NCBI GenBank assembly: GCA_973895155.1
Contig: OZ316891.1
Location: forward strand, 399,558 to 463,557
Source of the DNA: Marsupella aquatica
Taxonomy: Eukaryota; Plantae; Marchantiophyta
DNA: 64,000 bases
Reading direction: 5' to 3'
Shown: piece after piece, positions 1-64,000 of the stretch
Layout of the letters: each line of letters starts with the position of its first letter
Position numbering within the stretch: the first letter of the stretch is position 1
The notes under the pieces: model-generated
What the model was told of the DNA's origin: nothing
Seen by the model: only the letters and a program-made list of their open reading frames with translations
The model's database searches: none
Program-made: the position numbers and the translations under genes

Positions 1-217
1 AGATTTTGAGTAGTTAGTCACTCGAGGAGTTCCACCCGATAAGTTAGAGGTAACGGCCCGCCGTAGGGCCAGCTACCAGACGCTTGCGGGCAAGCTTACT
101 CGAGGGCACCTATTGTAAACTTTGTGAGAAAAGTAAAAAATATAAAGGAGTGAGAGTTTGCTCCGAAAAGTGTTTGTCATCTGTCCTGATCGCAGCCAAA
201 AGCATGTAGTTTTCCCG
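1..217. repeat. Inverted copy of part of the small-element LTR (reverse complement of ~1091-1307)
   Basis: 1-217 reads as the reverse complement of 1091-1307 with scattered mismatches; it continues off the left edge. Confidence 0.9.
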
Positions 218-237
218 ATGGACTTTAATGGACTTTA

Positions 238-1836
238 AGACAACCGGCAACTCTCAATGAGCCGAGGCTCAAGTCTTAAGTAGCATCAGAAACCCAACCA
301 TCCAGCCTGAGCCAGCTCCCATCAACGAGGCTCATCCAAACTCCAAGCGTGGTGACTCACCCAAACACCAAACCTGGTGACGATGAGTCACCCAATCACC
401 ACACCTCAATCCATCCAACCAAGCAGCCTCTCCGAGTCAGCATGCATGCAACCCAACCGGGAAGCCTCGTCCATCATCCCCTATAAAGGCCATTCCTGAG
501 CCGAAATCATTCGGCACGACATCCTCCCCCAGTAAACCTAAGCAGCCTCCGGTCTGCTCCAATCCTTCTCTTGAACTCCCTTAGGAGCTCTTGCGGCCCC
601 TTCAGCTTCTTGTTCCTGTCATTCACCCAATCCAAGAAGGTAGCCTACGTGACCCGATCAGCATCCTCAGCTTGGAACTCCTCTTTCATCTTCTGGTCGA
701 AATCATCCCAGCCCTCAGCTGACTCAACGATGGTTCGCACCATCGAACTCAACTCCTTCTCAACCAGCACCATGAACTCTTTCACGGCTGTCCCTTCGTC
801 CAACTTGTAGACAGCTGCCTCTGTCAGGTAAGACTTAAGGTAGCTTGTCACATTTCTCCCATCGAACTGCCCATTCTCCTTCAAAACCTCTTGGAGACAT
901 CGAGTAGTTCTATTCGCTTCTCTATTCGCCCTTTCCGACTCAAGCTCTTCCTTCCTTATGGTTCTCATCATCGACATGACGATGCTCGATATCCGCTTGA
1001 CTTCGTCATAGTCACCCATCTCATCCAACCGCCCCAAGGAATCCCCAGTATGGTCGCCAATGTCACGTGGACTTTAAGTTAGGGGCTCCTCGGGCAAACT
1101 ACACGCTTCTGGCTGCAATCAGGATAGGTGACAAGCACTTTTCGGAGCGAACTCTCACTCCTTTATATTTTTTACTTTTCTCACAAAGTTTACAATAGGT
1201 GCCCTCCAGTAAGCTTGCCCGCAAGAGTTTGGTAGCTGGCCCTACGGCGGGCCGCTACCTCTAACTTATCGGGTGGAACTCCTCGAGTGACTAACTACTC
1301 AAAATCTGACGGAAAAACTATCCTCCTTAGTTCACAAAACCAAAACTCGACTAGCTACTCCACTAGTCTAAAACAACTCGCACGGAACTCGGGCCTGGAC
1401 CAACGAGGCTCCAGACTCGAGAAACTCCCCGCCTGGATCAAAAACTCCTTGCCTGGATCGAAAACTCACTTGGAACTCCAAAACCGACGCACAACAGCCG
1501 AGTCCCGCAGAACGGAGCGAAACTCAAAGAACATAATTCAACCAACCTGAATAGACAACCGGCAACTCTCAATGAGCCGAGGCTCAAGTCTTAAGTAGCA
1601 TCAGAAACCCAACCATCCAGCCTGAGCCAGCTCCCATCAGCGAGGCTCATCCAAACTCCAAGTCTGGTGACTCACCCAAACACCAAACCTGGTGACGACG
1701 AGTCACCCAATCACCACACCTCAATCCATCCAACCAAGCAGTCCCTCCGAGTTAGCATGCATGCAACCCAACCGGGAAGCCTCGTCCATCATCCCCTATA
1801 AAGGCCATTCCTGAGCCGAAATCATTCGGCACGACA
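238..1836 (-). mobile_element. Small non-autonomous LTR retrotransposon (LTR 776 bp, internal region only 539 bp), inserted in the giant-LTR ORF
   Basis: 5' LTR 1061-1836 with TGTC...GACA ends. PBS TGGCGACCATACTGGGGA follows it on the minus strand (about 1042-1059). PPT GGGGGAGGA at 522-530. The partial 3' LTR 238-521 is a direct repeat of about 1553-1836. The host ORF resumes at 1837 (ACGGG, probable TSD). Confidence 0.85.
645..1037 (-). pseudogene. Truncated gag-like N-terminal fragment of the small LTR element
   Basis: The ORF starts just after the PBS and has FDGRNVTSYL...WDDFDQKMKEEF, resembling retrotransposon gag. The frame continues past a TAG and then hits the PPT. Confidence 0.65.
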
Positions 1837-4591
1837 ACGGGAGGAGGATGCATGCTTTACGGCCATGCAGACCAAGAAGTACCAAGGCTTCATGGCCGGA
1901 TCCGGCTTGGAAGCCTTCGTAAGATTACCCTGGCTGAAGCCGGAGGTGTCGGACTCAGACTTGTTAGAATTTGTGGGATCATGGGAACCCGAGACCAATT
2001 CCACGAGGGTGTATGGAAAGGATTTCTATCTCACTCCCCGGGTGATTGCTGAGGTGTTTGGCTTGCCGATGGGTAATTAGACCAAGGTTGATACCAGGAA
2101 GACCTTACCTGACAAGGAGTTTCGGTCGTTTCCAGGACCATCAACGAAGAATGGCTTCTTCCGGAACACCTGCACCAACCCACACATCGGAGAGATGATT
2201 GATTTCTTGCGAGTGACCATGCACTGTAACTTGCCGAGGGCAGAGATCGGCAAGGCTCAGGTCTACCTGGCAGAAAGGCCAGACCCAAGCCGGGATTACA
2301 ACGGGTACCTCCTCAACCAACTGAAGAAGATCTTGAAGGAGGAACAGCAGGTGATCGGCATGGGAAGCGAGTCCCGGCTTGGCTATCACATGCCGCTGTT
2401 GTGCCGGTATGCCAGAAGTCAAATCTTTGCCCCAGTACTTCGCCTATCGGCAAGGGCACCAGAGGAGGTCCCAGAGCAGAGGCCGGCACCAGAGAAGCCC
2501 AACCAGCCCGACAGTCCGACGATCAAGCAGGTGTTTAGGCCAAGGGAAGAAGACTTGCCGATGCAGCAACCAGGCATGCAAAATCTGCTGAAATTGCTGG
2601 AGAAGGAAAGGAGAACGGCAACGGCAACGGCAATGACACCGATACAGGATGCTGCCCCAGAAGTTGACCTAAGCCGACTCAGAAGGGAAGACCCCTTTAC
2701 CGGAACCAAGGAGAGATTGAGGCCGGAACACAAGCCGGGAGTGCGAATGTACGTGGGAGCCTCAAGCCCCGAATCTGAGGCAGAGGAGCCGGGAGTCCAA
2801 GTAGTGGAGGAGGCGGTGGAGGACTACAGCAATGATAACTCCGACTATGGGTCGGATCATCATGTTCCAGGAGTAAGGACCTGTGGCCGATTTATCCCCA
2901 CACTTCCAAGAGTAGTTCGAGGGGACCCCACCTAGCAGAGTAACCCTGAGTCGCCCCCACCAGAGGTTTCTCCCCCAAGCTTTGACGGCATAAAGCAGAC
3001 GGCACAAGAATTTTAGGAGCAACTTAGGGAGGAAGAGAGAGCAGCTCTGGCTAGGGAGAGGGATTTACCAGGAGGAGATTGGCCGGAGGACATCAAGCGG
3101 CTTGCCGAGAAAAGAAGCAACCCTCTTGCCACTGTAGAAGAAATCCGCAAGACGGCTTGGGAGCAGAGACCGCGGTGGTTGATGCCGATGACTTCTAGTT
3201 ACTCCACCTATGCTAAGGATAGAGCCATGGAGTATGGGGAGATGTGTGGGGACCTGGCGCTCAGCATCTTTGGGGAGGAGTTGGAGCAGGGACCCTTTTT
3301 CCAGAGGGAGATGTTGGAAAAGCACCAATTAGAAGAAGCGGTGGCTTTGGAGAGAAGCAAGAAGGACGAGGTCATCCGACGGCTTAGGGAGAAGGAAGCC
3401 GAGATGGAAGACCTGTAGGCGACCAAGAAAGCCCAAGATGAGTTGCGGATTAAGTGGCATGAGCTAAACATCATGCAGGGGCAGTTGGATACCGCTCAGT
3501 CTGACAATCAGATTATCAAAGATAAACTGACTCGGACCCAAGGAGAGTTGGTCGGCGCAATCAAGGAGAGAGAGAAATGGAAGCGGGAGCTAAGGGATGC
3601 AGAGGAAGCCCACTTAGCAACCAACAATCGGGCCATGGCGGAGAACCAGAGAAGGGAGAGGGCATTGAAAGGAGAGCTCGAAGATATCCGCAGAGCCCTT
3701 GAGCAGAAGGAAGCAGAGTTAGGGAAATCCTATCAAGGGATTATTGCGCTGCAACAAGAGCTTGCGTCCCTGACGGCCAGCTTCAAGGCCGACCTGCGTG
3801 AAAAGGATGACCAGCTCGACCAGACTTATGCCAAGATGAATAAGATGGAGTCTGTGGTCGTCGCAGAGCTCGACAGGGAGCTAAGAGCAACCCAAAAGGA
3901 GAGGGCTACCTTGAAAAAAGAATTGGAGGAAGCCAATAAGAAGCTGGAGGAGGCGCGCAAGGACCTGGACGAGACCCAGGAGGAGTTGGAGGAAATCACG
4001 AGGAAGATGGAGAACCTACAACGACGGGCCGACAACCAAACGGAGCGGCTGAAGACACAAGCCGCAGTATTTAAATGCTTGGCTTCATCAGGTCCAACTC
4101 CAATTGGGGGAACCCAATTACCAGGGGTAGTATTGGCCGAAGGACAAGCCGTAACACTCACCCTGGTGCTGGAGGTAAGTGGCAAGGGGAAGGAACCGGC
4201 TGTCGAAATAGGGAAGAAGAAGAAGCGGAAACCTTCTAGGTCTGGGAGTTATACAGCTTCTCAAGCCATTGTGACCAAGAAGATAAACCCGGCACCATCC
4301 TTCGGCATCGGCACGGTGGTGGATCCACCAGTCCTAGGAAGTGGAGATGGCAAGGCCGAAGTCGGGAGAACCAGTAATGCTGCCGAGGTACCAGAACATG
4401 TCGTGACAGAGGTCGTAGCCGTGGCAGAGGCCGTGACCGATGCTGAGGCCGAAGCCGAGGGTGGACCCAGTCAGGCCGATGAAGAGTTGACTCAGTCAGG
4501 GGCAGGTAATCTGTCAGAGGACGGACCAACAGCAGTGGTTGCGGAGGAAGCGTTGGGGGCGTCCATTGAGGACCAGCCACCGGTGTCGTGA
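1837..4591 (+). pseudogene. Degraded copy of the LTR-encoded accessory ORF
   Basis: ORF pieces 1865-2080, 2195-2935, 3179-3418 and 3443-4591 share one frame and match the 1121-aa LTR protein, separated by in-frame TAG stops. Confidence 0.9.
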
Positions 4592-5730
4592 CAGTGTAAG
4601 GGCGCCGTCCCTTTTAGGGAGGGCAGACGTGGAGGTAGGAGGCGTGAGTGGGCAGGGCGGGCGCTGATCTCCAAGTTTAGACTTAGGATCAGGATCAGGA
4701 GACGGCCCTGACACTTAGATTAGTGGGATTTTGGATCCACGGGTGTGGACGACACTTGTGCTCCTGCCTCACTGTACTTAGGTAGATTACAGTTAGGTAG
4801 ATTACAGTAGGTAGATTAGGCTTACGCTGCAAGGAATCAGGCGGATCCACAACCAGGATAAGTACCTGGGCTGCGGGGAGTTCAAGGCCTCTTCTTTAGC
4901 AAGTTTTTAGTTGCACCAGCAGGGCTGGGATCAAGTAGTAAGAGAAGCTCTCGGTTAGTTATACAGTGACCCTTGTATATATTCATGTTTCCTCATACTT
5001 AAGAACTGAATAGAGTTGGCCTCACGGCTTAGTTCGCAGAGCTTGTGTATGAGATGTACTGTTTGTATGGCAAGTGCATGGTATAACTCATTCAGAAGGA
5101 GTCATTTTGCTATTTGTGTGTCGCATTAACTTGTGTGAAGAGTGCCCACATCTACTAATAGAGGAATAGAAGTAAGCAGGGGAGAGTGAGAGTTGGATGT
5201 GTCGAGCTGAGAGAGGTCTTAGCGGCTTAACTAAGCCAATTGGGGATCATTCCGGCGGCGGAATCCAAACATACCTAATGGACTTTCTCTCTTATGTGTG
5301 AAGACAGTGGAGATCGGGCACTACTAGGAGCAATTCAGTAAAAACGTTGGTACTATCTTGGTGGCTTGCGCTGTGGGGTACCTCACTAGGATCCTTGAGG
5401 AGTACATAGTGCTCCTCCCGGATCGTGGTGATGCATTACATAAGGGCTGGGACAGAGCGACGGAATTGGTTCGTGAGGGGTTCTTTGCGTAAGCAAGGCG
5501 TGTATCTGGGATTACGCTGCTACTGAGTGACACAACTCGGAGTAAGTAAGTCGTGGGTCTGGGAGTGCGCTGCTACTGGGTGCCGCAACGGTTGGTGCCT
5601 GGGATCTGAGCAAGTAAGTCCTCCATATTACATGTGTGGTTCGGGAAGAATCGAACAATCGATACTCAGGTAAGGATCGGGACTGATCAAGTGTGAATTC
5701 CGTTAGGATTAGGAGTAATCGTGTTGAGAA

Positions 5731-7791
5731 ATGGACTACTATGGACCTAGAGAAGGTGGGCAGCGTTATACGAATGATCGTGGCAGAATTGCTGGTGCAT
5801 GGGGCTCGCGTTTTGGTTCTACGGGGGCGGATTGGCAGGGAGGTTGTGTTGGTGGTAGGGGCGGCCACACGTCGATGAGGGGTGGAGGGAGCGTTGATGC
5901 CAATAGACAGCAGTATTCTCCCCAGGATGCACGCACTGGATACACTGCGGATGGCAATGGTATTGTTGAACCTCGACCTGAAACCTTTCACTTGGCTCAG
6001 CGGCAATGGGAAGCGGAGCAAAATTCACAGCAGCAATGGGCTGCGCAGCACACTGCTCTGAATTCACGACCAACAGATTTTGGAGCTGGCCGGAGCTTGA
6101 GCAAAAATTCTGGGAGGCAGATCGGCACAACGGGTGGAGTTGCTAAAGAGAGGCAACGATAGGGTGCGTCTGGTACTGGGAAGGTAAACGTAGATGCGGA
6201 GATGCTTGAGGAGGAAGAACCTGAGGAAACATCAGAGGAGTGCATTCGGATCCTTAAAGAAATTGGTGAGCATTCCAAAGATGATTGGCACGAGAAGCTA
6301 TATACCACAGTTGAATGGAGCCTGGATGAAGCAGCTAGTAATGCTAGGAAGTTATACAACTGTGCTATTCTATGCTTCTTCACAGACAGAACTCCTTTGC
6401 TCCCGGTTTTTCGAGAGTGGGTTGAGGAAATGATGGTGCAAGAGATGAATTGGCAGGTTCTGCAAGTTAAGTACGTAGGAAAGAATTTCTACTTGGTAGT
6501 ATTTGCACAGCCTGATCATCGGGACGCAGCGTTGGAGTATGCACCGTGGTTCATGGAACGCAGGTTTGTCTATACCTTTGCGTGGGATCCCTCGTTTGAC
6601 ATCAAGAATGAATCATACACTAAATTGCCGGTTTGGATTGAGATTCCATACAGAGCATTAGTACTTGAAGGATGCAGGAGGAAGATTGCAGAATCCTTTG
6701 GACAGTTGCTGTATTACATTCAGGGGGATGAGTTCAGCTCCTACCCGCATGATAGGGCCTGCATTCTATGGGACACTGAAAGGGAGATCCCGGCTAGCGC
6801 TCGGATTAGAATTAGAGATGACATCATAACATGGCAGCCTGTTACATTTAGGAACATCCCGTATCATTGCTTTAAATGCAACCTTAAAGGTCATCTAGCT
6901 AGAGACTGTGTCATGGGAAGCACGGAAGTAGAGAATGAAGCTCCCGGATTATATAAGAAGACTTTGGACCCGGCGGCTGCCCCTTATCGGGCGGCTGAAG
7001 TGGCAACAGATCCTCCTTCAGCGGCAGCTGAGGTACGTATTGATGGTCTTCAGCATAAGCCTGGTATGGTCCCAGTTGATACTGGAGTGGAAGCAGACAT
7101 ATTGCAGATGGAAAATATTCTGCTGCAGGCTAGTGGTACACAAGGAGGAAATATTGGGGCTACACCTGTGACTGTCGAAGATCAGAATGGTAGCAGGCCG
7201 TCTGGGGTTTTCAGGCTGGGGGTCGGACCCTCCTTTCCTGTGGACCCTGGGGATGCTGGTGTGCAGCTAGACACTTTGGCGCTTGACGAGAGGGGGACAA
7301 GGGCCAATGGTGAAGGAGTTGACGGGGGAAGGAGCTTGGGGGAATCTAGGCCTGACACTTTGCTGCAGTCGGGGACTGTTGGTGCTGATGACTACTCATT
7401 TCATGGGGATACTGACATGGAGCTCTCAAAGTACGAAGAATACATATCACGAAGTCAAACTAAACTTAGAGCAAGGAAACAAGAGCTGAGAACCCCCCCA
7501 AATCGCAAATTGGAAAAAGATAAGATGGAAGGGAAAAAACAGCGCTCCTTAAGCTTCTCACATGAGCCGTTGTTGGTTGCAGAGGGAAGTGGACCGGGAG
7601 GTGTTGCTGCTGCCACTGAGGAGGCTGGGGAGATAGCGGAACATACGGGTGGGTCTGCCAAGCGCTTGACTCCACTGGTTGCTTCTTCTCCTGTGGGGAC
7701 TCGGAGCCTGGGTAACCCGGAACTGGGGGTCACTCCCCCGGCTGAAAGAATTGGCAGGGTGGCCTCACCTGGGGCTCGTCCTCGTATCTAG
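5731..7791 (+). pseudogene. LINE ORF1 (DUF4283-like + CCHC zinc knuckle), one premature stop at 6160-6162
   Basis: 5731-6162 and 6202-7791 are in the same frame. Motifs: ALEYAPWFM...WDPSF, LPVWIEIP, CFKCNLKGHLARDC. Confidence 0.85.
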
Positions 7792-7840
7792 GTGTGGGGG
7801 ATCGCTAGATCCTCGGGCTTACCTCTGTTGGATAGCCTGA

Positions 7841-10800
7841 ATGGATAGCCCGTGGAAAATCGCCTCTTGGAATGTGTGCGGGCTGTGTGAGCCCAATAGG
7901 AAACATGTGATCAAAAACTGGGCCGTGGCATTAAGGCCCCCTCTGGATATATTTGCATTACAAGAAGTGAAGTCAGAACAGTTCAGATTGGACATTGCCC
8001 TACGTACTATTCTACCACTGTATCAACACTTCTCTGCGGCCCCGGATGGGGGACGTGGGGGGTCAGCCCTGCTCATACAACCCTTGCTTAAAGTGATTAG
8101 ACCTGGTGCACTTGAGCTTGGGAGAGCGGTATGGGTGATTATAGAGCATACTAGTGGTATGATTGGAGTGGTAAGTGTGTATGCCCCCAACTTTGCAAGA
8201 CAACGGGCTCTGTTATGGCATGAACTCAAGGTAGAACTGCCACAAGCGAACTGGATTTTGTGCGGTGATTTCAACATAACTGAATCTAGGATGGATTCAT
8301 CGAGCGGATCCTCCTTACTGAAGGGACGGGAGGCAGAATTTTGGCATTTTTTACAAGTGCGATTGGATCTTATTGATGTCTATAACCTGGGCTGCACAGT
8401 GATAGGATCAAGATACACATGGAGACTTGTCCGGCATGCAAACCTCACACAGTCTAGACTGGACAGGTTTTACCTTAGTGGTCTTGGAGGTTGGATTGCT
8501 GGCACAGTGGAGCTAACTCATGATGGGGGCTCGTCACTGTCGGACCATGATCCCATTGTGGCTGTTTTGCGCTTTCAGATTGAGGAGAGGGATTTGGAAA
8601 GAGGTAAGTCCCACTTTTTTAAAGCTAACCCTTACGTACTCCGGGATCCGAAGAATATTGAGCAATTGGAGGCTGCCTGGCGGGCGGGGGGGGGTGGGCG
8701 AGGTGAACCCTCACTTGCGTTTCTCTCGTGCATGTCAGAGACTACGAAAAAATATACGGAGTTGCAATCCGCACCGAGACAGTCTGAGGAGGAGTTGAAC
8801 TTTCTGAGAGATAAAGTGAGAATACTTAAGACTACTATTGTAGATGAATGCTCACTGGATGAACTGACAGAGTTTCTGCAATGGGAGGACATGCTTCACG
8901 TAGCTGAAGTTGAGACGGCGCACCAGGCGAGACGGTTAGCCAGAATTCGGTGGCTGGGAGAAGGGGAGGAATCAACTAAATTTTACTTTGCCACAGTCAA
9001 GGCTAAAAGAGAGAGAGAAGCTATGAGGATGCTAGTAAAGGAGGATGGATCGGTACTTACAGATTTCAAGGACATCATTGGGGAAGTAGAGCAACAATGT
9101 GAGGCGCTTTACTCTCCTGGGCAACCATCTGAGGAGGAGCTACTAGAAAGCAGGTGCAATAGGGATAAGCTATTGCGGAGTACTAAATCGGCATTCACGG
9201 CGGCGGAGATACACAGGATGGAGGCACTTCCTACGATCTCCGAGGTGAAAGAGGTGTTGTGGCTTCTCCCGGAGGACAAGGCCCCTGGGACGGATGGGCT
9301 CACGGCTGAGGTTTACAGAGCCTGTTGGGAGTTCATGAAGGATAATATGGTGGCAATGATACAGGATTTCTGGCTCACAGGCGAGTTGGCTGCTGAGATC
9401 AAGGATGGCCTGATAAAGCTGATACCAAAAAAACCTGATAAAAGATACTTGAAGGACTGGCGCCCTCTGACGATGCTTAACACTAGCTACAAAATCCTGG
9501 CCAAAGTGATCGCTCTACGAATTAAGCACCTGCTATGTAACCTGATCAATCCTCAGCAGACCGGGTTTATCTCGGGTAGACATATCTTAGAGAATATTTC
9601 GCTTGCTTGGCTTACAAGTGACTGGGTTCAGAATTGCAGGAAGGGAACATTATTCCTAAAACTTGACTTTGAGAAAGCATTCGACAGGGTTAACCACGAG
9701 TATCTCTGGGAGTCTATGTTGCTGCTGGGATTTAGTGGTAGGATTGTGAACATAGTTAAAGCCTTGTTCTCTAATGCCAGCTCTCGAGTACTAGTCAATG
9801 GCTTTCTTAGCAAATATTTTTTGATGTGTTGGGGGGTGAGGCAGGGATGTCCTCTCTCCCCTCTTCTATTTGTGATTTCTACCCAACCTCTCATGGATTT
9901 CTTGGATGCTGAGCTTGCGGCTGGTCGACTTGCTGGTATCCAGGTTTCAGATGTGCTTACAGTGTGCTACAGATTGTTTGCTGATGATGTGGGGATGTTC
10001 ATCCCTGCAATAGAGGAAGCGTTTAGGGATGCTACTACGGCTCTGTCATGTTATGAAAGTGCATCTGGTGCTAGGCTGAACTTACGAAAATCTGTTATCA
10101 TCCCACTTGCTTTGGACCTAATTCCAGACTGGCTCAAGGCTACAGGCTGCAAGATTAGTGAGCAAGGTGAAGTGCAGAAGTATCTGGGTGCTCCATTTGG
10201 TATTGGACTCTTAGTGGGTAATTTACATCGCTTCTGCCTGGATAAGGTTGCTACACGCTTGTCCTCTTGGTCAAATAAATTGCTGTCCTTCACAGGTCGG
10301 ACGTTGCTGGTGAAACATGTGCTCATGGCAATACCGATATATCACATAATGTATATGAAGGCCTCGGAAGGGCTGGCAAAGAAACTGATTGCGCTGTGCA
10401 GGGATTTTCTATGGGGTTATAATCCTGAGGGCGGGAAGAAGATTCCGCTGGTGGCATGGGACAAGATGGCTCGCCCTAAGGTGGATGGCGGACTAGGGTT
10501 TCGTGACTTTAGAAGTCACTCTGATGCGTTACTTACTCAGTGGTTTATGAAGGCCTTGGACTATCCCAACACGGAATGGGCTGGCATGCTTGCTGCTAAT
10601 CTGAGTCTTATTGGATGGCTGAATTTCAGGGTGATTAGGCGAAATCACTACACATTTGCAGATAAGCTGCTTTTATGTACTCCAAGATCTTGCTGCGGGC
10701 TGACATACACTTGGGGAATCTGGAAGGCCTAGGAGGCTTTGAGAGCAAATCTTTCCTTTGTCCCAGGGACTGCGGGCTTTCCTGGGAGATGGAGTATACA

Positions 10801-11761
10801 GGACGCATTACGCTGTACACAGGGCTTTAATACTTGGCCTTCGGCACACACAGAGTTCACTATGGAAATCTGTGGGAGGCTTGGGATACGGGTGATTGCC
10901 GACTGCTAGAATGCTGAGGCGCACCAATGGAAGGACTTTTCTGGCAGATGGTGTTTGCTTCGAGGGTGGGCGTTGGCTCACAGGGACAGATGCCATCAGT
11001 TTCTACTTGTGATTGGCAGGGGACGCTGCTGCAATGGTGGGCTGGTGCCGGGTGCTCGTTGTTGGCGTTGGCTTGAGATGGGGGTTCCACTGAAGAGGTT
11101 CACAATTCCTAACAAACACGCGTACCAACTTCTAAGACCTAAGGGCTCGGACTACCAAAGATGGAACAGAATTTGGCTCACCAACTGGACGGAGGAGGTA
11201 TGGGGTAAGAGATGGCGCGCTCTGTGGGGTTCGGACCTGTCCACTAGAGGAAAAACCTTTCTATGGCGAATCATTGCTGGTGGCCTGTTTACGGGAGCAA
11301 GGGCCCTTACTATTGGTGCAAGTGATGGTATCTGTCGGCTATGCCCTGGGAGGCTTGAAAGTATTCCTCATCTGTTCGTCCAATGTGTGCATGCTGCTGA
11401 GTGCTGGAGACTATGCTGTGACTGCTGCCTGGGAGTTATGTTTGCACCTGGGCAGGATCTTCTGGACAAGGTGGTGGCCTCATTTGGTCGCAGTCCATTG
11501 AGGGTGGCTCGTCTATTCCTACTATTTCAAATTGTGTGGATGATTTGGCTGGGACGTAACACACAGATGTTCAAGGAACTTGGGCGCAGATCCTTTGATG
11601 TAAGATTGGTTCTTTCTGAGACGGTTTCGCACCTGCATGGGGCCTCTCTATGCTTCCCGTCAGGCAGTAAACACATTCGGTTTCTTAGGGCTAAAGAATT
11701 AATTGAAATGGAACGGAGGCGCTGGTTGGTGCGTAGAGATGGACATGTGACTTCGGGCTGA
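7841..11761 (+). pseudogene. LINE ORF2: APE endonuclease + reverse transcriptase + C-terminal zinc-binding domain, disrupted after 10732
   Basis: EN motifs SWNVCG, LQEVK, GDFN, SDHDP. RT motifs KAPGTDG, WRPLTMLN, LDFEKAFDRV, GVRQGCPLSP, FADD. C-terminal CRLC...ESIPHLFVQC in 10955-11761. Confidence 0.93.
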
Positions 11762-14216
11762 TGATGCTTAGAGTAGGTTAGGCTCTTTGATTGATGCTGT
11801 GGCTCTGGTGGGCTTGGGTTGGGCTCACCTGTGCGGCTCTGTTTTTTGCTTTTGGGGCTTACCCTTGTGTTATGGCTTCAGGCCTTTAGGTTGCTCATGG
11901 ATCTGGCTCTCGCTGTCGTTGACTGGCTGGCTAGGGTTGGGCTCTTTACCGGGGCCGTATATGATGTCTGGGCGTGCCCTGTTTTAGGGGTGCCCTGCTG
12001 GCCTCCTGCGGGAGTTGTCCTTTTGTGCGTGCTTGTGCTGTTTGCTTCCCCCGCCGTGGGGTTTTCACGGGTTATTTCTATAAAAGTTAGAAAAAATTTC
12101 CAAGGAAACATACCTAATGGAGGACCAGGAGAGGAATACAAGGGAGGGACTAGAATAGGCCGGCTAAGTATCTCATGACCCGATGAAGGATCTGTCCAGT
12201 ATATGTGTGTAAAATGTTAATAGAGGATTAGCAGCGTCCCATGCCGCTAAACTGCGGAAACGGCCTCACCAAGGACGAAACCTGCGGGAATCGGCTTGAG
12301 CAAGGGGGTTTCTTGGGTTTGGGGAGGCAAGGGACGCACCACACTGCTGGAGAAGTAGCTATTCTGGCTGTTGGAGAATTAGAGCTATGGAGGATTGACA
12401 TGCTGCTGGACAATCCTCTTGTGAACCGAGCCACTCTCTCTCTCTCCCTTAGTAAACATAATTCCCTTCATAAGCATGAGAGTCTCCCCTGGTGACACCT
12501 GGAATCTCCATAAGGGGCGTGTAAGGTAAGTGTAATCGGGTCGCCGCTTACACCCGCTTTACACCAAAAACCGGCCTTGGGAGAATGGGCATAACTTTGG
12601 CTAGGGGTATCCGTTGGGGCCCAATTGTTTTTGTACTGAGTTAGGGGAAGGTAAGGCACCCCTTGGTGAAGGTGGAAACCCAGAAAAATAATCACTCAAA
12701 TATATTTTTAGCCGAGGCCATGAGGGGGTCCCGATAGCTTGCAAACCAAAATCGGCATAGGGGAATGACTACCAGATTTAGGGGCTGACCTTTCTTGCAC
12801 CCATACTACTTTAGTTAGGCTCTAGGGAAGGGTACTTACCTTTGGTCAAAGGTGTAAGGCCATCAAGTTAAGAAAAGTAAGTATAGGGGGTAGTTTACTT
12901 AGGGTAGTAAAGGGTTTACAAGTAAAATAAGGCCATCTTTGACTAGGCACAACTTGAGACTCACTCACTCTTTTTGCGAGCTTTCAAGTGGGTTGGGAAG
13001 CTGGTGAGGAGGACCATAAGTGGGAGTAGGTTTGGAGGTCAAAGCATGCAACTCATGTGTGGCATATTCCAGGGCTTGGAAGGAGGCCAAACAATAGGTT
13101 GAAGGGTGGGCTACGAACTATAGAGTTGGACTTTGTGTGTTATGAGGACTTGGGGGAGGAGTAGTTGGACCCCAGGTCAAGCTTGGTGTGGTGTGGAAGG
13201 AGAATAGTATATAAGGAGGAAGTTTTCATTTGTTAGGGACCGGGAGTCTCATCTCTTAAGTGGAATCTCTACCTTGCCAAGGTAGGGCTAAGCTTGAGAA
13301 GGGAGAGGTGGTCCATGCTTAGTGTGGAGAATGTGTAGTGAACTTTTGTTGTAAAGGTGATACAATAAAAGGAGACTTGTCAATCTTCATTGTGACCATT
13401 AAGTGTGAGTGCATTTGAAGTGTATGAGAGCAAGAGAAGAGTCCATGCTATGGTGTAATCTTGGTCTAAGCTCATAGGGGATATGCTAGTACAAAACCAA
13501 GGCCAAGGAGGCAAGGTTAAGGTAGAGCACTACTTTGAGACTTAGAAAGGATTATAGCTTGAGGGTGGAAAGTACTTTGCTTGGTGTGTGGTGTTAACAA
13601 GAAGTAAGAACAAGAGGAAGAGTCCTTAGATAGAGGAGCCTTCCCTAAAGCTCAAAGGGGATGTGTGGACCCAAACCAAGGCCAGGGGAAAAGGTTGAGG
13701 AGTAACACTACTTTGAGGGTCTTGAGGAGACTTAAGCTTGAAGAGGAAAGTACTTTGGGTTCTTGGGTGTTTGGGTGAGAATCTACTCTCAGGTGACAGC
13801 TTGGAGTGGAGATCCCCCTTGCTGATCCTTGGAGTAGAGGAGAGGGGAAGGATGTGAGTGCAAAAGTAGTCAAGGGGACTACCTCTCTAGAAGTGGAGAG
13901 TTGAAACTACTTATGTATGGAGTGATTAGTCATTGTAGGCACATTTCAGAAGTTTTGTCAATCCTTTGTGACCCTGGTATGATATGGAGCAGGTATTAGG
14001 TAGTCTTTTGGGGAGAAAAGCCGCTTAAGCTCCTTGACAAGTGTTTGACATTTACGAAGACCTACGATGCTCTTCACCCAGTTGAAAAATGGCAGTTTAC
14101 AATAAGATGCCACGAAGTTGGATACCTTGAGGATGACCTGAATGCTAGTTGTTAACATATGCGATCGGGCGCGTGAGATAACTTCTAACAATGTTTTGTG
14201 ATTTGATAACAACAGG

Positions 14217-14783
14217 ATGAGCGAACTCCTCAATCTGGTTCGAGATTTTCTTTCATCTCATGAAAGGGAACAAAAAGATATCTGGGACATGCTCGATAAA
14301 ACCTCCTCTAGTCTCATAGGAGGATTACCAGATGTTTTGGTCATTTCAAGAATATGGCCAATACTATACGAATACTTTATTTCAATTCACGGATTGCGTA
14401 GATATGGACATACCGACAACGATTTGGTTGTGGCTAGGGTCCGAGACCTTATCCGGCTTGGAACGTGTAGCAAGAAGTGGGACTTTCTAGTTACGAATAC
14501 CAAGTTATGGGCTAGCCTAAAACAAGCAAACCGGATCGTCGATAACGCAAATGACGCACTTTCCTACATACCCAAAACTGAGGATTTGGAATTTGACTCA
14601 GTCTGTCGAGTTATCCGACATGATATTTCTCTGCTCCCAGAAATACCCATTCTTGGGACTACTAGTTGCGGCAATATGTCATTATTTAGTGACAGATATG
14701 ACTATTTAGATGAAGAAGAGCGAGATCTTCTAGTCGAAAGGTTTGGTACATTTACTCAGAATCTTGGTGGTTCCAGTTCCTAA
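14217..14783 (+). CDS. F-box-like hypothetical protein (paralog 1)
   Basis: LIGGLPDVLVISRIWP...CSKKW resembles a plant F-box motif; the ORF is similar to the next one. Confidence 0.45.
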   Translation: MSELLNLVRDFLSSHEREQKDIWDMLDKTSSSLIGGLPDVLVISRIWPILYEYFISIHGLRRYGHTDNDLVVARVRDLIRLGTCSKKWDFLVTNTKLWASLKQANRIVDNANDALSYIPKTEDLEFDSVCRVIRHDISLLPEIPILGTTSCGNMSLFSDRYDYLDEEERDLLVERFGTFTQNLGGSSS

Positions 14784-15348
14784 TGGGCAGGTTCCCTTTC
14801 TTAATCTTTTCCATATGATGTTGCAGTCCTTTGACATGAATCGGAAATCTCATCGTCAAATGATGATGGAGCAAATTGCAAGTGCAAAGGTTATAAATCG
14901 AAACATGATATGGAGTGAAGCAAAAGCACTGATACCTGGCCTCCCGGACGATATTGTCAAGAAATATATTTGGCCTTTAGTCAAAGTCTTTTTCCATTTG
15001 CTTGGGAATTTGTCAGATAATGCAATTAAAGAGCGGGTCATGGACTTGATCACCATTCAAACAGTCAGTAAGAAGTGGTGTCACATAGTTACTTATAGTA
15101 GTACTTGGGCGACGGTCACCTTGGTAGCATACAATTTCACTGATAGACCTGGATATGAATTGCTAGGAAGGCATTTGACTGCACGGAATGTAGCATTCAG
15201 ATATAGAGAATCTATCAAAATTCTTCCACCTCTGGACATTCTGGGTGGTTTTGATGGGACCAAGCTTGACATGTTTAGAAACCATTGGATTTGGTTAGAT
15301 GACGAGGAGCGAAAGGATTGGGTCGAGAAATACGTTCCCAAAATGTAA
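14743..15348 (+). CDS. F-box-like hypothetical protein (paralog 2)
   Basis: LIPGLPDDIVKKYIWP...VSKKW. Its C-terminal WLDDEER parallels YLDEEER of paralog 1, and its 3' end is partly duplicated again at about 15430-15576. Confidence 0.45.
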   Translation: MVHLLRILVVPVPNGQVPFLNLFHMMLQSFDMNRKSHRQMMMEQIASAKVINRNMIWSEAKALIPGLPDDIVKKYIWPLVKVFFHLLGNLSDNAIKERVMDLITIQTVSKKWCHIVTYSSTWATVTLVAYNFTDRPGYELLGRHLTARNVAFRYRESIKILPPLDILGGFDGTKLDMFRNHWIWLDDEERKDWVEKYVPKM

Positions 15349-15867
15349 TTTGGCGCGACGCGACCATGCGCGTGCTCCAATTTTGCAGTCGCATAGATAT
15401 TGATAGATATGGATTTTGACGAGTTGACTTCAAGGAACGAAGCATTCAGATATAGCAAATCCATCAAAACTCTTCCACCACTGGGTTTGATGGAACCGAA
15501 CTTAGAAACCATTTGGTTTGGTGAGATGAATTTCCATTCCTAAAATGTAATTTGGCGAGATGCGACCATGCGCGTGTTGTTATTTTGAAATAAACATTTG
15601 ACTTTTAACATTTGTATTTTTCAGAATGGATCCAATGGTGACATCAAAGCGGAAAAGAGACTCCTCTAAATCGGTTGCTCAAAAGAAAGCCAAGACCAGA
15701 GTGATTCCCACGGAGACATCCATTCTTGCTTATCGAGGAAAATCTATCAGGGAGAGAACAACAGAGACAAAGACACTCCATCTCTTTGACTCGACAGAGA
15801 TAACCAAACTTGGAATAATTGTTCAGAATGGGTGTCTCCGTCTTGTGGTTGCAAAAAATGAGAAGGC

Positions 15868-17813
15868 TGTTCCACATTAACAATTCTCTCCTTCATTACA
15901 TTGTTAATACTTTATACATATGGCGGTTGCTTATACTTTATACGGATGTCCTTGAAGCTGAGGAGGTTCCGTGTGGCCTTGGGAGCGAAGATTGCGGATT
16001 TAATGTTGATAATTGTGCCCTTTGGCAGTATCAGAGTCGTAGGGCCATGTCCCTCTTCTAAGTTGTGGCTGCCCATTATTGTGGTGACTCGCCTCTGTGA
16101 TGGGGTAATGTATTCAAAATAGTCTCTGGTCCGTAGTATCGAGTGGGAGGTTCCACTATCTAGTATGCAGTAGTTGGGGCCTTCAAGCGCTTTCGTCATT
16201 TCTGATTGTAGTGCTAGGTGTATTTCAGGGAGGATGTCGGGGGATTCTAGGAATGCTCCATGAGCCTCATATTGATCATTGTGTAGACTCTTCTGGTAGA
16301 GTTTGACTAGATGGGCTGGAGCCCTGCATATTCTCCTAATGTGGCCTTTAGTGCCACATCTATTGCAGATTGGTGAAGTGTCGGACTTATCTGAGTTGTA
16401 TTGTCGATTGGAGTTTTGTTGTCTCTGCTGATTACTGTTGCTCCTTGTCCAGGTGTTGCGGAATGTGCTGCTTCCCCGACCCCGTCCTCCGCGAAATGAG
16501 TTTCTGCCACCTCGTTGGAAGTTGTTTCCTCATCCTCTATATGAATTTCGTCCTCTGAAGTTCCGAATCCCTCGGAAGGTGCTTGCAGATCCCCTCCGCA
16601 CATCATTAAAGTGAGCTTCTGGATTAGGATTTGGTGGGAGGGTGCCTGGTGGCCTCTGTTTGGTATTTTGTAATAGCAAAATTTGGTGTTTTTCCGCAAG
16701 CAACATGTGTGCAATTAACTCTGAGTAGGTTGTAAATCTCATATTGCGGTATGAAATGTTGATAGGGTCTTCTCGATTTGTTCTTCTTCTCCAACCGGGT
16801 GGCCGCAAATCGCGAGTTGTGATACAATGCGAAATAATTCGCTATTGTATTCAGGAATTGTCTTGTAGTCCTGTACCCGGAGGTTCACCCAGTCGTGCCT
16901 CGCTGCTGGTAGGAAGACTGTTCTTGTGTGGTCGAATCGAGCATGTAGTTCATCCCAGAGTTTCCGGGGATTATACTCATTCATGTACTGTCTCTTTAGT
17001 GACTCGGCAAGGTGATGTCGTATAAATATGAGAGCTTGTGCCTTCTGCTGTAGGGTAGGCCCATTATTCGTAAGGATGGTGTCTTGTAGGTTTTTCGATG
17101 TGAGATGTGCCTCTGCATCGATGGTCCATGACAAGTAATTGGAGCCATCGATTGCTAGAGCTTGGAAATGTAACTTTTCTATCGTGTTATTCGTCATGTC
17201 GGGATTTGTGATGGATTGAGACTAGGGTTGTCTCGCTCAACTATAATGTTGGAACTAAATAGAATTTTGGGTTGTAAACTTGTGAGTAATCGATCTGCTC
17301 TCAGCCAAAATAAATTTGGACAAAATCTCTGTCGAATTGTGTCGAAATTTTCGTGAGTTGATTCTATGGTTTCGACTCTGCCCTGATCTTGAATTGTCTA
17401 AACTGATTCGCTTCTGCTCATCTATATGGCTATGCAATTGAATGTGTATGCGATTGAGTCTGCCTATGCAATTGAATGTGTGTGCGATTGAGTCTGCCTA
17501 TGCAATTGAATGTGTGTGCAATGGGTTGATGAAGATTCTCAAGGATGTCCACGAAAAACTGAATCCTGTCTAAGGCATCCTATTCGAGGGCCATCCGAGG
17601 TGGGAGCTAAAAAATTGAGTACAATCGTGCTGATAACGTGTTCCACATTAACAATTCTCTCCTTCATTACATTGTTAATACTTTATACATATGGCGGTTG
17701 CCATGAGGTGGTTGCCTAAGTAGTTAGGGTTATAACCTCCTTGGGTTATAGTTCTAACCTTAGTTATATAGGTGTGGTAGACTTAACCTATGGTAAACCT
17801 ATGGTATGCAACA
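15868..17813 (-). mobile_element. Internally deleted Ty1/copia element, Bianca-type
   Basis: TSD AAGGC (15863-15867 and 17814-17818). 5' LTR 17639-17813 (TG..CA); only 15868-15930 of the other LTR remains. PBS CGTTATCAGCACG. Gag LAIDGSNYLSW (16739-17197) and protease CILDSGTSHSIL (15912-16199); no IN/RT. Confidence 0.9.
17430..17522. repeat. 34-bp tandem repeat (about 2.7 copies) in the Copia 5' UTR
   Basis: CTATGCAATTGAATGTGTRTGCGATTGAGTCTGC repeated. Confidence 0.85.
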
Positions 17814-20800
17814 AAGGCTACAATTTTGGAGAATTCAAAAATTCTTGGGTGCTTCTTTGAGAAGAACTTGAGAGTTCAAGAGTGTACTGAGGGATTGGTT
17901 CTGTTAGTCAGCGACGATAAACAAGATGACAACATAAGCATATGTTTGGATCAGACACAATATATATGTGGCTTTCAATCAGCGGAGAATCGATGATCTT
18001 CTAGGTGCTAGGCAAACCTTGGAAAAGGTTACTAGTGTGGGATACCCCTCCAATCCACGGGGATCAACTGGTGATTTGATTTGTCAATATGTTATTGCCG
18101 TACTTGAGTTCAAGAGAATTCCTTTCAAGAAGGAATTTTGCTTGGGAAAGCCCATTCCAGTGACCAAGGTTGAAACATACACGGTGGAGAATCTTCCAAA
18201 AGTTATCACCGCATAGAATGTTGGTGCTCTGTTTGATAGTTTCCTCAAGGAATATAGTGTTGTGAATATATTTAATAGCAAGTCCTTTTTTATTGAGACT
18301 TCACGTTGTCATCTCGCACCGGATCACATCAAATGCCGAGAGTGGAATCAGGATTACACTGAGAGGCTGAAGAATTCACTCCTCTCTCATTCGGCTATAA
18401 AGTTTGAGAAGAGATGCTGCTTCTTAGTCCCTATAAAGTGGGTTCAGTCCGAAGCCGACAAAATTGCCGACTACAATGGAACGGCCTACGAATCGGCACC
18501 AACGGAGGAGGACATTAAGAGCAGTCATTTTTGGATACTCGGAGGCCAGCACACAATAATGGCCTATAAATTGCTGAAAGACGACGATAATGTCAGCCAA
18601 GATATTTGAGTTGCATGCGGGACAGTAGAAGCTGTCATGTTTTGGGCAACGCTCAATAATGAGAATAACATCCATTTGATGGGACTCTCAAGGGCCCTAA
18701 ACCACTGTCATCAAACATCCATGGAAGAGGGACAATTTCTCACCATCGTCAGACAATGTTGTAATATATGGAACTCATTTGGTCGACCTGGATCACATTC
18801 TCGTCATCCTAATTGGAAGGTATGGACAGAACCCTTCTCGATTATATTCTTACAAATTTATGCATTCAATTGTCTTACAGATTTATGCATTACATTTTCT
18901 TATAGATTTATGAAGTTAATTTGTCACGCGACTGGGCGCGTCAATCTTAGAATTGTTATGCTCCCTTATTTTCTAGGTATTTATGAGGGCTACAAGTCTA
19001 GTCTGCCCATGGGCGCAAATGGGCAAAAATGAGATAATGAAATTTGGAGAGTTGGCTCCGTTCCTCTTTACCATGGAGGATGTAACATTCAAGAAGTGGA
19101 TGGAAGTTTACCAACTTTCAAGGAAAGGAGAGCTTGTTATATACAATGGAATTTTGCAGAAAGAGGTCCTCAAGGTTGCAGAGAATCCAAGTGCTTTTCA
19201 TCTTCTTAAGAAGTCTTTCCATTCTTGTCAAGGGTGCTCGGACAAAGTTCTTCGAAAGGCAGCGGAATACATGTTGAGTGGGAAATTGTCTATTCTCAAA
19301 AATAGAAGTGTCAAAGTGAAATCCGCGAAGGCTAGGAAGTCCTCTGAAGCCCCAGTGGTGTCAACGACTGGCAGGAGTTTGGAGGAATTATGTGTAGAGA
19401 AGAAGATGAAAGTTGAGTTTGAGATTATTTTGTTGAGTAAACTCAACGGGGATACAGGCACCCGGGCCAAGCTGAAAAGTCTGACCGATGCCGCCCGGAA
19501 ATTGCGGGTCCAAGGAATGATTGATTGCTTTAAGCTCAACAAGATGGTATTGAAGCAGTTGAGAGATGCGCTGAGTGGTTATCTGAAGAAGTGCTTAAAT
19601 GTAAATAGTAGTAATGATAATTTGTTAAAAGAGATCGACCCGATATTCCACAGGTTGGTGAAAGGAATACAGAAATCAGTTGATAGTCAAGGAAACCAAC
19701 TGGTGCGGCCGGTCAGTGAGAGGCTGAAATTGTGATCCCTATAGGATATACAAAATGCGGAGTTTGCAGATTGTATCATACGTGAAGACAAGAACCTTGC
19801 AAGCTTGATTTATTTTGATTCCTCATCGATGGGAGAGATGCATCCATCAAGTTGCGCATTCTATGAGGGGTTATTCCGTGCTACTAGCGAGATAGGGGCC
19901 AAACCACACCATGTGGTTATTATTGTAGCCACTCCCATTGAGTCTTATTTAATCAAATGGGAATTAGTGAAATACACACAGTACATTGCTGTGGATAGCA
20001 ATTATATTCAGAAGCGGCAAAAGGAAAGGAAGCTTATTGTAACATACGCCTTTCACAGCTCGGCCTTCAGCACAATGGGTGACTCGGATGCACTTGAGTT
20101 CCAATTGCTGTCCAAATATCAAATTGAGAAAATAACTGATTTTGAAGAGAGCAGCGAGATATCGACGACTTCGCTAGAAAAGATGCCTCCATTCTTTGAA
20201 AGTATTGTTAGTCAATTTGTCCAATCTAGGAAATGGGCTATATGCTTTGGCAAAGGAAAGAATTTGATCCAGTGCCTAATGGTAAGTTCTTAGATTTACA
20301 TTGCGGGGTTTAGCTTTTCAGAGGATTTGGATTCAAACTTTCAATTTATATTGGCAGAACTAATTTCCCGTTTCTTATCTTACAGGATGTTGGATCCAAT
20401 GTAAAATATTACTGCCCTGTAACAACGCACGGGGAATTGTCTTGTTTCTTACAACACACCACAACGACAAATGATACAACGCTGTCATTGATTGACCCAA
20501 TACGGGCTAGTATAGAAAAATGTATAGATAAAGTAATGAAGTACCGTCCATCCGTATCTGCTCTCAAGGCTGATGTTTTGGAAGTCCTTCAAGAACAACA
20601 TATCCCTGATCATATCTGTTATCAATTATTGCAAAAGTATTCCCTCTCGGAAGATTCAAATGGAATGTACATTCGGCCAACAGAGTACCCTCATGGGCCA
20701 ATCCAAGGTAAATTTCTATCAAACCATACAATTGCTTCTTCTGCTTAACAAAACATTGTCGAGCTTCACACGAACATACGCATGTACATTTGTTTTACTG

Positions 20801-22320
20801 TGGATTATATTTATTTATATATTTTATTTTTTTCAGATGAAGGCCACAATGGCTTTACTGGTGAGGACGATGTCAACGACGGGCATGGGGACATCAATGA
20901 CGACCAAGATCCGGAGTGGATGACCGAGACGCAAAACAATGTCGATGATGATAACAAAATCAAAGAAGAAAGTGATAGTGAGGATGCCGATGAAATTGAT
21001 GAAAATCAGCAATTGGATAAATCTGATGAGGGGACCGACGAGGATAATCCGGGGTCCGACAAAGACATGGAGGATGCGGATGACAAGGCCAGATAGCAGG
21101 AGACGACCCGACTAGAAGCGGTGAGACAAGAGGCAGCCCAAGAAGAAGCGCTTAGACAAGAAGTGTCCCGAAAAGAGGCTCAAAAGGTGGAAGCTGTGGT
21201 AAGTAGAACAACACCAATTGTGTGTGATATTGCTCAAATCAACCAGGATTCGGTCCCGTAAGGGATAAGGAAAGCGATTTACTGCGGTTTTGTGGTATTT
21301 GAAATCTAAAAGCGATTTCTTTACTGGTTCTTCTCTCAGAATCCTACAACAATTCTTTTATAAACTCCTTAATCAACAAATTCATAAGGTCTTACTTCTT
21401 ATCAATAGGTAATCGGATTTTCATGTATCCTGGACTTCCATATACTCAAAAGAGATCGGCTTTACATCCAATGACTTACTACAATTCTCTTTTCCCTAGG
21501 TATCAAAGTTTCACTCTTACAAATCCATGAGTTTGAGACAAGTTTGATATTTTCAATGCACAATGTGGTATATTTCCTTTTGATTTAACCTTCCCTCCTA
21601 AGCCCAAGATTGGCATGAGAGAAAGACCCAAAATGGTCAAAGATTAAGTTTGCAAGGAAAAGACAATGAATCATGGTCTTGGGAGTCCACTTGTAAGGCT
21701 CCCTCAAAAGGTTGAGATGCCAAAAGGTTTAAAAATCTACAAACCTTTTCTTATCTAAACTTAAGGTCCTAAAAGGTAAGGTAAGACTAAGACTCTATAA
21801 ATCTAATTCCTAAAGGTACACTAAACTATGTCCCTCTATATCCTACTCTATCTAACTCATGGAAAGGCTCAAGAGGTGAGAAAGAGATGCAAAACGGTTT
21901 AAGTAACATATGCCAAGATATCCCGGAGAATCGGTTTAGGATATTTTGAAGTTTCTGCTTTTCATGATTTAATAAATTCTTCATGTAGCCCTTGCAAAAA
22001 TCTTTCCAACTAGACCAAAAGCTCCTCCAACCGACATGGGGCCGATCCACAATCATCCGGCAAAGTTGGTGCAGAATCCTCAAACCGAAATCCCACTAAA
22101 AGTGATTTTCTCCGGATTTAACTAAAAGCGATTTATTTCGGATTTAGCTAAAAGCGATTTTTCAGTCTTCTTCCCAACTTCTTCACTTCTTTCCAAAACT
22201 TCCTTTTGAGGCTCAAAATAGGTTAAGGGGTGATCAGATGCTTTCAAAAACTTTCAAGTAGTGACAAAAAGTTTTAAATAGTACCAATTTTACTCCATAA
22301 CTCTTATTTGCCATTCCATA

Positions 22321-23772
22321 GAAGCCAAGAAGCAGAAGGCGGAAACTCAAAAAGCAGCTTCCGCAAAGAGGAAGGCAAGAGCTGAAGTGGAGAGAGTTGA
22401 GACAGAGAGAATTCGGGCAGAGGCATTGGCAGAAGCAGCGAGAGTGAAGGCCGCGGCAGAAGCAGATAGAGAAGTGGCAGATAGGGTGGATGAGGAGAGG
22501 AGGCAGGGCCAGACAAGAGATGAGGCCGAGAGCGAGGAGAGGGAACCGACAAGAATGGAGGCCGAGAGTGAGGAGGCGGAACCGACAAAAACGGAGGCCG
22601 AGAGCGAGGAGGCGAAGAGAGAAGAGTCACAGAAGATGAAGGATGAGAGGGAGGAGGCGGAGAGGGTGGCAGAACCGGAGAGGGCGGAACCGGAGAGGGC
22701 GGAGGCGGCAAGGAAGCAGGCCGAGAGCGAGGAAGCGGCAAGGAAGCAGGCCGAGAAGAAGGAGGCCGAAAAGAAGGAGGCCAAAAAGAAAAAGGAGGCC
22801 GAAAAGAAGAAGGACGTCGAGAAGAAGAAGGAGGCCGAGAAGAAGGACGCCGAGAAGAAGGAGGAGTCCGAGAAGAGGAAGGAGGCCGAGAAGAGGAAGG
22901 AGGCCGAGAAGAAGAAGGAGGCTGAGAAGAAGGAGGCCGAGAAGGAGGAGTCCAAGAAGGAGGAGTCCAAGAAGAGGAAGGAGGCCAAGAAGGAGGAGTC
23001 CGAAAAGAGGAAGGAGGCCGAGAAGAAGTAGGCCGAGAAGGAGGAGGCCGAGAAGAAGGAGGGCGAGAAGGCCAGGGACCTTTCGCTTATTCTTGAGGCA
23101 AACCGATTACCTAAAATAAAGCTCAATTTGAGGAAGCCTTCGTCACCGTCTGCTGGAATTAAGAAGAAAATATTAGACTATTTTCTTCGTCCGGACTTTG
23201 AGTTTGACGATCCACCATTAGGTACAGTCTCCTTGGAGGATTGGAATAAATATTCACCTGAGCTGCTACGTGTCCAAGTAGTTTTGGCTGTGCAATACTG
23301 GAAGGGTGTTTTGATTACAGAGGAGACGAGTGCAAGTCCATCGAGACTAGAGACGATTACCAATAATGTATGATTTGCTGAGAATCGAATGGAAGAACTG
23401 GGAACGGAGTTGGCTCCTGAATCGGCTCAAATTGTGAAGAGACTAAAGTCTGACTTCACGCGACCAGGTTTGTTGTCTCGGCCACGATATAATCCAGAGA
23501 TGACACACTCGGAAGCCCAACCGGAGACTGGCGGAGCGGATATCGCGGAACCTGATTTCTCAGACTCACAGATGGTCAAATATCTAAATAAACTACCACA
23601 ACCATTCGAAGGTCTTCCCGCCTCATCCCTCCAACCTTCACAAATTGGTCCGGTGGATCGATCACTGCGACCCCGAGGAGCTCCTAGAGATAAAGCTACG
23701 AAGGAGGCATCCAAGAAATCCGTTGCAAAAAGGCCGGATCCACCCAATCCAAAGGTCATTCGCAAGCTATAA
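22321..23772 (+). pseudogene. K/E/A-rich low-complexity coiled-coil exon upstream of a Ulp1 domain
   Basis: One long frame with (EAEKKK)n minisatellite repeats, broken by point stops (23029, 23371). Confidence 0.55.
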
Positions 23773-23936
23773 GTTGATAGGATTTTGTTTCTATTTTAGC
23801 AGCCAGTATTTTCTTTGTTGTTAGGGTTTTTGACCCGTCATTATTTTATTATTGATTTATTGTTGTTTCTGTTTACTCATAGGCTACAACCTCAGTACGT
23901 TATTTGAAGGCGTATTGAATTCTCTGTTTTTTGCAG

Positions 23937-24290
23937 TTTTTTGAAAATTTGGGTAGTCGAATAGATCAATGCCTCGATCCTTCTAGGGATATGGAAGAGG
24001 TATTGACCAAGTTTTTACACCACTCGATCAAGAGGAAACATATGATGTGTCTGAGACCGCGCGAGTGGCTTACCGATGATATAATTAATGCTTATTTGAG
24101 CTTTCTCGAGCTGATTCTCAATAGAGTTGGAAAATCATAGCTTGTAAAATTCTTCCAAACACACCATTTCAAGCTTCTCTCCATGGATCCTACCGTTTTC
24201 GATGAGGACCAAGCATCTTGGACAGCGGACTTTCCGTTAAGAATCAGTGAATATGACAAACTAGTCTTTCCAGTTCACATTGCTGGGAAA
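23937..24290 (+). pseudogene. Ulp1/C48 SUMO-protease domain fragment
   Basis: CLRPREWLTDDIINAYL and YDKLVFPVH motifs; truncated just before the catalytic HW; TTGCAG acceptor at 23936. Confidence 0.8.
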
Positions 24291-25541
24291 GTGTTGTTAA
24301 AATGTGATGTTGTAGTCATTTTCAGGTTATCACGTGCAGCGACGCGTCATGTCACCCCCTTTTCTTGTCATTTTTTATGTGTGGTAATCGGAAACGTTGA
24401 CAGGCAATTGCTGTCATATTAAAATAATAATATTTAGGTATTTTCGGAATTTCCAAAGTTTGGTTTTCCTTAAATTGGGGTTTTTCCTCATTATTTTCCC
24501 CAGCTCAAATATTGGACTGCCATTTAGTTCTTTAAGCTTGTCTTCTCTAACACCATGGAAGATTCGACTTACTAAGTAATTACTTGAACCAGAGTGAACT
24601 AGACATTTTCCTTAGGCATGGTACGAGTTACTTACACTTTCTAATCTTCAGTGGGATAGAGAAGATCGAGAAACGTCTCGTTCACACTCACACCGACCTT
24701 TATGGGATTGTTCACTGAATGCAAAAAGTGGAAGTTTAGTGCATTGATAACACAAACTTGATTGAACACGTAGCATAGGACCTAAAAAACAAGCCACAAA
24801 CCCTAAACCCTGGATATTGAAATGACCATGCGCATTCCCGTTTACCACAGTACTCCCGATCAATGGCTGTCATGACACACTAATAGATGTATTATCCTGA
24901 TGCACAAAGAACAGTGGCTGAGATAAATTGTGAAATTCATGGGAAGACGAGTCAGACAATCCCGCCCAATTAATATAGTCTCCAACCAATCACATTCATG
25001 ATTTGAGGTGAGACATGACATACGACAATCGCTGATGCAAGGATCTAAGAATCGTCTCAATCCAAGGAACGAAACATCTCACGACATCATGGACAATTTA
25101 CAATGACAAAATACAAGATACAAAACAAGATACAAAAGAGGACAGCACAACAGATCGAGTTGTTGGCTTGGAACATTCAAGAAGAATGACAAAGAGACTC
25201 TACAGTCTATCTTACCTTCACAAACTCTGAAAGTTTTTACAAGCATTACAATGTGCAAATGAATGAGCTCTCAACTGAAGACCAAAATTATTCTCGCCTA
25301 CACTGAAACAGAGTCCACAAACTGTGCCCAACCTCCGTCATTCAGCTCAAATGATCTTTGTAGGCCCTCGACTTAGTCAGCTTGGTTTACCTTGCCTCTA
25401 CTCTTGCCAGCTCCACCTTGAAGCCTCCCCAGTCAAACCTGCCCAACCTTCACTCGATCAATTGAAAGTATACAATGCAAATGCCTACAACGCAAATAGT
25501 TTAAATTGAGCTTACCTCACTCGCTGTCGCAACACTATTGT

Positions 25542-25764
25542 TGTGATGCCTAGCCAGGAATCACTAGGCCAATTTAAATGAAAAATCAGGAGTGTACCCT
25601 AGAAACACATTAGTATAGTAACAAAAAACATGGAAAATATAAACAATTAAGGGTGACTATGGAACCTGAGCCGAGGCCGGAAGTAAGGACGTCGGGGGAG
25701 GGAACACGATTAGGGTTAGGGCGCGCTAAGTGTCGGCGGCTAGGGGTAACCAACGGGAAGGAAG
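25542..25764 (+). mobile_element. 5' end fragment of a diverged giant LTR
   Basis: TGTGATGCCTAGCCAGGAATCAC...ATGGAACCTGAGCCGAGGCCGG matches the LTR start (reverse complement of 42667 leftwards). Homology stops abruptly at TGTGAC (25765). Confidence 0.85.
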
Positions 25765-27131
25765 TGTGACGCCGATGACATGGTCCTTATTCTTTAATCT
25801 GAGTAACTAGGTTGCTGTATGCAAGGAGTAGCTATTGATACCGCATAACAATTAGCAAGCTGGCAAGAATAAGGGCAATCATGGCGTTAAGAGTAGGGAT
25901 AAAGGTATTTCAGCTTGAAGGCTGCACAACCAAGGCAGACACAGTTGAGGTAGTCACTGTCAAGGCCACAAAGGAGAAGCTGGGGAAGAGAGGAGGAAGC
26001 TAGTCTCCATAACTGAATATGAAGCTGTGTGGTATGGTGATTGTTCTCATGATAAAATCTGAATGTCTTGGGTGTGTAGCTTCATGTTGTTAGTTAGGTT
26101 AGTGGTTCATAGTCTAGTCTTAGAATGTTAGGGAAATAAAATGCTATGTCGCGGGTGGTCGGCGACCATATCTCTTTCAATATGTCACCAAATCCGGATC
26201 TGTAAAGAGCATTGGAAAGATCTGGTCAAGGCGAGTAAAATCGATATAAAACACTCGGGAAACGGAGGTGTATTAAGGAAGATACGGCCTGATTAGTGTG
26301 ACTGGTTAACTTGTGGCCGGAATTAGCGGGTTCGGCTTCAGTTTCGGGTTAACCCAAGCTCGAGGAATTGTACGATGCGAGGAAACAGGAGATTTTGCTA
26401 GCGAGGCAACATTGTTAGCGAAGCATTCTGGCGGATAAATTTCTCTCACATTCCACGAAAACAATGCCAAAACAGTATCAATTTTCCACCTCTTACAATA
26501 ATGAAAAGAATATGACAATGAAAAATCCTGCATGATTTTCATAAGTATTCCATACTTGAGCCACACACGTTTTAACCATCTAAAAAGGATCACCAAAACT
26601 AGAAACTCCCATCAAAATATGGAACCTCTTTACATTGAAAGTGTGGATCGCCAACAACTTCAAGACAGAAAAACGGGAAGAGTCGACCTCGACCAGTACA
26701 TCCAGTCCTACTTACTCTTACTTGTTCAGTCATAAACTTCATCCTCTGATTCATCAGAGATGTCACTACTACTAGGATCGCTACTGGTCTCCCTCTCCAT
26801 GGACTCGGCAGACTCATCTAAATACTGACAGACTGTCCCCGCCTCAGTGTCGATAAACCTTGAACAATCCAGATATCTTCGAGCACCTCTCATGGACCGA
26901 AGTCCTTTCGCCTCCCAAGTCAAGACAACAGGATCTTCATCAACCTGCCTCGCCGATGTCTCAGCATAGCACGGAAGAGTAAAAGGCTTCTCAGGAGTAA
27001 CCACAATGGACTTCTGGACTTCCCTCCGAAGACGAAATCTCTCCTCAGAAAATCAATCCACCCTCCTATCACTGACGCAACCACCGACATCAGTTGACGA
27101 AGAGCAACAAAATAAAGAAAACAAAAGAAAC

Positions 27132-30100
27132 TGTGGTGCGTCCCATGGCTCCCTAAACCCAAGAAACCCCCCAGCTCAAGCCGATTCCCGCAGGTTTCGT
27201 GCTTGGCGAGGCCGTTTCCGCGGCTTAGCGGCATGGGACGCTGCTAACCTTCTACTACTACTATTAACATTTTACACACATATACTGGACAGATTCTTCA
27301 TCGGGTCATGAGATACGTAGCCGGCCTAATATAGGCCTTCCCTTGTCTTCCCCTGTCTTCCCCTCCGTCTTGTTAGGTATGTTTGGATTCCGCCGCCGGA
27401 ATGATCCCCAATAGGCTTGGTTAAGCCGCTAAGACCTCTCTCAGCTCGACACATCCAACTATCACTCCCCTGCTTACTTTCCTTCCTTCTGTTGATGTGG
27501 GCACTCTTCACACAAGTTAATGCGACACACAAATAGCAAAATGACTCATTCTGACTGAGTCATACCATGCACTTGCCATACAAACAGTACATCTCATACA
27601 CAAGTTCTGCGAACTAAGCCGTGAGGCCAACTCTATTCAGCTCTTAGGCATGAGGAAACATGAATATACACAAGGGTCACTGTATGACTAACCGAGAGCT
27701 TCTCGTACTACTTGATCCCAGCCCGGCTGGTGCAAACTAAAAACTTGCTAAAGAAGAGGCCCTGAGCTCCCCGCTGCCCAGGTACTTATCCTGGTAGTGG
27801 ATCCGCCATTCTTTGCATCGTAAGCCTAATCTACCTGACAGTAATCTACTTGCCCGAATCTACCTATGTACAGCAAGGCAGGAGCACAAGTGTTGCTCCT
27901 ACCAGTGGAACCGCAATCCCACTAAGCTAAGTGTCAGGGCCGCTCCTGGTTCTGATCCTAATCCTAAACGTGGAGATCCGCGCCCGCCCTGCCCACTCAC
28001 GCCTCCTCCCTCCACGTCCGCCCTCCCTAAAAGGAACGGCGCCCTTGCACCGTCACGACACCGGTGGTGGATCCTCAATGGACGCCCCCAACACTTCCTC
28101 CTCAGCCACTGCCGTTGGCCCGCCTACTGACAGATTACCTGCCCTTGACCGAGTCAACTCTCCATCGGCCTGACTGGGTCCACCTTCGGCTTCAGCCTCG
28201 ACACCGGCCTCGGCAATACCCACGGCTTCGGCCTCAGCCACTCCCACGGCTTCGGCTTCAGCCACTCCCTCGGCTTCGGCCTCCCCTTCCCCTAGGGTAG
28301 TTGGATCCTTAGCCGTGACCCTGTCTGGGGTCGGTGCTGGGTCTACCTCCTTGATCACCACGGCCTGTGAAGTCGTATTACTCCTTGACCCTGAAGGTTT
28401 CCGCTTCTTCTTCGTTGGTGGCTCGGCAGCTGGTCCCTTCCCCTTCCCACTTACTTCCGGCACTAGTGCAGTTGACGCGGCTTGTCCTTCGGCAATTACC
28501 ACCCCTGGTAACTGGTTTGTCCCAACGGGAGATGGACCTGCTGCAGCTAAGCATTTAAATACTGCGGCTTGTTTCTTCAGCCGCTCTGTTTGGTTGTCGG
28601 CCCGCCGCTGTAGGTTCTCCATCTTCCTCGTGATTTCCTCCAACTCCTCTTGGGTTTCATCCAGGTCCTTACGTGCCCCCTCCAGCTCGTTTTTGGCCTC
28701 CTCCTGCTCCCTGTGGGCTTCCTCCAATTCCTTCTTCAAGGTAGCCCTCTCCTCCTGGGTTGCTCTTAGCTCCTTGTCGAGCTCTGCAATGATGACAGAC
28801 TCCATCTGGTTCATCTTGGCGTAAGTCTGTTCGAGCATCTCGTCCTTCTCCCTTAGGTCGGCCTTGAAGCTGGCCGTCAGGGACGCAAGCTCCTGCTGCA
28901 GCGCCATAATCCCTTGATAGGATTTCCCTAACTCGACCTCCTTCTGCTCAAGGGCTCCGCGGATTTTCTCGAGCTCCCCTTTCAACGCCCATTCCTTTCT
29001 TTGGGTCTCCGCCATGGCCCGGCTGTTGGCTGTTATGTGGGCCTCCTCTGTATTCTTCAGCTCTTGCTTCCACTTCTCCCTCTCTTTGATCGTGTCGGCC
29101 AACTCTTCCTGCGTCTGAGTCAGTTTATCCTTGATATTCTGATTATCAGCCTGCGCGGCGTCCAACTGCCCCTGCATGATGTTCAGCTCATGTCGTTTAA
29201 TCCGCAGTTCATCTTGGGCTTTCTTGGCCGCCCTTAGATCTTCAATCTCGGCTTCCATCCTCCTAAGCCGCCGAATGACCTCGTCCTTCTTGCTTCTCTC
29301 TAAAGCCACCGCTTCTTCTAATTGGTGCTTCTCCAACTGCTCCCTATGAAAAAAGGGTCCTACCTCCAACTCCTCTCCAAAGATGCCAAGCGCAAGTTCC
29401 CCACATATCTCACCATACTCCATGGCTCTATTCTTAGCGTAGGTGGAGTAAGTAGAAGTGATCGGCATCGCCCATCGTGGCCTCTGCTCCCACGCCGTCC
29501 TGCGGATCTCTTCAATCGTGGCTAGAGGTTTGCTTCCTTTTTCGGCTAGCCGCCTGATGTCCTCCGGCCAATCTCCTCCTGGTAAATCCTTTTCCTTAGC
29601 CAGGGCGGCCTCTTCCTCCTGCTTGATTCGCTCCTGAAATTCCTGCACCGTCTGTTTTATGCCGTCGAAGCTCGGGGGAGCAACATCTGGTGGGGGAGAC
29701 TCAGGGCTACTCTGCTGGTTGGGGTCCCCTCGCACTACCCTTGGAAGTGTGGGGACAAACCGGCCACAGGTCCTTACTCCTGGAACGTGATGGTCCGACC
29801 CATAGCCGGAATTATCATGGCTGCAGTCCTCCACTGCCTCCTCTACCTCTTGGACGTCCGGCTTCTCCCTCTCCTCTTCCTCGGTAGGAGCTTCAGGCAA
29901 TTCTGCCTCAGATTCGGAGCTTGAGGTTCCCACGTACATTCGAACACCTGGCTTGGATTCCGGCCTGATTCTCTTCTTGTCTCCAGCAAAGGGGTTTTCT
30001 CTTGTGAGCCGGTGTAGGCCTACCTCTGTAGTAGTGTCCTGCATTGTTGCCGTTGCCGTTGTTGTTGCCGATGCCGATTTCTTTTCTTTCTCCAGTAGTT

Positions 30101-31784
30101 TCAGCAGACTCTGCATGCCTGGTTGCTGCATCGGCAAGTCTTCCTTCCTGGGCCTAAACACCTGCTCGATCGTAGGACTAACAGGTGGTTGAGGCTTCTC
30201 AGCCAACGGCCTCGGCGTTGGAGCTTCCTCGGGTGCCCTTACCTGCAGGGGAAGTACCGGGGCAAAAGTCTGACCTCTAGCATACCGGCACAACAGCGGC
30301 ATGTGATAGCCAAGCCGCGACACGCTTCCCATGCCGATTACCTGCTGCTCCTCCTTTAAGATCTTCTTCAATTGGTTGAGGAGGTACCCGTTGTAGTCCC
30401 GGCTTGGGTCTGGCCTTTCTGCCAGATAGACCTGTGCTTTGCCGATCTCTGCCCTCGGCAAGTTACAATGCATGGTCACCCGCAAGAAGTCGATCATCTC
30501 TCCTATGTGCGGGTTGGTGCAGGTGTTCCGGAAGAAGCCATTCTTCGTTGATGGCCCGGGGAACGACCGGAACTCCTTGTCAGGCAAGGTCTTCCTGGTA
30601 TCAACTTTGGTCTTATTGCCTATCGGCAAGCCAAACACTTCGGCAATTACCTTGGGAGTAAGATAGAAATCCTTCCCATATATCCTCGTGCAATTGGTCT
30701 CGGGTTCCCATGACCCCACGAATTCTAATAGGTCTGACTCCGGTACCTCCGGCTTCAGCCATGGTAATCTTACAAAGGCCTCCAAGCCGGATCCGGCCCT
30801 TGGTACTTCTTGGTCGGCATGGCCGTAAAGCATGCATCCTCCTCCCGTGCAAAATGTAGTTGCACCTCCACCGGTAGGGTTTCCGCCCAGCCCTTCCAGG
30901 TGTCATCCCTGGTTGGAATGGCCTTGATGGGATCGACCTCCTCCTCTTCGGCTTCTCCGTGCCCCTTGCTCTGCTGCTCGGCTGGCTTCTTTGGTGCCGC
31001 CGACCTCGTTCTTTTTGCCGGGGTGGCTTCATCGTTGACGGCCCCCTTCCTCTTCATCTCTGCTGCCGTGGAGGTTTCTCCTAGCACCGTTGCCCGGGTC
31101 CACCTTTCCGTGCTACCCTTTAATTCCCAGTGTATGTCGTTGCAGTTCTTGATGGCCTCTCGGATGCCGACGACGCTGTCTTTGCAAAACAGAAGATCGT
31201 CGAGTTGATTGGAAGTAGGCGTCCACAGGAACTCGTCCTTGATGAGTTCGCCTCCTAAGAAAGCCGTCTTGTGCAGCTCCCACAATCGAGCGAGCTCCTG
31301 CCGTTCTCGAGCTGCCCTTTCTGACTCCTCGTCCTCGTAAGTCTTGATGTACTCAGTTGCCCGTTCGAACAGGCATCCCCAGAAATGTGCCGCTTGATTG
31401 ACGTTGCTCATACCCTCCTTAGGTCGATCGTCGGTATCTACTCTCTCCCCGAGTGCTTGCCTAAGCAGCTGACAGTAGTTGGCCTCCCGTAGTCGTCTGC
31501 CTAGTTCGTGCTCGCAAATGAGCCACCATCTCCTGCAAGCGCTCCTTACCCCTCTCCTCTACCGGTCCTTCTTCCCGTTGATCCTTCCTAGCCGCCGACG
31601 CTTAACGCGCCCTAACCCTAATCGGGTTTTCACCCTCAGCCTTACCTCCGGCCTCGGCCCGGGTTCCATGGTTGCCCCTAATTGTTTATATTTTCCTGGT
31701 TTTGTCCCTATACTAAGGTGTTCCTAGGGTGCCTTCCTGCTTTACCCACTTAACCGGTCGAGTGATTCCTGTCTAGGCATCACA
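27132..31784 (-). repeat. 3' LTR (4653 bp)
   Basis: Direct repeat of 38009-42667; bounded by the TSD and the PPT. Confidence 0.97.
28053..31411 (-). pseudogene. LTR-encoded accessory ORF, frameshifted copy
   Basis: A 7-bp deletion (ATGAAGC on +, near 30798) relative to the other LTR splits the ORF into 30770-31411 and 28053-30833. Confidence 0.92.
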
Positions 31785-34700
31785 TAGCTCCCCACTTAAT
31801 TGTGAAGCGTCCTCGCGAACAACTTCATCTTCGTCCATATAGTATTTCTTGAGGCGGTCATAATGGATGCGAACTGGATATACCTCTCCCGTAATGTTGG
31901 CCAATTGCACGGAGCCATTGGGGAACATCATGGTTACTCTAAAGGGTCCTAACCAGCGAGTGTAAAGCTTTCCTGGAAACCTATTATACCTACTGTCATA
32001 AAGTAGCACAAGATCACCGGTATGAATACTAACTACTTTTAACCTTTTATCATACTGCTGCTTCATGATATTTTGTCTATATTCTACTCTCTCGGCTGAA
32101 ATCATTCTCGCTTCCTCTAAAGCTTCTAACCTATATTCTCGCTCCTTTAGGCTCTCCTCCGCTGAGGCTCTTTCCTCAATTGTAACTTGAAATGTCGGTA
32201 TCTCAAGTTGCATGGGTACCAGGGCTTCTTGTCCAAAGGTTAAGAAGAAGGGTGTATGACCGGTAGTGGATTTATAGGCAAGATTGTAAGCAAAAACAGC
32301 AGCAAACAATTTATCATCCCAATCGAGTTTGTTCTGAGCTACTGTCTTGTTCAATATCTTTCCTATGATTCCGTTTGCTCGTTCTGTCAACCCGTTTGCC
32401 TTTGGATGGTAGGGAGTAGTAGGCCTATGTTTAACTAAATACTGCTCATTTAAACGACTAATTATATCATTCAAAAAATGGGTTCCTCTATCACTAACTA
32501 ATTCTAGGGGTGCTCCATACCTGGTGAAGATCTGCTCATACATGAATCTAGCCGTAGTAATTGCATCATCCTTCGTTGTTGGTCTGGCCTCTACCCATTT
32601 AGTTGCATAATCCGTAGCCAGGATTATGTACTTGTTCCGTTGAGGGTGGGTCAGTGGTTTCAGAGGTCCAATGTAATCAATACCCCACTTCTCGAATGGT
32701 GCCAGAGGTAGAATAGGGTGCAGTGGATGCCTGGTGGACGCCCTTGGTCCTCCCGCTCGTTGACAAGGATCGCATTGTTTGATAAACTGATAGACATCTT
32801 TGTGCAAGGTGGGCCACCAGTAACCGGCATTTAATATCTTCTTAGACGTGGTTACTGGGGCAAAATGTCCTCCGGCCTCCTCTCCATGCATGGCCCGTAG
32901 GACTCGTTTTACCTCTCTCTTTTCCAAACACCTTTGAATCGTGCCGTTGATTCCATGCTTGTGCAGTATGCCTTTAATGCACTGATACTGTCTGACCTTC
33001 CGTACAAAGACTGCGGCTTGCTCTCGGCTTAATCCTGGCTGTAATCTGGAAGTGCTGAGAAATTGTAAAATCTCAGGGTACCATGTACCAGCTATCTCCA
33101 CAACGAATAGCTCCTCGTCGGGGAATCGATCATCGATGCAATCCGTGGCAGGTTTACCTGTGATCCTTGAAAAGAAGTCGGCATTGGCATGTAACTTTCC
33201 CGGCTTGATCCTCAGCTCATAGTCAAACTCCTGTAATAGCAAAATCCATCTTGCTACTCTGCCTGTAAGGTCCGGCTTATTGACTAGGTACTTCAAACTT
33301 TCATGATCAGTATGAAAGATTACCTTGTACCCTAGTAAATAATGCCTAAACTTTTTACAAGAATAAATGACTCCTAATGCTTCTCTTTCCGTGGTAGAGT
33401 AGTTCCGTTCGGCATCGGCAAGCTGACGGCTTGCGAAGTATATGGGATGGTCCCTTCCTTTCTCATCCAACTGACTTAGTACTGAGCCAATACAGAAGCC
33501 CGAGACATCTACAAAAACATGAAAATCTTTGTTCCAGTCCGGTGCTATCATGACTGGGGCCTCTACTAACATCTGCTTCAATTCTACCACCGCTGTGACT
33601 CGTTCGGGTGTGGGTTCGAAGTCTGCTCCTGCCTTGAGCATATTGGTTAATGGTAAAGCCAGCTTGGCAAAATCCTTGATGAACCGGCGATAGTAACCAA
33701 TGCATCCCAAGAAGGATCTTACATCCTTTATGTTCTTAGGTTGCATGATATCTAGCCATACTGCTAGCTTACCTTTGTCAATCTCAATGCCCTTCCTTGA
33801 TACCTTGTGACCTAGTAGCACCCCCTCGGTTACTGCAAAAAAACATTTATCTGGGTGTAACTTGAGACCCACCTCTCTACATCTCATGAAGGTTTTCCTG
33901 AGGTATTTAGCATGTTTCGATGCCTTCCCGAATACTGCAAAGTCATCAATGAAGATTTCCATGAACTTTCTCAAGTAATCATGAAAAATGTTCACCATTA
34001 ATCGTTGGAACATAGCTGGTGCGTTGCAGAGTCCAAACGGCATACGATTGAAGACATAGATCCCCCATTCCGTGATGAAGGCCGTCTTGATTTGGTCTTC
34101 CTGCCGAATCCTGATTTGGTTATAACCAGAGTATCCATCCATGAATGAATATAGTTCATGACTGGCTACCATGTCTAGTACCATATCAGTAAACGGTAAA
34201 GGAAAATGGTCTTTTAATGTTGCTTCATTCAGCTTCCTGTAATCCTGACAAACCCGGATCTTGGGTTTACCATCGGGTCCAGGTTTCTTGGGAACTATCA
34301 CAATTGGAGACACCCAGTCTGAATGCAGGACTGGAGTGATGAATCCAGCTTCCACTAGTTTGTCGATTTCTGCTTTGACCAGCAGGGAATACTTCGGGTT
34401 CATCCTTCGAATTGGTTGTCGAAATGATTTGGCTCCTAACATGAGATCAATTTGATGTTCCCCTAGTGTTGGATCTACTCCCTTTAGATCTTGGTGACTC
34501 CATGCAAACACATCCTGAAATTCAATCAATAAGTCACTGATCTCTTTCTCGAGCTCAGGTGCTAGGTTTCTCCCTAAGTTCAGTTCTCTTCCCTCTCCTA
34601 AGTCAAGCTTCCGATATTGCCGTGCTTGGATCATATTAATCTGCTTCTTCAAATTCGGGTCCAGTTCGGCTTCCAGTCTCTCTAATCTCATACCTCCATA

Positions 34701-35039
34701 AACTGGGATCTCGGCTGGACTAGCCGAGTCGGTCCCTTCCTTGGTGTCCATAGATTGTCCCCTTACCGGTCTATTTGGTTTTGAATTAGTGGTCGGCTCC
34801 CCTTCCTGCCTTGGCTCTGGATCGTGTCTGTCCATCTCATCCACCTCTTGCTCCTGAGAGTTAGGCCGCTGTGCTCTCTCGGCTTCTAATAGGGCCTCAA
34901 TTTGTTCTGCCCTCGTAATCGGCTTGTATGCCGATCCCTTGGTATTTAATTTCTTGCCGATGATCGATGGCGTTGTGGACCCCGTCGGCTCTGCCACAAC
35001 GCCTGCAGAAAATCCACTGTCCCTGCTACTGCTCCCCAC
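31773..35039 (-). CDS. pol: Pol: reverse transcriptase, RNase H, integrase (intact; probably reached by -1 frameshift)
   Basis: CQDYRKLN, MDGYSGYNQI, MPFGLCNAP, FIDD; RH VDVSG..NYSTTERE; IN H-x6-H..CDPCQ, GIDYIG, SDRG, NGLTER, WLGPF. Confidence 0.96.
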   Translation of the reverse strand: MGSSSRDSGFSAGVVAEPTGSTTPSIIGKKLNTKGSAYKPITRAEQIEALLEAERAQRPNSQEQEVDEMDRHDPEPRQEGEPTTNSKPNRPVRGQSMDTKEGTDSASPAEIPVYGGMRLERLEAELDPNLKKQINMIQARQYRKLDLGEGRELNLGRNLAPELEKEISDLLIEFQDVFAWSHQDLKGVDPTLGEHQIDLMLGAKSFRQPIRRMNPKYSLLVKAEIDKLVEAGFITPVLHSDWVSPIVIVPKKPGPDGKPKIRVCQDYRKLNEATLKDHFPLPFTDMVLDMVASHELYSFMDGYSGYNQIRIRQEDQIKTAFITEWGIYVFNRMPFGLCNAPAMFQRLMVNIFHDYLRKFMEIFIDDFAVFGKASKHAKYLRKTFMRCREVGLKLHPDKCFFAVTEGVLLGHKVSRKGIEIDKGKLAVWLDIMQPKNIKDVRSFLGCIGYYRRFIKDFAKLALPLTNMLKAGADFEPTPERVTAVVELKQMLVEAPVMIAPDWNKDFHVFVDVSGFCIGSVLSQLDEKGRDHPIYFASRQLADAERNYSTTEREALGVIYSCKKFRHYLLGYKVIFHTDHESLKYLVNKPDLTGRVARWILLLQEFDYELRIKPGKLHANADFFSRITGKPATDCIDDRFPDEELFVVEIAGTWYPEILQFLSTSRLQPGLSREQAAVFVRKVRQYQCIKGILHKHGINGTIQRCLEKREVKRVLRAMHGEEAGGHFAPVTTSKKILNAGYWWPTLHKDVYQFIKQCDPCQRAGGPRASTRHPLHPILPLAPFEKWGIDYIGPLKPLTHPQRNKYIILATDYATKWVEARPTTKDDAITTARFMYEQIFTRYGAPLELVSDRGTHFLNDIISRLNEQYLVKHRPTTPYHPKANGLTERANGIIGKILNKTVAQNKLDWDDKLFAAVFAYNLAYKSTTGHTPFFLTFGQEALVPMQLEIPTFQVTIEERASAEESLKEREYRLEALEEARMISAERVEYRQNIMKQQYDKRLKVVSIHTGDLVLLYDSRYNRFPGKLYTRWLGPFRVTMMFPNGSVQLANITGEVYPVRIHYDRLKKYYMDEDEVVREDASQLSGELCDA
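31785..31799 (-). other. Polypurine tract, lying inside the pol coding sequence
   Basis: TTAAGTGGGGAGCTA immediately precedes the LTR TG; the pol stop (31773-31775) lies inside the LTR. Confidence 0.8.
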
Positions 35040-37939
35040 TTAGCCGTTTCATCCAATTGGTCTACATCCTTTACTTCCTCCGGAATTGCAGCTAAAAAGG
35101 TGGATTCTATTGTAAAGCAGTCCTCGACCTCTTCGTCTTCTTCTTCCAAGTCACCTTCCATTGGTTCTTGCCATAATCCGCTGGGGGGTACCTCTGGTCC
35201 AAAGACGCCTTCTTCGGTTAGGTTAGTGAGGCATTCTAACCAACGTACTTCATCGGCTGACTCCAGTCCACTATCGTACCCATCTACTTCCCTTATGCTT
35301 TTCCTACGGTCATCCTTAGTGTCCCAGGATACCGTGATAGAGGGGGTCCCGAAAGTGAACTGCTTTTTACCCCAATCTTCTATTACCTCGGCTAGGTACA
35401 GCCATGGCCTACCAATCAATAGCCGGAATGACGTAGGATTTACCGGCTTCATTACTACATAGTTAATGCTAAAGAAGATACCTCCTATCTCTGTCTTGAT
35501 GCCGGTTAACACTCCCGTCGGAATGACCTGATATCCATTGGCCATGTTCAACACTCTTCCAGTCATCTCCGGTGTTAGACCCCACCCTTTTGCTGTTGAA
35601 TCAATCATAATACATACCCCTGATCCTCCATCGATGGGTACCCGTAGTAATAATTCTCCTTGAATCATTAATGGTAATGCTGGGGCTCCTTGATCTTCTT
35701 CTATCATTAGTACGTCGGATCTGGTTGCTACCTTGGGTAATCTCGGCTTGCCGAGAATAGCCTTCCTTAATTGCTTCCGGAAGTATGGGCTATTTTTCAA
35801 TAGTTGACCTACTATTGCCGAGACTCTAGATTCTAGTACATCTTTAGCCAGGTCATAGGGAACAATCGGCTTCTCTTCTGGTGGTGTTTCCGTCTTGGAT
35901 TCGGCCAGTTTTGCCACGCTAGTCTCCACAGCTGTTGGGTCTTCCGAAGCAAACAATGCTTTTGCTCGTTTTACATCCTTGGCAATGGCTTCGGTATTCT
36001 CCAGGGTTTCTAATTCTCTTAGTTGTTCCTTAACACTAGCCGTAACAGAGGGGTAGAACAACTTAGGATGATCTCGATTGAAGTCGCTATCTTGTGAAGG
36101 ATTGGTTTCACTGGTGGGCTCATGGCTTACCTGTATTGCCGGAGCCCTCCCTTCTCCTTCTGTTGATGTTGACGAAGAGTCAATCCTTTCCTCCGTAACC
36201 TTCCCTTTATTTTTGGCCAGCCCATCCCACCTTTCCTTCCTTCTGGTAGATCGAGTAGAGACCCGGTAGCAATCATGATCTAAATCCTCCTCTGAGAAGG
36301 TTGATAGGGCTTCGGCCTCATCATCAGATGGTACGAACTCTGCCTCGGCATCCTCTTGCCATCCTAGTTCGATGTGGTTGATTTGAACTCCTCCGGGGGT
36401 AGTACCTGGCGGTAAGATCTTGATCGGCAAAAGCTTATGATTTGCGGCCAGGCCTGCCAACCAAGTAGGACATTGCCCTAGCATATGACCTTCCTGTCGG
36501 CATCCCATACATAGCTGAGCTGGTTGTCCATCACCCTGTTTGCGTGCATTCGGGCATTCTCTAGCAAAATGGCCAGGTTGACCACAATTATAGCACGCCG
36601 CAAATCTTTGCACATTCGGCCTAGGAGGTACTGACGGGTTCTGAATAATCCGAGGATACATCTCTCCTGGATTGTTCCTTAACCCTGACCACAGAGATGC
36701 AGGTCTGTTGGATAGGTCTTGTGCTCCAGTCTCACTGATGCCGAAAACACTATCAGCGGCATCTCCCAAAAAGTACTCTACTTCTCCCTGACATGGTCTG
36801 ATCTCGGCCACATGCCGAACATGATTAGTATTAAGCTTAGGACACGCATCTTTATGGTGTCCGGTTTTATAACATAAGGCACACCATACAGAGCTATCCT
36901 CCTGTACTACCTTCTTCTTTGGTTTTACCTCTGCAATGATAGCCTTAAGTTGCTCGGTAAGGGCTACGATGTTATCTGGTGGCTTAGCCTCCATCTTGAC
37001 TTTCGTCTTCCCTCTCCTTCTGCCCTTCCTTTTCCTAGTTTTTTCTTCTTCAGAACTAGAAGATGACTCACTCTTGCTACTCCCACTATCCGAGCTTGAC
37101 TTATCACTTCTAGACTTCTTGGAATGTTTCTTCTTCTTATCTTTTTTCTTATGGGGTGATCCCTCCTCTGATGAGGAACTCTCAGACTTAAGCTGTTTCT
37201 TCCGGCTTGTGATATCTGCATTAATGTATAATTGAATATCCTTAATTGCTTCGGCTAAAGTCTCCGGGTTCTCCTTCCTAATTGCAAAACTCATCTTCTG
37301 TGGCAAAGCATTCACCAACCATTGAAGTTGCATACCTTCAGATGCATTGGTCTTTGTACGTCTTACCAGTTTCTGAAAGCGTTGCAAGAACTTCCTGAAG
37401 GATTTGTTCTCCTTGAACCGAAGTTGTCCCAACTTCAGCACTGCTAGTTCTGAAGTTCCAATGGGTCGAAACTCCTTAACAAAGAGTGTTTTGAAGATAT
37501 CCCAGATGGCTTGATCTTCCACATCTAATGCTCTGTACCAAGGCCTAGCCTCACCCTTGAACAGGCCGGGAAGAATCTGCATCTTGATGGCCGATTCTCC
37601 ATTTGCTGCAGCGGTTCCCTCGAAATCATCCAACCATTCGTCCGGATCCTCATCTCCTCTCCCATGAAATGCTTTGTAATGTATGCGCGACCGCTGGCTC
37701 AATCTGGTCCCTGGCCTCTCGTCTGGCCGTGCCTCTGGTTCCCCCATGTCGGTTGGAGACTCACTTCTCCTTACCGACTCTTCCTCTGGTATGTCTTCTT
37801 CGACGCCACTTCCAGTTTCGGAGCTACCAGCTCTTTTTGCCCCTCTCAGTCGCTGTGTATCATGCCACCCGGCGAGCTGCTGCAGTCGAGCTCTCTCCCG
37901 TTGAATCACTCTTTCTTCCCTCGGCGTAAGGTCAGTCAT
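34946..37939 (-). CDS. gag: Gag-protease polyprotein (intact)
   Basis: FHGRGDEDPDEWL capsid motif, three CX2CX4HX4C knuckles, protease IDGGSG and LLIGRPWL. Confidence 0.95.
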   Translation of the reverse strand: MTDLTPREERVIQRERARLQQLAGWHDTQRLRGAKRAGSSETGSGVEEDIPEEESVRRSESPTDMGEPEARPDERPGTRLSQRSRIHYKAFHGRGDEDPDEWLDDFEGTAAANGESAIKMQILPGLFKGEARPWYRALDVEDQAIWDIFKTLFVKEFRPIGTSELAVLKLGQLRFKENKSFRKFLQRFQKLVRRTKTNASEGMQLQWLVNALPQKMSFAIRKENPETLAEAIKDIQLYINADITSRKKQLKSESSSSEEGSPHKKKDKKKKHSKKSRSDKSSSDSGSSKSESSSSSEEEKTRKRKGRRRGKTKVKMEAKPPDNIVALTEQLKAIIAEVKPKKKVVQEDSSVWCALCYKTGHHKDACPKLNTNHVRHVAEIRPCQGEVEYFLGDAADSVFGISETGAQDLSNRPASLWSGLRNNPGEMYPRIIQNPSVPPRPNVQRFAACYNCGQPGHFARECPNARKQGDGQPAQLCMGCRQEGHMLGQCPTWLAGLAANHKLLPIKILPPGTTPGGVQINHIELGWQEDAEAEFVPSDDEAEALSTFSEEDLDHDCYRVSTRSTRRKERWDGLAKNKGKVTEERIDSSSTSTEGEGRAPAIQVSHEPTSETNPSQDSDFNRDHPKLFYPSVTASVKEQLRELETLENTEAIAKDVKRAKALFASEDPTAVETSVAKLAESKTETPPEEKPIVPYDLAKDVLESRVSAIVGQLLKNSPYFRKQLRKAILGKPRLPKVATRSDVLMIEEDQGAPALPLMIQGELLLRVPIDGGSGVCIMIDSTAKGWGLTPEMTGRVLNMANGYQVIPTGVLTGIKTEIGGIFFSINYVVMKPVNPTSFRLLIGRPWLYLAEVIEDWGKKQFTFGTPSITVSWDTKDDRRKSIREVDGYDSGLESADEVRWLECLTNLTEEGVFGPEVPPSGLWQEPMEGDLEEEDEEVEDCFTIESTFLAAIPEEVKDVDQLDETAKWGAVAGTVDFLQALWQSRRGPQRHRSSARN
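34956..35015 (-). promoter_or_regulatory. -1 programmed ribosomal frameshift signal (slippery heptamer + stem/pseudoknot)
   Basis: G_GAT_TTT in the gag frame (35015-35009), 5-nt spacer, perfect 10-bp stem GGCGTTGTGG/CCACAACGCC. Loop GCCGA is complementary to downstream TCGGC. Pol is in the -1 frame. Confidence 0.8.
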
Positions 37940-37985
37940 TACCTACGCTTCCGTTCTAACTTCATATCTCACGGCTTAAGAAATG

Positions 37986-38004
37986 CCCCCTCCATCTAGC
38001 GCCA
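37986..38004 (-). other. Primer-binding site
   Basis: TGGCGCTAGATGGAGGGGG, 4 nt after the 5' LTR end. I did not identify the priming RNA. Confidence 0.8.
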
Positions 38005-38008
38005 AAAA

Positions 38009-41000
38009 TGTGGTGCGTCCCATGGCTCCCTAAACCCAAGAAACCCCCCAGCTCAAGCCGATTCCCGCAGGTTTCGTGCTTGGCGAGGCCGTTTCCGCGG
38101 CTTAGCGGCATGGGACGCTGCTAACCTTCTACTACTACTATTAACATTTTACACACATATACTGGACAGATCCTTCATCGGGTCATGAGATACGTAGCCG
38201 GCCTAATATAGGCCTTCCCTTGTCTTCCCCTGTCTTCCCCTCCGTCTTGTTAGGTATGTTTGGATTCCGCCGCCGGAATGATCCCCAATAGGCTTGGTTA
38301 AGCCGCTAAGACCTCTCTCAGCTCGACACATCCAACTATCACTCCCCTGCTTACTTTCCTTCCTTCTGTTGATGTGGGCACTCTTCACACAAGTTAATGC
38401 GACACACAAATAGCAAAATGACTCATTCTGACTGAGTCATACCATGCACTTGCCATACAAACAGTACATCTCATACACAAGTTCTGCGAACTAAGCCGTG
38501 AGGCCAACTCTATTCAGCTCTTAGGCATGAGGAAACATGAATATACACAAGGGTCACTGTATGACTAACCGAGAGCTTCTCGTACTACTTGATCCCAGCC
38601 CGGCTGGTGCAAACTAAAAACTTGCTAAAGAAGAGGCCCTGAGCTCCCCGCTGCCCAGGTACTTATCCTGGTAGTGGATCCGCCATTCTTTGCATCGTAA
38701 GCCTAATCTACCTGACAGTAATCTACTTGCCCGAATCTACCTATGTACAGCAAGGCAGGAGCACAAGTGTTGCTCCTACCAGTGGAACCGCAATCCCACT
38801 AAGCTAAGTGTCAGGGCCGCTCCTGGTTCTGATCCTAATCCTAAACGTGGAGATCCGCGCCCGCCCTGCCCACTCACGCTCCTCCCTCCACGTCCGCCCT
38901 CCCTAAAAGGAACGGCGCCCTTGCACCGTCACGACACCGGTGGTGGATCCTCAATGGACGCCCCCAACACTTCCTCCTCAGCCACTGCCGTTGGCCCGCC
39001 TACTGACAGATTACCTGCCCTTGACCGAGTCAACTCTCCATCGGCCTGACTGGGTCCACCTTCGGCTTCAGCCTCGACACCGGCCTCGGCAATACCCACG
39101 GCTTCGGCCTCAGCCACTCCCACGGCTTCGGCTTCAGCCACTCCCTCGGCTTCGGCCTCCCCTTCCCCTAGGGTAGTTGGATCCTTAGCCGTGACCCTGT
39201 CTAGGGTCGGTGCTGGGTCTACCTCCTTGATCACCACGGCCTGTGAAGTCGTATTACTCCTTGACCCTGAAGGTTTCCGCTTCTTCTTCGTTGGTGGCTC
39301 GGCAGCTGGTCCCTTCCCCTTCCCACTTACTTCCGGCACTGGTGCAGTTGACGCGGCTTGTCCTTCGGCAATTACCACCCCTGGTAACTGGTTTGTCCCA
39401 ACGGGAGATGGACCTGCTGCAGCTAAGCATTTAAATACTGCGGCTTGTTTCTTCAGCCGCTCTGTTTGGTTGTCGGCCCGCCGCTGTAGGTTCTCCATCT
39501 TCCTCATGATTTCCTCCAACTCCTCTTGGGTTTCATCCAGGTCCTTACGTGCCCCCTCCAGCTCGTTTTTGGCCTCCTCCTGCTCCCTGTGGGCTTCCTC
39601 CAATTCCTTCTTCAAGGTAGCCCTCTCCTCCTGGGTTGCTCTTAGCTCCTTGTCGAGCTCTGCAATGATGACAGACTCCATCTGGTTCATCTTGGCGTAA
39701 GTCTGTTCGAGCATCTCGTCCTTCTCCCTTAGGTCGGCCTTGAAGCTGGCCGTCAGGGACGCAAGCTCCTGCTGCAGCGCCATAATCCCTTGATAGGATT
39801 TCCCTAACTCGACCTCCTTCTGCTCAAGGGCTCCGCGGATTTTCTCGAGCTCCCCTTTCAACGCCCATTCCTTTCTTTGGGTCTCCGCCATGGCCCGGCT
39901 GTTGGCTGTTATGTGGGCCTCCTCTGTATTCTTCAGCTCTTGCTTCCACTTCTCCCTCTCTTTGATCGTGTCGGCCAACTCTTCCTGCGTCTGAGTCAGT
40001 TTATCCTTGATATTCTGATTATCAGCCTGCGCGGCGTCCAACTGCCCCTGCATGATGTTCAGCTCATGTCGTTTAATCCGCAGTTCATCTTGGGCTTTCT
40101 TGGCCGCCCTTAGATCTTCAATCTCGGCTTCCATCCTCCTAAGCCGCCGAATGACCTCGTCCTTCTTGCTTCTCTCTAAAGCCACCGCTTCTTCTAATTG
40201 GTGCTTCTCCAACTGCTCCCTATGAAAAAAGGGTCCTACCTCCAACTCCTCTCCAAAGATGCCAAGCGCAAGTTCCCCACATATCTCACCATACTCCATG
40301 GCTCTATTCTTAGCGTAGGTGGAGTAAGTAGAAGTGATCGGCATCGCCCATCGTGGCCTCTGCTCCCACGCCGTCTTGCGGATCTCTTCAATCGTGGCTA
40401 GAGGTTTGCTTCCTTTTTCGGCTAGCCGCCTGATGTCCTCCGGCCAATCTCCTCCTGGTAAATCCTTTTCCTTAGCCAGGGCGGCCTCTTCCTCCTGCTT
40501 GATTCGCTCCTGAAATTCCTGCACCGTCTGTTTTATGCCGTCGAAGCTCGGGGGAGCAACATCTGGTGGGGGAGACTCAGGGCTACTCTGCTGGTTGGGG
40601 TCCCCTCGCACTACCCTTGGAAGTGTGGGGACAAACCGGCCACAGGTCCTTACTCCTGGAACGTGATGGTCCGACCCATAGCCGGAATTATCATGGCTGC
40701 AGTCCTCCACTGCCTCCTCTACCTCTTGGACGTCCGGCTTCTCCCTCTCCTCTTCCTCGGTAGGAGCTTCAGGCAATTCTGCCTCAGATTCGGAGCTTGA
40801 GGTTCCCACGTACATTCGAACACCTGGCTTGGATTCCGGCCTGATTCTCTTCTTGTCTCCAGCAAAGGGGTTTTCTCTTGTGAGCCGGTGTAGGCCTACC
40901 TCTGTAGTAGTGTCCTGCATTGTTGCCGTTGCCGTTGTTGTTGCCGATGCCGATTTCTTTTCTTTCTCCAGTAGTTTCAGCAGACTCTGCATGCCTGGTT

Positions 41001-42667
41001 GCTGCATCGGCAAGTCTTCCTTCCTGGGCCTAAACACCTGCTCGATCGTAGGACTAACAGGTGGTTGAGGCTTCTCAGCCAACGGCCTCGGCGTTGGAGC
41101 TTCCTCGGGTGCCCTTACCTGCAGGGGAAGTACCGGGGCAAAAGTCTGACCTCTGGCATACCGGCACAACAGCGGCATGTGATAGCCAAGCCGCGACACG
41201 CTTCCCATGCCGATTACCTGCTGCTCCTCCTTTAAGATCTTCTTCAATTGGTTGAGGAGGTACCCGTTGTAGTCCCGGCTTGGGTCTGGCCTTTCTGCCA
41301 GATAGACCTGTGCTTTGCCGATCTCTGCCCTCGGCAAGTTACAATGCATGGTCACCCGCAAGAAGTCGATCATCTCTCCTATGTGCGGGTTGGTGCAGGT
41401 GTTCCGGAAGAAGCCATTCTTCGTTGATGGCCCGGGGAACGACCGGAACTCCTTGTCAGGCAAGGTCTTCCTGGTATCAACTTTGGTCTTATTGCCTATC
41501 GGCAAGCCAAACACTTCGGCAATTACCTTGGGAGTAAGATAGAAATCCTTCCCATATATCCTCGTGCAATTGGTCTCGGGTTCCCATGACCCCACGAATT
41601 CTAATAGGTCTGACTCCGGTACCTCCGGCTTCAGCCATGGTAATCTTACAAAGGCCTCCAAGCCGGATCCGGCCATGAAGCCTTGGTACTTCTTGGTCTG
41701 CATGGCCGTAAAGCATGCATCCTCCTCCCGTGCAAAATGTAGTTGCACCTCCACCGGTAGGGTTTCCGCCCAGCCCTTCCAGGTGTCATCCCTGGTTGGA
41801 ATGGCCTTGATGGGATTGACCTCCTCCTCTTCGGCTTCTCCGTGCCCCTTGCTCTGCTGCTCGGCTGGCTTCTTTGGTGCCGCCAACCTCGTTCTTTTTG
41901 CCGGGGTGGCTTCATTGTTGACGGCCCCCTTCCTCTTCATCTCTGCTGCCGTGGAGGTTTCTCCTAGCACCGTTGCCCGGGTCCACCTTTCCGTGCTACC
42001 CTTTAATTCCCAGTGTATGTCGTTGCAGTTCTTGATGGCCTCTCGGATGCCGACGACGCTGTCTTTGCAAAATAGAAGATCGTCGAGTTGATTGGAAGTA
42101 GGCGTCCACAGGAACTCGTCCTTGATGAGTTCGCCTCCTAAGAAAGCCGTCTTCTGCAGCTCCCACAATCGAGCGAGCTCCTGCCGTTCTCGAGCTGCCC
42201 TTTCTGACTCCTCGTCCTCGTAAGTCTTGATGTACTCAGTTGCCCGTTCGAACAGGCATCCCCAGAAATGTGCCGCTTGATTGACGTTGCTCATACCCTC
42301 CTTAGGTCGATCGTCGGTATCTACTCTCTCCCCGAGTGCTTGCCTAAGCAGCTGACAGTAGTTGGCCTCCCGTAGTCGTCTGCCTAGTTCGTGCTCGCAA
42401 ATGAGCCACCATCTCCTGCAAGCGCTCCTTACCCCTCTCCTCTACCGGTCCTTCTTCCCGTTGATCCTTCCTAGCCGCCGACGCTTAACGCGCCCTAACC
42501 CTAATCGGGTTTTCACCCTCAGCCTTACCTCCGGCCTCGGCCCGGGTTCCATGGTTGCCCCTAATTGTTTATATTTTCCTGGTTTTGTCCCTATACTAAG
42601 GTGTTCCTAGGGTGCCTTCCTGCTTTACCCACTTAACCGGTCGAGTGATTCCTGTCTAGGCATCACA
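38009..42667 (-). repeat. 5' LTR (4659 bp)
   Basis: Direct repeat of 27132-31784; about a dozen substitutions and two indels seen by eye. Confidence 0.97.
38929..42294 (-). CDS. LTR-encoded accessory protein, 1121 aa (plant-transposon accessory-like N-terminal domain, long coiled coil, acidic tail)
   Basis: Uninterrupted ORF wholly inside the LTR. It has LLEFVGSW..RIYGKDFYLTPKVIAEVFGLP, about 270 aa of E/K/L heptads and a KKKRK NLS-like motif. Confidence 0.9.
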   Translation of the reverse strand: MSNVNQAAHFWGCLFERATEYIKTYEDEESERAARERQELARLWELQKTAFLGGELIKDEFLWTPTSNQLDDLLFCKDSVVGIREAIKNCNDIHWELKGSTERWTRATVLGETSTAAEMKRKGAVNNEATPAKRTRLAAPKKPAEQQSKGHGEAEEEEVNPIKAIPTRDDTWKGWAETLPVEVQLHFAREEDACFTAMQTKKYQGFMAGSGLEAFVRLPWLKPEVPESDLLEFVGSWEPETNCTRIYGKDFYLTPKVIAEVFGLPIGNKTKVDTRKTLPDKEFRSFPGPSTKNGFFRNTCTNPHIGEMIDFLRVTMHCNLPRAEIGKAQVYLAERPDPSRDYNGYLLNQLKKILKEEQQVIGMGSVSRLGYHMPLLCRYARGQTFAPVLPLQVRAPEEAPTPRPLAEKPQPPVSPTIEQVFRPRKEDLPMQQPGMQSLLKLLEKEKKSASATTTATATMQDTTTEVGLHRLTRENPFAGDKKRIRPESKPGVRMYVGTSSSESEAELPEAPTEEEEREKPDVQEVEEAVEDCSHDNSGYGSDHHVPGVRTCGRFVPTLPRVVRGDPNQQSSPESPPPDVAPPSFDGIKQTVQEFQERIKQEEEAALAKEKDLPGGDWPEDIRRLAEKGSKPLATIEEIRKTAWEQRPRWAMPITSTYSTYAKNRAMEYGEICGELALGIFGEELEVGPFFHREQLEKHQLEEAVALERSKKDEVIRRLRRMEAEIEDLRAAKKAQDELRIKRHELNIMQGQLDAAQADNQNIKDKLTQTQEELADTIKEREKWKQELKNTEEAHITANSRAMAETQRKEWALKGELEKIRGALEQKEVELGKSYQGIMALQQELASLTASFKADLREKDEMLEQTYAKMNQMESVIIAELDKELRATQEERATLKKELEEAHREQEEAKNELEGARKDLDETQEELEEIMRKMENLQRRADNQTERLKKQAAVFKCLAAAGPSPVGTNQLPGVVIAEGQAASTAPVPEVSGKGKGPAAEPPTKKKRKPSGSRSNTTSQAVVIKEVDPAPTLDRVTAKDPTTLGEGEAEAEGVAEAEAVGVAEAEAVGIAEAGVEAEAEGGPSQADGELTRSRAGNLSVGGPTAVAEEEVLGASIEDPPPVS

Positions 42668-42709
42668 GAAACCAAATAGGGAGTCCGACATCAGAAGAGG
42701 CCAAGTACT

Positions 42710-44128
42710 TTACTCCAGGTCAAATTCATCTTTCTCGCTTGAAGGCCCAGCCTGTTCATCCCCTGGAATTGTGAACTCATCATCCGACCCAGCGTCTTGA
42801 TTAACCTTTTCTGGCTGATCCCTAATCTGTTTTGCCTTGCTCGAATGCCTCGCCAGAACACTGTTTAAAGTTTTTTCTGCACAGCAATGGAGAATGTCCC
42901 TATCTTCAACACCAACAACAAATCTCCCAGAGAATTCTCCGGCAGAAAAGGAGCTACCGTCACACACAGTCCAGTCAAGGACTATATCTTTGGGCTTCGT
43001 GAGGAATTCCATCACGGCTTGCATGAACCCAATTGAAAGCCTTTTCGATCCAGCAAGAGCCGCTTCTGGACAGGGGTCAGTCTTAGGGTAACAAACACTC
43101 AACATTGACTTATGTCTTGCATCTTCCGAAGACGTCAATGGAACATACGCTGGGTCTTTAGGAATCTTTGCACTAAATTCCACCCGACAAAAAACATCCA
43201 GGATGAGAGTGCACACCTGCATAAAAACTAAAATACATCAGAAACAATGCTAACTTTGTTAGCGAGCTCGCTAGCATTAACCTAGTCGGAAAATAGAAAA
43301 TTAACAGTCACCTAAACCGGATATGTTTGGTACCTAAAAATTATAATTTTGTTAGCGACATCGCTAGCATTAAAACTCTCAAGAAATTAAAGGGATAACT
43401 ACCTCAATATCCATATCTGCCCTCCATAAAGGGGTGGACAACAAAACGGTATATTGCTGCACATGTTTGAATTTGTTTTTTTGCTTGACTGCCGTAAATA
43501 TTTGCCTCATGTGATTGAAGTCTGAGCTGTGCAAGACAGCAACATATCCGCCGTCTGAAAGCATTGGTCTCATCACTCCAAAAAAATAATATGGGAGTTT
43601 CTCGCTCCAAACATTCCAAGATGGAACCTGTTTGTCTGTAACGCTTGTTCTATGCCCAATTGGAAGAGAAATGAATCCCAAATGTGCTCCAATCCCAGCA
43701 TACGGTTTTCCATTAATTATGACATGGTTCGGGCACTCTACGCTCTTCGACATCCCAGTAATCCATCGATCTCCATCTCCCATCCAAGATGGTCTCACTT
43801 TACTTACACTAATTGAGTTTGCAGTATCGGTCAAATTGCTACGAGCCAGGAAATGTCGCTGCCCATCCATCTTCAAACCACACATCCGAGCAACACCTTG
43901 AGCAACTGAAACTTCCTCATCGTCGGAATCTGAAAGAATCTGGATGTTTCGCTTCCGTTTCAAACGTTTTATACTTCCTAAATCCACTGCGCTCTTTGTT
44001 GTGACTTCGGCATCTGGGGACTGAGGTTCCTCACCATCATCTGCTCCACTCTTCAAACTCTCAGAAGCCGCTCCCTTCCTCCTCTCTGTGAAGAAAAAGA
44101 CATTAGTGTCTGTATATTCGACACCCAT
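42710..44128 (-). CDS. Spliced N4/N6 DNA-methyltransferase-like gene (gene C, 3' exons)
   Basis: A phase-0 GT-AG intron (43402-43217) joins the two ORFs in frame. Motifs: GFISLPIG..WN..MLSDGG, then LTKPKDIVLDWTVCDGSSFSAGEFSGRFVVGVE (SAM-binding region of beta-class amino-MTases). Confidence 0.65.
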
Positions 44129-45311
44129 CTGGACTTAAAAATAAAAAGTAACATACAATTAACAGACTTACTTGGCTTTACGGATCTCCCTAGATATGGT
44201 GTAGCCTAAAGTTTGCGTGGTCTTAAGGCAGACCCTAATGTCTACATACAGTTTCATGAAATAATGGAACCTTATATTTGAATGCATTAACCTTATACTC
44301 ACCTTAGTATTAAGATCTGGTAGAAGATGAATATCACATCCAAGGGGTATACATTGTTGTTTGAATAATGGTAAAAACTTCCCAAAAGCTTGAAATACAA
44401 GCTATATGCCACTAAATCTTGGGAGTAAAAAACAAACTGAACCCTAAACCACACATGTCTATAAAAGATAAACTGAGAGGACTCCAAAAGTCAAGAAGCT
44501 GGCTAAGCTGACCCAATGAAGGTAAGTGGCTCAATACATAACACTTTAAGAGAAACTCCACTCCGGATTACATGGAGCTTAGATTTGGGAAACTAGAACA
44601 TGAATGAGCTCCGAAGTGGGCGTCTCCCAAATTATACCCTTTGCTCAAGTCGGCTCAACCGGAAATCGCGTGAAGATAAGGGTTGAGTACGCGTTCACCT
44701 TAGCTTGCGGACACACCTTATCTTCATGAGCCTAATTGCGCGGGGACTACCATGGAAGGCTGTTAGGTAGGCAGGACATCAAGGAAGGAGGCCGTATGCA
44801 AGGTGAGGGCAACGGGCCGTACGCCATAGCAGGCCGTACGCAGTAGAAGGAGGCAACCGGCCGTACACAGGCCGGGGTGAGGCAGGAGGGGGTAAAGGGA
44901 CGGAGAGGTCCAGCCAGGACCTCATTCTCATTCTCTCACTCCTCGCTCTCTCGCTCTCTCGCTCTCCTCTTGCTCTCCTCCTCACTCTCTTGCTCTCCTT
45001 GCTCTCCGCTCTCTCTCCGCTCTTTGTTCTCTCTCTGCCTCCCCGCCTCCGCCTGCCTCTGCCTTCCACCTTCCACCTCCATTCTTTTTTATTGCCCTAG
45101 ATCGGACACCTGCTAAGACGCCACGTGTCACGCTGCCACGTGTTAGAAAGATGGAAGCGAATTGCATCCTTGTGATGTCCTACGTGGAAGAAACGGAGGA
45201 GTTTGACCTCTCCTCTATGAGCGACAGTGTGGAACTTGCACTCGAAGACTCTAGACAATTTCAATCACGAATCCCTAGTAAGTATCTATCACCTATCCTC
45301 CCTAAGTCTTA

Positions 45312-45518
45312 GAGGACTGGGACCATCCCAATCCAAACTTGGACTCGAACCAGCCAAATCCAAACTTGGACTCGGATGATCCCAATCCAAAGTTGGACTC
45401 GGACCATCCCAATCCAAAGTTGGACTCGGATGATCCTAATCCATCTGGGAGATTGAATCCCGATTGTAGGAGCAAGTCTAAAACCATCTCAAGTTGGACT
45501 AGGACCATCCTAATCCAA
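45312..45518. repeat. 27-bp tandem array of an imperfect palindrome (5 copies + 1 detached)
   Basis: TTGGACTCGGA-NNA-TCCCAATCCAA variants at 45312, 45339, 45366, 45393, 45420 and 45494. Confidence 0.9.
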
Positions 45519-47307
45519 CAAGAGTTATTCGAATGTTTTAAAGGTTTCAAGTCTAACATGGATGACGTTTATGATGCAGGGAGTGATCTTGTTGTTTTCA
45601 AACCCGCGATTGCACCAACCCACTGCCTGGACGGATTCTTACTAGATGAGAGATCCCCACGCTTTCGATGGGGGCTTGAGTTCTCAAGAACCCCGCTTAA
45701 TAATGAAGTGCCATCAACCACGATTGAACCTATTTTGACCTTAAAGTGCAGAGAAAATGATAGCCTGACTTTTGTTTGCGGACCTGTGGTCTCTGTTGGC
45801 ATTGGAGGGAGAGGGATGAATACGGTCATTCTCGAGATGCACGATAAGTCCTATTGGGTTAAAGTTAACCTTCTGTCAAAGGCATACTCCTCTGAATTCA
45901 ATGTCGAATGGCACGCAAGTGGGGAATTGAGCGTTTTGTCAATGGGATTTTTTCCAAAGACCTATGACACAAAGAAGTTGGTCGCCGGGGTAACTGGTAT
46001 GCTTCCAGTCGACATTATGTATGGGTTTCAATATTTGAAACTCAACATGATGAAGCACCAAGGCAATTTTTCTTTTGCAACTACCTGGACGTTAAGCAAT
46101 TTACTTGAGAAAGCTGGATTGTTATCGTTGGAGTCGGAGGAGCCTGGTGTTTTAATTGATAAGGATGTTGCATTTGCTCCCAAGTTTGATTTAGTCAAAG
46201 CAAAGCAATGGATAGAATCTTTGTCCAAGATGAGAAAGCTTCCAGCGGTGAATACAAACCCTGTGCCCGAGAAAGCGCCAGAGAAAGCTCCAGAACCTAC
46301 AACAGAGACCGCGGGAACTATAGCAGCGACCTCTCAAAGAGCAGTGGGAAGACGAAAACAAAGCCAAAGGAAACCTCCGATTGAGAAGAAACTTCCGGTT
46401 GAGAAGCTGAGTATGAGAAGCCGAGTTGACAAGCCAGTTGACAAGCCAGTTGAGAAGCCGAGTACGAGAAGCCGAGTTGAGAAGCCAGTTGAGAAGAAAC
46501 GTCCGGTTGAGAAGCCGAGTGCAAGTGAAAAGAGACCAAGACAGAAGAAGAAACGGAAAATTGACAGTGCCATCATGGATGACACTACAGAAAACCTGAC
46601 AGTGCATTCACAAGATGTGGACGAGCAGTTGGACGCTCTTGAGGAGAAGAAGGTCTTAGAAGGTAATGAGGTATTGCAACAAATGGAGCAATATTATACG
46701 TTTGGGATCAATTCAATATTTTCTATTCCTGTAGACAGTATTTTCCCTGTGTCGGCAAGACTCTGTTACAGAATGTTGAATGCAGAACATGTAAAGGAGG
46801 TGGCCAATTCCATGATAAGAAATCCGGGGCATGAACCACACATAGCAGACTTGATTCCTTACACTACAAAACATAGAAACCTAATGCAGTATGACAACAC
46901 AGAATCAGATAGGAGGGACTTTGTAGCAGCCGTGAAAAAGGGCGAGGTTCAATTCCTTGCCATTAGCGGTCAACATTCGGCTAGAGCAGCCAGATGGATT
47001 CAAGAATGGGTAAACAAGGATGCCAAGCTGACAGCATTGGCGAAAAAGCTGGAATTTTGAAAGTCAAGAATATTATCTCATCGAACACCATCGTCAATAT
47101 TAGTTGAGCATTCAATGCGATCTAATGCGATCAATAGCACGATGGTGTTTCAGTCATGCTTCAAAGATACAGTCGTTCATGCTAGGCGACAATTTGTGGA
47201 ATGTGGAAAACCTAGCTGGCCAAAACATGGGGACAACAAAACAAACGCTCAAGACAATCAAAAATTTCAGGTACGAAGTGTTACTGCTTGATGGGTACAA
47301 TACCGTA

Positions 47308-47701
47308 GATTCATGCACATTCAGTAGAATATTTCCACTGATATCGCCTAGTTTTGCGTTGGACCGGGATGGTCCCAGTCCAAATGGATTCATGCACATT
47401 CAATAGAATCTTTGTCCACTGATATCGTCTAGTTTTGTGTTGGACTGTGATGGTCCTAGTCCAAATGGATTCATGCACATTCAGTAGAATATTTCCACTG
47501 ATATCGCCTAGTTTTGCGTTGGACTGGGATGGTCCCAGTCCAAATGGATTCATACACATTCAATAAATTATTTTTCCACTGACACTGTCTAGTTTTGTTC
47601 TGGACTGGGATGGTCCCAGTCCAAACTAAATCATGCACGTTCAATAGAATATTTCCACTGATACTGTCTAGTTCTGTGTTGGACTGGGATGGTCTCAGTC
47701 C
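47308..47701. repeat. Intronic tandem repeat, 5 units alternating 79/81 bp, each with a 25-bp palindrome
   Basis: Unit starts 47308, 47387, 47468, 47547 and about 47628; core TTGGACTGGGA-TGG-TCCCAGTCCAA. Confidence 0.92.
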
Positions 47702-50387
47702 GCACCTGAGTGCTATCAAACAATTGAGTTATGGAGAACTAATAGACTTTCCTTTGCAATTGTAGGATTGGTTGGCTCTTGCAAGAATGACCATGGGAAG
47801 GAAAGATTGTCGAAATGTTTACTGGTTACTATTTGCGGACGATGCTCTTTTTGAGTTATGGAGTTTGGTATGCCAGTTGTGGTTGGATGGGAAACTTCCC
47901 GATGGAGCTGGGGTAGAAGGAAATGAGAAGTCTGAAAAAGCAATTACTGTTGCCATGTTTCGTTGTTTTGATGGTGAGTTGATCTCACAACGAGACATCA
48001 CAAGAATACTGACGCGGGTGAAGTCAGGAAAGGTATTGCTAAAGAAAGATGCCTCTAATAAATCAGACATGCCATCTATAGAGGAGTTGGCCAAAGATGT
48101 CAAGATCGTGCGGAAACTGAAGTCCCTTATTGAAGACTTCTATTGCACCAAGGATGCGGTGAATTTCCCGGCAAATACTAATTGGGGGAAAGTAGTGGAG
48201 GTTCTTCCTACGCTAGCAATTGATTCAGAGTTCAGCAGGTGTCGAAGAGCCGCTGGCGAGGTCTATCTTGCCAACCTTTTAAAACCAAATCATACGCGGG
48301 AGAGCGCAATCTTGCCGACGGCATTGGCATTCCGCCTAGATGATATATACTGCCAGAAATTTGGCGGAGGATCACGTTCTCGGACCCTACCATGGGCTAC
48401 ATTTTTTAGCGACAATCTCATGAGGACCATTGATCCAGAGTCATTGCAAGAAGCTCCTCCGACCTGCCCTCTTGCCATTGTTGATTTTAGCCGGCTTCCG
48501 CAAAAACAATGGATTGAAGTAGAGATTCTTGTTCTCTTTGAATACATTGTGGAGCTTCCACAAAATCCCACCATTGTTGTGATGATAACAGTTCATCCTG
48601 GACAACTTGCATTGAATGTCCATGGTGCCCTTCGTAAACTGGGACAAGAGAAAGCTTTGACCATTCATATTGAGTATGGGAGTTATTCTCGAGATGATCA
48701 ACCGCACCCTCATGACTCATGTTGGGGTGGGGGGATTGAAGAAGTTATCTTTGCGGGGATTTCTCGAGATGAAGACGTCAATTGGAATGAAGTTTTCAAG
48801 CCCAACTATCCAAAGCCAAAATTTTTGTATACTTCAAAGGATGTTGATTACGAAGTATGCAAGATCGACAAGGGAAAGGGGAAGGCTAAGGAATCAGATG
48901 AGGGGACACAAAACGACGACCTAAAAGTGGTTTTGGACCCGGAAGAGGCCGTCAAGATTATGAATATGGCCCCTCGATTTGAGACAGTTGGCAGTCGCGG
49001 AGGGTGGGTTAATCCTCATGCCAAACCCACGCGGATGATCCAAAGGATTATTGAATCCTTGTCAGAACCGGGAGATTTGGTTCTAGATTTTTTCTCCGGT
49101 GGCCAAGTCATGAAGACATCATTTTTTTGCGATAGGAATGCTTTGTTTATTGTGACTCTCACTCCGAGAGGCATTTTGTGGAAGCTTTTGCTTCCTACCT
49201 TTGCAAGAGAGTTCCCTCACTTAAAGCTCATTGTGAATCACTTGCTGAAAATTCTCGACAATGGGCTACCACTATTGCGGCTGTAGCTGTCGCTGTTGAA
49301 TCCGATGGTTCTGAGTCTGAAGATGTTGCTGACAAAGTGGCTGAAGGCGTAGAGGCATCAGAGGAGGCATATGTCATGAATTTGGATGACCGTGTTGGTC
49401 AAGGTGAGCCTTACGATGTAGATGATGATATTGGACTTGCACCAAACCGTTCATCTGGTTTAGATGACATCCCTCCGAGGCCCAATGAAGTTCAAGTTGA
49501 TGATAACTTGGACAAGGATGATCCCAATCCAACAACGCCGGGAGGACAGATGGAGCAACTGGAAGGAGCAAGGGTTGATACGTTTGATCATCTTTCTTCA
49601 ACCAATCTGATCAATGAAGGCGCAACGAGGCTCGGAGATTCAAATGAAGCTGAAACTAAAGAATTGACTCGGGGGGAGACCGAGGGGGAGACTAGCGGAT
49701 TGCCTGACATTTCGATCAATCCAAGAGGAAATGCATCAACGGCTGCTGACAACCAGGCAGGTGCTTCAACTTGTCCTGACACACTCTTTTCAGCTTCTGA
49801 TGACAAATTGGTGTTCGTTCGTTCACACTCGGGGAGTCCTATTGTCCTTTTGCTCTCAAAAAAGAAAGGAAATAAAGTTGGATCAACTGGATGGAGGTCA
49901 TTGGAATGTGACGCACGATGTTACGTGTGGAAAAGTGGGCCAAATCGAGGCCAAGAAATATCATTGGATGCTGCTCCTTCAATTCTCAATAAGGAGGAGT
50001 ATAAGAGTGGAGAATTGGGGTTGATAACTCCTATTTGGACTTCACCTTATTGGGTAGAACAAAGTACTTCAGATGTCAATTTTGAAATCCAATAGGAGCT
50101 TGGTGCTGACATGATTATTGATGAATACGGATCTCTTATTTCGGAATGAAATTCAGCCTTTGACTTTGTATTTATTCATATCAATCTAAAATACTTCTTG
50201 GTCTCACAGAATGCGCTCACCAATTAAAGTCTCCATATCCGTCTACACATTGTGAGGCTTCTAAAAACGGTATGTAGGTTAATTTTCTTTTTTGTCAGCC
50301 ATTGTCTTGTATTTTTGGACTGAGACAATCCTAATCCAAAGTTCACTTTTGGTCTTTTCTCTGAGAATGGTGTTTGGTGCACTTGCA

Positions 50388-51424
50388 GAATCGAGACCTG
50401 GTCCCCTCAAGCGGAAGTTGCTGATTTTGGACCTTAATAAAATACTTTGGGATTCTATTGAATTCCAAAGCAAGGGCACATCCAGGAATATTGTCACCTC
50501 AAGTGGAGTGCATTGGGATAGATCAAATGGAACTAGTCGCATGTATACAGAGAGGCCACGGCTCCATGAGTTTCTAAAGTTGGTTTTTGACCGGTTTGAC
50601 GTTGCAATTTGGACATGTGTTGGGATGCCGCGAATAGTGAAAATGTTGAACATGATGTTCACAATTGAGGAGCGGTTGAAACTGAAGTTTGTATTCACAC
50701 AGGTGGAAGCCTTTGACACAGGCATTCAAAGGCGTGACGTTACAAATGGAAAGGCAAATGTGCTATTGAAGGATTTTCGGGTGGTATGGAGTGCATTTGG
50801 AAATCTATATGATGAAACCAACACACTCCTTGTGGATGACTCCCCCTTGAAGGCATTTACCAACCCAGACATGACCGGTCTATTTCCAGTGCCCTACACG
50901 CATGCCAATCGTGGAGACAATTTTCTTCTAACAATTCTTTGGCCATGTCTTGAGAAACTGCACATGCAAGTGACATTCGTTGTTATCTTCTCCTAAACTC
51001 TCCAAAGTGGTCTCTATTGCACATTAAGAGAGACAAGGCAAAAAATGAGATTACTTATGATCAACTTAGTAAGAGATGTGCAGCAAAAATTTGGAAGTCA
51101 CAGTATAGGCATAGTGTGCTGGACCTCAATAGCAATGAGATTCCTTGGGCTGTGAAGCACCGTATATGTAGCTTACGTCCTGAGGTGGAACTTGACGATG
51201 CACTTGTCACCTCACTTGCTAGATCATTTGTAGGACGGGAATATTCAGGTCTGTATAGAGAAAATCCCAAACACTTTTTGCGGGAGATTATAGCAGTTAG
51301 GAACAACACCACCAAATTTCATCTCCCTGAAGATAAAGGGAGTTGCAACCGTGACATTAGGGTAGATAGTAAAGGAGACAAAGGCACATGCGCAAATAAA
51401 TATTGTAAGGAGCACTTTGTTTAG
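50388..51424 (+). pseudogene. FCP1/NIF (HAD-superfamily CTD-phosphatase-like) domain with Cys-rich tail
   Basis: KLLILDLNKIL, ERPRLHEFLKLVFDRFDVAIWT, LLKDF, NTLLVDDSPLKAFTNP; preceded by a splice acceptor; frameshift near 50970. Confidence 0.8.
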
Positions 51425-51694
51425 AGATCTGACTCATGTTAAGCGCATTAGATAGTAAAAATGGGTGCCAGCCCTGGATATTCATTATAAGTTTGGACAC
51501 AATTGTATATAATTATTTTCACACATTATCAATCAATGGTCCTTGCCTGGGCTTCTTTGTGCGGAAATGTTTTTACAAGTATGATCTCTATCCCATGGTT
51601 CTTTGTGAACTAATAAATAATATAATACTATTATAATTAATATAATATATTATTAATACAATATATTAATATAATACTAATAAGATTTGGCCTA

Positions 51695-51814
51695 TAAAGT
51701 GTACATTTAGGTATCAAAAAGTGTACATTTGGACTTCGTAAAGTGTACATTTGGGGACATAAAAGTGTACATTTCAGGACTGATTTGTGAACAAAAGAAA
51801 ATACACTTTACCCC
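51695..51814. repeat. Spaced AAAGTGTACATTT repeats ending in ...ACACTTTACCCC; possible DNA-transposon terminus
   Basis: Four copies at 21-23-bp spacing after an AT-rich tract, abutting a truncated LTR relic. Confidence 0.55.
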
Positions 51815-53037
51815 GGCAATGGCATCGGCTTCAACATCAGCCTCGGCTACGGCCTCATCCTCGGCCACGGCCTCAGCTTTGGCCACGGCCTCCCCGGCTT
51901 GCTCAAGAGGTGGATCTGGGATACCGGCCTCATTACTGAGTAGTTCGGCTTGGGTCGCACCATCCCCACCTTTGGTGGTAGCGGAATCTATTGCCGTGTT
52001 CATGCCGGAGGTTGGTACCAGTTTGAGTACGGCTTGAGGGGTCGAATAACCTCCGGACCCCGAAGGTTTCCGCTTCTTCTTCTTCACTATCTCTATAGCC
52101 GGTTCCTTCCCCTTGCCGCCAACGTCCGGCACCGGGCCGTGTGTCACGGCTGGTCCTTCAGCAATTACCACCCCGGCTAACTGGTTTGCCCCAACGGGAG
52201 ATGGACCTGATGCAGCTAAGCATTTAAATACTGCGGCTTGTTTCTTCAGCCGCTCTGTTTGGTTGTCGGCCCGCCGCTGTAGGTTCTCCATCTTCCTCAT
52301 GATTTCCTCCAACTCCTCTTGGGTCTCATCCTGGTCCTTATGTGCCTCCTCCAGCTCGTGTTTGGCTTCCTCCAATTCCCTCTTGGTGGTAGCCCTCTCC
52401 TCCTGGGTTGCTCTTAGCTCCTTGTTGAGCTCCGCTACGACCTCAGACTCCATGTTATTCATCTTGGCATAAGTCTGGTCGAGCTGAGCGTCCTTCTCCC
52501 GCAGGTCGGCTTGAAGCTGGCCGTCAGGGATGCAAGCTCCTGTTGTAGCGCAATAATCCCTTGATAGGATTTCCCTAACTCGGCCTCCTTCTGCTCAAGG
52601 GCTCTGCGGACGACCTCAAGCTCTTCCTTCAGCGCCCTCTCCCTTCTCTGAGTCTCCGCCGTGACCCGGTTGTTGACTGCTATATGGGCCTCCTCTGCGT
52701 CTCTCAGCTCCTTCTTCCATTTCTCCCTGTCCTTGATTGCGTCGGCCAATTCTTCTTGGGTCTGAGTCAGTTTATCCTTGATAATCTGATTATCAGCCTG
52801 CGCGGTGTCCAACTGCCCCTGCATGATGTTCAGCTCATGCCACTTAATCCGCAGTTCATCTTGGGCTTTCTTGGCCGCCCTTAGATTTTCAATCTCGGCT
52901 TCCATCCTCCTAAGCCGCCGGATGACCTCGTCCTTCTTGCTTCTCTCTAAAGCCACCGCTTCTTCTAACTGGTGCTTCTCCAACTGCTCCCTATGGAAAA
53001 AGGGTCCTACCTCCAACTCCTCCCCAAAGATGCCGAG
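51815..53037 (-). pseudogene. Fragment of another diverged giant-LTR ORF, target of the 53038 insertion
   Basis: Translates to the coiled-coil part of the LTR protein (LGIFGEELEVGPFF...), with a frameshift near 52510. It is cut exactly at the TG of the next LTR. Confidence 0.9.
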
Positions 53038-53968
53038 TGTGGTGCATCCCATGGCTCCCTAAACCCAAGAAACCCCCCAGCTCAAGCCGATTCCCGCAGG
53101 TTTCGTGCTTGGCGAGGCCGTTTCCGCGGCTTAGCGGCATGGGACGCTGCTAACCTTCTACTACTACTATTAACATTTTACACACATATACTGGACAGAT
53201 CCTTCATCGGGTCATGAGATACGTAGCCGGCCTAATATAGGCCTTCCCCTGTCTTCCCCTGTCTTCCCCTGTCTTCCCCTCCGTCTTGTTAGGTATGTTT
53301 GGATTCCGCCGCCGGAATGATCCCCAATAGGCTTGGTTAAGCCGCTAAGACCTCTCTCAGCTCGACACATCCAACTCTCACTCCCCTGCTTACTTTCCTT
53401 CCTTCTGTTGATGTGGGCACTCTTCACACAAGTTAATGCGACACACAAATAGCAAAATGACTCATTCTGACTGAGTCATACCATGCACTTGCCATACAAA
53501 CAGTACATCTCATACACAAGTTCTTCGAACTAAGCCGTGAGGCCAACTCTATTCAGCTCTTAGGCATGAGGAAACATGAATATACACAAGGGTCACTGTA
53601 TGACTAACCGAGAGCTTCTCGTACTACTTGATCCCAGCCCGGCTGGTGCAAACTAAAAACTTGCTAAAGAAGAGGCCCTGAGCTCCCCGCTGCCCAGGTA
53701 CTTATCCTGGTAGTGGATCCGCCATTCTTTGCATCGTAAGCCTAATCTACTTAACAGTAATCTACTTGCCCGAATCTACCTATGTACAGCAAGGCAGGAG
53801 CACAAGTGTTGCTCCTACCAGTGGGACCGCAATCCCACTAAGCTAAGTGTCAGGGCCGCTCCTGGTTCTGATCCTAATCCTAAACGTGGAGATCCGTGCC
53901 CGCCCTGCCCACTCACGCCTCCTCCCTCCACGTCCGCCCTCCCTAAAAGGAACGGCGCCCTTGCACCG

Positions 53969-56900
53969 TCACGACACCGGTGGTGGATCCTCAATGGACG
54001 CCCCCAACACTTCCTCCTCAGCCACTGCCGTTGGCCCGCCTACTGACAGATTACCTGCCCTTGACCGAGTCAACTCTCCATCGGCCTGACTGGGTCCACC
54101 TTCGGCTTCAGCCTCGACAACTCCCACGGCTTCGGCTTCAGCCAACCCCACGGCTTCGGCTTCAGCCAACCCCACGGCTTCGGCTTCAGCCAACCCCACG
54201 GCTTCGGCCTCCCCTTCCCCTAGGGTAGTTGGATCCTTAGCCGTGACCCTGTCTGGGGTCGGTGCTGGGTCTACCTCCTTGATCACCACGGCCTGTGAAG
54301 TCGTATTACTCCTTGACCCTGAAGGTTTCCGCTTCTTCTTCGTTGGTGGCTCGGCAGCTGGTCCCTTCCCCTTCCCACTTACCTCCGGCACTGGTGCAGG
54401 TGGCGCGGCTTGTCCTTCGGCAATTACCACCCCTGGTAACTGGTTTGTCCCAACAGGAGATGGACCTGCTGCAGCTAAGCATTTAAGTACTGCGGCTTGT
54501 TTCTTCAGCCGCTCTGTTTGGTTGTCGGCCCGCCGCTGTAGGTTCTCCATCTTCCTCGTGATTTCCTCCAACTCCTCTTGGGTTTCATCCAGGTCCTTAC
54601 GTGCCCCCTCCAGCTCGTTTTTGGCCTCCTCCTGCTCCCTGTGGGCTTCCTCCAATTCCTTCTTCAAGGTAGCCTTCTCCTCCTGGGTTGCTCTTAGCTC
54701 CTTGTCGAGCTCTGCAATGATGACAGACTCCATCTGGTTCATCTTGGCGTAAGTCTGTTCGAGCATCTCGTCCTTCTCCCTTAGGTCGGCCTTGAAGCTG
54801 GCCGTCAGGGACGCAAGCTCCTGCTGCAGCGCCATAATCCCTTGATAGGATTTCCCTAACTCGACCTCCTTCTGCTCAAGGGCTCCGCGGATTTTCTCGA
54901 GCTCCCCTTTCAACGCCCATTCCTTTCTTTGGGTCTCCGCCATGGCCCGGCTGTTGGCTGTTATGTGGGCCTCCTCTGTATTCTTCAGCTCTTGCTTCCA
55001 CTTTTCCCTTTCTTTGATCGTGTCGGCCAACTCTTCCTGCGTCTGAGTCAGTTTATCCTTGATATTCTGATTATCAGCCTGCGCGGCGTCCAACTGCCCC
55101 TGCATGATGTTCAGCTCATGTCGTTTAATCCGCAGTTCATCTTGGGCTTTCTTGGCCGCCCTTAGATCTTCAATCTCGGCTCCCATCCTCCTAAGCCGCC
55201 GAATGACCTCGTCCTTCTTGCTTCTCTCTAAAGCCACCGCTTCTTCTAATTGGTGCTTCTCCAACTGCTCCCTATGGAAAAAGGGTCCTACCTCCAACTC
55301 CTCTCCAAAGATGCCGAGCGCAAGTTCCCCACACATCTCACCATACTCCATGGCTCTATTCTTAGCGTAGGTGGAGTAAGTAGAAGTGATCGGCATCGCC
55401 CATCGTGGCCTCTGCTCCCAAGCCGTCCTGCGGATCTCTTCAATCGTGGCTAGAGGTTTGCTTCCTTTTTCGGCTAGCCGCCTGATGTCCTCCGGCCAAT
55501 CTCCTCCTGGTAAATCCTTTTCCTTAGCCAGGGCGGCCTCTTCCTCCTGCTTGATTCGCTCCTGAAATTCCTGCACCGTCTGTTTTATGCCGTCGAAGCT
55601 CGGGGGAGCAACATCTGGTGGGGGAGACTCAGGGCTACTCTGCTGGTTGGGGTCCCCTCGCACTACCCTTGGAAGTGTGGGGACAAACCGGCCACAGGTC
55701 CTTACTCCTGGAACGTGATGGTCCGACCCATAGCCGGAATTATCATGGCTGCAGTCCTCCACTGCCTCCTCTACCTCTTGGATTTCCGGCTTCTCCCTCT
55801 CCTCTTCCTCGGTAGGAGCTTCAGGCAATTCTGCCTCAGATTCGGAGCTTGAGGTTCCCACGTACATTCGAACACCTGGCTTGGATTCCGGCCTGATTCT
55901 CTCCTTGTCTCCAGCAAAGGGGTTTTCTCTTGTGAGCCGGTGTAGGCCTACCTCTGTAGTAGTGTCCTGCATTGTTGCCGTTGCCGTTGTTGTTGCCGAT
56001 GCCGATTTCTTTTCTTTCTCCAGTAGTTTCAGCAGACTCTGCATGCCTGGTTGCTGCATCGGCAAGTCTTCCTTCCTGGGCCTAAACACCTGCTCGATCG
56101 TAGGACTAACAGGTGGTTGAGGCTTCTCAGCCAACGGCCTCGGTGTTGGAGCTTCCTCGGGTGCCCTTACCTGCAGGGGAAGTACCGGGGCAAAAGTCTG
56201 ACCTCTGGCATACCGGCACAATAGCGGCATGTGATAGCCAAGCCGCGACACGCTCCCCATGCCGATTACCTGCTGCTCCTCCTTTAAGATCTTCTTCAAT
56301 TGGTTGAGGAGGTACCCGTTGTAGTCCCGGCTTGGGTCTGGCCTTTCTGCCAGATAGACCTGTGCCTTGCCGATCTCTGCCCTCGGCAAGTTACAATGCA
56401 TGGTCACCCGCAAGAAGTCGATCATCTCTCCTATGTGCGGGTTGGTGCAGGTGTTCCGGAAGAAGCCATTCTTCGTTGATGGCCCGGGGAACGACCGGAA
56501 CTCCTTGTCAGGCAAGGTCTTCCTGGTATCAACTTTGGTCTTATTGCCCATCGGCAAGCCAAACACTTCGGCAATTACCTTGGGAGTAAGATAGAAATCC
56601 TTCCCATATATCCTCGTGCAATTGGTCTCGGGTTCCCATGACCCCACGAATTCTAATAGGTCTGACTCCGGTACCTCCGGCTTCAGCCATGGTAATCTTA
56701 CAAAGGCCTCCAAGCCGGATCCGGCCATGAAGCCTTGGTACTTCTTGGTCTGCATGGCCGTAAAGCATGCATCCTCCTCCCGTGCAAAATGTAGTTGCAC
56801 CTCCACCGGTAGGGTTGCCGCCCAGCCCTTCCAGGTGTCATCCCTGGTTGGAATGGCCTTGATGGGATCGACCTCCTCCTCTTCGGCTTCTCCCTGCCTC

Positions 56901-57643
56901 CTGCTCTGCTGCTCGGCTGGCTTCTTTGGTGCTGCCGACCTCGTTCTTTTTGCCGGGGTGGCTTCATCGTTGACGGCTCCCTTCCTCTTCATCTCTGCTG
57001 CCGTGGAGGTTTCTCCTAGCACCGTTGCCTGGGTCCACCTTTCCGTGCTACCCTTTAATTCCCAGTGGATGTCGTTGCAGTTCTTGATGGCCTCTCGGAT
57101 GCCGACGACGCTGTCTTTGCAAAACAGAAGATCGTCGAGTTGATTGGAAGTAGGCGTCCACAGGAACTCGTCCTTGATGAGTTCGCCTCCTAAGAAAGCC
57201 GTCTTGTGCAGCTCCCACAATCGAGCGAGCTCCTGCCGTTCTCGAGCTGCCCTTTCTGACTCCTCGTCCTCGTAAGTCTTGATGTACTCAGTTGCCCGTT
57301 CGAACAGGCATCCCCAAAAATGTGCCGCTTGATTGACGTTGCTCATACCCTCCTTAGGTTGATCGTCGGTATCTACTCTCTCCCCGAGTGCTTGCCTAAG
57401 CAGCTGACAGTAGTTGGCCTCCCGTAGTCGTCTGCCTAGTTCGTGCTCGCAAATGAGCCACCATCTCCTGCAAGCGCTCCTTACCCCTCTCCTCTGCCGG
57501 TCCTTCTTCCCGTTGATCCTTCCTAGCCGCCGACGCTTAACGCGCCCTAACCCTAATCGGGTTTTCACCCTTAGCCTTACCTCCGGCCTCTGCCCGGGTT
57601 CCATGGTTGCCCCTAATTGTTTATATTTTCCTTGTTTTGTCAC
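53969..57643 (-). CDS. LTR-encoded accessory protein, longest intact copy (up to 1224 aa)
   Basis: Frame is open from about 75 bp inside the LTR start. The first ATG (MEPGQRP) lies upstream of a CAG that is TAG in the other two LTRs. Confidence 0.9.
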   Translation of the reverse strand: MTKQGKYKQLGATMEPGQRPEVRLRVKTRLGLGRVKRRRLGRINGKKDRQRRGVRSACRRWWLICEHELGRRLREANYCQLLRQALGERVDTDDQPKEGMSNVNQAAHFWGCLFERATEYIKTYEDEESERAARERQELARLWELHKTAFLGGELIKDEFLWTPTSNQLDDLLFCKDSVVGIREAIKNCNDIHWELKGSTERWTQATVLGETSTAAEMKRKGAVNDEATPAKRTRSAAPKKPAEQQSRRQGEAEEEEVDPIKAIPTRDDTWKGWAATLPVEVQLHFAREEDACFTAMQTKKYQGFMAGSGLEAFVRLPWLKPEVPESDLLEFVGSWEPETNCTRIYGKDFYLTPKVIAEVFGLPMGNKTKVDTRKTLPDKEFRSFPGPSTKNGFFRNTCTNPHIGEMIDFLRVTMHCNLPRAEIGKAQVYLAERPDPSRDYNGYLLNQLKKILKEEQQVIGMGSVSRLGYHMPLLCRYARGQTFAPVLPLQVRAPEEAPTPRPLAEKPQPPVSPTIEQVFRPRKEDLPMQQPGMQSLLKLLEKEKKSASATTTATATMQDTTTEVGLHRLTRENPFAGDKERIRPESKPGVRMYVGTSSSESEAELPEAPTEEEEREKPEIQEVEEAVEDCSHDNSGYGSDHHVPGVRTCGRFVPTLPRVVRGDPNQQSSPESPPPDVAPPSFDGIKQTVQEFQERIKQEEEAALAKEKDLPGGDWPEDIRRLAEKGSKPLATIEEIRRTAWEQRPRWAMPITSTYSTYAKNRAMEYGEMCGELALGIFGEELEVGPFFHREQLEKHQLEEAVALERSKKDEVIRRLRRMGAEIEDLRAAKKAQDELRIKRHELNIMQGQLDAAQADNQNIKDKLTQTQEELADTIKEREKWKQELKNTEEAHITANSRAMAETQRKEWALKGELEKIRGALEQKEVELGKSYQGIMALQQELASLTASFKADLREKDEMLEQTYAKMNQMESVIIAELDKELRATQEEKATLKKELEEAHREQEEAKNELEGARKDLDETQEELEEITRKMENLQRRADNQTERLKKQAAVLKCLAAAGPSPVGTNQLPGVVIAEGQAAPPAPVPEVSGKGKGPAAEPPTKKKRKPSGSRSNTTSQAVVIKEVDPAPTPDRVTAKDPTTLGEGEAEAVGLAEAEAVGLAEAEAVGLAEAEAVGVVEAEAEGGPSQADGELTRSRAGNLSVGGPTAVAEEEVLGASIEDPPPVS

Positions 57644-57707
57644 TATACTAAGGTGTTCCTAGGGTGCCTTCCTGCTTTACCCACTTAACCGGCCGAGTGA
57701 TTCCTGT

Positions 57708-60700
57708 CTAGGCATCACATAGCTCCCCACTTAATTGTGAAGCGTCCTCGCGAACAACTTCATCTTCGTCCATATAGTATTTCTTGAGGCGGTCATAATG
57801 GATGCGAACTGGATATACCTCTCCCGTAATGTTGGCCAATTGCACGGAGCCATTGGGGAACATCATGGTTACTCTAAAGGGTCCTAACCAGCGAGTGTAA
57901 AGCTTTCCTGGAAACCTACTATACCTACTGTCATAAAGTAGCACAAGATCACCGGTATGAATACTAACTACTTTTAACCTTTTATCATACTGCTGCTTCA
58001 TGATATTCTGTCTATATTCTACTCTCTTGGCTGAAATCATTCTCGCTTCCTCTAAAGCTTCTAACCTATATTCTCGCTCCTTTAGGCTCTCCTCCGCTGA
58101 GGCTCTTTCCTCAATTGTAACTTGAAATGTCGGTATCTCAAGTTGCATGGGTACCAGGGCTTCTTGTCCAAAGGTTAAGAAGAAGGGTGTATGACCGGTA
58201 GTGGATTTATAGGCCAGATTGTAAGCAAAAACGGCAGCAAACAATTTATCATCCCAATCGAGTTTGTTCTGAGCTACTGTCTTGTTCAATATCTTTCCTA
58301 TGATTCCGTTTGCTCGTTCTGTCAACCCGTTTGCCTTTGGATGGTAGGGAGTAGTAGGCCTATGTTTAACTAAATACTGCTCATTTAAACGACTAATTAT
58401 ATCATTCAAAAAATGGGTTCCTCTATCACTAACTAATTCTAGGGGTGCTCCATACCTGGTGAAGATCTGCTCATACATGAATCTAGCCGTAGTAATTGCA
58501 TCATCCTTCGTTGTTGGTCTGGCCTCTACCCATTTAGTTGCATAATCCGTAGCCAGGATTATGTACTTGTTCCGTCGAGGGTGGGTCAGTGGTTTCAGAG
58601 GTCCAATGTAATCAATACCCCACTTCTCGAATGGTGCCAGAGGTAGAATAGGGTGCAGTGGATGCCTGGTGGACGCCCTTGGTCCTCCCGCTCGTTGACA
58701 AGGATCGCATTGTTTGATAAACTGATAGACATCTTTGTGCAAGGTGGGCCACCAGTAACCGGCATTTAATATCTTCTTAGACGTGGTTACTGGGGCAAAA
58801 TGTCCTCCGGCCTCCTCTCCATGCATGGCCCGTAGGACTCGTTTTACCTCTCTCTTCTCCAAACACCTTTGAATCGTGCCGTTGATTCCATGCTTGTGCA
58901 GTATGCCTTTAATGCACTGATACTGTCTGACCTTCTGCACAAAGACTGCGGCTTGCTCTCGGCTTAATCCTGGCTGTAATCTGGAAGTGCTGAGAAATTG
59001 TAAAATCTCAGGGTACCATGTACCAGCTATTTCCACAACGAATAGCTCCTCGTCGGGGAATCGATCATCGATGCAATCTGTGGCAGGTTTACCTGTGATC
59101 CTTGAAAAGAAGTCGGCATTGGCATGTAACTTTCCTGGCTTGATCCTCAGCTCATAGTCAAACTCCTGTAATAGCAAAATCCATCTTGCTACTCTGCCTG
59201 TAAGGTCCGGCTTATTGACTAGGTACTTCAAACTTTCATGATCAGTATGAAAGATTACCTTGTACCCTAGTAAATAATGCCTAAACTTTTTACAAGAATA
59301 AATGACTCCTAATGCTTCTCTTTCCGTGGTAGAGTAGTTCCGTTCGGCATCGGCAAGCTGACGGCTTGCGAAGTATATGGGATGGTCCCTTCCTTTCTCA
59401 TCCAACTGACTTAGTACTGAGCCAATACAGAAGCCCGAGACATCTACAAAAACATGAAAATCTTTGTTCCAGTCCGGTGCTATCATGACTGGGGCCTCTA
59501 CTAACATCTGCTTCAATTCTACCACCGCTGTGACTCGTTCGGGTGTGGGTTCGAAGTCTGCTCCTGCCTTGAGCATATTGGTTAATGGTAAAGCTAGCTT
59601 GGCAAAATCCTTGATGAACCGGCGATAGTAACCAATGCATCCCAAGAAGGATCTTACATCCTTTATGTTCTTAGGTTGCATGATATCTAGCCATACTGCT
59701 AGCTTACCTTTGTCAATCTCAATGCCCTTCCTTGATACCTTGTGACCTAGTAGCACCCCCTCGGTTACTGCAAAAAAACATTTATCTGGGTGTAACTTGA
59801 GACCCACCTCCCTACATCTCATGAAGGTTTTCCTGAGGTATTTAGCATGTTTCGATGCCTTCCCGAATATTGCAAAGTCATCAATGAAGATTTCCATGAA
59901 CTTTCTCAAGTAATCATGAAAAATGTTCACCATTAATCATTGGAACATAGCTGGTGCGTTGCAGAGTCCAAACGGCATATGATTGAAGACATAGATCCCC
60001 CATTCCGTGATGAAGGCCGTCTTGATTTGGTCTTCCTGCCGAATCCTGATTTGGTTATAACCAGAGTATCCATCCATGAATGAATATAGTTCATGACTGG
60101 CTACCATGTCTAGTACCATATCAGTAAACGGTAAAGGAAAATGGTCTTTTAATGTTGCTTCATTCAGCTTCCTGTAATCCTGACAAACCCGGATCTTGGG
60201 TTTACCATCGGGTCGAGCTTTCTTGGGAACTATCACAATTGGAGACACCCAGTCTGAATGCAGGACTGGAGTGATGAATCCAGCTTCCACTAGTTTGTCG
60301 ATTTCTGTTTTGACTAGCAGGGAATACTTCGGGTTCATCCTTCGAATTGGTTGTCGAAATAATTTGGCTCCTAACATGAGATCAATTCGATGTTCCCCTA
60401 GTGTTGGATCTACACCCTTTAGATCTTGGTGACTCCATGCAAACACATCCTGAAATTCAATCAATAAGTCACTGATCTCTTTCTCGAGCTCAGGTGCTAG
60501 GTTTCTCCCTAAGTTTAGTTCTCTTCCCTCTCCTAAGTCGAGCTTCCGATATTGCCGTGCTTGGATCATATTAATCTGCTTCTTCAAATTCGGGTCCAGT
60601 TCGGCTTCCAGTCTCTCTAATCTCATACCTCCATAAACTGGGATCTCGGCTGGACTAGCCGAGTCGGTCCCTTCCTTGGTGTCCATAGATTGTCCCCTTA

Positions 60701-60974
60701 CCGGTCTATTCGGTTTTGAATTAGTGGTCGGCTCCCCTTCCTGCCTTGGCTCTGGATCGTGTCTGTCCATCTCATCCACCTCTTGCTTCTGAGAGTTAGG
60801 CCGCTGTGCTCTCTCGGCTTCTAATAGGGCCTCAATTTGTTCTGCCCTCGTAATCGGCTTGTATGCCGATCCCTTGGTATTTAATTCCTTGCCGATGATC
60901 GATGGCGTTGTGGACCCCGTCGGCTCTGCCACAACGCCTGCAGAAAATCCACTGTCCCTGCTACTGCTCCCCAC
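57708..60974 (-). pseudogene. pol: Pol with a premature stop in RT (CGA>TGA at 59937-59939)
   Basis: Near-identical to 31773-35039 but split into two in-frame ORFs. Confidence 0.93.
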
Positions 60975-63874
60975 TTAGCCGTTTCATCCAATTGGTCTAC
61001 ATCCTTAACTTCCTCCGGAATTGCAGCTAAAAAGGTGGATTCTATTGTAAAGCAGTCCTCGACCTCTTCGTCTTCTTCTTCCAAGTCACCTTCCATTGGT
61101 TCTTGCCATAATCCGCTGGGGGGTACCTCTGGTCCAAAGACACCTTCTTCGGTTAGGTTAGTGAAGCATTCTAACCAACGTACTTCATCGGCTGACTCCA
61201 GTCCACTATCGTACCCATCTACTTCCCTTATGCTTTTCCTACGGTCATCCTTAGTGTCCTAGGATACCGTGATAGAGGGGGTCCCGAAAGTGAACTGCTT
61301 TTTACCCCAATCTTCTATTACCTCGGCTAGGTACAGCCATGGCCTACCAATCAATAGCCGGAATGACGTAGGATTTACCGGCTTCATTACTACATAGTTA
61401 ATGCTAAAGAAGATACCTCCTATCTCTGTCTTGATGCCGGTTAACACTCCCGTCGGAATGACCTGATATCCATTGGCCATGTTCAACACTCTTCCAGTCA
61501 TCTCCGGTGTTAGACCCCACCCTTTTGCTGTTGAATCAATCATAATACATACCCCTGATCCTCCATCGATGGGTACCCGTAGTAATAATTCTCCTTGAAT
61601 CATTAATGGTAATGCTGGGGCTCCTTGATCTTCTTCTATCATTAGTACGTCGGATCTGGTTGCTACCTTGGGTAATCTCGGCTTGCCGAGAATAGCCTTC
61701 CTTAATTGCTTCCGGAAGTACGGGCTATTTTTCAATAGTTGACCTACTGTTGCCGAGACTCTAGATTCTAGTACATCTTTAGCCAGGTCATAGGGAACAA
61801 TCGGCTTCTCTTCTGGTGGTGGTTCCATCTTGGATTCGGCCAGTTTTGCCACGCTAGTCTCCACAGCTGTTGGGTCTTCCGAAGCAAACAATGCTTTTGC
61901 TCGTTTTACATCCTTGGCAATGGCTTCGGTATTCTCCAGGGTTTCTAATTCTCTTAGTTGTTCCTTAACACTAGCCGTAACAGAGGGGTAGAACAACTTA
62001 GGATGATCTCGATTGAAGTCGCTATCTTGTGAAGGATTGGTTTCACTGGTGGGCTCATGGCTTACCTGTATTGCCGGAGCCCTCCCTTCTCCTTCTGTTG
62101 ATGTTGACGAAGAGTCGATCCTTTCCTCCGTAACCTTCCCTTTATTTTTGGCCAGCCCATCCCACCTTTCCTTCCTTCTGGTAGATCGAGTAGAGACCCG
62201 GTAGCAATCATGATCTAAATCCTCCTCTGAGAAGGTTGATAGGGCTTCGGCCTCATCATCAGATGGTACGAACTCTGCCTCGGCATCCTCTTGCCATCCT
62301 AGTTCGATGTGGTTGATTTGAACTCCTCCGGGGGTAGTACCTGGCGGTAAGATCTTGATCGGCAAAAGCTTATGATTTGCGGCCAGGCCTGCCAACCAAG
62401 TAGGACATTGCCCTAGCATATGACCTTCCTGTCGGCATCCCATACATAGCTGAGCTGGTTGTCCATCACCCTGTTTGCGTGCATTCGGGCATTCTCTAGC
62501 AAAATGGCCAGGTTGACCACAATTATAGCACGCCGCAAATCTTTGCACATTCGGCCTAGGAGGTACTGACGGGTTCTGAATAATCCGAGGATACATCTCT
62601 CCTGGATTGTTCCTTAACCCTGACCACAGAGATGCAGGTCTGTTGGATAGGTCTCGTGCTCCAGTCTCACTGATGCCGAAAACACTATCAGCGGCATCTC
62701 CCAAAAAGTACTCTACTTCTCCCTGACATGGTCTGATCTCGGCCACATGCCGAACATGATTAGTATTAAGCTTAGGACAAGCATCTTTATGGTGTCCGGT
62801 TTTATAACATAAGGCACACCATACAGAGCTATCCTCCTGTACTACCTTCTTCTTTGGTTTTACCTCTGCAATGATAGCCTTAAGTTGCTCGGTAAGGGCT
62901 ACGATGTTATCTGGTGGCTTAGCCTCCATCTTGACTTTCGTCTTCCCTCTCCTTCTGCCCTTCCTTTTCCTAGTTTTTTCTTCTTCAGAACTAGAAGATG
63001 ACTCACTCTTGCTACTCCCACTATCCGAGCTTGACTTATCACTTCTAGACTTCTTGGAATGTTTCTTCTTCTTATCTTTTTTCTTATGGGGTGATCCCTC
63101 CTCTGATGAGGAACTCTCAGACTTAAGCTGTTTCTTCCGGCTTGTGATATCTGCATTAATGTATAATTGAATATCCTTAATTGCTTCGGCTAAGGTCTCC
63201 GGGTTCTCCTTCCTAATTGCAAAACTCATCTTCTGTGGCAAAGCATTCACCAACCATTGAAGTTGCATACCTTCAGATGCATTGGTCTTTGTACGTCTTA
63301 CCAGTTTCTGAAAGCGTTGCAAGAACTTCCTGAAGGATTTGTTCTCCTTGAACCGAAGTTGTCCCAACTTCAGCACTGCTAGTTCTGAAGTTCCAATGGG
63401 TCGAAACTCCTTAACAAAGAGTGTTTTGAAGATATCCCAGATGGCTTGATCTTCCACATCTAATGCTCTGTACCAAGGCCTAGCCTCACCCTTGAACAGG
63501 CCGGGAAGAATCTGCATCTTGATGGCCGATTCTCCATTTGCTGCAGCGGTTCCCTCGAAATCATCCAACCATTCGTCCGGATCCTCATCTCCTCTCCCAT
63601 GAAATGCCTTGTAATGTATGCGCGACCGCTGGCTCAATCTGGTCCCTGGCCTCTCGTCTGGCCGTGCCTCTGGTTCCCCCATGTCGGTTGGAGACTCACT
63701 TCTCCTTACCGACTCTTCTTCTGGTATGTCTTCTTCGACGCCACTTCCAGTTTCGGAGCTACCAGCTCTTTTTGCCCCTCTCAGTCGCTGTGTATCATGC
63801 CACCCGGCGAGCTGCTGCAGTCGAGCTCTCTCCCGTTGAATCACTCTTTCTTCCCTCGGCGTAAGGTCAGTCAT
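60881..63874 (-). pseudogene. gag: Gag-protease with a premature stop (TGG>TAG at 61259-61261)
   Basis: Near-identical to 34946-37939; the stop precedes the frameshift site. Confidence 0.93.
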
Positions 63875-64000
63875 TACCTACGCTTCCGTTCTAACTTCAT
63901 ATCTCACGGCTTAAGAAATGCCCCCTCCATCTAGCGCCAAAAATGTGGTGCGTCCCATGGCTCCCTAAACCCAAGAAACCCCCCAGCTCAAGCCGATTCC

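Follow-up and report, generated by a model that had tools for sequence, protein, structure and literature searches.

Relation to known systems

ParB-methylase accessory genes and the inverted-repeat arrays adjacent to them are already known from giant algal transposons. The Ectocarpus Sola1-1_Ec32 accessory protein (PMC12477816) joins a ParB-like domain and an N4C/N6A methyltransferase within 1104 aa and is proposed to modify its own transposon. In red algal Plavaka elements (bioRxiv 10.1101/2025.02.11.637652), the accessory genes PAG2 and PAG3 include a ParB-like domain recognised by remote homology only and fused to a 2OG oxygenase, the cassette holds a separate methylase-like gene fused to SET, and tandem inverted-repeat arrays are adjacent to the ParB gene, as in Bostrychia PAG3. 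The anti-silencing factor VANC of VANDAL elements has tandem motifs of 8-9 bases, in one orientation, in its own introns (PMC5735166).

We analyzed a window of 64,000 nt from the liverwort Marsupella aquatica (GCA_973895155.1, contig OZ316891.1, positions 399,558-463,557, forward strand). The gene of interest, gene B, belongs to a eukaryotic gene family of many copies in which a ParB-like domain and a methylase-like domain are joined (Table 1). Gene B (about 1420 codons) resembles the Sola1-1_Ec32 protein in having the two domains in one eukaryotic protein, in lying in a repeated multigene unit and in size; unlike it, gene B comes from a land plant, belongs to a family without the catalytic motif, has extra N- and C-terminal domains and was seen with no transposase. 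With Plavaka PAG2/PAG3 it shares a remote-homology ParB domain, inverted repeats accompanying the ParB gene and a separate methylase-like gene in the cassette, but gene B fuses ParB to a methylase fold and its repeats are in introns rather than adjacent. These likenesses to the algal proteins are likenesses of domain content and arrangement. VANC is comparable only in how it works, as an element-encoded factor with intronic motif arrays; homology is not expected.

Like gene B, beta-class enzymes (PF01555: M.MboIIA, CcrM, M.RsrI, M1.HpyAVI) have a fold that begins with the catalytic strand and ends with the SAM loop; gene B differs in being a spliced eukaryotic gene, in lacking [DNS]PP[YFW] and in a glycine loop that is shorter by one residue. 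Marchantia MpDN4MT1a/b and rotifer N4CMT likewise place a beta-class fold in a eukaryote, but they are active enzymes of the host and carry the SPPY that gene B is missing; MpDN4MT1 lacks additional domains. The ParB/Srx fold and clustered palindromes recall bacterial ParB-parS, although gene B has SGQHS for the Arg-bearing motif, no ParA was seen and an HTH is not evident. No description of the gene B family in land plants was found among the openly available papers searched.

Table 1. Features of the gene B locus and its surroundings (positions in the window)
Feature	Position	Strand	Remarks
Two tandem F-box-like frames, weak	14202..15345	+	Pfam E 0.01-0.05, below cut-off
Gene D, second ParB-like domain, highly diverged	18217..18819	+	GGQHT; one stop; ends at GT donor at the family intron position
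ULP1/SENP-like protease fragment	23988..24290	+	One stop; SENP1 E 0.0027; Pfam C48 E 0.02, below cut-off
Ty3 LTR retrotransposon	27132..42667	-	5-bp target duplication GAAAC; just past gene A 3' end; context, outside the module
Gene A	42710..44128	-	410-codon open spliced frame; intron 43217-43402; head-to-head with gene B
Gene B exon 1, predicted	45151..45277	+	ATG 45151; phase-1 donor GTAAGT; inferred from sequence only
Palindrome, six copies	45312..45518		Five at 27-bp spacing; predicted gene B intron 1
Gene B exon 2	45523..47270	+	N-terminal domain (conserved, fold unassigned), basic low-complexity linker, ParB-like domain
ParB/Srx-fold domain with helical extension	46641..47249	+	SGQHS 46965-46979; model pLDDT 94.9; Foldseek, VIA and profile match
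Gene B intron	47271..47765	+	Phase-0 GT..AG; position conserved in family; five palindrome copies inside
Palindrome, five copies	47359..47703		About 80-bp spacing; gene B intron 47271-47765
Gene B exon 3	47766..50149	+	Helical region, beta-class amino-methylase-like fold, acidic linker, conserved C-terminal domain; stop TGA 50147-50149
Methylase-like fold	48471..49170	+	First strand ends DFSR (predicted motif IV position); motif X-I region KP..VLDFFSG-GQV
Palindrome, single copy	49508..49532		Acidic linker coding region
Predicted 60-nt exon upstream of NIF frame	50210..50269	+	AG before, GTATGT after; coding or UTR
Palindrome, single copy	50315..50339		Predicted intron 50270-50388
Gene C, FCP1/NIF-like HAD domain with C-terminal extension	50389..51424	+	DLNKI motif, DD retained; in-frame ATG 50367

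Gene B is a broken copy of a multicopy liverwort gene

Gene B runs through three open frames on the plus strand (45306-47060, 47766-49286 and 49136-50095). The peptides cited in the original prediction were all located there: YRMLNAEHVKEVANSM and FLAISGQH in the first frame, AIVDFSR (Asp codon 48483) and KPTRMIQRIIESLSEPGDLVLDFFSGG (DFFSGG 49086-49103) in the second, and the acidic linker in the third. Its introns held up as well, and two annotated Calypogeia proteins are continuous over the junction between exons 2 and 3. Beyond this intron, a helical region (47766-48360) separates the two folds.

Three lesions interrupt the coding sequence: a premature TGA in exon 2 (47058-47060), at an alignment column that is Arg in 49/55 rows, and in exon 3 a one-base frameshift at 49134 and a premature TAG (50093-50095). 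With two premature stops and a frameshift, gene B at this locus is a pseudogene. In three of the four sequencing runs other copies keep the frame at 49134, an extra base there making up 92-98% of the depth; the fourth run has no coverage at that position. Neither premature stop appears among the differences listed in the copy-contig comparison (40, with 1345 more beyond the list), and no GT..AG splice was seen among the contig joints displayed, which bears on expression neither way. The original prediction had overlooked the broken state of this copy, and also the palindrome arrays described below.

The gene is nevertheless one of many, as had been proposed: the contigs matching 42400-52200 number 274-5336 per run (four runs), with identities from <90% to >99%, and Riccia sorocarpa has nine gene B paralogues spread over contigs of five distinct sizes. 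The ParB-like part has 77 relatives, and all 11 of the species-named relatives are liverwort proteins. Short-pattern scans, which do not prove absence, revealed no related locus in metagenome contigs or prokaryote genomes, nor in viral contigs scanned with the ParB alignment and the NIF frame. A fresh horizontal acquisition, suggested at first, is not borne out: neither prokaryotes nor viruses yielded a close relative, and genes of this kind are already on record from DNA transposons of algae.

A predicted ParB/Srx fold

The domain sequence has no match in Pfam, PHROGs or PDB sequence searches, and it is the structure model that places gene B in the ParB/Srx fold. The top 13 Foldseek matches listed are all ParB, Noc, PadC or Srx (best E 1.1e-3). 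In VIA, 13 of the 14 matches with Z>=2 belong to the ParB/Srx superfamily or are related to it; the best is KorB (rmsd 2.8, 93 aligned), whose Z of 7.4 is in the range, below 8, that the tool describes as common. Among the Atlas look-alikes are clusters without a name at 0.94-0.95 and, at 0.90, a cluster in which 11% of the members are ParB_N, with a recognition value of 2304, just at the threshold of 2300. The ParB/Srx-type core originally proposed is therefore matched in the model. The nucleotide-binding motif of ParB is GxxRxxA. At this place 42/55 rows read SGQHS, and the Arg of GxxR is Ser in 51/55 rows and Arg in 0/55, which makes a CTP clamp doubtful.

A beta-class methylase fold without its catalytic motif

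Pfam, PDB and structure searches all support a beta-class N4/N6-methylase fold, i.e., a permuted Rossmann-like fold with the motif X-I region C-terminal. The domain matches PF01555 (E 1.4e-6, above the Pfam cut-off) and its family profile matches M.RsrI (E 7e-8). The model, with a mean pLDDT of 62, matches MboIIA (Z 12.1, rmsd 3.8, 154 aligned) and the rotifer N4CMT structure 8s9n (Z 10.1), and its first 11 structure matches are beta-class DNA methylases. The amino-methyltransferase-like domain first read from the sequence is thus substantiated, and structure prediction matched both folds of the gene. In phages, the tblastn matches (E 0.01-0.8) amount to little more than the X-I motif region of common methylases.

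The degeneracy noted at AIVDFSR was confirmed, and it extends beyond this copy. [DNS]PP[YFW] is absent from the domain in the window and from each of the nine relatives checked (0/9), so the loss of the catalytic motif is family-wide. From the order of the fold, DFSR would correspond to motif IV, hhalign aligning the motif X-I half of the domain only. The matching strand of the relatives reads D-[FL]-x-R in 7/8 rows and DLIA in 1/8, and their motif I reads SGG-[QV] in all eight covering rows, versus GSG-S in phage enzymes. Judging from these motifs, the methylase fold of the family is likely non-catalytic. Gene A may perhaps encode a second degenerate beta-class methylase-like protein, possibly stand-alone; its methylase matches are weak (E 0.1; profile probability 3.7%), and the catalytic motif is absent from it and its three relatives.

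One might still imagine an active DNA-modifying enzyme with a rebuilt active site, working alone or with the product of gene A, that marks the element it belongs to with 4mC, 6mA or some other modification. Relatives at 20-59% identity do conserve the D-F-F-S-G loop and the Asp at the end of the first strand, gene A is an open frame facing gene B, and self-modification has been proposed for the Ectocarpus protein. Yet PP[YFW] is missing from all nine relatives checked, gene A does not supply the motif either, and changing SPPY to APPA abolishes the activity of rotifer N4CMT. We hence hold this explanation to be improbable. The locus itself is neither a new 4mC writer nor a working gene.

Neighbouring genes and the nature of the carrier

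Gene D matches the family profile (E 2.7e-15), is also found by tblastn, and sits on a very long branch of the ParB-domain tree (46 rows, those <150 residues left out, no outgroup), a tree uninformative on origin. On inspection, the stretch following gene D (18977-20290) could pass for a methylase-like domain, but none of three profiles detected one there. Gene D and the ULP1-like and F-box-like neighbours are of kinds typical of giant elements.

The reading that we favour, on balance, is that gene B is a dead copy of a multicopy spliced gene that probably serves as accessory gene of a large liverwort DNA transposon; the proteins of intact copies would combine a ParB fold with a likely non-catalytic methylase fold and are predicted to bind the 25-bp palindromes in the gene's own introns. 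A domesticated or ampliconic host cluster, grown by segmental duplication rather than transposition, seems to us slightly less credible than an active enzyme. No transposase was recognised in the 64 kb, nor were terminal inverted repeats or a target duplication for a carrier element, in a window whose flanks are both cut by retroelements, and the conserved intron and C-terminal domain would suit a host gene. However, the paralogues in the Riccia and Calypogeia annotations are dispersed and often truncated, the identities among copies are broadly spread, and the frames of genes B, C and D are broken.

The FCP1/NIF-like frame

The NIF domain frame (50391-50993) matches PF03031 (E 5.9e-14), with a frameshift near 50960, and its sole PDB match is UBLCP1 (E 1.4e-8). 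FCP1/SCP CTD phosphatases carry DxDx(T/V); gene C reads DLNKI where they have DxDxT. All four relatives of gene B that reach the C-terminal motif I[DY]E[YF]G stop 4-17 residues beyond it, without a NIF domain. The element likely makes the NIF-like frame into a product of its own. A link to a Pol II or chromatin effector, as first proposed, is not supported, given DLNKI, the UBLCP1 match and a methylase-like protein that ends at its own conserved C-terminal motif.

Alternative splicing could in principle yield a fused ParB-methylase-HAD product through which a phosphatase would be recruited to chromatin. The next predicted exon starts a mere 60 nt past the stop of gene B, the NIF exons are in frame with the best-scoring of 47 GT sites in 49140-50146 (49404, AAG|GTGAGC), and the B/C linkage is kept in another copy, since a diverged contig covers 50041-51387. 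Donors scoring like 49404 nonetheless occur about once per kb in coding DNA, the exon-2 donor of gene B does not keep the NIF reading frame, and exon 1 by itself fits that frame too. Together with the DLNKI motif and the ends of the four relatives, this leaves such a fusion quite unlikely. Finally, a decayed, intronised endogenous DNA-virus region is very hard to credit: ParB, methylase, HAD, ULP1 and F-box genes are also found in large DNA viruses and the Atlas look-alikes include two small clusters listed as 50% viral, but none of the long frames of the window stood out as a viral hallmark gene, the introns are conserved and the named relatives come from liverworts.

Palindrome arrays and a possible role

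What is new here are arrays of a 25-bp palindrome within the gene B/C pair. The 13 sites in the window all lie within 45312-50339, confined to this pair, against 0 in 100 shuffles, and 12/13 are in predicted introns. Gene D carries no copy, and a short-pattern scan of viral contigs, which does not prove absence, found no related locus. The palindrome would likely be the target of the intact gene B protein. On the transposon reading, the carrier would be a DNA transposon, the methylase fold of the intact protein would only grip DNA, and the palindrome would be read either by the helical segment that separates the folds or by the methylase fold itself. Once bound, the protein may sustain the expression or mobility of the element, much as VANC acts for VANDAL.

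A more elaborate version, which we put forward as speculative and rather doubtful, is a giant, hitherto undescribed liverwort element with at least 18 kb of its own sequence (14.2-51.8 kb minus later insertions) and ParB-parS-like self-recognition. ParB with a dead methylase fold would load on intronic palindromes and shield or activate the element, with assistance from the other ParB paralogue, a pseudomethylase that stands alone, a HAD domain produced from the shared first exon by alternative splicing, F-box proteins and a SUMO protease.

The locus extends the class of ParB-methylase accessory genes to liverworts. The family-wide loss of the motif suggests that methylase chemistry is dispensable, and the 25-bp intronic palindrome is a concrete candidate target, so that the idea of self-binding could be put to the test in plants for which genetic tools exist.

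Structure of the ParB-methylase-like gene

The original prediction of a spliced gene encoding ParB-like and methylase-like domains (gene B), with an FCP1 domain after it, was right, though the copy found here is dead. The gene B model is interrupted by stops at codon 555 and codon 1402 and by a single frameshift at 49134; in 49 of 55 rows, Arg occupies the alignment column of its premature TGA. At 49134, one extra base is found in 92-98% of the depth in sequencing runs X1-X3 (X5 has no coverage there). Given the dominance of this base and the lesions of the locus, we conclude that this copy is dead and that sister copies are in frame at 49134. Exon 1 is predicted. The second intron (GT..AG, phase 0), read across by two Calypogeia annotations, is well supported. 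The last helix could be placed in 43 hits; 30 of them end in [FWY]xV soon past it, as expected of a bacterial gene caller running into a GT donor; exon-3-like sequence is reached by 4 of the 77 hits of the ParB-like part. Eleven of the 30 relatives that were looked up are species-named: 2 from Calypogeia fissa and 9 from Riccia sorocarpa, which makes a liverwort host likely. The conserved N-terminal (45600-46250) and C-terminal (49775-50149) domains matched no Pfam family.

Features of the window (retroelement types were assigned by reading translations of long frames)
Feature	Position	Strand	Description	Evidence
LINE	~6.2-11.8 kb			long frames
Copia remnant	flanked by identical 63-bp repeats (15868 and 17639)			long frames
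Gene D	18.2-18.8 kb	+	second ParB-like domain, very diverged	family profile, E 2.7e-15
Glu/Lys/Ala-rich frame	22282-24290		long, repetitive, heading towards ULP1-like fragment	
108-codon frame	26729-27052	-	past Ty3 insertion, downstream of gene A and on its strand	no family match found
Ty3 element	27132-42667			target duplication GAAAC
Ty3 LTRs	27132-31784, 38009-42667, 53038-57719		4.66 kb	
Gene A	42710-44128	-	head-to-head with gene B; open spliced frame, 410 codons	three relatives
Gene B	45151-45277, 45523-47270, 47766-50149	+	1420 codons	
Gene C	50389-51424	+	FCP1/NIF-like frame	PF03031, E 5.9e-14
Second Ty3	from 53038			long frames

A ParB/Srx fold and a methylase-like domain without its catalytic motif

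The proposed ParB/Srx-type core had no match in family libraries or in a sequence search of the PDB, and was borne out by structure. Its model, built from 55 sequences, has a pLDDT of 94.9. The top Foldseek rows were Noc, ParB, PadC, and sulfiredoxin (best E 1.1e-3), and VIA-align found 14 of 48,161 chains with Z>=2, with KorB first (Z 7.4, rmsd 2.8, 93 aligned), followed by PadC, SerK, pNOB8 ParB, SbnI, and Srx. The individual scores of the model are middling; since the matches agree across the superfamily, the assignment to the ParB/Srx fold is safe. The motif SGQHS is present in 42 of 55 rows. The Arg that bacterial ParB carries at this motif is found in none of the rows, so CTP clamping by the domain is doubtful.

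The amino-methyltransferase-like domain is confirmed by PF01555 (E 1.4e-6), by a family profile against M.RsrI (E 7e-8), and by structure. Its model (mean pLDDT 62) is weaker than the ParB-like one and matches MboIIA (Foldseek E 2.8e-5; VIA Z 12.1, rmsd 3.8, 154 aligned), as well as CcrM, RsrI, and the rotifer N4CMT (Z 10.1). The catalytic motif is degenerate, as suspected: [DNS]PP[YFW] occurs nowhere in the sequence of any of 9 relatives. In gene B, DFSR ends the first core strand, which reads D-[FL]-x-R in 7 of 8 matching rows and DLIA in the other, one relative being deleted there and one not reaching the strand. Because hhalign aligned only the C-terminal half of the domain, the assignment of DFSR to motif IV depends on fold order. 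Compared with the phage enzymes, the glycine loop is shorter by one residue. The loss of the catalytic motif is a family trait and not decay of this copy.

Palindromes in the introns

A 25-bp palindrome with 11-bp arms (TTGGACTGGGA, 3 bases, TCCCAGTCCAA) occurs 13 times in the window, always within 45312-50339, and never in 100 shuffles. Predicted intron 1 contains six of the sites and intron 2 another five; of the other two, one is in the intron preceding the NIF exon and one within the linker. Some contigs skip 45336-45540 or 47309-47440 with a few other letters between, which suggests fewer units in other copies, and tandem duplication accounts for some of the count. The occurrence in two orientations and three introns points to a kept site, and the palindrome is the likely target of the gene B protein.

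Other repeats were observed nearby. A different palindrome, of 20 bp, is present twice in the gene A intron (43257-43276 and 43350-43369). In the gene D intron, at the position of a palindrome-bearing one in gene B, three tandem 25-bp units with an ATGCAT core lie at 18848-18922. Just past gene C, four AAGTGTACATTT units with 22-bp spacing (51695-51774), possibly subterminal repeats of an element, precede an LTR-related fragment starting at ~51813.

The FCP1-like gene as a neighbor

Gene C has UBLCP1 as its sole PDB match, and its motif reads DLNKI. In 4/4 runs, most of the depth near 50960 shows an extra base that bridges a frameshift there, resulting in ~345 codons. The suggested fusion with gene B was not borne out. 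The motif IDEYG lies 5 codons before the end of gene B, and all four relatives with such a motif stop 4-17 residues after it. As gene B and these relatives terminate near the motif, the main product is predicted not to be fused to NIF. The gap between the genes is short and has a predicted 60-nt exon (50210-50269), which, like the NIF exon, accepts a phase-1 donor. Splicing to NIF would keep the frame from the exon 1 donor and from the cryptic donors at 49404 and 49761, but not from the exon-2 donor. Since donors of such quality are expected about once per kb by chance, a ParB-methylase-NIF fusion would be possible but unsupported. One diverged contig covers 50041-51387, so the linkage is present in another copy. 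The link between the two genes is probably just physical.

Copies and genomic context

The window is eukaryotic DNA, rich in repeats, and the ParB-methylase-like locus occupies the 9 kb separating two Ty3 elements. Each Ty3 LTR has a frame of ~1170-1230 codons on the gag-pol strand, interrupted in the first LTR; the frames include a coiled-coil region and have no significant match to a Pfam family. Gene A seems to have a weak likeness to methylases. Gene D ends at a GT donor in the position of that of the gene B ParB-like exon, and is flanked by a ULP1-like frame and weak F-box-like frames; the Glu/Lys/Ala-rich frame and the ULP1-like fragment may be the same broken gene.

In every run, 30/30 bins of 42400-52200 and of 11800-27200 were covered. 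Run X3 contains two contigs identical to the left block, at depth 15-17; for sister contigs the depth is 364-431 across gene B and 434-459 across the gene D region. Contig depth is not copy number, and these values are read only as many copies, similar in both blocks. The blocks are separated by a repeat of much higher depth (25.2-27.1 kb) and none of the contigs listed bridges them, hence one giant element is only a hypothesis. The mobile-element setting initially proposed agrees with the many copies, but neither transposase nor element ends were found in the window.

Comparison with known systems

The class of ParB-methylase genes is already known from algae. In Ectocarpus, a 1104-aa protein with ParB-like and N4C/N6A methylase domains is described on the 21.5-kb Sola1-1_Ec32 family, and such proteins were proposed as a possible new class binding and modifying their own element (PMC12477816). 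Bostrychia has the ParB-like PAG3, next to which lie arrays of inverted repeats, and the methylase PAG2 (bioRxiv 10.1101/2025.02.11.637652). VANC proteins are reported to bind motifs amplified as tandem repeats in the introns of their own elements (PMC5735166). Iyer et al. describe chlorophyte ParB-HTH Dam fusions, as well as DIRS1 methylase domains that are inactive (PMC4738411). Marchantia MpDN4MT1 and rotifer N4CMT are described as active enzymes with SPPY. Our literature search found no description of the family in land plants, and the main text of two 2026 preprints does not mention ParB. To the known class, this analysis adds a liverwort variant in which the catalytic motif is lost across the family, with a defined intronic palindrome as its likely, predicted target.
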